The notes below the pieces were generated by a model. The model was not told where the DNA came from. It worked only from the letters and a program-made list of their open reading frames with translations, and ran no database searches. DNA of 32,000 nucleotides from an uncultured archaeon (lineage in GTDB: Archaea > Asgardarchaeota > Thorarchaeia > Thorarchaeales > Thorarchaeaceae), in assembly GCA_964648855.1 (NCBI GenBank), contig CAZYLT010000001.1, forward strand, positions 180,001 through 212,000. The letters are read 5' to 3'. Positions 1 to 32,000 of this stretch are shown piece by piece (positions within the stretch are counted from its first letter, which is position 1; each line of letters opens with the position of its first letter). The position numbers were made by a program, and so were the translations under genes.

Positions 1-735
1 TAGCTCATCCATCAATATGGAGAACCCCTGTCCAACTTCGCCAAGCAACATGTCGGAGGGTACCCGTACATCCTCCAGCTTCAGCCATGAAACCCGAGCT
101 GATTTCATTCCGAGCAAGTCATGGTCTTCTACAACGCTGAAGCCATCAGTAGCAGTATCTACGATGAAGGCACTCATGCCTTCTTTGGACTTCACATCTG
201 GATCAGTTATGGCAAAACAGCACATGTAATCAGCCTGACTACCATTAGTGATGAATCTCTTTTCGCCATTGATAATCCAATCATCGCCATCCTTCTCTGC
301 ACGGGTTTTCATTCCAGCAGTGTCAGATCCAACATCTGGTTCTGTAATCCCTATGCACCCAATCTTTTCTCCACTGACAACAGGCTTCAGATACTTTTTC
401 TTCTGAGCTGATGTTCCAAATTTGCTTACAGGCATACCATAGAGAGTGGTAGATGCCATTCGTGCCATGTCAAGTCCCCCATTTGCTGCAGAGATCTCCT
501 CAGCGATTATTATCTCATAGGAAAGCCCCTTTTCTGTCCCGCCTACCTCTTTGTCGTGAAGAACGCCCATGTATCCGGCCTTGCCTATTTTTCTAAGTAG
601 GTCTCTGGGATAGGGCCCCTCATCTATTTCATCGGCTATGGGATAGATTTCGGCGTCACAGAATTCACGCACTTCCTTTCGGAACTCAATCTCGTCCTCT
701 GTCCAAAGTACAGTACTCAAATAGTCATCAACCAT
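1..735 (-). CDS. Acyl-CoA dehydrogenase (5' part, runs off the left edge; missing from the ORF track)
   Basis: Manual translation from ATG at 735: MVDDYLSTVLWTEDEIEFRKEVREF...GEKIGCIGITEPDVGSD...WIINGEKRFITNG...GMSAFIVD...LGEVGQGFSILMDEL. These are typical ACAD motifs (TEPxxGSD, NGxKxFITNG), and the frame is open to position 1. Confidence 0.93.
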   Translation of the reverse strand, partial: MVDDYLSTVLWTEDEIEFRKEVREFCDAEIYPIADEIDEGPYPRDLLRKIGKAGYMGVLHDKEVGGTEKGLSYEIIIAEEISAANGGLDMARMASTTLYGMPVSKFGTSAQKKKYLKPVVSGEKIGCIGITEPDVGSDTAGMKTRAEKDGDDWIINGEKRFITNGSQADYMCCFAITDPDVKSKEGMSAFIVDTATDGFSVVEDHDLLGMKSARVSWLKLEDVRVPSDMLLGEVGQGFSILMDEL

Positions 736-819
736 GATTGAAACCTTGACAAAGCCATGAAACCTTGCCTTAAATCAGTAACTGGTTAGGAAGGCGATTC
801 CAATTCTCGAAGAGATTCA

Positions 820-1137
820 TTATGGAGAGAAAATGAAGCGCCTTTTCTCATCATAGGAGAGCCTTACTTGCATCCCTATTTCAAGGGCCTCGACATCTTG
901 CGAATTGCAGACTGCTAGAATAAGTGCATCTCGCTCCAGCTTGATGATGCCTAATGCAATTGGTGCTTCAAATTCAGACGGAGGAAATTGTGAGACAGTG
1001 TAGCTTTGTAGAGCTCCCTTTTCAGATAGCTCTATGGTTCGCATTGAACCGTGTGAAATGCCACATCTTGGACAGATGCCTCTTGGAGGAACGATTACCT
1101 TGCCGCAATTACTACACTCTGAGGCGGATATCGGCAT
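820..1137 (-). CDS. DUF35-family Zn-ribbon/OB-fold protein (thiolase partner)
   Basis: CSNCG...PPRGICPRCG Zn ribbon followed by an OB fold (GALQSYTV...APIALGIIKLE...LEIGMQVR). Confidence 0.9.
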   Translation of the reverse strand: MPISASECSNCGKVIVPPRGICPRCGISHGSMRTIELSEKGALQSYTVSQFPPSEFEAPIALGIIKLERDALILAVCNSQDVEALEIGMQVRLSYDEKRRFIFSP

Positions 1138-1214
1138 TTGTTTAACCTTGGGTGAATCACCCGCGGACTAAGAAAAGGATTTCGTGACATAAAAAGCCAG
1201 ACAAGGTTTTGATT

Positions 1215-1556
1215 CTATTTTGGAGTCTGTTTCTTGAGGGTCCTAACTACTGATTTGAGATGTTTCTTGATGAAACGGCGGAGTCTTGGATCCTCACTTA
1301 GATAAATCATTGTAGTTGAATTCATATTATCGATGTCCCCCTCTACACATATTGCGTTGCCCAGGTCTCTTATATCACTGTGGAATACGCGTTCTATTGC
1401 ATGGGGCGAAAAGCCTTCTTTCTTGTAAACGGGCATAATTTGTCCCTTTTTCCCGCTCCCTCCAAGTTTCAGAAGTGACAAGATTAGCAGCCAATGATGC
1501 CACGCCAAGGTGTAGTTTTCGAGAAATTGCATTACTTCTTCGATGCTCTTAGACAT
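1215..1556 (-). CDS. Hypothetical protein, 113 aa (possibly winged-helix-like)
   Basis: Clean ORF co-oriented with the cluster, 33 bp after the upstream stop, GGAG upstream of the ATG. The fold is a guess. Confidence 0.75.
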   Translation of the reverse strand: MSKSIEEVMQFLENYTLAWHHWLLILSLLKLGGSGKKGQIMPVYKKEGFSPHAIERVFHSDIRDLGNAICVEGDIDNMNSTTMIYLSEDPRLRRFIKKHLKSVVRTLKKQTPK

Positions 1557-1589
1557 ATCAATGGAGTCTCCAATATGGGCAATTCATTG

Positions 1590-2993
1590 TTATTCATTTT
1601 CGTTGATTTCAGTCGATAGGGACTGGAGCCCATCTGTTTCTTCAAAATTATCAGCTCGTTCGTTTCTGTCTGCTCCATCCTTAGCAATTTTGGATAGCTG
1701 AACAGGGCGTATATTTTCACCCTCGATTTCAACTAAGCCTGCATTGACAAATTTCTGCAATTGGCCTTTCAGCCTGACAGTTGGAATTCCCAGAGCCGAT
1801 GACAAGTGTGATAAAGGAAACCATTGCGATTTATCAGCGATGACAAAATAGGCCTGAAAGGTAGGTTCATCCTCTGCGATTTGGACCAAAATATCCCATC
1901 TAGCCTCTAGTTCGCTAATTCTTGACCGAGCCAACTCTAGAGCTGACAATGTTGTTTTGTACTCGCTTCTAATTTTGGCGAGCTGACGCTCCAAATCCTC
2001 CGCTTTAACCTCTAAATCAGTACTCTCAGATTCTAGTTGATTCTTCTCGGATTGGAGATTGTCTATTGTGGACTGCTGCTGGGTTACTGTTTCCTTCAAT
2101 GAAGATACTTCCCCTTTCAGGCGGGAGATTTCTTCTGCGCTCTTCTCGTATTCCACAACCAGTTCTTCTGCAGAGTCCAGCTTCGCAATCAGCTCTTGCT
2201 GTTGCTCCACCTCTGATTGTGCTTGGGCAAGCTGTCCAGAGATAATTGAGTGATTTTCGTCTTTCTCTCTGATTGTGGCATAGAGGTCCTCCTTTTCGTC
2301 TTCTAACTTCGTGAGTTCATCCCGTAAATCAAAGAGTTTCTGCTCCTTCTGCTTATTGGTTTCATTCATTTCATTTATTTCGGTACTCAGCGCCTTGTTC
2401 TTGGCTCGTGCCATTTCCAATTCGTGTTCTCGTTCATTCAGCAAAGCATGAGCCTTAACTAATCTAGTTCTCAAAACCCCGACATTCGATTGTAACGCCT
2501 TAGTTGAACCACGGCTTGCTTTTGATAGGATATCATGTATCTCTTTCCGGCTCTCCTCAACAGCCTCATACACATGATGCAGTGAAGTTTCCGGCGATAA
2601 TGACTCGCTCAATTCCTTTTTAACAACAGATACTGCAAGATTTGTGAAAACCCCCAGACCTGCATCCTGAAGTTTCTTTAGAATGCGCTCTATTGCCTTA
2701 TCCGCCTCTTGTTGTACTGTACTCTCTGTGGTTCCCAAGCTGTCCTCAATAGACGAAAGAATATCATTCATTCTCAATTCGATACGTTCATAGGTTGATC
2801 TAATTGAATCTGTTAATTCTGGGGCAGTCTGTTCAGGAGGTGCCGATGACTTCATGTGCCCCATGGAATCGGAGTCAGATTCTTTCAAGGCCTTTTGCAT
2901 CAGGTTTCTGGTCTTCTGTTCAATCTCAGAATCATCTTCGAAATCCTTTTCGTCGTTGGAAGGCACGGGCATTTCCTCAGTGTAGTATTCCAC
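1590..2993 (-). CDS. Long coiled-coil protein with C-terminal winged-helix domain (true start possibly ATG 2972)
   Basis: E/K/L/Q-rich heptads at about aa 175-370. The C-terminal FPLSHLSSALGIPTVRLKGQLQKFVNAGLVEIEGENI fits a wHTH pattern. ATG 2972 lies 4 nt after the upstream TGA. Confidence 0.85.
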   Translation of the reverse strand: MEYYTEEMPVPSNDEKDFEDDSEIEQKTRNLMQKALKESDSDSMGHMKSSAPPEQTAPELTDSIRSTYERIELRMNDILSSIEDSLGTTESTVQQEADKAIERILKKLQDAGLGVFTNLAVSVVKKELSESLSPETSLHHVYEAVEESRKEIHDILSKASRGSTKALQSNVGVLRTRLVKAHALLNEREHELEMARAKNKALSTEINEMNETNKQKEQKLFDLRDELTKLEDEKEDLYATIREKDENHSIISGQLAQAQSEVEQQQELIAKLDSAEELVVEYEKSAEEISRLKGEVSSLKETVTQQQSTIDNLQSEKNQLESESTDLEVKAEDLERQLAKIRSEYKTTLSALELARSRISELEARWDILVQIAEDEPTFQAYFVIADKSQWFPLSHLSSALGIPTVRLKGQLQKFVNAGLVEIEGENIRPVQLSKIAKDGADRNERADNFEETDGLQSLSTEINENE

Positions 2994-3354
2994 GATAACC
3001 GAGAGCTGTCAACTTCGATGTGGTATTATTTAGTTTCTCAGAAACACGCGAAGCTTCCTGTATCTTCGACATGAGCTCTTTCCGAAATTCGGTAGTTGAT
3101 AGCTCGCCTCGGTCTAGACGTTCGGTGAGCTTTGCGCGGTCGTCTTGTAGAACTTGCCGCTTCCGCTTGAGTCGTTCATATTCAGCAACAAGAAACACCA
3201 ATTCACTTTTTTCCTCGTCATCCAGTGACTCAACACTCGGTGCTCCTCGCCCACTATCAGGTTTGTCTCCACTAGTTAGGATTTCTCTTCCACGTTTTTT
3301 CTGTTCTTTCTCTTTCTTTTTTCCGCGACGTCTCCATCTGTCAAGTAGTCCCAT
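2977..3354 (-). CDS. Small helical protein with basic N-terminus and coiled-coil hairpin
   Basis: MGLLDRWRRRGKKKEK start; hairpin motif LDRGELSTTEFRKEL; GGAG upstream; tightly packed in the operon. Confidence 0.8.
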   Translation of the reverse strand: MGLLDRWRRRGKKKEKEQKKRGREILTSGDKPDSGRGAPSVESLDDEEKSELVFLVAEYERLKRKRQVLQDDRAKLTERLDRGELSTTEFRKELMSKIQEASRVSEKLNNTTSKLTALGYRGILH

Positions 3355-3374
3355 TTTTCGGTCTCCTATGATTG

Positions 3375-3941
3375 TTATGTCAACATTAATCGGATCTTCT
3401 CAAGCTTTGTTTCGAGCTCCTGTCGCATTTCTCTGGCAACAGCAGCCTTGTTTTCATATTCTTCTGCCTCAGCAGGATCATTCAGTGCCATTTCTAGCAG
3501 TTCATTTTCCTTTTCAAACAGCATAGCGATTTTGGATGAGAGCTGCATTGATTCCTTCTCAAGCTCAGTCCGGTCAGCATCTTCAAGTTCTTGTTCTTCT
3601 AATAGCTCATCCTCTGATTGAATTTCCTCCCCAACAATGTACTCAGATTCAAGCTCTTTGAGGCCGCCATTTTCGCTTTTTAAGCGGACCAAAATCCCTT
3701 CCTTGAGAGTTGCCTCAAGCGTCATCATTCGCTCTTCGATTTGCCTCATCTTTGACTCTAGGCGTTTGATCACAATGGTTTGATTTTCAACAGTCTTGAA
3801 AATCTCATCTGCAAATTGTTCAAAATTAAGCCCATATTTGAAGCTATCAAGAATATCCTTTATATTAGATATCTCGCTCACCAGCTTCTTTCTTTCTTCC
3901 TCGCTCACCAGGCTTTTGATTCTATTACTTTCATTAGACAT
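3375..3941 (-). CDS. Acidic coiled-coil protein, 188 aa
   Basis: Two heptad-rich segments separated by an acidic linker; starts 2 bp after the GTPase stop. Confidence 0.82.
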   Translation of the reverse strand: MSNESNRIKSLVSEEERKKLVSEISNIKDILDSFKYGLNFEQFADEIFKTVENQTIVIKRLESKMRQIEERMMTLEATLKEGILVRLKSENGGLKELESEYIVGEEIQSEDELLEEQELEDADRTELEKESMQLSSKIAMLFEKENELLEMALNDPAEAEEYENKAAVAREMRQELETKLEKIRLMLT

Positions 3942-3943
3942 AT

Positions 3944-4825
3944 TTAGTCAACCTCTATATCCCGTACTACTTTGAAATCAATTGTTTCAAATGCCAGCCC
4001 TCGAAGAAGACCTAGCCATCTATCTCTAAAGTCCCGTTGATTAGCCTGCATCCCATAGGCAGGAATTCCAAGTTTCTTGCCCACTGTTTCTGGGGACAAC
4101 GCCCCTGTGATATCTTGTTTGTTTGCAATCGCTATTATTCGAGCATAGGGTAGTTCGTTCTTCACAACAGGATATGCAACCCTTCGCGTCCAAGCAAGAT
4201 TATCATTAGTGGAATCTGTGACTACAAAAACCATACTACCAGATCGTATTATTTTGCCCCACTCTTGTACGAATCGGTCCTGACCGCCCAAATCAAACAT
4301 ACTGAAGACGTAGGGGTCGAAATTTGCCTTTAGTAGGGCTTTATCTCCGAAGAATGTCGGTACATACTCCTGCGGCGGGCCTTTGGATGGTAGAGTGGCA
4401 AGCTCGAGTAATGTGGTTTTTCCGGTACCCCCATGCCCTGCCAGACAGACTTTCACAGGAATACGGCCTATAATTTTCCTGAAACCAGCTTCGAATGGAG
4501 CAAAGTCAGTTGTTTTCCAGTCATCGGTTTCCAGGTCCTTTTCGAACGCAGTCATAAAACGAGATACCAATTCAATGAGGGCTTCTTCAACCTTGTTTAG
4601 TGAGGCTTGCCTGTCCATTGTCAAAATGAATTGCGTATCATGACTATTGATGTAGACGTACCTGAATCGTTCTATTTCCATGCTATCGATTGTCCACTCT
4701 TGCATCTTCTTTGCAGATGATGAAACCAGCATCATGACTGCATCATTATCTAAATCCTTACTGGATACTATTGTGTCAGAGAATAGGGTACGGTCCTCTT
4801 TGAATACATGAATTGCTCTAATCAT
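3944..4825 (-). CDS. Longin-domain / Arf-like small GTPase fusion
   Basis: G1 GHGGTGKTT, G2 YVPT, G3 DLGGQ, G4 NKQD, with the Arf-like context ANKQDITGALSPETVGKKLG. The N-terminal ~120 aa fits a longin pattern (MIRAIHVFKEDRTLFS...RYVYI...QFILTMD...LIELVSRF). Confidence 0.9.
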   Translation of the reverse strand: MIRAIHVFKEDRTLFSDTIVSSKDLDNDAVMMLVSSSAKKMQEWTIDSMEIERFRYVYINSHDTQFILTMDRQASLNKVEEALIELVSRFMTAFEKDLETDDWKTTDFAPFEAGFRKIIGRIPVKVCLAGHGGTGKTTLLELATLPSKGPPQEYVPTFFGDKALLKANFDPYVFSMFDLGGQDRFVQEWGKIIRSGSMVFVVTDSTNDNLAWTRRVAYPVVKNELPYARIIAIANKQDITGALSPETVGKKLGIPAYGMQANQRDFRDRWLGLLRGLAFETIDFKVVRDIEVD

Positions 4826-5070
4826 TCAGGAGTCACCACTTGAACCCAGCTCAGTACATTAGTCAAACTAGGTATCCATTTGGAAAGATGTGTTGTATCG
4901 CGATTCATTATTGCACTTGAACAATTCAAAGAATAAGAGCATATTGTGTTTGTCGTGTTAAAAACTGAATATTCGGGGTATCCTCTGGCTAGAAGCACCT
5001 GTATTCTCGTAGACTGACCAGAAGATATCTCCATGAAATTCATTTTCAAAACAACCTGTAGGTTTTGGAT

Positions 5071-5106
5071 AGAAAAGAGGCGAGAGAATTAGCTAACTCT
5101 CCCGCC
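5071..5106 (-). terminator. Hairpin plus T-tract terminator after the giant surface-protein gene
   Basis: Minus strand GGCGGGAGAGTTAG/CTAATTCTCTCGCC, an inverted repeat with two G-U pairs, followed by TCTTTTCT. It begins 13 nt after the TAA. Confidence 0.65.
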
Positions 5107-5119
5107 CATATTCGCCGGT

Positions 5120-8100
5120 TTATTCTGCCGAGTCCTCTGACACATCCTCCTCACTTTCGAGTTCTTCCGAGGGGACGTCTTCATCTGATGGCAACTCACC
5201 ATCTACAACCTCCTCCTCGGTTGTTTCATCTTCAGTTGACTTGTCTTCATCTGAAGCTTCTTCGGTTTCTTCAACGTCCGATACTGCAGGCTCTTCCTCG
5301 ACAGGTTCTTTCTTGATGTCTTCTAGTTCTGTTCCCTCGTGTGTTGCCTCCTCCTGCACATCTTCCGCGTCCCACTCGAGCTCCTCTGCTTCATCCTCGT
5401 CCAGAGGTTCTTCTTCTGGGGGCGCCTCTTCCTCGAGGTTTTCTTCTTCTATAGCTTCTTCCTCTTCCATCATCGAGTCGAGTTCTTCTGAGAGCTCCTC
5501 CTCATAGTCGGTTGCTTCAATGTCTGCCATCTCTTCTCCCAGACCATCAATCTCGTCAAGGGCATCTAGCTCACCGAGCAATTCATCTGCCTCGCCGCCC
5601 AGTTCCTCGAATTCCTGCTCCGGGCTAACATCTATTGTTGGTGCTCCCATATCGAGTTCAGCAAGCCCAGGAGCCAAGAGATCGGATATGACCTCACCCA
5701 TGTTCTTGAGGCCTTCGACTTCTGCGCGGTCGCCATCCTCAATATCCTTGAGTGCGCCATTGATTTGCTTTATCTGGAAGGGTATTTTCCATCGCTGATA
5801 TCCAACAGCAATCGCACCAACTACCACAAAGATACCAGTCATGATGAGAATTGTTTGTAGGAGGGATACAGGGAGCCTTACGATTCCTAGTATGCCAATA
5901 GTCTGTTCTGAAATGGTAACCCTAATCACCTGTTCAGTTTGATTCCTGTACATTGGGGCTGAAGCTGAAGCCAATAGCTGATATGGCTCTGCCCTCACGT
6001 CTCCAATCTGGCTGCTCGTTAGTTCTATCACGTAGTGAGTTCCGTTGAATTCGAAATCACCTGCGGACAGAGTGAATTCAGTCGTGGGTGTTTGCAGCGT
6101 CAAACTGCTGATTGTTGATGGTCCAATAGGCGAGTCACTCGATATATCGAGATACTCTATTGCAATTAGGAAGGTGTCTCCTTCTTCTGCAACTACATCG
6201 GGAGCCACAAGGGACGTTTCCGAATAAATAGATAGAACAGGAGCCACAGATTGAGTCGTATAGTTCTGCAGAGTTGCTGATATATTCAAAGTGATTACAC
6301 CTGGTACTTCAGAAACATCAACCTCAGAAGGATTGAATGTCAATCTGTACATCTGACTGCTGCTCTGATACGTGGCAGTGTATGTCGTTCCTGCGAATTG
6401 CATGGTAATAGTTGCACCAGTCAGGCTGCCTGTGAGATCTACTTCTGTATCATCAATCTCATAGGTCAGCATGATATCGAGTCCGGTAGTTCTGTAGAAG
6501 ACCTCGTAAGAGAGGCTCTCTGGGTCGAGCGAAGTGTCGACAGGGAGAACAGTAACAGGTAGCTCAAGGTCTGGTATTGTGTAATTTTCATTGGCGACCT
6601 TCACGATCAGGGTATGGTCACCTGCAGGTACTTGGTCCGACGAAACCACTGCAGAGTAGTCATGGGAAGTCGGCTGATAGTTCAACAGATAGACTGTTGG
6701 GAATCCAGACCAAACATAGTAGACCGTGGCACCATCAATGCTCACATTGCCACCATAGATGTTGTTCACATTCACTCTGAGGTTGAATTCATTAGTCCAT
6801 TTTATTTCAACAGACTCGGGAGTTGTCAGTTCATCTCTGAAGATAGCTCCCTCAACAGGGACCACTGTCACATCAGTATCGTTTGTGTTATCAACAAAAT
6901 TTGGCATGGTGTATGTGAAGTCAAGGTTGTATGGATTTTCTGAGGCTGAGAACCATTCATCCGATTCGATAGTTCCCGTGAAGCTTCCATCGCCATTGTT
7001 ATCTAACTCCAAGCTCATTGTGCCCCAGCTGACCGTGACAATCGCATTCTCCCAAATTAGTCCACCATGACGGTCATCATAGAGATGCGCCGTAATGTCA
7101 AAGGAGGCAGACCAATTCACAGGGTCGATTGGGTCAATCACAAGAGAAGCATCTGTTTCCTGTACAAGAATAATCACTGTCGTGAAGTCATGCATCTCGA
7201 AGCCTAATTTAGTCATCTCTATTTGAATGACATAGACCGGTCCTTCGCCAAACACATTCATTCCCAAGCCACGAGTGTCAACAGTGAATCCATAGGTACC
7301 ATCGCCATAGTCGTTTGTGTCTACAATAGCGGTATCAAGGTCAACCAAGTAATATGATGCGAGGTCAGGTGATAATACTGGAGCGTTATCGAGTGTGTTG
7401 TTCCAGTAGAATCTAACCTCGAATACATCAGCATAGTACTTCTCATAGTAATCTAGTTCTAGTACTATTTCATTTGGCACCGCCAGTATTCTGACGAAGA
7501 TGGTCGTTGAATCTGAAGTTGCACCAGCCTTTGTGGCTACGATTTCAATCTCGTAGAGGTCCTCTTGAGGCACTGCATCATTGGCATCAAGGGATTTGTT
7601 ATAGATGCCACCACTGAAGTCATCTAAATCACCGCTCTGGTCGATAACTGATTCCAAGAACCAGTTGTAACTAACTGTGGCACCATCGACGGGTGCTCCA
7701 ATTGATTGGTCCAGCAGAAGGATTTCCAGGCTAAATGATTGTGTCCAGTATACTTCTAACGGATTCTCTGCTGAGCCATATTCCGCCTCAATGAACAATG
7801 GGACTCGGATATTAATGGTGAGAGGAACCATGTATGATTCATGATTGGATTTACTGAGATTGAGCTCAAATATGTATGTGCCAGAGTCGAAAGCTCCACC
7901 TACTGAAACAGTGTAGATTCCATTCCCCTCGTAGGTTAGAGATACTGTATCGTCCCATGTGTGAGTGAATGTGGCATCATCTAGCCCAGCATTGCCTGAG
8001 GTCCGAGTGTAGTTCACCTGATAGGTTGCAGAATCTAACCAATCGATGGTCTGCGAATCAGATCCTACAACCTCAAGATTTGTTGGTGCCCTAGATACAG

Positions 8101-11100
8101 TCAAGAAGTCAGCCAAAGCTCCTGTAGCTTCCTGATAGTTGACTTTTGAACAGGTGATTGTTACATTCCAATCACCCACAGGCAAGAGATCCTTGTTGAA
8201 GGTGTACGTGAATTGCTCCCCAATTTCGGACAAAGTTCGACTCACATTTAGATATGAAGTGCCAGCATCAGTGTACCATCTGATTGTCACAGATACTCCA
8301 CTCAGACCGGCATCAGTGTTGTTTCCAGGTAGATTGAAGACGTATGAAAATGTCAAGGAATGAGGTGTGGTATCCCAATCATAGTCAACTACACTCAAAT
8401 CTGTTACAAGCATCGGCACTTCTGAAATCTCTAATGAAATGGTAAAAGTCTGGTTGACATAGTTTCTCTTTTCTAGCGAGATGCTCATTGAGTAACTGCC
8501 CACCGGCAAGTCATTCAAGGCCGTAGCAGATAGCGAGTATGAACCATTTGCATTATCCACCAAGTCTCCTGAGTAGCTTGTGCCAATCACCAAGAAGGAA
8601 TATGTTCCAAGACCCGTCACATTCGCATCATTATCTGAGTCATATAACCAGAATAAGTACTCCGAATGAGTGTTGTAGTATTCGGCGATTGTACTGGTTT
8701 CTTTTCCAGCACTGGTTCTGGCGGGATTCACATCGATGTAGATAGTCATCGGCGATGGATCGTTATAACTGGCGCTGTCAGAGTGAGCTCTCACGGTCAT
8801 TACGTATTGACCATCGATGACATTGAGGCCCCACGCAGTGGCATTAATGACGATGCTGAAGTTAATGGAAGAAGTACTAGTTATCCAAGTGCCGCTCCCA
8901 GCCCAAGTATCTTCGAAATAGGTCACACCATCATAGCTGACAGAAATATTCAGCCATGTCTTCGTAGATATTTCGGAGGTTGTCGTTTCTCCATCCCTGT
9001 CATACCATCCGACGACTAGTCCAGAGTTGTTTGTATTCCAACGGATATTAACAATACTAAGAGTTGAATTCAATTCAGTGTAAGCATCGGGATATGCGGG
9101 CGTCGTTATGTTAATCCAGTTGAAGTACTCCCAATCATAATCCACCTTTGCTCCAAGTAGCTGTGCACTTTCATCACCTGAAACTACGGTAATATTGTAA
9201 GATACCGGGGAATAATATGGTGATGAGATATTTCCATGGATATAGTAGAATATTATCCAGCCAGTGCTGTTTGTTTTGCCCTGAGCAATAGGATTCAGTG
9301 AAGGTGTTCCATCCACGAGTGTTACATTTACGTCGGCATTGGATACGGGGTAGTCTTCACCTTGTTCAGTAGTGACCCTTATCCTTAGCTGGCTTATTGG
9401 TAGTTCAACAGTCTTTGATTCATATCCCTGAAGATCGTTGATTGTTTCGGTATCATTTAAGGCAGTAGGTGTATCTCCATAGAGATCATCTTTGGTTACC
9501 TCAATGCTCCAAGTACCGTTTACAATCCTATAGAATGTGAATTGACCTGAGGAGTTTGTCCATTTCGTGATTTGGTAGCCAGTTTCATTCTGATTATCGA
9601 TTACAACCATTGCATTGTCAACAGGGAGATCATCCCAACTCTCTACGTAGATATCGAGTGTGGTGAGAGGTAGTACCCAATCCGGATGTTCGAAGGATCC
9701 AGATGAGAACTCATCGACTGATAGAGACCAACTTCCAAACTTATCCATGTCCGAGTAGAGATAGCTATCAACAGGCCCATCATATCTAACAAAAACATTG
9801 TAGTCAGCAGCAGGCATTCTATAGAATCTCGCCCATCCGGTACTATTAGTTTCCTCGTAATGCAGGAATACATCTGGGCTGCTACCATTGGTAACACGGA
9901 CAGTAGTTGTATCATCCGGGGTTGCATCCATGGAATTGCCCATCAAATCCTCAAAGTGAAGACTGAAGCTCGCCATTTCCAGCGTGATTTCAATAGGTGT
10001 TACTGATCCAGTTATTGCATGGTCAGAAGTATTGGTCACCCAAATGGAACCAGATGGAGTCGGAGAAAGCCAGTTAGAAGCATCTATCCTCGTTCTCACT
10101 TCGTAGGTTGCATTTAGAAGGCCCTCGAATATTACCAGGCCGTTAGAATCGGTTACACCGGTTCGATTTCTGCCCTGTTCATCCAACCATAGCGTACTGT
10201 CTGTGGAATTGTGGAGTGTAACTTGTGCCCCTTCAACGGGGACTCCGTCTAGGTCAACAACAGTAATATCGAACTCGAATAAATGACGCTCATCGCCTTG
10301 TACAATGGCAAGACCATTCTCATCAGCCTCAGGCGTGTATGCAGGCACATGCCACCCGTATCCCGTATCGCTTGTTGGATTATAGGGCGAGGAGGTAGAG
10401 AATAATCCAAGATCAACTACTCCAATACTCGCATTGGATTCAATATGATAGAGTGACATACTTGAGGCGACAGGACGAAATGCTGCCATTCCGCCTGCAG
10501 GTATCTCAAGAGTCCCACCATTATATCCGGTAACCTTGACTTCTGCATTCTCCAAAGCCACAATCATGAACTTGTAGGAATTAATACCCCAGAGTTTGAA
10601 GGAAGAGCCGAATCGATGTCCTGAAGTAGTGGGTATCCAATCCCCTGCGTCTCTGGCATTTGTTGGGTCATAGAGACCTTCCACCATGAATGTATCTCCA
10701 GAATTGCGAGCCTTCAAGTGAAGAATGTCCTCTGGGTTAGTATCGCTTGCCGTTCCGGGATTGATTGATTGTGAGCTGTTGGCGGATATATCGAGATAAC
10801 CACCATATGACCATCCTGAGCCTGAATTTCTCCACCAGTCCACAATTATCGTGGTTTCTTCTAGGTTTGTGACTCGTGTTCTGTCCTTGGAGTGACCCAT
10901 GTCAATTGTATAGAACTCGTTTCCTGCAAGCCGACCATCAATTGCGGGATAAAACCCCCAGATATCTCTCGCATGTGACGCATCATCGTCACCGGCCCTG
11001 ATGGATACTGGCTTCGTTGAATTTACTTTCTTATAAGCAGTATAGAGAACATCTCCCTTGCTGATATACTCTCCCGCATCCAAAGTCACTGGCCAATCGG

Positions 11101-12136
11101 TATCTGATATTGACGTTTGATTATAGAATGCCCATCCGGACTCTGCGGAGCCAGATATGCTGGTAACCCAGACATCGGTGTCGTTCTCGTGAGCTTGAAT
11201 CCAGTACATTCCCTCATTTCTATCATCAAATCCTTCGACACCCCCGATGACAAAATGAGTTCCAGTCCCTTGGCTCATTTCATTTACCCCTGGGAACCAG
11301 TCATTCATTGCAGAATTGGAGCCCTCATCTCCTTGACCCATGCTGACAGCCATCGGAAAGTTAGAGTATATCGCATAATAACCATGGAATAGGGAATACG
11401 AGTAGCTACTTGGTTCATAGCGAGCAGCATCATATTGGTCAAGAGTGCCGTTTGGAACATTGCTTGGATACACGCTTCCGCTAGTTCCAGACCATCGGTC
11501 ATCAAGGTTCCTTGGATCGTCCCATGTCTTGCTTGAGGGGTCATACATCTCAATGAGGTAGTTGTTATCATCATAATACGAAACTAGACTCAGGAGAGAG
11601 AATGTGTAGCTCTTGTAGATGAATGGATAGAATTCAGGATAACTCACAGACCCGACATCTTCTTTGGCGTAATAGACATAGTAATTCTGCTCAGTTGCTC
11701 CCTCGGAAACATTGACCATAAAGCTGACCCTAGTTGAGAGAATGTAGTTGCCAGTTTCATCATAGGTAGTATTCCAAGTTTGGAATGGTAGCAGAGTCCA
11801 GTCGGGGTCGTTATAGTACGCCACGCGTATAGAATCACTGTAGCAATGACCCTCGACGAATGTGAGATACAGATGAACGGGAGAGAGGGTGCGAGAAGAA
11901 ATGCCTGGTTCTGTGAAATTGAAATAGCGTCTGTAGATATATGTGCTATTCCACCAATTTGCCTCGTCTTGAATGCCCGCAACTTCTAGATTACCATGAC
12001 GAATTTGTAGTGAATTGTCCGCATCTAGAACTGGATTCTGATTTACAGCATTAGTTGAAGGATTGCCCGTTGCCAGAGGAAGCAACAACACTATTGCAAG
12101 TGCTGCTAGTATGAGGAATTTAGTCGAACGCTTCAA
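5120..12136 (-). CDS. Giant type-I membrane/surface glycoprotein (2338 aa): signal peptide, DUF2341-like, IgGFc-binding-like, carboxypeptidase-regulatory-like and Ig-like repeats, one TM helix, acidic tail
   Basis: Signal MKRSTKFLILAALAIVLLLPLATG; WWNSTYIYRR; repeats such as DLDGVPVEGAQVTL...TDSNG; about 100-aa beta-rich repeats; many N-x-S/T sequons; TM LLQTILIMTGIFVVVGAIAVGY; E/D-rich C-terminus. The TTG start abuts the upstream TAG. Domain names were assigned by eye. Confidence 0.92.
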   Translation of the reverse strand: MKRSTKFLILAALAIVLLLPLATGNPSTNAVNQNPVLDADNSLQIRHGNLEVAGIQDEANWWNSTYIYRRYFNFTEPGISSRTLSPVHLYLTFVEGHCYSDSIRVAYYNDPDWTLLPFQTWNTTYDETGNYILSTRVSFMVNVSEGATEQNYYVYYAKEDVGSVSYPEFYPFIYKSYTFSLLSLVSYYDDNNYLIEMYDPSSKTWDDPRNLDDRWSGTSGSVYPSNVPNGTLDQYDAARYEPSSYSYSLFHGYYAIYSNFPMAVSMGQGDEGSNSAMNDWFPGVNEMSQGTGTHFVIGGVEGFDDRNEGMYWIQAHENDTDVWVTSISGSAESGWAFYNQTSISDTDWPVTLDAGEYISKGDVLYTAYKKVNSTKPVSIRAGDDDASHARDIWGFYPAIDGRLAGNEFYTIDMGHSKDRTRVTNLEETTIIVDWWRNSGSGWSYGGYLDISANSSQSINPGTASDTNPEDILHLKARNSGDTFMVEGLYDPTNARDAGDWIPTTSGHRFGSSFKLWGINSYKFMIVALENAEVKVTGYNGGTLEIPAGGMAAFRPVASSMSLYHIESNASIGVVDLGLFSTSSPYNPTSDTGYGWHVPAYTPEADENGLAIVQGDERHLFEFDITVVDLDGVPVEGAQVTLHNSTDSTLWLDEQGRNRTGVTDSNGLVIFEGLLNATYEVRTRIDASNWLSPTPSGSIWVTNTSDHAITGSVTPIEITLEMASFSLHFEDLMGNSMDATPDDTTTVRVTNGSSPDVFLHYEETNSTGWARFYRMPAADYNVFVRYDGPVDSYLYSDMDKFGSWSLSVDEFSSGSFEHPDWVLPLTTLDIYVESWDDLPVDNAMVVIDNQNETGYQITKWTNSSGQFTFYRIVNGTWSIEVTKDDLYGDTPTALNDTETINDLQGYESKTVELPISQLRIRVTTEQGEDYPVSNADVNVTLVDGTPSLNPIAQGKTNSTGWIIFYYIHGNISSPYYSPVSYNITVVSGDESAQLLGAKVDYDWEYFNWINITTPAYPDAYTELNSTLSIVNIRWNTNNSGLVVGWYDRDGETTTSEISTKTWLNISVSYDGVTYFEDTWAGSGTWITSTSSINFSIVINATAWGLNVIDGQYVMTVRAHSDSASYNDPSPMTIYIDVNPARTSAGKETSTIAEYYNTHSEYLFWLYDSDNDANVTGLGTYSFLVIGTSYSGDLVDNANGSYSLSATALNDLPVGSYSMSISLEKRNYVNQTFTISLEISEVPMLVTDLSVVDYDWDTTPHSLTFSYVFNLPGNNTDAGLSGVSVTIRWYTDAGTSYLNVSRTLSEIGEQFTYTFNKDLLPVGDWNVTITCSKVNYQEATGALADFLTVSRAPTNLEVVGSDSQTIDWLDSATYQVNYTRTSGNAGLDDATFTHTWDDTVSLTYEGNGIYTVSVGGAFDSGTYIFELNLSKSNHESYMVPLTINIRVPLFIEAEYGSAENPLEVYWTQSFSLEILLLDQSIGAPVDGATVSYNWFLESVIDQSGDLDDFSGGIYNKSLDANDAVPQEDLYEIEIVATKAGATSDSTTIFVRILAVPNEIVLELDYYEKYYADVFEVRFYWNNTLDNAPVLSPDLASYYLVDLDTAIVDTNDYGDGTYGFTVDTRGLGMNVFGEGPVYVIQIEMTKLGFEMHDFTTVIILVQETDASLVIDPIDPVNWSASFDITAHLYDDRHGGLIWENAIVTVSWGTMSLELDNNGDGSFTGTIESDEWFSASENPYNLDFTYTMPNFVDNTNDTDVTVVPVEGAIFRDELTTPESVEIKWTNEFNLRVNVNNIYGGNVSIDGATVYYVWSGFPTVYLLNYQPTSHDYSAVVSSDQVPAGDHTLIVKVANENYTIPDLELPVTVLPVDTSLDPESLSYEVFYRTTGLDIMLTYEIDDTEVDLTGSLTGATITMQFAGTTYTATYQSSSQMYRLTFNPSEVDVSEVPGVITLNISATLQNYTTQSVAPVLSIYSETSLVAPDVVAEEGDTFLIAIEYLDISSDSPIGPSTISSLTLQTPTTEFTLSAGDFEFNGTHYVIELTSSQIGDVRAEPYQLLASASAPMYRNQTEQVIRVTISEQTIGILGIVRLPVSLLQTILIMTGIFVVVGAIAVGYQRWKIPFQIKQINGALKDIEDGDRAEVEGLKNMGEVISDLLAPGLAELDMGAPTIDVSPEQEFEELGGEADELLGELDALDEIDGLGEEMADIEATDYEEELSEELDSMMEEEEAIEEENLEEEAPPEEEPLDEDEAEELEWDAEDVQEEATHEGTELEDIKKEPVEEEPAVSDVEETEEASDEDKSTEDETTEEEVVDGELPSDEDVPSEELESEEDVSEDSAE

Positions 12137-13300
12137 CTATTCCACCTCCATGGTTGCAGATGCATTGACAGGATGAAAGTTCTTCAGCACTTCCAGATAG
12201 TGAGTCGCTTGTCTGCTGGGAATGTCTTCATCATTATACAGATGGACAGTCCGTTCTATCAGCCACTCAGGATATACTGTCACGACCTCGGGGCTGCAGT
12301 TCAGCATAACATGCTCTCGACCGTCCTCGTCATTAATTCTAAGCACAATGTTCCCCTTCTCTAGCTTTGTTATCACTTTTCGAATCTTGGACTTCGTCTC
12401 ATCAAGCAGGTCCGGTAGGTCTTCTGTGAGCTGCGGACTTTTTCTGAGAATCTTGATAAGGTCATAGGCATCGAAGTCAAGGAGATATTCTGCAAGTTCT
12501 TCTGCTTCAAGCCAAATAGTTTCAGAGAGATCACGCCGGAGCCGTGCGATGTAGTTCTTGTGGTAGCGCTTAGCAGTACTCAAGTACTGTTCACCAACCT
12601 CCGAAGAAAATCCACCCGACCGCACCTGTTTGAGTGTTGCTGGAGATGTCTTCCGGAGGATGAGTATAGCTCTAACAAGATAGATCACCTCAGTTGAGAG
12701 TCCCTCAACCCATCCAGTGGCGATTATGCCCATCTTCACCAAAGGACGGAGAACTATATCCATATCGATTTTCTTACCGACTTCTTCAAAGATGATTTGT
12801 TCGAGGTCGCTTGATTCAATTGTACCATTCCGAGTTAGGGTCTGAAGAATGGCTCGGCGAACGGGATCGTTCAACACGGATGCCTGCTGTTGCTCTGGTG
12901 TCATCATGGTATACCGAGCTATCTGCTTGTACAGCTTTGGCACCATGGCCTTGTAATTATCATCTTCCGTATTCAAGAAAATCTGAGTTGCAATTTCAGG
13001 TAACGCATCCTTGTAAACCTCTGGGGCTTCATCAGGATCCAGAACCAAGAACACCATGGAGGGTTTTCCCTTCATGTGCATGTTCAACCCACCATAATAC
13101 ACGGCAAGTTTGAAGTCGTCGAACGAAAGGGATGTAAATCCTGGCTTCTGAGACTCTTCAGTTTCTCCGAGGGTGGCAATTCCGTATACTCTCATACTCG
13201 TCGTGGGATCCAACCCAGTCTTGAAATTCTTGGGTGTTTTGGCAGTGACTACCGGACCGAGTTCATCGTCCCACTTTAAAACAGCTAATCCTTTGGGCAT
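12137..13300 (-). CDS. uDENN/longin-like plus winged-helix protein (NPRL2-like architecture)
   Basis: N-terminal LAVLKWDDELGPVVTAKTP resembles the uDENN/NPRL2 'F-x-x-x-x-GP' start. Two wHTH-like segments follow: LNDPVRRAILQTL... and YDLIKILRKSP...IRKVITKLEKGNIV. The CDS is secure; the family call is moderate. Confidence 0.8.
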   Translation of the reverse strand: MPKGLAVLKWDDELGPVVTAKTPKNFKTGLDPTTSMRVYGIATLGETEESQKPGFTSLSFDDFKLAVYYGGLNMHMKGKPSMVFLVLDPDEAPEVYKDALPEIATQIFLNTEDDNYKAMVPKLYKQIARYTMMTPEQQQASVLNDPVRRAILQTLTRNGTIESSDLEQIIFEEVGKKIDMDIVLRPLVKMGIIATGWVEGLSTEVIYLVRAILILRKTSPATLKQVRSGGFSSEVGEQYLSTAKRYHKNYIARLRRDLSETIWLEAEELAEYLLDFDAYDLIKILRKSPQLTEDLPDLLDETKSKIRKVITKLEKGNIVLRINDEDGREHVMLNCSPEVVTVYPEWLIERTVHLYNDEDIPSRQATHYLEVLKNFHPVNASATMEVE

Positions 13301-13554
13301 CTTTATTATCTCTCCATTTTCCTAACTGGAACCAACTTCTGTCTTGGACTTCTGTTCCGAGGTGGATCACGCTTCAATCAGACAACCGCAATATCCATCT
13401 CGTCGCCTGGTTCTTTTGGTCATAATTGGATGTCCAAGTCCCTGTTGGGCCAAATATGGTCAGACCTATGTTACCCTTAAGACAGGATAGTTAATTAATA
13501 AGAAAATCCCGTTTATATGGAGAAATCTTCCAGATTAGGTGTTCGCTGGAAATA

Positions 13555-14736
13555 TTATTTATCTGTTCGTTCCAAAATAGCCACAATCATATTATTTCCG
13601 AATCCGCCAATATTGTGTGTAAACCCTCTACATGCATTAGGAACCTGCAGGGCTTTAGGAGCTCCATTTATGAGTTGTAGGAAAACATCATGGATCTGAG
13701 CAACACCGGTCGCACCAGTCGGATGGCCCCGTGACTTCAGGCCTCCGGTTGTGTTGATTGGCGTCTTACCGTCAACCTCAGCATCTCCCGATTTGATTAT
13801 TTCAATGCCTTGCCCCTTTTTAGCCAGCCCCACATCCTCGATGTCAATAATCTCCAAGATGGAGAATGCATCATGCAGTTCAAATACGTCTATGTCTTCA
13901 GGGCGCATCTTTGCCATTCTGAATGCATCTCTCGCTGCTTTCACCGTTGCCGATAGAGATGTAAGGGAATCTCTGTGCTGGACTGCCAGGAAATCGGTTG
14001 CATGTCCTATTCCCTTGATTGTAGCCGAGTCGCCGATGACACCCAACGTTCTTGCTTTATCAGCAGATGCTAGTACAAGGCTGGCTGCCCCGTCGCTAGT
14101 TGGACAACAATCAAAGAGAGTAAGGGGGCTCGATACTATGGGGCTTTCGTTCACCTTTTCCACAGTAATCTCTTTTTGAAAGTGGGCTAAGGAATTTCTC
14201 GCTCCGTTTCTATGAGCCTTTACAGGAACTAGGGATAACTCATTGCGAGTGAGTCCATAATCATGCAGATATCGGCAAGCAATTAGGGCCGCCAAGGAAG
14301 CTGGTGTTGCGCCGTAGCGGGTTTCATTCTCTCTCGATATCATCTTGGCGAGGATAGCGGATGCTCGTTCACGAGAAACCTCTGACATCTTCTCCACACC
14401 GATGACCAAGACTAATTCCGCTAAACCAGAACGAATCATAGCAAAACCAGCCTCGAATGCACTTGCACCTGATGAAGGTCCGCTCTCAATACGACTCCCC
14501 CCAGCTGGAACGATACCCAACTCATCAGCCATTAGAGTCGATAAATGACCTACTCCAGTAAATTCATCGGGATTCTGAGAAGCTACGAAGATATGGTCGA
14601 TTTTTTCTCCAGATGCCTGAGAGTCCTCGAGTGCCTTAATTGATGCCTCCTTGGCGAGGTCTACAATGGATTCATCCAAGCGCCCGAAATTGGTCATTCC
14701 AGCCCCAATGATATGAACAGGTTCCAACACAACCAC
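13555..14736 (-). CDS. Thiolase-superfamily protein (SCP2/archaeal type) lacking the catalytic cysteines
   Basis: IIGAGMTNFG, DCCPTSDGAA, ELHDAF, GGLKSRGHPTGATG and HNIGG motifs. The nucleophile loop reads ESGPSSG. Confidence 0.92.
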   Translation of the reverse strand: MVVLEPVHIIGAGMTNFGRLDESIVDLAKEASIKALEDSQASGEKIDHIFVASQNPDEFTGVGHLSTLMADELGIVPAGGSRIESGPSSGASAFEAGFAMIRSGLAELVLVIGVEKMSEVSRERASAILAKMISRENETRYGATPASLAALIACRYLHDYGLTRNELSLVPVKAHRNGARNSLAHFQKEITVEKVNESPIVSSPLTLFDCCPTSDGAASLVLASADKARTLGVIGDSATIKGIGHATDFLAVQHRDSLTSLSATVKAARDAFRMAKMRPEDIDVFELHDAFSILEIIDIEDVGLAKKGQGIEIIKSGDAEVDGKTPINTTGGLKSRGHPTGATGVAQIHDVFLQLINGAPKALQVPNACRGFTHNIGGFGNNMIVAILERTDK

Positions 14737-15291
14737 CTACTCAATGAGAATCAACAAATCACTGGGTACGACAGACATGCCTGGTTCCACATTTACTTCC
14801 ATAACTTTGCCAGACTTGGGCGCCTTCAGTTCGTTGAACATTTTCATGGCTTCAAGAATGCACAGCGTATCGCCTTCTTGTACTGCATCATTGACAACAA
14901 CATGGACTTCTGTTATTTTTCCAGGCATTGGAGGGTAGATCCCGTCAGGATTCTTGGCTCCTGCGGATGACGATGGCGAGACCGGAACACGGGTATCCGC
15001 CTTCTTTGCTCGTATCCACTCTAACGTATACTCTTCACCATCTAATTGGATTGATACAGTATTGCCAGACCGTTTTAGTACTTCCACTTGGTGATCCGTT
15101 GTCCTGTCATTCACGATCCAAACGCCATCTTCTCCCTTTGTAGGTTTCATGGTAAAGCTTTGGTCACCTATTTTGACAACAACCACTCCACCCTCATCCA
15201 ACAAGTCGACCTCGACATCATAAGTCACATCGGCTAGTTTGGCTTTGTATTCAGGACTCATTGTTGACCACTTGATACGTTCTCCTATCAT
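14737..15291 (-). CDS. Biotin carboxyl carrier protein (likely start ATG 15261)
   Basis: PPMPGKI...EAMKMFNELKAPKSGKV biotinyl domain, P/S/A-rich linker and beta-rich N-terminal domain. Confidence 0.93.
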   Translation of the reverse strand: MIGERIKWSTMSPEYKAKLADVTYDVEVDLLDEGGVVVVKIGDQSFTMKPTKGEDGVWIVNDRTTDHQVEVLKRSGNTVSIQLDGEEYTLEWIRAKKADTRVPVSPSSSAGAKNPDGIYPPMPGKITEVHVVVNDAVQEGDTLCILEAMKMFNELKAPKSGKVMEVNVEPGMSVVPSDLLILIE

Positions 15292-15350
15292 CAGGCATTT
15301 TAATTATGCCCTCATTTCATTTACCCTGTTTGATGTTGATATTGATTGTA

Positions 15351-16919
15351 CTATAATCGTCGTGTCTGTTCTCTTCTTCCAGAAACAGTCCATTGTGAGG
15401 CAGCTTTCGCCCATCTTCCTGCTGCCGCTTGAACAGGTTGCCTTTGTCCATCTTCGCGCCCATTTGCAGTCCACATATCTCCCGTACCAGAGGGGACAAT
15501 CGAGAACCCACCCCGTTTATTCATCATATGAAGGACCGATGCTATTATAGCAAGCTGGTCTTCGGGAGTCATTTCACCATGTTGCTTTCGTTTTGACTTT
15601 CGTACTAGAAAGTCAAGGGCGTATTGAGGATAGAGGGCGTAGGATATCTCATCGCGACGGTCATGTTCAATACCCTTCAGAGCCTCTCTCGCTTTAGGAA
15701 TCTCAGTTGAAAGCAAGCTCGCTGGGCGCTCCTCAAGGGTCTCTTCATCCCCTATGATTTTCTCTCTGATTTCGGGGTCTATTGGCGCTGGAGGTCGGCC
15801 ATATAAACCGCGAACGTACTGCTTTACTTCGTGCGGAACCATTTTGTATCGTTCGCCTGTTATAACGTTCATAGTTGCTTGAGTACCAACGATTTGAGAC
15901 GATGGCGTCACTAATGGTGGGTAACCTAAATCAGCTCGCACTCTTGGAACCTCTTGAAGGACCTCGTCATATCGGTCCAAGGCACCCTGTTCTCTAAGTT
16001 GATTGTCTAGATTTGATAGCATCCCTCCAGGAATCTGCCAGATCAGAACCTGAGGATTGACGCCCTTGAGACTGCCTTCAAATTCAGAATAATTCCGTCT
16101 GATATCTCTGAAGTAATCTGCAATCTCTGATAGGAGATTTATATCAAGACCCGTATCACGTTCTGTTCCTTTTAGAGCCTCGACAATAGATTCGACAGCC
16201 GGTTGAGAAGTTGCCATAGAGAGGGGGGAAATTGCACAGTCCACAACGTCAACGCCTGCCTCTGCCGCCTTCAAATATGCCATTGAGGCCATCCCACTGG
16301 TATAATGGGAGTGCAGCTGGATTGGGATGTCCAACTCGTCTTTCAACTTGGTAACTAGATCGTAAGCAGCAGTTGGCGTGATTAATCCTGCCATGTCTTT
16401 GATACAGATTGAGTCTGCATCTAAGGCGTACAAATCTTTGGCCTTCTCCACGAATCTCTCATTATTGTGGACGGGGCTGAGGGTATAACAGAAGCTTGCC
16501 TGAACATGTCCGCCTTCACGCTTTACGAACCGCATGGATGGTTCCATGTTTCTTACGTCGTTCAGCGCATCGAAAATCCGGAAAATATCTATGCCAGCTT
16601 TGACTGCCTCTTCTATGAATGCTTCGAGGACATCATCACTATATTGACGATACCCAACGATATTTGACCCTCTTAGTAGCATCTGGAATGGCGTCTTTGG
16701 CATTGCATCCTTTAGCTTCTCCACGCGTTCCCAAGGGTCCTCGTCCAAAAATCGCATCATGCTATCAAAAGTGGCTCCGCCCCACATTTCGAGTGAATAG
16801 TAGCCCACCTGGTCGATTGTTTCGCATATAGGTAGCATGTGCTCAGTACGCATCCGAGTCGCAATCAATGATTGATGTGCGTCACGAAGAGTAGTATCAG
16901 TAATCTTTAGTTTCGTCAT
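15351..16919 (-). CDS. Pyruvate/oxaloacetate carboxyltransferase (transcarboxylase 5S / OadA / PycB type) with no biotinyl domain and a C-terminal epsilon-like extension
   Basis: DTTLRDAHQSL, EMWGGATFD, FRIFDALND, CIKDMAG, HSH, QIPGGMLSN and PPLVTPSSQIVG motifs; no EAMKM. Confidence 0.93.
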   Translation of the reverse strand: MTKLKITDTTLRDAHQSLIATRMRTEHMLPICETIDQVGYYSLEMWGGATFDSMMRFLDEDPWERVEKLKDAMPKTPFQMLLRGSNIVGYRQYSDDVLEAFIEEAVKAGIDIFRIFDALNDVRNMEPSMRFVKREGGHVQASFCYTLSPVHNNERFVEKAKDLYALDADSICIKDMAGLITPTAAYDLVTKLKDELDIPIQLHSHYTSGMASMAYLKAAEAGVDVVDCAISPLSMATSQPAVESIVEALKGTERDTGLDINLLSEIADYFRDIRRNYSEFEGSLKGVNPQVLIWQIPGGMLSNLDNQLREQGALDRYDEVLQEVPRVRADLGYPPLVTPSSQIVGTQATMNVITGERYKMVPHEVKQYVRGLYGRPPAPIDPEIREKIIGDEETLEERPASLLSTEIPKAREALKGIEHDRRDEISYALYPQYALDFLVRKSKRKQHGEMTPEDQLAIIASVLHMMNKRGGFSIVPSGTGDMWTANGREDGQRQPVQAAAGRWAKAASQWTVSGRREQTRRL

Positions 16920-17057
16920 GGCGGAACATAGCTATGTCCACGGCGATAGTATATAGTAGTTCTGCTGCGTTCAGTTTTCAGAATGCTATCATGAGAAAGA
17001 AATCTTGCATTCCTAATTCCTTATGTAAGGAAACTGACAGAGAAGGAATGAAATATC

Positions 17058-17288
17058 TTGAATGATGAAAGACTGTGGGGCTACGAGGGATGCGGTTGTA
17101 TGTGGAACTTTTTCACTGACCGCAACACAGCGTATTCCAAGGCCGAAAAGAACACCGTCCGGGAAGTCACACTTGAGCGTGCATATGAGCTGGATAACAA
17201 ACGTAGGCAGGAACTTGGCTTCAATAAGATCACTATAGAGGATTTCAAGGAGTGCATTGACCGTCCGATGAATTGCAACGAACAATAG
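17058..17288 (+). CDS. Possible small hypothetical protein (76 aa, CGC motif)
   Basis: Fills an otherwise empty gap and has protein-like composition, but has a TTG start. A nearby ATG at 17048 with a ribosome-binding site is out of frame. Confidence 0.35.
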   Translation: MNDERLWGYEGCGCMWNFFTDRNTAYSKAEKNTVREVTLERAYELDNKRRQELGFNKITIEDFKECIDRPMNCNEQ

Positions 17289-17383
17289 CGTACATTTTCC
17301 GTTATCATCAAACTTCTCATGCATGAGAGATAATCTATTCCTGTTTTTGCTGCGGCTAAACTTCGTCTACCAATAGGCTTTAG

Positions 17384-18043
17384 ATGTGGTTGAAGTTGCG
17401 GAATCGTAGAAGCGGAAGTGACCTAATGAAACGCATTATCTTCAACCCTAATGTGTACAGATTTCTGTATTATGTAGACCGCCTATTTCCAGATAATGAG
17501 GTGCAGAAGTCAGTCCTAGATTGTGGAGCAGGCGGCAAAATACCTCCACTGGGTCTGTTACATCAACTTGGTTTTGATACATGCGGTATTGACATCTCGG
17601 AAAATCAGATTGAGAGGGCCAAGCGGTTTGAAGAGGAACATAATGTAGACCTCAATATACAGAAAGGAGATATGACAGACCTTCCCTTCGATGATGAGAG
17701 CTTTGGGTATGTCTACTCGCAGAATTCCATTTTCCATCTCACCAAACATAATACAGCAAAAGCCATGCAAGAAATGAAGAGGGTTCTAAGATCCCAAGGA
17801 TTTCTGTATGTGAATTTTTTGTCTGTTGAAGATCAAGGCTATGGAGAGGGAGAAGAAGTTAGACCGGGCGAATGGAGAGCTCTGGAGGATGGGGAACCCA
17901 CAGTTCATAGTTATTATCAGGATAATGAAGCAGACCAATATTTCATGGACGCAAGAATCATTCTCAAGGAAAAAAGGATTCTCGATTCTCGATTTCATAA
18001 TCGTAAGATGGTATATATTGAATACATTGCGAGAAAGGAATGA
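17384..18043 (+). CDS. Class I SAM-dependent methyltransferase (likely start ATG 17426)
   Basis: VLDCGAGG, GIDIS, GDMTDLPFDDESF and EMKRVLRSQG motifs. Confidence 0.92.
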   Translation: MWLKLRNRRSGSDLMKRIIFNPNVYRFLYYVDRLFPDNEVQKSVLDCGAGGKIPPLGLLHQLGFDTCGIDISENQIERAKRFEEEHNVDLNIQKGDMTDLPFDDESFGYVYSQNSIFHLTKHNTAKAMQEMKRVLRSQGFLYVNFLSVEDQGYGEGEEVRPGEWRALEDGEPTVHSYYQDNEADQYFMDARIILKEKRILDSRFHNRKMVYIEYIARKE

Positions 18044-18108
18044 GATTGACGTAATCCTCATTTTTCCGCTTCCTCTTTATTCATTAACTCAAATGCTGAT
18101 GTCAGCTC

Positions 18109-18636
18109 ATGGAAAAAGCAACGTTTGGCGGCGGATGTTTTTGGTGCGTAGAGGCCGTCTTTGAAAGAATGAAGGGCGTAAAATCAGTAGAGTCTGGATA
18201 TGCAGGTGGGCATGTTGAGAATCCGACATACCAGCAGGTCACCACTGGTAAGACCGGTCATGCTGAAGTTGCACAGATAGAGTATGACCCAGATGAAATT
18301 GGCTATGAAGAGCTTCTAGAGATTTTCTTCAAGACCCACGACCCAACAACTCTAAATCGACAGGGTAATGATGTGGGAACCCAGTATCGCTCGATTATCC
18401 TTTATCATAACGAAGAGCAAAAAGACGTAGCTGAAAAAGTCAAGGCCAGACTAGAAGAGAGTGGAGAATACAAGCAGCCAATCGTAACCGAGATTAAACC
18501 GCTTGGCACCTTCTATGAAGCAGAAGATTACCATCAGGATTACTACAAGAATAATCCAAACCAAGCATACTGCAGGATTGTTATTGCTCCCAAGCTAGAA
18601 AAGGCTGAGAAGAAGTTCAGCTTGAAATTGAAATGA
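18109..18636 (+). CDS. msrA: Peptide methionine sulfoxide reductase A
   Basis: [36 protein letters not shown] and AEDYHQDY motifs. Confidence 0.97.
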
Positions 18637-18749
18637 GCCCTCTAAAAGCCCATCTATTAGATTCTAGAGCATCTAGATAGCCCCAAAAATTACGCAATTA
18701 GTATTGCTACGTCGGACAGATTAGTTAATAGTCAGCTAGATACGGCTAA

Positions 18750-18819
18750 AATGAGCCTAGAAATGGAAGGTTTCCAAAATGCAAACCTTGGCTAAGTGAA
18801 GATTTCTAGTAGGCTCATT
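18750..18819. other. Nested inverted repeat between the convergent msrA and carboxyltransferase genes
   Basis: AATGAGCCTAGAAAT (18750-18764) pairs with ATTTCTAG-T-AGGCTCATT (18802-18819). Inner AAGGTTT (18767-18773) pairs with AAACCTT (18783-18789). Confidence 0.5.
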
Positions 18820-18865
18820 GTCCATTCATTGGGGGGACTATGATGAAACACAGATATTCTCAAGG

Positions 18866-20458
18866 TTAGAGGGGAATATTGCCATGCTTTTTGGGAGGTC
18901 GGGTTTGTCGTTTGGTTTCCAGCATATCTAGACCCCTACAAATCAAAGGTCGGGTTTCATGGGGAAATATGACCTTGTCAATGTAGCCCAATCCCGCTGC
19001 AACATAGGGGTTCGCGAATTTCTCGCGATATTCCTTTACTAGTTCTTCTCGCTTTGCTTCCTTGTCTTCTGCCTCAGCAATCTCTTTTCTGAAGATGATG
19101 TTAATTGCACCCTCTGGCCCCATGACTGCAATCTCAGCTGTTGGCCATGCATAAACCAAATCTGCCCCTATGTGCCTTGATGACATCACATCAAAAGCAC
19201 CGCCATATCCCTTGCGAGTGACAATCGTAATCAATGGCACCGTTGCTTCTGCGAACGCATAGAGAATCTTTGCTCCGTGCCTGATAATCCCTCCCCACTC
19301 TTGTTGGGTGCCCGGTAGATAGCCCGGAACGTCCATGAATGTGATGACGGGGATATTGAAGGCATCGCAGAATCTAACGAATCTGGAGCATTTGTCAGAT
19401 GCGTTGATATCGAGTGTTCCTGCTAGATGAGCAGGATTGTTGCCCACAATACCCACCGAGCGTCCATCAAATCGAGCAAATCCAACTATCATGTTCTTTG
19501 CAAAGTGTTCATGAACCTCGAAGAATTCGCCATTATCAACAAGCTTTCTTACCAGGTCACGCATGTCATATGGCTTGTTTGGGTCATTAGGTACTAGCTC
19601 ATCTATTGATTCATCTACATCATCTGGGGCATGCCCAGTTTCCATGCGAGGAGGATCCTCCATATTGTTGCTAGGAATGAAGGATAGTAGGGTTCTAATC
19701 TGGTCGAAACAGTGCTCTTCGTCTTCACTGGCAAAATGTGCGACACCACTAGTGCTATTGTGCGTCATAGCACCACCCAGCTCCATTTTTGTCACCTTCT
19801 CTCCCGTGACGGTTTCAATGACCTGTGGGCCCGTAATGAACATATAGGCAAGGTCTTTGACCATCAGTGTAAAGTCAGTCACTGCAGGACTATATACAGC
19901 ACCGCCAGCACATGGGCCTAAGATGGCTGATATCTGAGGGATAACTCCACTGGCATGAGTGTTCCTTCGAAATATGTTTGCATATGAAACAAGGGATTTG
20001 ATACCCTCTTGGATTCTAGCCCCTGCACCATCATTAAGACCAACGAGGGGAGCACCAGCTGCCATTGCGAGGTCCATGATTTTGCACATCTTCTCTCCAT
20101 ACATCTCAGACAGAGAGCCGCCAAATACGGTAAAATCCTGACTAAAAATGAAGACCTTCCTACCGTTGATAGTCCCATAGCCAGTGACCACACCGTCCCC
20201 CAAAGGCTTCCTCTCATCCATGCCAAATTCTGTTTCCCTGTGGACAACAAATTCATCAATCTCAACAAAGGAATCAGGGTCCATCAGGCTGTCTATCCGT
20301 TCCCTGGCTGTTAGCTTTCCTTTTTCATGTTGGCGTTCAATCCGCTTTTCACCACCGCCAAGCATGGCCTTCTCTCTCATTCTTCGCAGCTCATCAAATT
20401 TGTCGTCAGTCATCTTCGACGCAACCTCTGCTCTATTCTTAGAAGGGCATCCCCTCAT
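18866..20458 (-). CDS. Acyl-CoA carboxyltransferase beta subunit (PccB/MmdA/12S family; likely start ATG 20413)
   Basis: GGGEKRIERQHEKGKLTARERI, QDFTVFGGS, GARIQEG, GPCAGGAVYSPA, DVPGYLPG and KKHGNIPL motifs. Confidence 0.96.
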   Translation of the reverse strand: MRGCPSKNRAEVASKMTDDKFDELRRMREKAMLGGGEKRIERQHEKGKLTARERIDSLMDPDSFVEIDEFVVHRETEFGMDERKPLGDGVVTGYGTINGRKVFIFSQDFTVFGGSLSEMYGEKMCKIMDLAMAAGAPLVGLNDGAGARIQEGIKSLVSYANIFRRNTHASGVIPQISAILGPCAGGAVYSPAVTDFTLMVKDLAYMFITGPQVIETVTGEKVTKMELGGAMTHNSTSGVAHFASEDEEHCFDQIRTLLSFIPSNNMEDPPRMETGHAPDDVDESIDELVPNDPNKPYDMRDLVRKLVDNGEFFEVHEHFAKNMIVGFARFDGRSVGIVGNNPAHLAGTLDINASDKCSRFVRFCDAFNIPVITFMDVPGYLPGTQQEWGGIIRHGAKILYAFAEATVPLITIVTRKGYGGAFDVMSSRHIGADLVYAWPTAEIAVMGPEGAINIIFRKEIAEAEDKEAKREELVKEYREKFANPYVAAGLGYIDKVIFPHETRPLICRGLDMLETKRQTRPPKKHGNIPL

Positions 20459-20518
20459 CGTTTTGAATGTTGTGCCGTTCGAAAAATATGCCCACTACCC
20501 GTAATGGCTGAAGAGAAT

Positions 20519-21385
20519 CTATGCATCGTTCATATAGGATATTTTGGCAAATCGAGCGAGATTTTTCCGTTTCTTCGCCTCTTGAACAGTCATTCCAACC
20601 AGTTCAAAACCCAGCTCTTGAGATGTCTGATCTATCCAGGTATCGCGGATATCGCGTGCCATAATGCTCGCAGCGGCGACAGCAATAACATCCTCTGCGG
20701 CCGGTTTCTGAATGAGTTCAATGGAATTCAAGTCAATTTCTCGTTCTAATCTCAATCGAGCCTTTGCCTGTGCAAATTCGTCGATTACTACCTTGATTTC
20801 TGAATCTTCTCGTCGGGCTTCAAGCTTCCTGTAGGCTTGAGATATAGCCTTTGCATGTGCCCAAGCTAACAAGTCATTGAGATTCTTTCCTTCAGCTCTC
20901 ATTTCCTTGAGTCGCTTCTCGAACGTATCAGGCGGAATCAATACGGATTCGATTGCTAGGCTGTTTCTTTCAATATCGTATGCTCTGTTCCCAATCTGAC
21001 GCGGGGTCAATTCTTTGCTATCTTGGACGCCTAGTGCTCTGAGTTCTTTGGATTGCTCTGGAGAGAGGGCTACTGCACAAACGACCAGCGGACCCAGCCA
21101 TTCACCCTTCCCAGCTTCATCAGAACCAATCACGGTTTTTCCTTCATCTGCAAAATCCATCTCCCTCAAGACCTTTCGCAGCAGCTCTATTGCCCCAACT
21201 GTATTTGCCACAACGGAACCTGTGGTGTATCCGATTATCACCCCACCGGCGTAAGCAATACGGAATACCTCATGTTTCCCCTTGGGGCGTCTTGCAAAAG
21301 TATCATCCATATCGAGTAGTGTTACTCGTACTTCATCTAAGCGGTCTTCAGGTATTCTTGCTGCGAATGGGTCCAACGTTTTCAA
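20519..21385 (-). CDS. rnhC: Ribonuclease HIII
   Basis: IGSDEAGKGEWLGPLVV, GVQDSKEL, IDEF and AAEDVIAVAAASIMAR (Glu as the fourth acid, HIII type). N-terminal TBP-like segment HEVFRIAYAGGVIIGYTTGSVV. The TTG start overlaps the birA TGA. Confidence 0.8.
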   Translation of the reverse strand: MKTLDPFAARIPEDRLDEVRVTLLDMDDTFARRPKGKHEVFRIAYAGGVIIGYTTGSVVANTVGAIELLRKVLREMDFADEGKTVIGSDEAGKGEWLGPLVVCAVALSPEQSKELRALGVQDSKELTPRQIGNRAYDIERNSLAIESVLIPPDTFEKRLKEMRAEGKNLNDLLAWAHAKAISQAYRKLEARREDSEIKVVIDEFAQAKARLRLEREIDLNSIELIQKPAAEDVIAVAAASIMARDIRDTWIDQTSQELGFELVGMTVQEAKKRKNLARFAKISYMNDA

Positions 21386-22179
21386 CTCCCCTCATGCTGG
21401 ATATGAACAATTTCTCCCGCTCGAACTCGTCGAATTCGGTCATTTTCATCTCTTACCTCTAGTGAACCATCAATACCAACGCCGACTGCCGTCCCATTCC
21501 AAGTTTCATGGGCATCTTGAACTAGAACATCTCTACCGATTGTGATACATAACGCTCTAAATTCCCTGATGATGGAGTCGTAAGAATCTTCCCTTGACAC
21601 ATTGGCTAATCTCTTGTCTGCATTATTGATAATCCCGGCAATAAGTAGTTCAATTGAGGTTGGGTAACCGAGCTCCATCTGAATCGAAGTTGTCGATTTC
21701 TGCAGTTCTTGGGGAAAATCATCCTCATTCACATTTTGATTTATTCCTACACCAAGTATAACTCCTCGAATTTGATTTCTCACTGTGACTATCTCTGAAA
21801 GAATTCCACCAAGTTTCCGCTCATTTACAATCAGATCGTTGGGCCATTTCAATCCAACATCAATATCGAACAATCCGCTAATCGCTTCTGCACAGGCACA
21901 ACCCATGAGAAGAGATAACAAAGGAAGCTCGTGACTTGCATTCTCAGGTTTTAGAATAATGGACATGTATAGGCTGCCTGCGGGAGAGTGCCATTTTCTA
22001 TCATAACGCCCTCTTCCTCTTTCTTGGTTTTTGGCAACCACAATGGTGCCCTCTTTTGCGTGTTTCTGGAGCATTTCCTTTGCAACCTTGTTTGTTGAAT
22101 CGAGAGAATCGAATACTATTAGGTCCGGGTCAATATAACTTATTTCGAGTTCAGATTTGATTAAATAGCTGTCAAGCAT
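21382..22179 (-). CDS. birA: Biotin-protein ligase (no N-terminal HTH)
   Basis: DSTN, QERGRGRYDRKWHSP, KWPND, KLGGIL and GVGIN motifs. Confidence 0.96.
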   Translation of the reverse strand: MLDSYLIKSELEISYIDPDLIVFDSLDSTNKVAKEMLQKHAKEGTIVVAKNQERGRGRYDRKWHSPAGSLYMSIILKPENASHELPLLSLLMGCACAEAISGLFDIDVGLKWPNDLIVNERKLGGILSEIVTVRNQIRGVILGVGINQNVNEDDFPQELQKSTTSIQMELGYPTSIELLIAGIINNADKRLANVSREDSYDSIIREFRALCITIGRDVLVQDAHETWNGTAVGVGIDGSLEVRDENDRIRRVRAGEIVHIQHEGS

Positions 22180-22257
22180 GGCAAATGCTCCTAATAACGC
22201 AATTCCAACGCGATACCTATATTATAGGGGGCTCTTCTACTCATAAAAGTGGTGTAG

Positions 22258-23094
22258 ATGCCTAGCCTTGCTGGTGCTGTTATCCTTCCAGATAAGAAAA
22301 AGACCATTCTCTTTAAGAATAGGGATTTGCAGTCTTCTGAGCATAAAGACGAGATTTTCTACGACGTAGATTGTTTTGGAGTGAGAGGCATTGAAGTCGG
22401 TTCGGGCAAGAACGTAGGCCTTGCAATTGGCGTGAACAGAAATGGGCTTGCAATGGCAAATACACACGTTAAAGCGACTGACACTCCATCGTTTCATGTC
22501 TTATCTGAGCAAATACTGATGTTCGCCAAAGATGCAGAAGATGGTCTTGACATGGTTGTTGAATCACAACAAAAGGGGCGGATTTACCAGTGGGGAAATG
22601 TCATCCTTGCAGACAAAGACACCGTTCTCGCTATTGAGATTGCAGATGGCGAACATACTCTTGAGCGGTCAAAGCGAAAGGTGCTTCGGAGCAGTCATCA
22701 TATAATGCTTGATACTAAAGATGATTTGGGTGAAGGAATTAGAAATGATGCCTCTAACGTGATGGAGGATTCGGAAACTCGAATGAATCGCGGATATGAA
22801 CTTCTGAGAGATGTCTCGGACGTTTCTGATGTCTTTGCATTACTTGGAGATCATGGAGAGGAGAAGGGACAGAGTAGTATCTGCCGTCATGCTCTTTCAG
22901 ATGGTGACTACTCTACAGCAATGAGCTATCTGATTGAAATAGAGCATGGAACCGATTCCGGACGGCCTAAGATTGTATTTCATGTTGCTCACGGCAGCCC
23001 TTGTGAAGTGGATTATAGAGCAATACCGATAGTATTTCCTGCTGATGAAGAAATTATGAAGAGAGCAAATCAGATTTATCACCAGAGCCCTTAG
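22258..23094 (+). CDS. Ntn-hydrolase-fold protein (C45/C69/NRDE-like) with an atypical N-terminus
   Basis: LFKNRD, IGVNRNGLAMAN, GNVILAD...LAIE, SETR, LGDH, SICRH and GSPC motifs. Confidence 0.75.
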   Translation: MPSLAGAVILPDKKKTILFKNRDLQSSEHKDEIFYDVDCFGVRGIEVGSGKNVGLAIGVNRNGLAMANTHVKATDTPSFHVLSEQILMFAKDAEDGLDMVVESQQKGRIYQWGNVILADKDTVLAIEIADGEHTLERSKRKVLRSSHHIMLDTKDDLGEGIRNDASNVMEDSETRMNRGYELLRDVSDVSDVFALLGDHGEEKGQSSICRHALSDGDYSTAMSYLIEIEHGTDSGRPKIVFHVAHGSPCEVDYRAIPIVFPADEEIMKRANQIYHQSP

Positions 23095-23131
23095 AATAAG
23101 AATGGCTTGTTAAGGAATTAAAGCTAATTAA

Positions 23132-24418
23132 TCATGTTGCGTCTGGAATCTCCTCATCTGCTCTAATTACCATCTCAGCCTCCTGAGCAGCCCTCATGGC
23201 TTTTTCCTCTTTCCTAAAGAACAGATAGAAGAGGATGACAGCAAGAGCATACAATCCAGAAACCAGTATGTATGGCAATCTGTATAGACCTGCCGCAAGC
23301 AGGACTCCACCAATATTTGCCGCAATGCCACGCACAAGCGAATCACCGCTTCTAACGATGCCAACAGCTGTAGCACGCTCTTCTTTTGAAAGACCCTCCA
23401 TGAAAAAGGCACTGGAGACAGGTCCAGCCATATTCATCAAAACTGTTCGCGACACGTATGCAATGACTGCTAGGTAAAGGAATGGAGACCATGCTATCAT
23501 AAGGAGAAAGGGTATGGACAGCGCCTCTGTCAGAACCACTGTCTTGACTTTCCCAATCCTATCTGCGAGCGCTGGAGCGGAGAAATTACCGATTGCTAGG
23601 ACAATTGTATTGATACCAAAAATTAGCCCAATCAGAGCAGAATCGGCTTGAAAGACATTTGAGAAGAATATATTGAAGAAGAGCACAATCATCCCAGCAC
23701 CGAGCCCAACAGTAGTAACAGTCGTTGAGTATTTTCCAATGAAACTCCAATTTCTCACATTATCGAAACCAAGACGCGTCGAATGTTGAGTAGGCGGGTC
23801 GCTGCTCATTGGAATCATAAGTAGGCTTGAGACTGCCATTGGAATGAGACTGATTAATAGAGTGCATCTATACGAAAGGAAGAGGGAACTGGCTATTCCT
23901 AGAGGCCCAAATAGGAGGCGTGGAAGAAAACCACTCAGGATATTTCCTGCCAGCACGGCAAGAAGTGAGAATCCTCCACTAACGCCAAACAAATGGGCTC
24001 GCTCTTCATTTGTTGAGAGTTCTGTGATATAGGGAGACCAAGAAACCTGTGTAAAAGCACTTGAGAAGCCATACAATACCTGAGACAGCAGCAATAAAAC
24101 AGGATCAAGCAGAGTATACTGAATAATGAATGAGATGAAGGAAATGAGGCTGGCTACCAACAGAATTTTCTTTCTACTTCGCCGGTCACTGACCATTCCT
24201 GCACCTATTGCTATAAAGGCAGTAGCAAACATGGATACTGACAGAAAGAACCCGAGAAAGTCTTCGGAGAATCCACCCTCAATCATGTACAAATTGAAGA
24301 TCACAGAATTGAAGCCAAAGGCGAACGCTCCAGTGGCGTTAGAAGCGACAAATAATCTGGCATCTCTCTTGAATAGTCGAATTTTGTCAACGTAACTCAA
24401 GTTGCTGGAAATGCTCAC
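23132..24418 (-). CDS. MFS transporter
   Basis: About 12 hydrophobic segments; MFS motif A in both halves (GMVSDRRSRK, ALADRIGKVK). Confidence 0.93.
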   Translation of the reverse strand: MSISSNLSYVDKIRLFKRDARLFVASNATGAFAFGFNSVIFNLYMIEGGFSEDFLGFFLSVSMFATAFIAIGAGMVSDRRSRKKILLVASLISFISFIIQYTLLDPVLLLLSQVLYGFSSAFTQVSWSPYITELSTNEERAHLFGVSGGFSLLAVLAGNILSGFLPRLLFGPLGIASSLFLSYRCTLLISLIPMAVSSLLMIPMSSDPPTQHSTRLGFDNVRNWSFIGKYSTTVTTVGLGAGMIVLFFNIFFSNVFQADSALIGLIFGINTIVLAIGNFSAPALADRIGKVKTVVLTEALSIPFLLMIAWSPFLYLAVIAYVSRTVLMNMAGPVSSAFFMEGLSKEERATAVGIVRSGDSLVRGIAANIGGVLLAAGLYRLPYILVSGLYALAVILFYLFFRKEEKAMRAAQEAEMVIRADEEIPDAT

Positions 24419-24550
24419 CTCACTGGCCTCTCAAGCTGTTTACGAACGTCTTTTTACGCTCTCATTCTCCCTTTATTCCTTGCTGACATGGCATATACCA
24501 CAAGCATGAACGTAGGCAGAGTCCTATTTGATAAGAAATCCTTCCGCAAG

Positions 24551-25135
24551 CTACGTAATCACGTGCATGACGACCCTCATAACGACCAATACATCGCGCT
24601 TGTCCAGTCTGTTAGACAGAATGGCTATGGTGTCCTCAGTCCATAACTCCGATGAGTATATTTCGAATCTGTCCCACCTGCGAGCACCAATTTTGGCGAC
24701 TGCCATCGAGTTCCCTCGGGGTGCATCTCCCCATAGATTGAGATGATTCTGATCGGCCATCATCTTAACATATAGACCGGATACTGTGCTATTATTTATA
24801 ATCGATTCACGGGTAATGATGTCTGACATACCATAACTAATCATACCTCCAGCATTAGCGTCGGCGAGATGTGAAACTTGGCTGGAGAACGATAAGGGGC
24901 TGGAGCGGTATCCAACGAAGTCCAAAGTCCTTCATCCTAAACGATAATTCTCTGCGGTATCGACGGCATACTGAGGTTCGTACCCTTGTATGTTTATCGG
25001 CAACATACTTCCAATATTGGTTGAAAATGCATATCCTGCCGTTCTAGAAATGCCAACTGTGATGATGATAGCCCAGCGTGAGGCATATATTTCATTACGT
25101 AAGAGATGCATTGAAGAGGTCCGGATGCCTGCCAC
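24551..25135 (-). pseudogene. Decayed gene remnant, possibly from an FtsX/MacB-like permease
   Basis: ORFs 24932-25135 and 24551-24925 are in the same frame and separated by a single TGA. Degraded TM-like segments flank a soluble part. The family call is weak. Confidence 0.4.
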
Positions 25136-25243
25136 TAGTTGACTAATCCGTTATCCTTATGCATGAACTCTTACAAGAGTAGGGGCCGCTGTTTGTCAGT
25201 CGCTTCCTAATGGTTTGCCAGACGCACGGGCAGCTCTAACACA

Positions 25244-27322
25244 TCACTTTTGAGATTTCTGATTTGTGTGGCTGCCATGTCCAAATTGTTTTCCTCTCTC
25301 AATAGAGGGAAACCAGACGCTGAACTCGGCACCCGATGTTGGTGACCCCTTAATACGATCATGCACATCAACATAGCCGCCATATTTCTCCGTGATTTGG
25401 GAAACTATATGGAGGCCTATTCCGCCAAACCGTCTGCCTGGGTCAAGAAGCTCTTCACGTCGGTCCGATTCAAAACCGGGACCATTATCAGCCACAGAGA
25501 GGATATACCCTTGGTCCTCCCCCCTGACATGGATGTAGACGTCTTTCGATTTGCTCTCATTATGTATGATAGCGTTCTCAAGCAGATTCATAATCAACTG
25601 CTTAAGGTACGAATCAGCGATGATGATTATGTCCTCATCTGGCATGTCAATCTGTACGTCAACATCCTTCCAAGTCCCCCGGAGGTCGTCTACGCATTCA
25701 TTGAGGACCTCTGTGAGTGATACCTCATCGAGTTCCTCGCGATTAATTCCCTTTATGTCGTGTGTTTTAGTAATGAGCCCTGTGCACCGCTCTAATGCCT
25801 CTTCCATCTGATTAAGGACTGGTGCCACCTGCCGTACGGCATCCTCATTCATCCTTAATATGTCCAGGCCAATACTAATACCCTGTAGAGCATTCCCAAG
25901 GTCGTGTGTCATGAGGTCTAAGTACAGCTCGGAACGATTCTTGGCCTGAATAAGGGGAGTCAGGTTTCGGAAAATCCAGATTCGTCCCAAGCCCTTCTCT
26001 TGTTTGATGAAAGGATAAGATGTGCCTTCCAAAACTCGACCATCTTTGAACCGATAGTAGTGGGTATCAACCAGTGATGACCCCATCAGATTTTCCACGC
26101 GCTCTACAAAGCCATTTGGATTCAAGAGCTGGTTTTTTAGATAGTTGAGACGTTTGCGCTGGTCTGCGATGTCTGCCACGTGTTCAGGCATCTGCCATAG
26201 CTCAAGGAACTGACGATTTCTATAGATAATTGCTCCGTCGCTGCCTACAACTAGAATCCCCTCTGCTGTAGATTCGAGAATGGCTTCCAGAAGCACGGAA
26301 TTCTCCAACAACTCATGGCGTGACCTGCTGAGTTCCTTGTGTGTTCGTAGCATCGCAATACCGTAGGAGAGGTCATTCGCTAACTCATTTAACACCTTGA
26401 CCTCGCGCTCCTTGAAGGCTTTGCTCTCCGTGGTATAGATACTGAGAATCCCAATAGTGGTTTCCTCCACATTTAGAGGTAATGCTATGACGGATGAAAA
26501 CCCGTGTTGTTTCAGAATCCGGCCCCACCAACCTTCGGGCCGGTTTCGAAGCTGATTGAAGACTACAGTTTCCCCAGTGGTTAGGGCACTGCTGAAGGGA
26601 CTGTCATCGCCATGTATCTTTGTGGCAGTAATGGTCCGCTCAATGAAGGTATTGTCTTCTCCATAGGCAGCCATTAGTTTTATGGATGGCTCAGATGCGT
26701 TTTCAACGTACCCAATCCAAGCAAGTGAGTAACGCCCAGTGTTCACCGCGACGCGGCAGATATCATCGAGAAGCTGGGTTTCCTCTTGTGCCTTTAGCAT
26801 GGTCTGGTTTCCTGAGCTGAGCAGGCGGAAAGCTCGGTCAGTCTGTTTGAGTTGTCGAATCGTGGCTCTTAGTCGCTCTTCGGTCTTTACGTGTTCTGTA
26901 ATATCTGTGAAGACCGTTACAAATTCTTCCGCTTTCGGACTGAAGGCGGCCACAGAATACCATCGATGTAAGGGTTTTGAATACTGCTCGAAGGTGACAC
27001 TCTCTCCGGTTAGAGCAACATTGGCGTATACACCAATCCAGTCAAACTCGTCCTTCTCGATGCCCGGAATGACTTTGGTCACTCGTTTTCCGATGACATC
27101 TTGTCGCTCAAGGCCCGTCATGTCCTCAAACGCATTATTCACTTCAACAAACACATAGTCAATTGGATTGCCTATCTGGTCAGTGATGACTCTATGATGA
27201 GCAACGGCATTGACCATGTTCTCAATCAGTAATGCATAATCATTTGAATGATCATCATGGTACCGAAGGGCTTTTCTCTTCCGCATACTGATAACTCCCA
27301 ATGAAATGCGTGGTTCGCACAA
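25244..27322 (-). CDS. PAS-GAF-PAS sensor histidine kinase, cytoplasmic (likely start ATG 27286)
   Basis: PAS (VNNAFEDMTGL...FTDITE), GAF (SVIALPL...GILSIY...FKEREVKVL), second PAS, H-box MTHDLGN, N-box NLLENA, DNGPG and GIGL. Confidence 0.94.
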   Translation of the reverse strand: MCEPRISLGVISMRKRKALRYHDDHSNDYALLIENMVNAVAHHRVITDQIGNPIDYVFVEVNNAFEDMTGLERQDVIGKRVTKVIPGIEKDEFDWIGVYANVALTGESVTFEQYSKPLHRWYSVAAFSPKAEEFVTVFTDITEHVKTEERLRATIRQLKQTDRAFRLLSSGNQTMLKAQEETQLLDDICRVAVNTGRYSLAWIGYVENASEPSIKLMAAYGEDNTFIERTITATKIHGDDSPFSSALTTGETVVFNQLRNRPEGWWGRILKQHGFSSVIALPLNVEETTIGILSIYTTESKAFKEREVKVLNELANDLSYGIAMLRTHKELSRSRHELLENSVLLEAILESTAEGILVVGSDGAIIYRNRQFLELWQMPEHVADIADQRKRLNYLKNQLLNPNGFVERVENLMGSSLVDTHYYRFKDGRVLEGTSYPFIKQEKGLGRIWIFRNLTPLIQAKNRSELYLDLMTHDLGNALQGISIGLDILRMNEDAVRQVAPVLNQMEEALERCTGLITKTHDIKGINREELDEVSLTEVLNECVDDLRGTWKDVDVQIDMPDEDIIIIADSYLKQLIMNLLENAIIHNESKSKDVYIHVRGEDQGYILSVADNGPGFESDRREELLDPGRRFGGIGLHIVSQITEKYGGYVDVHDRIKGSPTSGAEFSVWFPSIERGKQFGHGSHTNQKSQK

Positions 27323-27719
27323 AAGAGTGTGTCCACATTAGCCGCCCTAATCAGAGAACGGTAATTAATGGTCGCTCCTTGCCATGACCCATCTCATAAC
27401 GACTTAATGCATATAATGTGTTTTAAGTAATCACTGTGGGTATATTTCTCGTAATAATCGGCATTTCTGATCTGTGTACATGCCCTCATTAACATCGGAG
27501 GGTGTGTAGCAGAGAGGCAGGCACCGGATGAAAGGAAACTAGTGGCATTCCGTCAAATGAGTGTAGCAACCAAGAGAGAACCAGTCAGGTCTTGTAGCCA
27601 TCTGTATCCTGTGGACAACACATTCATACCAGACAAGACACATTTCGGCTCATTATAATAACTAGAATTTCAGTCTTCATAACTCCTGCTCATATTCTCG
27701 CTCATGCCACATCTCGTCT

Positions 27720-27893
27720 GGTAAGCATGCACGCGTCAGGGAAGTTTCAGAGTCATGGACATTCATCATATGCTGGAAATGCGGCAATAAGGGAAAAAAC
27801 CCTAAGTAGAACTATTTTGTCTGCTCCACATGTGGAGAAAGGTGCAACGCCGATAAGAACGGAGCCATCAACATCGCGCGGAGCTCACAGTGA
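27720..27893 (+). pseudogene. tnpB: 3' remnant of an IS200/IS605 TnpB (Zn ribbon plus RuvC-III)
   Basis: Manual translation GKHARVREVSESWTFIICWKCGNKGKNPK*NYFVCSTCGERCNADKNGAINIARSSQ* gives CxxC...CxxCG...NADxNGAxNI. There is an internal TAG at 27807 and the 5' part of the gene is missing. Confidence 0.85.
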
Positions 27894-28128
27894 ACAAGGG
27901 TGATTATAAACCCGCCGTGGGAAGAACTGTGGAAAGCCTCTCTGTGGCTGGGCGTGATGTTTCAGGACATACACAGGAGAAAGAAGCCAGGATTGTGGGA
28001 GTGATTCCATCCCGATGACCATAGACAAAGCCCCTGCTGACTCAGTGACCCTCAGGTACGCTGAGGGCAGTGACGCTGACAGGGGACGGGTGGAACACAG
28101 AAGTTTCAGGCACGTTGAGGTCACTCAA
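27894..28128 (+). ncRNA. Putative omegaRNA scaffold / IS605 right end
   Basis: Lies directly 3' of the tnpB remnant. Stems CCCCTG (28031-36)/CAGGGG (28080-85) and CCCTCAG (28049-55)/CTGAGGG (28061-67). Candidate end motifs TCAC (28121-24) and TCAA (28125-28). Boundaries are uncertain. Confidence 0.45.
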
Positions 28129-28187
28129 TCTGTCAGAATAGTTCGTATACCACAAGAATAAATCGGGGGAGTGTTCTCCTTAGAACC

Positions 28188-29237
28188 ATGCCAATGATTG
28201 ACCTTCGTAGTGATACATTCACTCTACCTACAGATGAGATGATTGAGGCTATCAGCAAGGCCCATAGAGAGGGCAGATTGGGGGATGATGTGGCAGGCGA
28301 AGACGAAGTTGTGAATGAACTACAAGCAAAGGCAGCAGATCTACTAGGAAAAGAAGAGGCACTACTCGTAACTTCAGGTACTCAGGGAAACCTTGTTTCG
28401 CTCTTTTCACAGACATTTCGTGGAGACGAAGTAGTTATGGAAGAGATGTCGCATACTTTCCTTTTCGAAGGAGGGGCCATGTCCTCCTTGGGCGGGCTAT
28501 TCCCAAAACCTGTAGAGGGAACTGAGGGCTATATAGAACCAGAAACACTGCAGGCATCAATCAACCCGGATGATGCTCATTATGCGAGGACTGCAGTTGT
28601 TGTTGTTGAAAATACCCATAATTATGCGGGTGGCAAAATAATCGAACCAAAACAAGTTGATTCACTGGCGAAGATTGCTCATGATAACGGCCTAAAGGTA
28701 CACTGTGACGGTGCCCGATTATTCAATGCAGCCGTTGCGCTTGATATACCTGCCAAACGACTTGTAAGAAACGCGGATAGTGTGCAGATTTGCCTCAGTA
28801 AAGGTTTGTCTGCGCCAGTTGGTTCGCTCATCGCAGGTTCGGAGGAATTCATACATAGGGCGCATCGATGGCGAAAGAAGATGGGCGGGGGCATGCGCCA
28901 AGCAGGTATAATAGCTGCTCCCGGGCTTGTCGCCTTGGAAAAAATGGTTGACCGGCTCAAAGAGGACCATGAAAACGCACAGCTACTATTCGAACTGATA
29001 TCCAGGTTCCCTCAGCTTTCTGCGGAAGAACCGGATACAAATATTATGTTCGTCAACCTGGATGATTTGGGAATTAACGCGGGAACATTCGCTGAAGAAC
29101 TGAGGAAAAGAAATGTTTTGGTTTATGGAGAGTATGGAACAAGGACTAGATTCGTGACCAATCGCATGATATCTCAGAATGACATTCAACAGGTTGCAGA
29201 CGCCATTGAGGAGATTGTTTTCAAGTATAGCGATTAG
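28188..29237 (+). CDS. ltaE: Low-specificity L-threonine aldolase (PLP-dependent)
   Basis: IDLRSDT, SGTQGN, ENTHN, HCDGARLFNA, CLSKGLSAPVGS and GGGMRQAG motifs. Confidence 0.94.
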   Translation: MPMIDLRSDTFTLPTDEMIEAISKAHREGRLGDDVAGEDEVVNELQAKAADLLGKEEALLVTSGTQGNLVSLFSQTFRGDEVVMEEMSHTFLFEGGAMSSLGGLFPKPVEGTEGYIEPETLQASINPDDAHYARTAVVVVENTHNYAGGKIIEPKQVDSLAKIAHDNGLKVHCDGARLFNAAVALDIPAKRLVRNADSVQICLSKGLSAPVGSLIAGSEEFIHRAHRWRKKMGGGMRQAGIIAAPGLVALEKMVDRLKEDHENAQLLFELISRFPQLSAEEPDTNIMFVNLDDLGINAGTFAEELRKRNVLVYGEYGTRTRFVTNRMISQNDIQQVADAIEEIVFKYSD

Positions 29238-29239
29238 AC

Positions 29240-29515
29240 CTATACATTCGATTTTGCATCATTGAGCATTTTCGTTATGTGGTCGGACCACTCAGGTTGA
29301 AGTTCTAGCGCTCTTTCTGCGCATTCAACACAGTCTTTGTAATGCCCCTGTTGAAAATGCAGTTTGCTTTTGTAAAACCAAGCATGAGCGTAGTCCTCAT
29401 TGATTTCCAATGCAGCAGCATAGTCGGCTAGTGCTTCGTCGTACTTCCCTTGTTGCTCCAGAGTTTTTGCTCGACGATAATAGTCGAAATGGGTTTTAGG
29501 ATGTTCATCCGCCAA
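29240..29515 (-). CDS. Small TPR protein (two repeats)
   Basis: GKYDEALADYAAALEINEDYAHAWFYK...GHYKDCVECAERALELQP; GGAGGT upstream of the TTG. Confidence 0.88.
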   Translation of the reverse strand: MADEHPKTHFDYYRRAKTLEQQGKYDEALADYAAALEINEDYAHAWFYKSKLHFQQGHYKDCVECAERALELQPEWSDHITKMLNDAKSNV

Positions 29516-29591
29516 TTAGATCTACCTCCCACTCATATACTGTACGACTATACAGATAAGTACTATGTGATTCGCCTAGATAGCGCATTGA

Positions 29592-30002
29592 CTATTCTTC
29601 GGGCTTTTCACAAAGTTCAATCAACACACCATGTGTAGATTTTGGATGAACAAACGCTACCTGCTTGCCCCGTGCTCCTTTCCTTGGCTCAGTATCTATT
29701 ACCTTCAAATTGGCCAAACGATGAGCCTCAAGAGTTTCTCCAATCGATTCTACATCAAGTGCTATGTGATGAATTCCTTCACCGTATTTGTCAATGAACT
29801 TCGCTACTGTTCCAGATTCGTCAAGAGGTTCGACGAGCTCAATTGCACTCTCGCCAATTCCAAGGAATGCAACTCTGACCTGCTGTGCTTCAACGGTTTC
29901 TTCTCCGCGAAACTCCAGCCCCAAAACATCTCTGTAATATGGCAAGACTTCTTCAATACTCTCTACAGCAATGGCAATGTGGTCAATCTTTGTTTGTTTC
30001 AT
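29592..30002 (-). CDS. mce: Methylmalonyl-CoA epimerase
   Basis: IDHIAIAV, IELVEP, GEGIHHIA and FVHPKSTHGVLIEL motifs; adjacent to the mutase gene. Confidence 0.95.
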   Translation of the reverse strand: MKQTKIDHIAIAVESIEEVLPYYRDVLGLEFRGEETVEAQQVRVAFLGIGESAIELVEPLDESGTVAKFIDKYGEGIHHIALDVESIGETLEAHRLANLKVIDTEPRKGARGKQVAFVHPKSTHGVLIELCEKPEE

Positions 30003-30015
30003 TTCTCATCATTCT

Positions 30016-31695
30016 CTACAATATATCTGGAGCAGTATACTCCCCGAAGGCATCCCTAAGAACCCCACAAATCTCTCCAAGAGTGGCATAGGCACGAACT
30101 GCCTCTAAAATATGTGGAAATAGATTGGCATCCGTTTTGGCCGCCTCTAATAAACGGTCCAGTTTCTCACGAACTAGTTTTTTGTTTCTATTCTCTTTCA
30201 TCTCCGTAAGACGCTTTAGCTGGTGAGTTTCTATATCTGTGTCGACCCGAAGATAGTCGAAGTCTTGCTCTTCTTCCACCGTAAACTGATTCACTCCCAC
30301 AATAATCCTATCGTCAGTATCTACGGCTTTTTGGAATTCATACGCGCTCTTGTGAATCTCTTTCTGGATGTAGCCATTTTGCGTTGCTTGGGCAGCTCCG
30401 CCCATAGCATCAATTTCCTCCACATACTTCTGAGCCGCTTCTTCAATCTCGTTGGTAAGATGTTCGATGTAATAGGAACCTGCAAGCGGATCAATTGTAC
30501 TGTCCACACCTGTTTCATAGGCAATTATTTGCTGTGTCCGTAAAGCAATCTGAACCGACTGCTCTGTAGGTAACGAGAGTGCCTCATCTCGGGAGTTGGT
30601 GTGCAACGACTGAGTGCCTCCGAGTACTGCCTGAAGTGCTTGAAGAGTTACTCGAATGACATTGTTGTCCGGTTGCTGTGCAGTAAGGGTGCACCCTGCA
30701 GTCTGAGTGTGAAATCTCATTCTGCAAGACCTGTCCTTTTTGGCACCAAATCGCTCTTTCATGATACGCGCCCAAAGTCGTCTTGCTGCTCTGAATTTGG
30801 CTATTTCCTCAAAGAAATCACTGTGTGAACCGTAGAAAAATGATAACCGGGAAGCAAAGTCATCAACGTCGAGACCAGAATCGATTGCAGCCTGGACATA
30901 TGCTATACCATTGGCAATAGTGAATGCCATTTCCTGAACAGCAGTGCATCCCGCCTCTCGCATATGGTAACCTGAGATTGAAATCGTGTTCCACCGAGGA
31001 ACATTTTCAGCACAGTACTTGAATACGTCTGTAATCAAACGCATGGATGGTTCGGGTGGAAAGATATAGGTCCCGCGAGCTGTGTATTCCTTCAGAATAT
31101 CATTTTGAATTGTTCCAGTAAGCTTTTCGGGGGGTATCCCTTGCTTCTCCGCGACTGCTATGTACATCGCAAGAAGAACGATAGCGGGGGCATTGATTGT
31201 CATGGAAGTACTGACTTTGTCTAGGGGAATAGAATCGAAGAGAATCTCCATATCAGCAAGAGAATCGATGGCGACTCCAACCTTTCCCACCTCACCCAGA
31301 GAGAGCTCGTGGTCTGAATCATATCCAATTTGAGTGGGCAGGTCAAATGCAACTGATAGACCAGTCTGTCCCTGTTCGAGAAGAAACTTGAAACGCTTGT
31401 TTGTTTCAGTGGCTGTGGCAAATCCGCTGTACTGTCGCATGGTCCAAAGACGACCACGGTACATAGTCGGTTGCACGCCTCTAGTGAATGGGAACGCTCC
31501 TGGAAACCCTAAGTCCTCTTTGTAATTCAACTCGGTAATATCCAGTGGAGTGTATAGGCGGTCAATTTCTTTTCCAGAGAGATTTCTAAATGCTTCTTTG
31601 CGCTCAGGATATTTGCTTATTGTTTTCTCAAGCGTATTTTTCTCCCAGTCGCCCTTAATCGATCGTATTTCTTCTAGGTCACCCATCAATCCCAC
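30016..31695 (-). CDS. Methylmalonyl-CoA mutase, catalytic subunit (split type, no B12-binding domain)
   Basis: WTMRQYSGF (Tyr), [24 protein letters not shown] (Arg), [10 protein letters not shown] and GGTQSLHTN. The Tyr/Arg pair indicates MCM rather than isobutyryl-CoA mutase. Confidence 0.96.
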
Positions 31696-32000
31696 TACTC
31701 CCTATGCTTCACAAGGAATTTGGTAATCAGTCGTTCAGCCACTGTATATGGGTCTTCTGACCGCGATGCAATCTTTTTGATTGCATTTTCGTATTCTGGA
31801 CTACCACGGAGCTTGGTAAGCAGCTCCAATGTCAGCTTGTACTCCATCAGCTGCTCCAGTTCTTCTTGACTTCGCTTTAGTCCTTTGTCTGCCATTCTTC
31901 CGCTGGTCTTGAGATACTCAATGTGTTCTTCAATCTTATCAACAAGTTTAGGTACCCCCTCACCAGTCCTAGCATTTGTCAGAACTACAGGAGGACGCCA
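31695..32000 (-). CDS. meaB: MeaB/ArgK GTPase chaperone, C-terminal part (runs off the right edge)
   Basis: Frame open from 32000: [30 protein letters not shown]...DPYTVAERL. Its TAG overlaps the mutase GTG by 1 nt. Confidence 0.85.

Follow-up and report, generated by a model that had tools for sequence, protein, structure and literature searches.

Seven open reading frames, designated g7 to g1, occupy positions 1215-13300 of the 32,000-nucleotide window (the whole stretch of DNA that was analysed) in a Thorarchaeota-type genome. As the initial annotation described, they are co-oriented and form two tightly packed units; all of them lie on the minus strand. The first unit begins with g7 (12137-13300, 387 aa), an adaptor that constitutes the hub of the module, and continues after a gap of 0 bp with g6 (5120-12136, 2338 aa), which encodes a giant type-I single-pass surface glycoprotein and is preceded by a ribosome-binding-like purine run located within the final codons of g7. 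The second unit starts 294 bp further on with g5 (3944-4825, 293 aa), coding for a longin joined to an Arf-like small GTPase, and is completed by g4 (3375-3941, 188 aa), a helical/coiled-coil accessory gene; g3 (2977-3354, 125 aa), a core member; g2 (1590-2993, 467 aa from a GTG codon, with an alternative ATG start at 2972), also accessory; and g1 (1215-1556, 113 aa), which is basic and conserved. Successive genes of this unit are separated by 2 bp (g5-g4), 20 bp (g4-g3) and 33 bp (g2-g1), while g3 and g2 overlap by 17 bp or are 4 bp apart if the alternative start is used, so that the earlier figure of 33 bp or less is confirmed. Between the units, 3' of g6 on the minus strand, there is a 13-pair hairpin with a T-run (5078-5107) that is a possible terminator by consensus match only. 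Terminators across the region number 11 versus 9.8 in shuffled sequences, which is no excess, and region-wide promoter counts likewise do not exceed those of shuffles.

Domain architecture of the encoded proteins

The AF2 model of g7 (pLDDT 90) consists of a longin domain (residues 1-132), a first winged helix (~146-217), intervening helices, a second winged helix (~259-339) and C-terminal helices, in agreement with the proposed longin-winged-helix protein abutting a giant single-pass Ig-repeat protein. Its top fold match is a Loki longin (8yqg; Z 11.6, rmsd 3.5, 127 aligned), and it also matches GATOR1 chain 8fw5_B (Z 11.3, rmsd 2.8, 122 aligned) and, through the longin, the FLCN complex (Z 9.6). 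The initial label of "DENN" is an overstatement, as the longin alone aligns with DENND1A (residues 1-132, Z 9.7), no member among 65 of the g7 family has a Pfam DENN match, and the C-terminal half of the model consists of two winged helices in place of a DENN core; only an NPRL2/C9orf72-type longin is present. The first named structure-atlas matches that span the longin are NPR2-family clusters (TM 0.32-0.38), and some long alignments of the whole-chain model with GATOR1/SEA chains are of low quality (rmsd 13-22). At the sequence level, the longin has no family in Pfam or NCBIfam, and PDB sequence and profile searches with g7 returned winged-helix regulators only, with no match to NPRL2 or C9orf72. 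The g7 family is found in 112 of 151 genomes of the phylum.

A WD-x3-GP hairpin motif in the g7 longin (W10-D11 and G15-P16; minus strand, 13253-13273) has spacing identical to that of W33-D34 and G38-P39 in C9orf72 (PMC12290439). Among the 65 family members compared, WD is present in 61, G15 in 63 and GP in 20, the last being mostly Thorarchaeota orthologues. The g7 longin carries, ahead of strand 2, the GP motif of longin GAP catalytic subunits. The strand 4-5 loop, which we take to be the position of the arginine finger in longin GAPs, has no Arg in g7 and no conserved Arg column in the 65 members; Arg columns of the family are confined to positions 9, 13, 37, 105, 126 and 129 (25-52%).

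The second winged helix resembles ArsR/MarR/TrmB regulators (profile E about 5e-4, fold Z 9.0), and g7 domains occasionally occur in fusions with SIR2 and TPR domains. These features would suit a membrane-sequestered transcription regulator that is freed from the g6 tail upon a signal and binds DNA through its winged helices. We consider such a role for g7 improbable, since its would-be recognition helices have a mean charge of about zero and show no greater conservation than the remainder, both wings are acidic, at least nine clusters of relatives are permanently fused to a transmembrane protein, and GTPase neighbours recur (see below). Moreover, NPRL2-type proteins pair a longin with C-terminal domains that do not bind DNA.

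The g6 product comprises a signal peptide, a head of ~570 residues, an Ig/prealbumin-like stalk (Pfam matches Ig_DR_A0283-like, CarboxypepD_reg and SdrD_B), one transmembrane helix, a juxtamembrane motif and an acidic tail that is 50% D/E beyond its first 60 residues. The helix (aa ~2092-2113; minus strand, 5798-5863) is a hydrophobic stretch that occupies the same position ahead of the motif in homologues, and the cytoplasmic motif, defined from an alignment of 63 sequences, covers aa 2112-2174 (minus strand, 5615-5803) and is the predicted docking site for g7. Glycosylation sequons number 48 outside versus 26 expected, with none in the inner tail. Identity among orthologues is 42% in the stalk, 58% in the head and 62% in the tail motif. 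The head has no Pfam or NCBIfam family; a DUF2341 or IgGFc-binding head was considered and was not confirmed by these scans.

Structure prediction verified that unit two opens with a longin-Arf GTPase. The g5 model (AF2 pLDDT 92) has a longin at aa 1-119 and an Arf-like GTPase domain at aa ~123-281, with fold matches to Arf6 (Z 20.9) and to the VAMP7 longin (Z 15.9 over 1-123) and sequence matches to Pfam Arf (E 2e-11) and Arf1 in the PDB (E 5e-10). Identity within the family is 68-96%, and the G1 motif, switch-I Thr, G3 Gln and G4 motif are intact, with little or no variation across 43 homologues. The Arf family including Asgard ArfR is defined by an N-terminal amphipathic helix that GTP binding releases (Vargova et al., bioRxiv 10.1101/2024.02.28.582541). 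The GTPase domain of g5 is closest to Arf1/Arf6 by both sequence and fold and its switch-II Trp is invariant; in contrast to that family, the AF2 model and fold search place a 119-aa longin where the amphipathic helix would be, and g5 does not retain the Arg that Arf1 has in switch II.

The remaining genes are less readily classified, as g1, g3 and g4 have no family in Pfam or NCBIfam and scans of the coiled-coil genes against these databases found no effector domain. Of the three coiled-coil proteins originally proposed, a simple heptad scan supports g2 (long coiled coil, 165-233 and 283-347) and g4 (one block, 44-82) and finds no coiled coil in g3. Coiled-coil Pfam/NCBIfam matches of g2 fall below cut-off; a C-terminal winged helix is weakly predicted (TrmB, E 0.03). 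The g3 protein has a hydrophobic/basic N-terminus, a linker and an apparent short helical hairpin with a SHOCT-like turn. Amphipathicity of this N-terminus is not significant versus shuffles in Thorarchaeota (p 0.07-0.3), and the idea of a membrane anchor thus stays a lead; distant homologues are mostly amphipathic there (p 0.01-0.08), with those of L070 and L080 as exceptions. Atlas feature searches recovered Thorarchaeota-only clusters for g3 and weak, unnamed or winged-helix matches for g1. Profile-profile comparison gave no clear paralogy among the seven genes, the best pair being g3 and g4 at a probability of 13%.

Probable links between surface protein, adaptor and GTPase

Complex prediction for the g6 tail and g7 scored 0.80 versus 0.04 for the best of three controls, using a folding model that may have learned this pair from natural fusions. 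Among solved complexes 58 of 80 attained the score mark, as did 2 of 110 mismatched pairs, counts that are approximate for the alignments used here. Separate runs share at least 94% of contacts with a partner pLDDT of at least 81. The predicted interface on g7 involves residues 213-262, 340-378 and 156 and none in the longin, which is left free; at 1.90 bits, against 1.94 bits for the remainder of the C-terminal half, the interface residues show no excess conservation. Natural fusions occur in both orders: an ectodomain, transmembrane helix, tail motif and g7 domain are joined in nine clusters (<50% identity) and in two tandem genes of genome L088, and soluble g7-motif proteins form three further clusters. 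These fused relatives were recovered by a full HMMER search and were missed, for reasons of sensitivity, by a word-indexed one.

The tail motif is present in 88 of the 151 phylum genomes and recurs on varied giant single-pass proteins adjoining adaptor genes in eight Asgard families; the source genome encodes five such surface proteins. Families with the motif all have g7, and the nine families without a g7 match are all without a motif match. Outside Thorarchaeaceae, 27 of the 45 g7-type genes compared, from seven other families, touch or contain a tail-motif protein, a count that is partly circular because neighbours of g7 supplied the sequences for the tail profile. With the complex score, the conserved tail motif and the fusions in agreement, the suggested pairing of receptor tail and longin-winged-helix protein is supported, and the link from surface protein to adaptor is the best-supported one of the module.

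The link between adaptor and GTPase is inferred from gene context. A longin-GTPase gene touches 23 of the 45 outside g7-type genes (eight other families), 41 of the 45 have a tail-motif protein, a longin-GTPase or both as neighbour, and in the source genome each of the three paralogous g7-type genes has a longin-GTPase downstream. A single locus combines surface protein, adaptor and GTPase solely in Thorarchaeaceae, family f13 and some loci of f9, the f9 loci having the GTPase on the other strand. Neighbourhood in nine families, together with repeated joint presence and absence in Thorarchaeota, suggests that adaptor and longin-GTPase are associated. An alternative is that g6 and g7 are a structural anchor pair that merely shares the locus with an independent GTPase operon travelling along. 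This reading would account for the 294-bp gap with its hairpin, the occurrence of the two units on different contigs in a sister family (G016), the 18 of 45 outside loci with a surface-protein neighbour alone, and the lack of any g7-GTPase fusion among 150 representatives. We nonetheless regard it as unlikely, as nine genomes that have lost g6 retain g7 at no more than 51 bp from g5, rows of g7 and GTPase, with or without g3, occur without any surface protein in five families (f7, f8, f12, f15 and f19), and the three source-genome paralogues all precede longin-GTPases.

Gene order of the cassette is kept in relatives with 63-81% identity for g7 and g5, and this clustering is therefore not due to chance. 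Within the family, the neighbouring metabolic genes (thiolase, BCCP, carboxylase, DUF35 and acyl-CoA dehydrogenase) show the same degree of synteny, such that within-family order alone is little proof of a functional link. Of 28 relatives scored for g7, g5 and g1, orthologues of all three are jointly missing in 9, g7 and g5 are jointly present in 17, one disagrees owing to a contig break, and one gave no clear state. At four empty sites the DUF35 gene comes immediately after the thiolase gene. The lost state requires about 10 changes on a thiolase tree, of which at least 6 are forced by well-supported branches. The genomes compared are incomplete MAGs and, being related, are not independent samples.

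Synteny of all seven genes is retained in part. Nine relatives lack g6, g4 and g2 at the locus and keep a minimal cassette of g7-g5-g3-g1; g1 is kept in every cassette form within Thorarchaeaceae, and six other families have g3 homologues no more than 1.3 kb from a g7-type gene. By comparison, g4 was observed solely in the taxonomic order of the source genome and was not found in 38 entries including the minimal-cassette genomes, a weak negative because the query also missed the divergent G016 copy. Given the minimal cassettes and the split units of the sister family, the seven genes are not one obligatory unit, and the seven-gene form is lineage-specific. The pattern of loss also bears on an outside-in receptor as put forward in the initial annotation, a stronger special case of the membrane-docked platform described below. 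Here the g6 head would sense a ligand or contact and signal through g7 to flip g5 between its GDP and GTP states, upon which GTP-bound g5 would recruit g4, g3 and g2 to reshape the membrane. Conservation of head and tail around a variable stalk, the predicted docking of g7, and the loss of g4 and g2 along with g6 about three times are consistent with this scheme. It is nevertheless doubtful, as a ~2000-residue Ig-type stalk with one transmembrane helix offers no evident conformational relay other than clustering, a catalytic arginine is missing from g7, most lineages that retain adaptor and GTPase do so without g4 and g2, and one relative (L124) retains g2 without g6. For the platform as a whole, information could equally flow inward or outward.

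A proposed membrane-docked GTPase platform and its relation to known systems

With moderate confidence, we read the cassette as a membrane-docked small-GTPase platform. Its first step is strongly indicated: the juxtamembrane motif of g6 would bind the helical C-terminal half of g7 and thereby keep the adaptor membrane-bound while leaving its longin free. Gene context and the behaviour of longins elsewhere suggest that g7 probably works with g5, likeliest as a C9orf72-type non-catalytic longin partner that positions or modulates the GTPase. More tentatively, g3 could provide a second membrane contact that replaces the Arf amphipathic helix, and g4 and g2 could be lineage-specific scaffolds for g6. 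Several surface proteins with the shared tail motif may rely on a single adaptor/GTPase set. By analogy with GltJ and MglA/MglB of Myxococcus, the likely job of the platform would be to switch the assembly or placement of adhesion-type surface complexes.

The scaffold AglZ of that bacterium is a coiled-coil protein. Cytosolic motifs of the membrane protein GltJ recruit the GTPase MglA, the roadblock-fold MglB and AglZ to control an adhesion complex (PMC11135422), and this characterised analogue runs against the original remark that no comparable characterised prokaryotic system was known. The relation is one of analogy only and carries no claim of homology for the membrane protein, the tail motif or the adaptor; MglB consists of a roadblock alone, whereas g7 combines a longin with two winged helices and g5 bears a longin of its own.

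Among eukaryotes, longin GAP complexes include GATOR1 (NPRL2-NPRL3) acting on RagA/B, C9orf72-SMCR8-WDR41 acting on Arf, and FLCN-FNIP acting on RagC/D. The g7 longin matches their folds best among eukaryotic chains, its hairpin has the spacing of that in C9orf72, its size is near that of NPRL2, and it is encoded beside an Arf-like GTPase. Unlike these proteins, g7 has no conserved arginine finger, DENN lobe or sequence-level match, its whole-chain TM is about 0.2-0.4, the cassette contains no second such subunit, and g7 is predicted to dock on a surface-protein tail.

In Asgard archaea, NPRL2-like longins and Arf-like GTPases headed by a longin have already been catalogued, as has a roadblock-GTPase-DENN operon (Liu et al., bioRxiv 10.1101/2020.10.19.343400; Tran et al., PMC10933270; Zhu et al., PMC11914678), and GTPase genes of MK-D1 generally lie outside operons with longins (Tran et al.). 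The cassette uses the same building blocks; in the accessible portions of these reports, however, they are not tied to single-pass surface proteins, a tail motif or a cassette operon. The literature searched, mostly non-subscription journals, contains no description of an Asgard longin paired with a surface receptor. The parts of the cassette are known; its wiring was absent from the literature searched. A further, speculative reading takes the cassette as an ancestral Asgard pathway from receptor to small GTPase, in which variable receptors would share a cytoplasmic docking motif that brings in an NPRL2/C9orf72-like adaptor, a prokaryotic relative of the eukaryotic longin GAP subunits, and would thereby switch an Arf-like GTPase upon contact.

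Small GTPases and longin proteins number in the dozens in Asgard genomes. Assigning a regulator to a given GTPase from genome data has been described as difficult, as the two seldom lie in one operon (PMC10933270). The cassette names specific candidate partners, namely surface-protein tail, adaptor and GTPase, whose cytoplasmic parts are small enough for pull-downs and kinetics. It is a candidate link between cell surface and GTPase in the archaeal relatives of eukaryotes. If this link holds, an Asgard GTPase of the "eukaryotic signature" type would have been attached to the cell surface before organelles, the adaptor might be related to the GATOR1/C9orf72 longin regulators, and the system would bear on how Asgard archaea place adhesion proteins and contact their partners.

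Organization of the cassette and anatomy of its proteins

The initial annotation described seven co-oriented genes in two tightly packed units, and all seven are present where it placed them, each on the minus strand. The first unit consists of g7 (12137-13300), which encodes an adaptor with a longin domain and two winged helices, and g6 (5120-12136), which encodes a giant surface glycoprotein, with a gap of 0 bp between them. The second runs from g5 (3944-4825), which encodes a longin joined to an Arf-like GTPase, through g4 (3375-3941), g3 (2977-3354), g2 (1590-2993) and g1 (1215-1556) with a spacing of 33 bp or less. The units are separated by 294 bp that contain a 13-pair hairpin and a T-run. 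The flanks are metabolic, with thiolase, biotin carrier and carboxylase genes upstream and DUF35/ChsH2 and acyl-CoA dehydrogenase genes downstream. The cassette lies between the thiolase gene (13555-14736) and the DUF35/ChsH2 gene (820-1137), usual partners that are directly adjacent in cassette-less relatives (18 bp apart in locus L144). The window also contains a propionyl/methylmalonyl-CoA pathway neighbourhood (14737-22179 and 29592-31695) with genes for a biotin carboxyl carrier, a carboxylase, a carboxyltransferase, a biotin ligase, a methylmalonyl-CoA mutase and a glyoxalase-family protein that is probably an epimerase, as well as a PAS-GAF-PAS histidine-kinase-like sensor (25244-27322) that is unrelated to the cassette as far as tested. 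Two short ORFs (17013-17324 and 24551-24925) match no Pfam family; the former has a homologue in locus L105 that is 49% identical.

The predicted fold of g7, whose nearest named relatives are from Thorarchaeota MAGs at 90% identity, is confident (pLDDT 90) and comprises a longin domain (residues 1-132), two winged helices and closing helices. Its top fold matches are a Loki longin (Z 11.6) and a GATOR1 chain (Z 11.3), followed by the yeast SEA complex, Lst4, DENND1A and folliculin; as these values are close together they place the domain among longins and do not pick a single family. W10-D11 and G15-P16 lie in the first hairpin with the spacing of W33-D34 and G38-P39 of C9orf72 (PMC12290439); the WD pair is kept in 61 of 65 homologues and the GP pair in 20 of 65. 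No conserved arginine finger occurs in g7 or in these 65 homologues, and the modelled fold has no DENN lobe, so the "DENN" label given initially goes too far. By these features g7 belongs neither to the catalytic GAP subunits nor to the DENN proteins, and its role would resemble that of a longin subunit of the C9orf72 or NPRL type. Proteins P0040, P0082 and P0045 join a g7-type domain to TPRs, with or without a SIR2-like domain, which gives the adaptor a further use with an output that consumes NAD and is possibly of the defence type.

The longin of g5 (Z 15.9 to the VAMP7 longin) is fused to a GTPase with intact motifs. Arfs are defined by an N-terminal amphipathic helix that g5 lacks, and by this criterion it is Arf-like without being an Arf. 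The g6 product is a type-I glycoprotein with an Ig-type stalk, having 48 sequons outside and 0 inside. Of the three genes initially read as coiled-coil proteins, g2 and g4 do contain coiled-coil stretches, but g3 encodes a short helical hairpin preceded by a hydrophobic/basic N-terminus. Family scans returned no match for g1.

Inheritance within the family

Among fetched loci, all seven genes occur in order at 16 and agree up to the stretch end at six, so the synteny of the full row is upheld in part; nine relatives retain only a minimal row, g7-g5-g3-g1, without g6, g4 and g2. As the metabolic flanks show just as much synteny, gene order by itself carries little weight. Loss patterns are stronger evidence. 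A g5 orthologue is present in 35 of 61 genomes of the class sample; of 18 genomes without one, 17 yielded no g1 (one has a remnant) and none yielded g2. Four sites are empty, with no gene between thiolase and DUF35, and another three retain only g3 or g1. Because the sampled genomes are incomplete MAGs, only the empty sites among these loss data are independent of completeness. Mapped on the thiolase tree, the lost state requires about 10 changes, six or more of them forced, and the minimal state 3. These patterns indicate that the cassette behaves in inheritance and in loss as one unit, separate from its flanks, with g7-g5-g3-g1 as its core and g6, g4 and g2 as a removable layer.

An alternative is that two independent units merely share a locus. 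The proposed linkage holds in this family, where both units occupy one locus, but in the sister family, where the surface protein precedes g7, they lie on different contigs. Overall we consider independence improbable.

Several loci depart from the standard arrangement. The sister family has an additional gene between g2 and g1, encoding a 510-aa protein that begins with a longin-like part (L062, 17020-18552). Thorarchaeota loci L041 (3-13876), L044 (5653-19401), L035 and L040 contain tandem duplications, either repeated pairs of g7 and a giant or adjacent but distinct giants, two in number, that share the cytoplasmic tail motif. In L046, g6 is split with most of its ectodomain missing (5053-7477) and g5 has an internal stop (~7691-8572), reflecting cassette decay or an assembly error. 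One minimal-cassette clade (L055-L058) encodes another, different giant with the tail motif on the far side of the thiolase gene, upstream of g7 by one gene.

A conserved tail motif and its pairing with g7

Following its TM helix, g6 contains a cytoplasmic juxtamembrane motif of ~60 residues (in a 63-residue segment, 5615-5803) that is retained in relatives with widely different ectodomains. Across the phylum, g7-type genes occur in 112 of 151 genomes and the tail motif in 88 of 151; the whole g7 family is small, with 188 representatives at 50% identity. Outside this family, 27 of 45 fetched g7-type genes adjoin or are fused to a single-pass tail-motif protein, 23 adjoin a longin-GTPase and 12 have a g3 homologue nearby, with only one having none of the three by the thresholds set here. 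The motif was found in no g7-less family, including all nine without a g7 match, although distance could hide both. Natural fusion proteins, namely the products of two tandem genes in a single genome and nine clusters below 50% identity, carry the g7 domain ~30 residues beyond the motif; in three further proteins the motif directly follows the g7 domain without a TM helix. Fusion in both orders is as expected of a binding pair.

The source genome encodes five tail-motif proteins and three g7-type genes, all three upstream of a longin-GTPase. The four tail-motif proteins besides g6 are one 5062-codon giant (contig C5, 57381-72566), two tandem giants of ~2600 codons (contig C8, 75826-91442) and a 171-aa protein consisting of little besides the TM helix and the motif (contig C5, 38275-38799). 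At a paralogous locus (L063, 5640-7559, contig C12) a g7-type gene is followed by a longin-GTPase with a very acidic tail of ~360 aa resembling the g6 acidic tail. Elsewhere, proteins of ~145 aa with two TM segments and the motif but no ectodomain (L090, 14006-14437; L091, 5757-6200) overlap the start of a g7-type gene and may be decoys or pure anchors. In family f13 the row giant-g7-g5-g3-coiled coil is followed by a Rab-like small GTPase gene (L066, 6132-9935; L070, 6080-8731), and L066 has a further longin-GTPase.

The suggested pairing of receptor tail and g7 is borne out as a predicted contact. Complex prediction with the 63-residue tail scored 0.80 against 0.04 for the best control. Of 80 solved complexes 58 attain this mark, as do 2 of 110 mismatched pairs, and these counts are only rough with the alignments built here. 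Contact agreement between runs was at least 94% and partner pLDDT at least 81. The predicted interface (g7 residues 213-262, 340-378 and 156) leaves out the longin. This agrees with the reverse fusions, in which the motif stands behind the last g7 helix. Sequence search found no similar solved complex, conservation of the interface residues is not above background, and the model may already know the pair from natural fusions. The prediction thus supports binding and is not proof.

These pairings also bear on whether g7 is instead a membrane-held transcription factor, a role in which its two winged helices would contact DNA. The recognition helices are however neutral, the wings acidic and some g7 domains permanently fused to TM segments, making this reading quite unlikely.

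Proposed function and relation to known systems

Sequence and models establish the domain make-up, topology, intact GTPase, joint inheritance and fusions. It is strongly indicated that the g6 tail would dock g7 at the membrane; g7 may be a non-catalytic longin partner of g5, and a membrane contact may come from g3. The link from surface protein to adaptor is well supported and that from adaptor to GTPase is probable; effector roles of g4, g3 and g2, and signalling, are hypotheses. A stronger form of the platform reading favoured below, full outside-in signaling with coiled-coil effectors, is conceivable but rather doubtful.

The initial annotation knew of no characterized prokaryotic system of this kind. 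GltJ of Myxococcus, which binds MglA-GTP, AglZ and MglB via cytosolic motifs (PMC11135422), is such a system, as an analogue and not a homologue. Earlier work on Asgard archaea lists NPRL2-like longins, longin-GTPase fusions and a roadblock-GTPase-DENN operon (bioRxiv 10.1101/2020.10.19.343400; PMC10933270; PMC11914678). In a search largely of open literature, we found no published tie of Asgard longins or longin-GTPases to surface proteins or to the tail motif. The cassette is a real wiring of already known parts, undescribed in the literature searched, and we somewhat favour its being a platform that would switch the assembly or placement of adhesion-type surface complexes.

Follow-up and report, generated by a model that had tools for sequence, protein, structure and literature searches.

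We identified in a Thorarchaeota (Thor) genome a set of genes that probably encodes an ATP-independent methylmalonyl-CoA:pyruvate transcarboxylase (EC 2.1.3.1-type), made up of a 12S-like acyl-CoA carboxyltransferase, a 5S-like pyruvate carboxyltransferase, and a single biotin carrier. The only biotin enzyme found in the source genome consists of these two carboxyltransferases sharing one carrier. With two carboxyltransferases and one carrier but neither an ATP module nor a pump, the only biotin cycle that can close is one in which the carboxyl group passes from one transferase to the other. The direct observations are the gene content, the motifs, the synteny, and the failure to detect an ATP or pump partner. 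ATP-free carboxyl transfer had been proposed in an earlier note on this DNA and is now supported by the lack of a detectable biotin carboxylase (BC) or OadB, by synteny in four Asgard families, and by the nearby mutase genes.

Biotin-related genes of the window

The window (i.e., the whole 32,000-nucleotide stretch that was analyzed) encodes four biotin-related proteins, all on the minus strand. These are the stand-alone pyruvate carboxyltransferase, separate carrier, PccB/12S-type subunit, and BirA named in the earlier note, and each is present with its domain matches. The relevant features are as follows.

13555..14736, minus: thiolase-fold protein (Thiolase_N and Thiolase_C_1), abutting the carrier open reading frame (ORF), which ends at 14737
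14737..15291, minus: biotin carboxyl carrier (BCCP), 184-aa ORF (Biotin_lipoyl, 3e-17)
14992..15261, minus: carrier N-terminal all-beta domain, residues 11-100, with repeated "x-V-x-V-(D/N)-G-x-x-Y-x-V-E" hairpin motifs
15351..16919, minus: 5S-like pyruvate/oxaloacetate carboxyltransferase, 522 aa (HMGL-like and PYC_OADA), with no fused biotinyl domain
15354..15557, minus: tail at the C-terminus of the 5S-like protein (residues 455-522), with the helix EDQLAIIASVLH and W-x3-GR motifs
18866..20458, minus: 12S-like acyl-CoA carboxyltransferase of the PccB/MmdA type, 530 aa (Pfam Carboxyl_trans, 9.8e-200)
21382..22179, minus: BirA biotin-protein ligase, 265 aa, no HTH domain (TIGR00121, 2e-59; BPL_LplA_LipB and BPL_C)
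29592..30002, minus: methylmalonyl-CoA epimerase candidate, glyoxalase fold, 136 aa (Glyoxalase_4, 1.4e-22), adjoining the mutase
30016..31695, minus: methylmalonyl-CoA mutase large subunit, 559 aa (MM_CoA_mutase, 2.2e-234)
31695..32000, minus: C-terminal part of the MeaB GTPase, truncated where the window stops (Pfam MeaB, 2.3e-9, profile positions 209-266)

Two opposite-strand genes lie between the 12S gene and the 5S-BCCP pair in the source genome, and the three genes therefore do not form one transcript. The interval 14737-22179 also holds genes unrelated to the claim (an RNase HII/III-like protein, a SAM methyltransferase, MsrA, and a 103-aa ORF that is not conserved).

Motif inspection and alignments revealed intact catalytic motifs in the 12S-like, 5S-like, and carrier proteins. 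Each transferase is single copy, being the only Carboxyl_trans (12S-like) or PYC_OADA (5S-like) gene of the genome. In the 5S-like protein, D13, K174, H203, and H205 (metal and carbamyl-lysine motif) are invariant across 20 aligned sequences. The 12S-like protein retains the GG oxyanion motifs and, as in the other Thor proteins, an Asp (D423) at the position equivalent to PccB Asp422; this position is occupied by Val in family f12 and by Ile or Leu in Bacillota homologs. An Asp at this position reportedly favors propionyl/methylmalonyl-CoA, which would thus be the favored substrate of the Thor protein.

The carrier is the only biotin-type carrier of the genome, the remaining Biotin_lipoyl matches being two E2-size proteins and one GcvH-size protein. 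Its start is likely M11, giving a protein of ~174 aa, as orthologs begin at "MS.EY." The biotinyl-lysine K150 (codon at 14842-14844) lies in an E147-A148-M149-K150-M151 (EAMKM) motif that is invariant in 17 orthologs. The hairpin motif of the N-terminal domain is visible in the ortholog alignment and in Anaerolineae orthologs. This domain resembles PCC_BT weakly and below threshold (E = 0.035), residues 63-184 align by phmmer with the human PCC alpha segment preceding the BCCP domain, and AF2 predicted eight strands with low confidence. The N-terminal motif of the carrier (YKAKLADVTYDVEVD), likened in the earlier note to 1.3S/MmdC N-termini, is real and corresponds to the N-termini of short carriers from bacterial 12S-BCCP-5S operons (e.g., KYIIKVNGTPYEVEVEE). 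The 1.3S carrier itself presumably has the "V-x-V-N/D-G-x-x-Y-x-V-E/D" motif of the Thor carrier, which we saw in related carriers.

Conservation of the 5S-like tail extends from Thor to three other Asgard families, Bathyarchaeia, and Anaerolineae, with W510 invariant and G514 and R515 nearly so. It has no Pfam match (OAD_gamma included) and no transmembrane segment. In hhalign, a profile of the tail aligned weakly (E = 9.5e-5, probability 59%) with a small stand-alone ORF from a Bacillota 12S-BCCP-5S operon; this ORF itself scores just below the OAD_gamma cut-off (25.4 versus 27 bits). The tail may be a docking module.

Search for an ATP module or Na+ pump

The source genome is a Thorarchaeota metagenome-assembled genome (MAG) that is 94.6% complete, and absence from a MAG is no proof. 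Profile searches found no match to Biotin_carb_C, Biotin_carb_N, or OAD_beta in it, and the CPSase_L_D2 matches were SucC and an ADP-forming acyl-CoA synthetase only. The window had been noted to lack a biotin carboxylase and a Na+-pump beta subunit, either of which, encoded elsewhere as an obligate partner, would speak against ATP-free transfer; none was found in the genome as a whole. Among 24 relatives in family f1, the 5S-like gene occurs in 22 and the 12S-like gene in 21, and neither biotin carboxylase nor OadB was detected (0/24 each).

The same searches for 5S-like, biotin carboxylase, and OadB genes covered a phylum sample of 201 Asgard genomes. The 5S-like gene was found in 60 of these and biotin carboxylase in 52; no biotin carboxylase or OadB was found in 59 of the 60 5S-carrying genomes. 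The exception (G048; 9% contamination) is the only genome with both a 5S-like gene and biotin carboxylase and the only one with OAD_beta above the cut-off. Biotin carboxylase was detected in 0/43 Thor-family, 0/19 f12, and 0/3 f13 genomes. Two of these genomes are closed; the closed single-contig genomes G036 and G046 carry the cluster, with neither biotin carboxylase nor OadB found. The same search detected biotin carboxylase in 13 of 14 control genomes and in 52 other Asgard genomes.

Synteny and phylogeny

Sixteen Thor genomes share the order 12S-(0 to 10 kb)-5S-BCCP-thiolase-like, and in G018 the genes are contiguous. BirA-12S-5S(-BCCP) recurs in families f12, f13, and f18, and the 12S, 5S, and BCCP genes are thus syntenic across four Asgard families. 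In Thor genomes, the BirA gene is found upstream of 12S; in f12, f13, and f18, the two are immediate neighbors. No ATP-grasp gene or membrane protein is conserved in the cluster. Asgard genomes with biotin carboxylase have PccB-BCCP-BC type clusters instead. In Bathyarchaeia, a BirA-12S-5S-BCCP block lies 3 to 4 kb from a BC-BCCP pair, indicating that coexistence with an ATP module is possible for these proteins, which may cooperate with it in that lineage.

In each of the 16 Thor loci, the thiolase-like gene comes after the BCCP gene; its product lacks the nucleophile Cys, with "E(S/T)GPS" in place of the Cys motif in 11/11 aligned orthologs. Acyl-CoA dehydrogenase genes also occur near the cluster. 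The proximity of the epimerase, mutase, and MeaB genes to the biotin genes, pointed out in the earlier note, was confirmed (9.1 kb from the 12S gene). Mutase genes lie within ~5 to 12 kb of 12S/5S in many genomes of f1, f12, and f13, and mutase is present in every Asgard family having the cluster (65/66 genomes of those families).

Phylogenetic analysis placed the Thor 5S-like protein among homologs that stand alone and are linked to 12S genes, from Anaerolineae, other Asgard archaea, and Peptococcaceae, and apart from BC-linked PycB and OadB-linked OadA; methanogen PycB forms a separate clade. The nearest relatives are located in bacterial 12S-5S-BCCP operons (Anaerolineae and Peptococcaceae).

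Comparison with known systems

The Thor set resembles the transcarboxylase of Propionibacterium freudenreichii subsp. shermanii (12S + 5S + 1.3S) in its three-part composition without an ATP module, i.e., a Carboxyl_trans-family subunit, a pyruvate carboxyltransferase with a TIM barrel but no biotinyl domain, and a separately encoded small carrier with AMKM. However, the Thor subunits are not orthologs of the P. shermanii subunits according to NCBIfam cut-offs and Protein Data Bank (PDB) ranking. The PycB domain model matched the 5S-like protein at 745 bits and the 5S equivalog matched it at 540 (cut-off, 827); the PDB matches of this protein rank as PycB (5ks8; 547 bits), OadA (2nx9; 522), and 5S (1rqb; 434). 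The 12S-like protein scored 853 bits against TIGR01117 mmdA (cut-off, 998.8), its best PDB match being Streptomyces coelicolor PccB (1xnv; 710 bits versus 600 for P. shermanii 12S, 1on3). The Thor system further differs in the ~90-aa beta-rich N-domain of its carrier, where the P. shermanii carrier has a short peptide, in the conserved 68-aa 5S-like tail, and in its archaeal host. Tentatively, the tail and the N-domain might take over the role of the short N-terminal peptide by which the Propionibacterium complex is held together.

In syntrophic propionate oxidizers, the Pelotomaculum mmc cluster encodes a 12S-type protein (mmcH), an "epsilon" component (mmcI), a carrier (mmcJ), and a 5S protein (mmcL) (PMC8892533). 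Both systems have a methylmalonyl-CoA pathway setting with mutase, epimerase, and succinyl-CoA synthetase, and a small epsilon/gamma-like component belongs to the set; in Thor this element, if homologous, would be fused to the 5S C-terminus instead of being a separate gene, as the weak profile alignment hints. The closest relatives of the Thor 5S-like protein include a Peptococcaceae homolog adjoining a 12S-type gene. The Thor genes extend over 8 kb and are interrupted by unrelated genes. Syntrophic propionate-oxidizing bacteria also have biotin carboxylase for fatty-acid synthesis, in contrast to the Thor source genome, in which none was found. The two-subunit PycA/PycB pyruvate carboxylase (methanogens and Methylobacillus; 5ks8) shares the pyruvate half-reaction and gives the best match to the 5S-like catalytic domain, but PycB has a fused BCCP and needs PycA, whereas the Thor BCCP is encoded separately and the searches detected no PycA.

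A transcarboxylase in Asgard archaea is already a known idea; the present case is real and coherent, but not new. Imachi et al. 2020 (PMC7015854) counted its biotin carrier and ligase among the propionate-fermentation genes conserved in Asgard archaea, and a methylmalonyl-CoA carboxyltransferase was listed for Hermodarchaeota (PMC8163825). As far as the accessible parts of these articles go, gene family set, phylum, and functional reading equal ours, and the enzyme is mentioned only briefly, to mark propionate fermentation or alkane degradation. Those parts gave no account of a phylum-wide lack of BC/OadB, synteny, the bacterial affinity of the 5S-like protein, or docking domains.

Alternative explanations

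The genes could instead encode parts of an ordinary ATP-dependent propionyl-CoA carboxylase and a two-subunit pyruvate carboxylase whose biotin carboxylase is missing from assemblies or too divergent. In public databases, the 5S-like protein is annotated as "pyruvate carboxylase subunit B," the best matches of the transferases are PycB (PDB and NCBIfam) and PccB, Bathyarchaeia retain a BC-BCCP pair beside the equivalent block, and the source genome is incomplete. Yet three Pfam models that are specific for BC or contain it match only SucC and the acyl-CoA synthetase there, the enzyme went undetected in all Thor-family, f12, and f13 genomes of the sample while being found in 52 other Asgard genomes and nearly all controls, and the cluster has no conserved ATP-grasp gene, making this explanation extremely improbable. 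Biotin-dependent decarboxylases of oxaloacetate and/or methylmalonyl-CoA, with the pump replaced by an unrecognized protein or carboxybiotin lost without energy conservation, are very unlikely. The 5S-like protein scores near the OadA equivalog cut-offs (705 versus 718 and 690 versus 756.5 bits) and the 12S-like protein near that of mmdA (853 versus 999), the tail weakly resembles small OAD_gamma-like ORFs, and clostridial relatives are located in 12S-like/BCCP/OadB/OadA operons. Against this stand the near-complete lack of OAD_beta in the phylum sample and its lack in the source genome, the lack of a conserved membrane protein, and a tail with neither transmembrane segment nor Pfam OAD_gamma match; moreover, both transferases with a single carrier fit transfer better than two separate wasteful decarboxylations.

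A transcarboxylase with other substrates (e.g., malonyl-CoA/acetyl-CoA or a different acyl-CoA for the 12S-like subunit, or a different 2-oxoacid for the 5S-like one) is unlikely. Sequence alone does not fix substrate choice, the Asp422-equivalent residue varies in f12 and Bacillota, and a thiolase-fold protein is linked to the cluster, with acyl-CoA dehydrogenase genes nearby; the P. shermanii transcarboxylase also accepts acetyl-CoA, which favors this alternative. However, Thor proteins have Asp at the PccB specificity position, linkage to methylmalonyl-CoA mutase, epimerase, and MeaB extends to three families, and the pyruvate-site motifs are invariant.

Proposed role in propionate metabolism

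For the preferred methylmalonyl-CoA:pyruvate transcarboxylase, we infer the assembly of the complex, its substrates, and the direction of flux as follows. BirA would biotinylate the carrier, and the 12S-like subunit would transfer the carboxyl group of (S)-methylmalonyl-CoA to carrier-bound biotin. The swinging carrier would then bring the carboxyl group to the 5S-like subunit, where pyruvate would be converted to oxaloacetate, the overall reaction being reversible.

Elsewhere, the source genome encodes class I fumarase, fumarate-reductase-like (FrdA-like) flavoproteins, succinyl-CoA synthetase (SucC), malic enzyme, and an Ldh_2-type malate dehydrogenase candidate. No malate dehydrogenase of the classical Ldh_1 type was detected there, and the cycle would therefore need the candidate Ldh_2 protein to reduce oxaloacetate. 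The transcarboxylase would couple mutase, epimerase, and MeaB to this C4 branch (Ldh_2 candidate, fumarase, Frd-like proteins, and succinyl-CoA synthetase), together forming a Wood-Werkman-like cycle. Such a cycle may run toward propionate formation or toward propionyl-CoA oxidation, with a slight preference for the former.

Gene content of the carboxyltransferase block

The source genome, G000, is a metagenome-assembled genome (MAG) of 3.11 Mb in 62 contigs, with a completeness of 94.6% and a contamination of 4.75%; the window is G000:C1:180001-212000. The names borne by its nearest protein relatives assign it to Thorarchaeota (Thor), a group of Asgard archaea. The block and its neighbors in the window comprise the following genes.

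Genes of the carboxyltransferase block and associated genes in the window
13555-14736, minus strand: thiolase-fold protein, adjoining the carrier gene
14737-15291, minus strand: biotin carrier (BCCP)
15351-16919, minus strand: pyruvate/oxaloacetate carboxyltransferase (5S-like), 522 aa, HMGL-like and PYC_OADA domains, no biotinyl domain
18866-20458, minus strand: PccB/MmdA/12S-type carboxyltransferase (12S-like), 530 aa, Carboxyl_trans domain (9.8e-200)
20519-21385, minus strand: RNase HII/III-like protein
21382-22179, minus strand: BirA
29592-32000, minus strand: epimerase, mutase large subunit, and MeaB

Gene calls across the window and domain searches of these genes bore out every item of an earlier note, which had recognized a stand-alone pyruvate carboxyltransferase, a separate biotin carrier, a PccB/12S-type subunit, and BirA, with epimerase, mutase, and MeaB 7-10 kb away. 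The 12S-like and 5S-like genes are kept apart by genes for a SAM methyltransferase and MsrA (both on the plus strand) and by a 103-aa ORF (17013-17324). This ORF was dropped as a member of the system; it matched no family and had no counterpart in 20 related loci.

The Carboxyl_trans match of the 12S-like protein spans the full-length profile, and the protein can be aligned over its whole length with S. coelicolor PccB, both Gly-Gly motifs being kept and PccB Asp422 being matched by an Asp. In work attributed to Diacovich et al. 2004, this residue is said to favor propionyl/methylmalonyl-CoA. The HMGL-like and PYC_OADA domains are the only domains of the 5S-like protein, which is fused to neither a biotin carboxylase nor a biotinyl domain, and its metal/carbamyl-lysine motif residues (D13, K174, H203, and H205) are invariant in 20/20 aligned sequences. 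The E-A-M-K150-M motif of the carrier, whose true start is probably M11, is kept in all 17 aligned orthologs.

By sequence, the Thor subunits are not orthologs of those of the Propionibacterium enzyme. A PDB search with the 5S-like protein ranked PycB (5ks8; 547 bits) above OadA (2nx9; 522 bits) and 5S (1rqb; 434 bits), and the 12S-like protein scored 710 bits against PccB and 600 bits against 12S. Against the propionibacterial 5S ortholog group (NCBIfam NF008984, PRK12330), the 5S-like protein obtained 540 bits, below the equivalog cut-off of 827, and it did not reach the PycB equivalog cut-offs (PRK14041 and PRK14042). These scores lower the probability that the proteins belong to the propionibacterial family but not the probability that they work like a transcarboxylase, because these transferases all catalyze the same half-reactions and the net reaction is decided by the partners available.

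The thiolase-fold protein carries E(S/T)GPS in place of the nucleophilic Cys, a replacement kept in 11/11 aligned Thor orthologs, and its gene lies 3' of the BCCP gene in 16/16 Thor loci. Possible roles of the protein include that of a scaffold or of a retro-aldolase. DUF35 proteins are the usual partners of archaeal thiolases, and a DUF35/ChsH2-type OB-fold zinc-ribbon protein (820-1137, minus strand), which adjoins an acyl-CoA dehydrogenase (1-735, minus strand), may have a bearing on the thiolase without Cys, 13 kb off. Elsewhere in the window, a 2338-aa ORF (5120-12136, minus strand) is probably a giant surface protein; it matched only Ig-like and CarboxypepD_reg-type domains (residues ~620-900), the remainder being without a family match. 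A small GTPase of the Arf/Roc family, extended at its N-terminus by ~120 aa (3944-4825, minus strand), is followed by three ORFs without a family (3375-3941, 2977-3354, and the coiled-coil-like 1590-2993), and this region is a typical Asgard "eukaryotic signature" neighborhood.

Search for a biotin carboxylase and a sodium pump subunit

The earlier note had seen no biotin carboxylase and no Na+-pump beta subunit in the window and had proposed a genome-wide search for biotin carboxylase and OadB. This search found neither, and the observation thus extends to the whole of G000, as far as profile searches of a 94.6% complete MAG reach: Biotin_carb_N, Biotin_carb_C, and OAD_beta gave 0 matches, and the same searches were positive in control genomes. 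CPSase_L_D2 gave two matches only, both of a weak ATP-grasp type; these were rejected as biotin carboxylases, being the succinyl-CoA synthetase beta subunit (SucC) and an ADP-forming acyl-CoA synthetase. Carboxyl_trans, PYC_OADA, and biotin-type carrier genes each occur exactly once in G000, whose remaining Biotin_lipoyl matches are proteins of E2 and GcvH size. It follows from this gene count that the single carrier putatively serves both transferases.

These results bear on three other enzymes that could contain such subunits. A two-subunit pyruvate carboxylase (PycA/PycB) was rejected since no PycA was found in the genome and a separate ORF, not a fused domain, encodes the BCCP. For a Na+-translocating oxaloacetate or methylmalonyl-CoA decarboxylase, the beta subunit OAD_beta (PF03977) had no match in G000 or in 40 relatives. 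Of the subunits of an acyl-CoA (propionyl-CoA) carboxylase, the PccB-type beta subunit is present and the alpha/BC subunit was not found in G000. An assembly gap is an unlikely explanation for the absence of the biotin carboxylase, because the result was also negative in 24 relatives, in the 5S-bearing genomes of a 201-genome sample (with one exception), and in two closed genomes. Neither biotin carboxylase nor OadB was detected in any of the 24 relatives, which belong to the same family (16 genera) and of which 22 carry the 5S-like gene and 21 the 12S-like gene. The phylum sample, evenly drawn, comprised 201 Asgard genomes, 60 with the 5S-like gene and 52 with a biotin carboxylase; the latter was not detected in 59 of the 60 genomes bearing the 5S-like gene or in any of the 43 genomes of the family, these being MAGs except for two closed genomes. 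The closed, single-contig genomes (G036 and G046, from another family) contain the gene cluster, and neither biotin carboxylase nor OadB was found in them.

Comparison of both lists identified G048, another Asgard genome, as the only one of the 201 with both the 5S-like gene and a biotin carboxylase, and it is also the only one with an OAD_beta match above the cut-off, a strong one of 470 bits. This assembly consists of 230 contigs with 9% contamination. Its transcarboxylase block, BC-BCCP pair, and OadB gene are located on three different contigs (C11, C12, and C21; loci L130-L132), and no carboxyltransferase genes lie near OadB on its contig.

Conserved synteny among Asgard genomes

Across 16 Thor genomes, the gene order is 12S, a variable insert of 0-10 kb, 5S, BCCP, and the thiolase-like gene, often with BirA and the RNase H-like gene upstream. 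The 12S, 5S, BCCP, and thiolase-like genes are all contiguous in the Asgard genome G018, and three other Asgard families (f12, f13, and f18) show the order BirA-12S-5S(-BCCP). Asgard genomes bearing a biotin carboxylase have a different cluster, PccB-BCCP-BC, which is the ordinary layout of an acyl-CoA carboxylase. Mutase genes were found in every cluster-bearing family (43/43 genomes in the Thor family, 18/19 in f12, 3/3 in f13, and 1/1 in f18), often on the same contig as the cluster at a distance of ~5-12 kb. G000 and most Thor relatives have two paralogs of the mutase large subunit (in G000, at 30016-31695 of the window and, outside the window, at G000:C1:225599-227143).

The absence of biotin carboxylase and OadB, the conserved synteny, and the single carrier together support the ATP-free transcarboxylase that the earlier note had proposed. 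On this genomic evidence, the gene set quite probably works as a methylmalonyl-CoA:pyruvate transcarboxylase.

Relatives outside the Asgard archaea

To label homologs of the 5S-like protein by their gene neighbors, we searched 1.84 billion representatives and scanned genome contigs, the scan yielding a sample of at least 80 named loci. Among the matches listed, three contexts were distinguished: (i) a fused CT-BCCP beside a biotin carboxylase, i.e., pyruvate carboxylase (Pseudomonas, Nitrospira, methanogens, and Clostridia); (ii) a CT with OadB, the sodium pump type (gammaproteobacteria and Lachnospiraceae); and (iii) a stand-alone CT accompanied by a small carrier and by a 12S-type gene (~60% identity) but not by an adjacent biotin carboxylase. 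Hosts of the third context among these matches were Bacillota, Anaerolineae, and a Peptococcaceae MAG, along with one contig with a fused CT-BCCP.

A FastTree phylogeny placed the Thor 5S-like proteins with those of G048, Anaerolineae, and family f12 (support 0.85-0.96). The sister of this group was a Peptococcaceae/Bacillota clade of stand-alone proteins, and methanogen PycB and Bathyarchaeia homologs formed a separate clade. The tree was built without any experimentally characterized transcarboxylase 5S subunit; a representative considered as a stand-in for the propionibacterial 5S (P0176) was rejected as not specifically 5S-like. The 12S-like tree was less resolved, with the Thor, f12, and G048 proteins staying together. 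The 5S-like gene common to Asgard archaea, Anaerolineae, and Peptococcaceae points to a possible exchange with bacteria.

Two Bathyarchaeia loci (L070, JACAEI010000016.1; L071, CAZCSF010000013.1) have the order BC-BCCP...BirA-12S-5S-BCCP, with two carriers and an ATP module. The BirA-12S-5S-BCCP block lies 3-4 kb from the BC-BCCP pair, making this a cautionary case in which the same transferases may be used for both ATP-dependent carboxylation and transcarboxylation.

Putative docking regions

The N-terminal domain of the carrier (~90 aa) consists of repeated V-x-V-(D/N)-G-x-x-Y-x-V-E hairpins; in the short carriers encoded by bacterial 12S-BCCP-5S operons, a hairpin of this kind occurs once. 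Pfam and NCBIfam scans (E<=10) gave only a sub-threshold PCC_BT match for this domain, and an AF2 model showed a confident biotinyl domain and, at low confidence, an all-beta N-domain of eight strands (pLDDT ~45-60). A complex prediction of the 5S-like protein with the carrier N-domain, run without controls, scored 0.02, which speaks neither for nor against binding.

The conserved C-terminal tail of the 5S-like protein comprises a helix of the E-x-x-A-A-I-x-A type followed by S-P-W-x-x-A-G-R. It had no Pfam or NCBIfam match at E<=10, including to ACC_epsilon and OAD_gamma (PF04277), and its profile did not match the small ORF of locus L048 in hhalign. A free-standing ORF of 90 aa in a Bacillota operon, itself scoring just under the OAD_gamma cut-off, gave a weak alignment with the tail profile (E 9.5e-5, probability 59%). 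An "epsilon" gene, mmcI, has been described in the Pelotomaculum cluster (review PMC8892533). The weak alignment suggests that a gamma/epsilon-like peptide may have been fused onto the 5S-like subunit.

Pathway context and implications

Elsewhere in G000, a class I fumarase gene adjoins an FrdA-like gene; a second SdhA-like gene is also present, as are genes for SucC, malic enzyme, an Ldh_2-type dehydrogenase, and an ADP-forming acyl-CoA synthetase. No classical malate dehydrogenase of the Ldh_1 type was found in G000, so the oxaloacetate-malate step putatively rests on the Ldh_2 protein. With this step, the encoded Wood-Werkman-like cycle would run from pyruvate through oxaloacetate, succinate, succinyl-CoA, and methylmalonyl-CoA to propionyl-CoA. 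The enzyme can work in both directions, and the gene content is as compatible with propionyl-CoA oxidation as with propionate formation. Adjoining the fumarase gene is an 1182-aa frame for a fumarate-reductase-like flavoprotein (G000:C2:156191-156559) with one in-frame TAG. This TAG could mean that two genes adjoin here, that the stop is recoded, or that the sequence contains an error.

In two earlier studies, a methylmalonyl-CoA transcarboxylase is already named for Asgard archaea, its biotin carrier and ligase being counted among their conserved genes of propionate fermentation, with trees (Imachi et al. 2020, PMC7015854), and methylmalonyl-CoA carboxyltransferase is listed in Hermodarchaeota (Zhang et al. 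2021, PMC8163825). The enzyme having been named before, the advance over the literature is modest; it lies in the near-exclusion that the 5S-like gene and biotin carboxylase show across the phylum, in the synteny kept among genomes, in the affinity of the 5S-like gene to bacterial homologs, and in the unusual docking regions. A broader proposal, which we offer as a tentative possibility, is that the Thor family and several other Asgard families conduct all of their biotin metabolism through one transcarboxylase of distinct build, with a fused gamma/epsilon-like 5S tail, a carrier with four repeated beta-hairpins (an expanded 1.3S N-terminal peptide), and a 5S-like gene shared with Anaerolineae and Peptococcaceae.

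Public records label these genes "pyruvate carboxylase subunit B," "oxaloacetate decarboxylase alpha," or "propionyl-CoA carboxylase." If the transcarboxylase assignment is true, a metabolic reconstruction built on such labels would wrongly contain a sodium pump or the ATP-dependent fixation of CO2. Provided that there is no other carboxylating route, the transcarboxylase would be the only biotin-dependent route from pyruvate to oxaloacetate, and anaplerosis would be tied to methylmalonyl-CoA turnover. If the transcarboxylase assignment holds, these Asgard archaea would save one ATP per turn in the interconversion of C3 and C4 acids, and a propionate/succinate route of the Wood-Werkman type would bear on models of a fermentative, syntrophic lifestyle for the archaeal ancestor of eukaryotes.

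Follow-up and report, generated by a model that had tools for sequence, protein, structure and literature searches.

The window analyzed in this study comprises 32,000 nucleotides of contig CAZYLT010000001.1 (assembly GCA_964648855.1) from an uncultured archaeon of the family Thorarchaeaceae. Its minus strand encodes two carboxyltransferases, one of the 5S type and one of the 12S type, as well as a biotin carrier, a biotin protein ligase, a methylmalonyl-CoA epimerase-like protein, methylmalonyl-CoA mutase and the end of MeaB (Table 1).

Table 1. Position and annotation of genes, domains and motifs in the window
Feature	Position	Strand	Basis
Carrier linker and biotinyl domain (E-A-M-K-M), with stop codon	14737..15006	minus	Pfam Biotin_lipoyl, 3e-17
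Carrier N-terminal eight-stranded BT-like barrel, aa 1-85 from the MSPEY start	15007..15261	minus	AF2 model, pLDDT 85
5S/PycB/OadA-type carboxyltransferase gene	15351..16919	minus	522-aa ORF; stop codon 15353-15351
Catalytic part, aa 1-446 (pyruvate/oxaloacetate carboxyltransferase)	15579..16919	minus	Pfam HMGL-like and PYC_OADA; NCBIfam PRK09282, 745 bits
Putative adaptor tail, H447-L522, with stop codon	15351..15578	minus	Family conservation; hhalign 97.4% to PccX-like/OadG-like small proteins
Helix of small hydrophobic residues, T451-M466	15522..15569	minus	Best-conserved block of alignment A1
First W-x3-G-R motif (W-T-A-N-G-R), W483-R488	15456..15473	minus	W at least 90% conserved in A1
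Lone Trp, W503	15411..15413	minus	At least 90% conserved in A1; also in Methanocellales and OadG-like relatives
Terminal W-x3-G-R-(R/K) motif (W-T-V-S-G-R-R), W510-R516	15372..15392	minus	W, G and R invariant in A1
12S/PccB/MmdA-type acyl-CoA carboxyltransferase	18866..20458	minus	Pfam Carboxyl_trans, 1e-199; TIGR01117, 853 bits
Biotin protein ligase, BirA type	21382..22179	minus	Pfam BPL_LplA_LipB and BPL_C
Methylmalonyl-CoA epimerase-like gene	29592-30002	minus	Pfam Glyoxalase_4
Methylmalonyl-CoA mutase	30016-31695	minus	Pfam MM_CoA_mutase, 779 bits
MeaB, end of gene	31695-32000	minus	Pfam MeaB

Each of the two carboxyltransferase genes occurs once in the genome, the only PYC_OADA gene being the tail-bearing 5S gene. 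The 12S gene was detected in 37 of the 41 family genomes, often adjoining the 5S gene. In several relatives (e.g. G003, G018 and G028) it is located directly upstream of the latter, and in several 12S, 5S-tail and carrier form one gene string. By contrast, neither a biotin carboxylase (Biotin_carb_C) nor an OAD_beta protein above the Pfam cut-off was found in any of the 41 family genomes or in the window's genome, which is 94.6% complete; the controls were detected. The combination of a 12S-type and a 5S-type carboxyltransferase with a biotin carrier, lacking both a biotin carboxylase and a Na+ pump subunit, is that of transcarboxylase (EC 2.1.3.1). Because biotin carboxylase and a Na+-pump beta subunit above the cut-off were not detected, the enzyme is predicted to be an ATP-free methylmalonyl-CoA:pyruvate transcarboxylase, as which it had already been read in the original prediction. 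Transcarboxylase is the textbook example of an ATP-free biotin enzyme. In that of Propionibacterium freudenreichii, the short N-terminus of the 1.3S subunit glues 12S and 5S together. To our knowledge, insight into the assembly of transcarboxylase is restricted to the Propionibacterium enzyme and is partial even there; a structure of the holoenzyme was not found in literature searches.

Within the 522-aa protein, the Pfam domains HMGL-like and PYC_OADA end at approximately residue 449, and a Pfam scan revealed no biotinyl domain thereafter. From M450 to L522, the tail is composed of a helix, a W-x3-G-R motif, a lone Trp and a second W-x3-G-R motif, in this order. The ORF translation and the Pfam data thus bear out the original prediction, according to which the protein ends with a hydrophobic helix and two such motifs instead of a biotinyl domain. 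A stop codon before position 15572, which would have spoken against the prediction, does not exist, since both the assembly and all orthologues read have an uninterrupted frame. In direct scans, the window's own tail gave no Pfam or NCBIfam match, and on sequence inspection it contained no hydrophobic stretch of transmembrane length.

Met450 is encoded by the ATG at 15572-15570, from which the module had been suggested to be also made separately. This suggestion found no support, as 20 of the 30 tails in the family have a Met at this position, while all six shorter tails examined in other families lack it. The SD-like sequence GGTGA preceding the ATG was rejected as a ribosome-binding site because it lies only 1 nt from the start and is dictated by conserved Gly-Glu codons. 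Gene calls of 77-78 aa starting at the internal Met (P0004, P0005 and P0018) were encountered on contigs of 1.4-2.1 kb.

Conservation of the tail and its relatives

A survey of other genomes demonstrated that the fusion is kept in the family. The tail was present in 33 of 36 same-family genomes, fused every time and within a stop-free frame of 500-560 aa. In an alignment of 30 family tail sequences (A1), G448, A457, L463, W510, G514 and R515 are invariant while H464, W483 and W503 reach at least 90% conservation. Tail identity to the window's copy ranged from 23 to 67%, compared to 75-84% for the catalytic part, but the invariant Trp, Gly and Arg residues and the conserved helix span 16 genera and four Asgard families. 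Three other Asgard families possess a shorter tail consisting of the helix and a single W motif (hhalign versus A1, 96.4%). The first W-x3-G-R motif looks like a lineage-specific duplication since it is absent from two short-tailed genera and from the other Asgard families. The terminal motif, on the other hand, is common to the short Asgard tails, PccX-like proteins and an Asgard OAD_gamma protein (L067). Some apparent matches had to be discarded: L033 and L034 from other Asgard families are roadblock/LC7-like proteins matched over a short stretch only, and in P0002 (1477 aa) the W motif was matched 28 times within tandem repeats, which was regarded as repeat noise.

To find relatives beyond the carboxyltransferases, 1.84 billion sequences were searched with the tail profile, which retrieved proteins of 105-108 aa at E-values of 2e-4 and 1e-3. 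One of them, P0007 (E 2e-4), carries the Pfam domain PF26062, named PccX. The alignment of small PccX-like and OadG-like relatives including P0007 (A3) matched A1 with an hhalign probability of 97.4% (E 1.5e-11, 73 columns), the tail helix being aligned with the Ala-rich helix of these proteins. In Methanocellales, the genes of A3 members lie upstream of biotin carboxylase, with PccB on one side and BCCP on the other; free relatives of the tail are encoded directly after PccB. In two further proteins, P0008 and P0009, the full tail module is joined to a transmembrane helix of the OadG-like kind. L067, whose gene adjoins OAD_beta, scored 35.4 bits with OAD_gamma (cut-off 27) and possesses an Ala-rich helix and the C-terminal end S-P-W-x-L-A-G-R-R-E-L-M, as in Asgard 5S tails. 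Its W motif aligned with the short Asgard tails at an hhalign probability of 94.9% and with A1 at 71%, each over only 15-17 columns.

The tail shares with OAD_gamma (PF04277) the order of an Ala-rich helix and W-x3-G-R, as seen in the bona fide member L067, but lacks a Pfam match and the N-terminal transmembrane helix. Only two of the 30 tails matched ACC_epsilon (PF13822), the best with 17.5 bits (E 0.0066) against a gathering cut-off of 25, and the window's own tail did not match at all; moreover, ACC_epsilon stands for a separate small subunit in ATP-dependent acyl-CoA carboxylases, while the module is fused to a 5S-type carboxyltransferase in all genomes read. PccX is a small free gene adjoining pccB, the tail the C-terminus of a 522-aa enzyme. 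The kinship with small acyl-CoA carboxylase subunits put forward in the original prediction stands with regard to PccX-like proteins, whereas the matches to ACC_epsilon stay below threshold. Judged by its profile matches, the tail belongs to modules composed of a small-hydrophobic helix and W-x3-G-R, which elsewhere are separate small proteins (PccX-like proteins and the cytoplasmic part of OadG/MmdD).

Other searches were less productive. Profile A2 yielded four solid matches and two off-frame matches in GC-rich genomes among 351 genomes of the Methanocellales phylum, and did not reach haloarchaeal PccX, of which no description was found in literature searches either. Scores in the ESM Atlas were all at or below 0.82; one cluster at 0.77, labelled PccX in 34% of its members, can serve as a lead only. 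Among PDB sequences, the tail profile matched Myb-like (Terfa) and antibody sequences at E-values of at least 0.007, which were ascribed to chance from Trp spacing, and the profile of the small relatives found nothing below E 0.2. Sequence similarity of the tail to the BT helices of PCC and ACC or to any solved chain was not detected.

The carrier barrel and the possible role of the tail

The carrier gene directly follows the tail gene in all 20 loci with enough flanking sequence, and the tail module is always accompanied by a carrier with an N-terminal hairpin or barrel. While the biotinyl domain of the carrier revealed the fold of BCCP domains (Z 9-11), its N-terminal domain was folded alone because the biotinyl domain dominated the fold search with the whole carrier. 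The AF2 model of the N-terminal domain has eight strands forming an up-down barrel as in BT domains. Its top Foldseek matches were the BT domains of human PCC alpha (TM 0.78, rmsd 2.0 Å, 85 columns). With VIA-align, it matched the BT barrel of yeast ACC (residues 617-696) with a Z of 8.8 and an rmsd of 1.7 Å over 80 residues, the next match having a Z of 5.3. The resemblance to PCC, ACC and MCC is confined to the barrel. No helix precedes the barrel in the model, i.e. the BT domain's central helix is absent. The likeness was seen by fold search alone: the sequence matched PCC_BT (PF18140) at an E-value of only 0.13, and a profile of the domain found nothing among PDB sequences.

We consider it reasonably probable that the tail is an assembly adaptor on the 5S-type subunit, whose helix is accommodated in the carrier barrel as part of a split BT domain and whose W motifs face 12S. 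In this model, helix T451-M466 would enter the eight-stranded, N-terminal BT-type barrel of the carrier, which is the product of the next gene. Tail and carrier together would thereby reconstitute a BT domain that is a single chain in propionyl-CoA carboxylase alpha, the Trp/Gly-Arg segments putatively replacing the BT "hook" and contacting the 12S (PccB-type) core. The resulting complex would be a PCC-type holoenzyme with a second carboxyltransferase in place of biotin carboxylase. It speaks against this reading that the carrier of Methanocellales has a single N-terminal hairpin instead of a barrel, and thus another kind of socket.

Complex predictions with the carrier N-domain and the tail gave an ipSAE of 0.57 in all three runs, which is within the weak-support band, compared to 0.02 for the best of three controls. 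For the partner, pLDDT values of 48-49 were obtained, and the runs had at least 94% of the contacts in common. In the calibration, 58 of 80 solved complexes and 2 of 110 mismatched pairs attained the pass mark, but only seven of these solved complexes and both passing mismatches had values up to 0.60, so that a pass in the weak band is wrong in the majority of cases, except for guesses with a high prior likelihood. Moreover, the fold of the tail is uncertain (pLDDT below 50), and the value of 0.57 covers the whole tail and does not place the helix at the barrel. Computed support of any kind is confined to this pair of tail and carrier barrel and does not extend to 12S; binding of the helix within the barrel can only tentatively be deduced from it.

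It is rather unlikely that the tail binds 12S directly and alone, in the manner proposed for actinobacterial epsilon and haloarchaeal PccX on beta subunits, with the carrier uninvolved. Stand-alone relatives encoded immediately after PccB and the common gene string of 12S, 5S-tail and carrier would fit such docking, as would the mycobacterial LCC complex, in which AccE is held in the AccD hexamer by its C-terminal hairpin (PMC13012033). In the same complex, however, hairpins contributed by four AccA3 subunits surround the N-terminal helix of AccE, which hence resides on the carrier-bearing subunit, not on beta (PMC13012033). Docking to 12S alone would also leave the helix-less BT barrel of the carrier without a helix, and neither the computed support for the carrier as partner nor the sub-threshold scores with ACC_epsilon speak for it.

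Very unlikely is a function for the 5S subunit itself, namely oligomerization, as known from the PT domain of pyruvate carboxylase, or regulation, without any linking of subunits. The tail indeed occupies the place of the PT/association segment of PycB/OadA enzymes, and the alignment with PRK14040, an OadA subfamily model of NCBIfam, extends through residue 507, but the same module exists on proteins devoid of a carboxyltransferase (PccX-like and OadG-like), and always together with a carrier bearing an N-terminal hairpin or barrel. A decaying, functionless linker left over from the loss of a fused biotinyl domain might explain the faster evolution of the tail and its low-complexity middle, but is hardly conceivable given the residues kept invariant across 16 genera and the homology to free-standing proteins maintained in other operons. 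Docking on a membrane Na+ pump, by which the system would become an oxaloacetate or methylmalonyl-CoA decarboxylase, can practically be dismissed, as OAD_beta was not found in the genome (94.6% complete) and scored above the cut-off in none of the 41 family genomes, and the tail has no transmembrane segment. In its favour is that a different Asgard family has the module on anchors of the OadG type whose genes adjoin OAD_beta.

A split BT domain made of tail and barrel would mean that transcarboxylase chemistry in Asgard archaea is run on a propionyl-CoA carboxylase scaffold, and that relocating a small adaptor allows one half-reaction of a biotin enzyme to be exchanged for another. In this case, the little-understood small subunits PccX and OadG/MmdD (the latter with its cytoplasmic portion), possibly along with AccE and MmdE, could be grouped into a single class of adaptors whose mode of binding is open to testing. 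Structural access would also be gained to the propionate pathway, from which the metabolism of eukaryotes' archaeal relatives has been deduced (PMC7015854). A more far-reaching idea, about which we are rather doubtful, is that a single plug-and-socket system assembles diverse biotin enzymes, the plug being the helix with its W-x3-G-R hook and the socket the BT-type strands of the carrier. The Asgard transcarboxylase would in this case be a PCC-type holoenzyme whose assembly originated independently of that of Propionibacterium. The same core of 12S and carrier could recruit a biotin carboxylase via PccX or AccE, a Na+ pump via OadG or MmdD and a pyruvate carboxyltransferase via the fused tail.

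Comparison with known biotin enzymes

The Thorarchaeaceae enzyme has three functional parts in common with the P. freudenreichii transcarboxylase (12S, 5S and 1.3S), and in both there is no ATP-using component. The NCBIfam 5S model aligns with residues 3-448, and the biotinyl domain of 1.3S matches the carrier with a Z of 9.7. What separates the two systems is the full BT barrel of the Thorarchaeaceae carrier and the adaptor tail of the 5S subunit, to which the last 45 positions of the 5S model do not align. In PCC, helix, hook and barrel are parts of one chain and follow the biotin carboxylase, whereas here the helix would come from the carboxyltransferase. A solved precedent for a helix contributed by another chain to a split BT-like domain is the two-subunit pyruvate carboxylase, in which deletion of the helix or the exchange A465R abolishes the holoenzyme (PMC5059739).

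The closest counterparts of the tail are the PccX-type proteins of Methanocellales (P0007 and P0010), in which the helix, W-x3-G-R-x2-L-M, a lone Trp and a second W-x3-G-R follow each other in the same order and which are likewise tied to a PccB-type carboxyltransferase and a biotin carrier. However, they are free proteins of 100-110 aa with an N-terminal hairpin of their own and work in an ATP-dependent carboxylase that includes a biotin carboxylase. The tail, by contrast, is joined to a pyruvate carboxyltransferase, and a biotin carboxylase was not found for the Thorarchaeaceae enzyme. OadG/MmdD-type proteins anchor in the membrane through an N-terminal transmembrane helix and have a pump subunit encoded next to them; both features are lacking in the tail, and no pump beta subunit above the cut-off was found in the family. 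AccE, which was proposed in 2011 as a stand-in for a missing BT helix (PMC3199775), differs from the tail in being a free subunit whose C-terminal anchor is a helical hairpin instead of Trp/Gly-Arg motifs, and the sequence match is below threshold. Nevertheless, the logic may be the same: a hydrophobic helix is wrapped by hairpins of the carrier subunit and a C-terminal part is anchored to the carboxyltransferase core, an arrangement that for the tail is proposed only.

A tail in the place of the biotinyl domain

The genome of this Thorarchaeon (94.6% complete) encodes one 12S-type and one 5S-type carboxyltransferase, and neither a biotin carboxylase nor OAD_beta was found in it. The same pattern extends over the 41 genomes of the family, where Biotin_carb_C was found in none and OAD_beta exceeded the cut-off in none, both being detected in control genomes. 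The 12S gene was found in 37 of the 41, in several of them directly upstream of the 5S gene. The joint presence of 12S, 5S and a biotin carrier and the absence of the other two components bear out the original prediction and identify the enzyme, by its gene content, as a transcarboxylase. The window also encodes BirA, an epimerase-type glyoxalase, methylmalonyl-CoA mutase and MeaB. This function is not new, since the gene set was already interpreted in 2020 as the propionate pathway of Asgard archaea (PMC7015854). What is new is the proposed mode of assembly of the transcarboxylase; a literature search revealed no paper describing a fused-tail architecture.

Some further observations concern this gene set. 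A thiolase-family gene (13555-14736; NCBIfam PRK06064, 413 bits, just below the cut-off of 420) begins at the base adjoining the stop codon of the carrier and is, due to this position, probably co-transcribed with the transcarboxylase genes. There are two paralogues of the mutase large subunit approximately 15 kb apart, the first (30016-31695) within the window and the second outside it (G000:C1:225599-227143). In another family member, the 12S gene (G033:C4:48830-50246) shows three in-frame TGA codons and is split into two matches, which may reflect either a pseudogene or a faulty assembly.

Residues 1-449 of the 5S-type protein constitute a pyruvate/oxaloacetate carboxyltransferase (Pfam HMGL-like and PYC_OADA; NCBIfam PRK09282, 745 bits), and the alignments to the OadA, PycB and transcarboxylase-5S models each reach approximately residue 450. 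While PycB and OadA possess a biotinyl domain at this point, the Thorarchaeal protein continues into a tail whose description and coordinates had been given correctly, as the reading of the ORF confirmed.

Positions of the 5S-type protein, the elements of its tail and the biotin carrier (nucleotides of the window or residues of the 5S-type protein)
Feature	Position	Strand	Remark
5S-type carboxyltransferase ORF	16919-15351	minus	522 aa
Tail	ATG 15572-15570	minus	73 residues from Met450
Tail element 1	T451-M466		helix, small hydrophobic residues
Tail element 2	W483-R488		W-T-A-N-G-R
Tail element 3	W503		lone Trp
Tail element 4	W510-R516		W-T-V-S-G-R-R
Biotin carrier gene	14737-15261	minus	counted from the conserved M-S-P-E-Y start

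Conservation and relatives of the tail

When 60 related genomes were searched in all six frames, the tail was detected in 33 of the 36 genomes of the same family, fused in each of the 33 within a stop-free open frame of 500-560 aa. The alignment of 30 distinct family tails is best conserved in the helix and in the last W-x3-G-R; it contains six invariant columns and a variable middle. 5S homologues with 60-65% identity also occur in three other Asgard families, where the tail is shorter and combines the same type of helix (T-P-E-x-L-A-A-I-T-A) with one S-P-W-x-L-A-G-R-x-E-x-M; this short form matches the alignment with an hhalign probability of 96.4%. Since the short form has just these two parts, the core module, judged from sequence, consists of the helix and one W motif, and the additional W motif of this family appears to have arisen by duplication. 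In some genera of the family (L030:1552-1794, L032:1539-1715, L035:349-525), the first W-x3-G-R is lost or degraded while the helix and the last motif are kept, which is consistent with a dispensable first motif. It had also been suggested that the module might be produced separately from its in-frame ATG. Of the 30 family tails, 20 have a Met at this position; the six short tails read have none there, which makes a conserved internal start unlikely.

No Pfam or NCBIfam model matched the tail alone. Only nine proteins emerged when 1.84 billion representatives were searched exhaustively with the tail profile, namely fragments of the same enzyme and two groups of small proteins. P0007 and P0010 (105-108 aa) carry at the N-terminus a hairpin resembling that of the 1.3S/MmdC carriers, followed by the helix and two W-x-L-x-G-R-x2-L-M motifs, while P0008 and P0009 (135-138 aa) carry the same module behind an OadG-like transmembrane helix. 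These small proteins align with the family tails over 73 columns (hhalign 97.4%, E 1.5e-11). P0007 is assigned to the precomputed Pfam family PF26062, named PccX in the Atlas output, and weakly matches the MmdE model (E 1.7e-4). The genes for P0010 and its relatives belong to Methanocellales operons with the order PccB, small protein, BCCP, biotin carboxylase. In one such operon (L040:2461-5564), the biotin carboxylase and a biotin-protein-ligase domain form a single fused protein of 712 aa, whose gene is followed by a second, HTH-bearing BirA gene.

Furthermore, a search of the Asgard genomes for OAD_gamma identified one bona fide member (35.4 bits), which adjoins an OAD_beta gene, contains the Ala-rich helix and terminates with S-P-W-V-L-A-G-R-R-E-L-M. 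Since PccX-like proteins, OadG-like proteins and this OAD_gamma member share the module, their sequences place the tail in a class of small adaptors whose members stand alone (PccX-like), form part of a membrane anchor (OadG-like) or, as in the window, are fused to a carboxyltransferase. The original reading is supported in part: the kinship with small acyl-CoA carboxylase subunits holds through the PccX-like proteins, while membership in ACC_epsilon is not supported, this model matching 2 of the 30 tails at 17.5 bits, below its cut-off of 25. One Asgard genome (G060; L067:1447-3181 and L063) has a W-motif OadG-type anchor beside OAD_beta and a short-tailed 5S protein; there, a Na+ pump and a transcarboxylase might share one 12S-carrier core.

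The biotin carrier as proposed partner of the tail

In all 20 loci with sufficient flank, the carrier gene directly follows the tail gene. The distance between the 5S stop and the carrier start is a few bases in most relatives and approximately 90 nt in the window. The longest carrier ORF begins 10 codons further upstream (ATG 15291; 15262-15291), but as 20 of 20 orthologues start at M-S-P-E-Y (15261), the true length is probably 174 aa. The last 70 residues form a standard biotinyl domain. For the first 85, a fold of eight strands was predicted (pLDDT 85), which Foldseek matched best with human PCC alpha BT domains (TM 0.78, rmsd 2.0 A, 85 columns) and next with those of ACC and MCC. An independent all-against-all alignment ranked the BT barrel of yeast ACC (residues 617-696) first (Z 8.8, rmsd 1.7 A), the second-best match having Z 5.3. 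Carriers of the short-tailed Asgard families likewise possess an N-terminal beta extension of approximately 100 aa.

A complex prediction of the tail with the carrier N-domain scored 0.57 in three of three runs (best of three controls, 0.02), a value at which (up to 0.60) calibration showed passes to be wrong in the majority of cases if the pairing was not likely beforehand. Among solved complexes, 58 of 80 reached the mark, as did 2 of 110 mismatched pairs; just 7 of these solved complexes, plus both mismatches, passed at 0.60 or less. Here, both the helix-less barrel and the gene order made the pairing more likely in advance. At least 94% of the contacts agreed among the runs, and the pLDDT of the partner was 48-49. 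The prediction weakly suggests that some part of the tail binds the carrier N-domain, and renders the carrier, rather than the originally suggested 12S enzyme, the best-supported partner.

In a BT domain, an eight-stranded barrel is accompanied by a central helix and a hook (PMC5059739), whereas the Thorarchaeal carrier, according to its model, has the barrel only. In the preferred mechanism, the tail helix would occupy this barrel, and the segments behind it may act as hook and reach the 12S core. A BT-like domain assembled from separate chains is possible since two solved complexes show such an arrangement. In the two-subunit pyruvate carboxylase, the C-terminal helix of the alpha subunit is enclosed by strands from two beta subunits, and its deletion or the mutation of one Ala abolishes the holoenzyme (PMC5059739). 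AccE had been proposed as early as 2011 as a substitute for a missing BT helix (PMC3199775). In the mycobacterial LCC complex, its N-terminal helix is wrapped by hairpins from four AccA3 subunits, and the AccD hexamer anchors the AccE C-terminus (PMC13012033).
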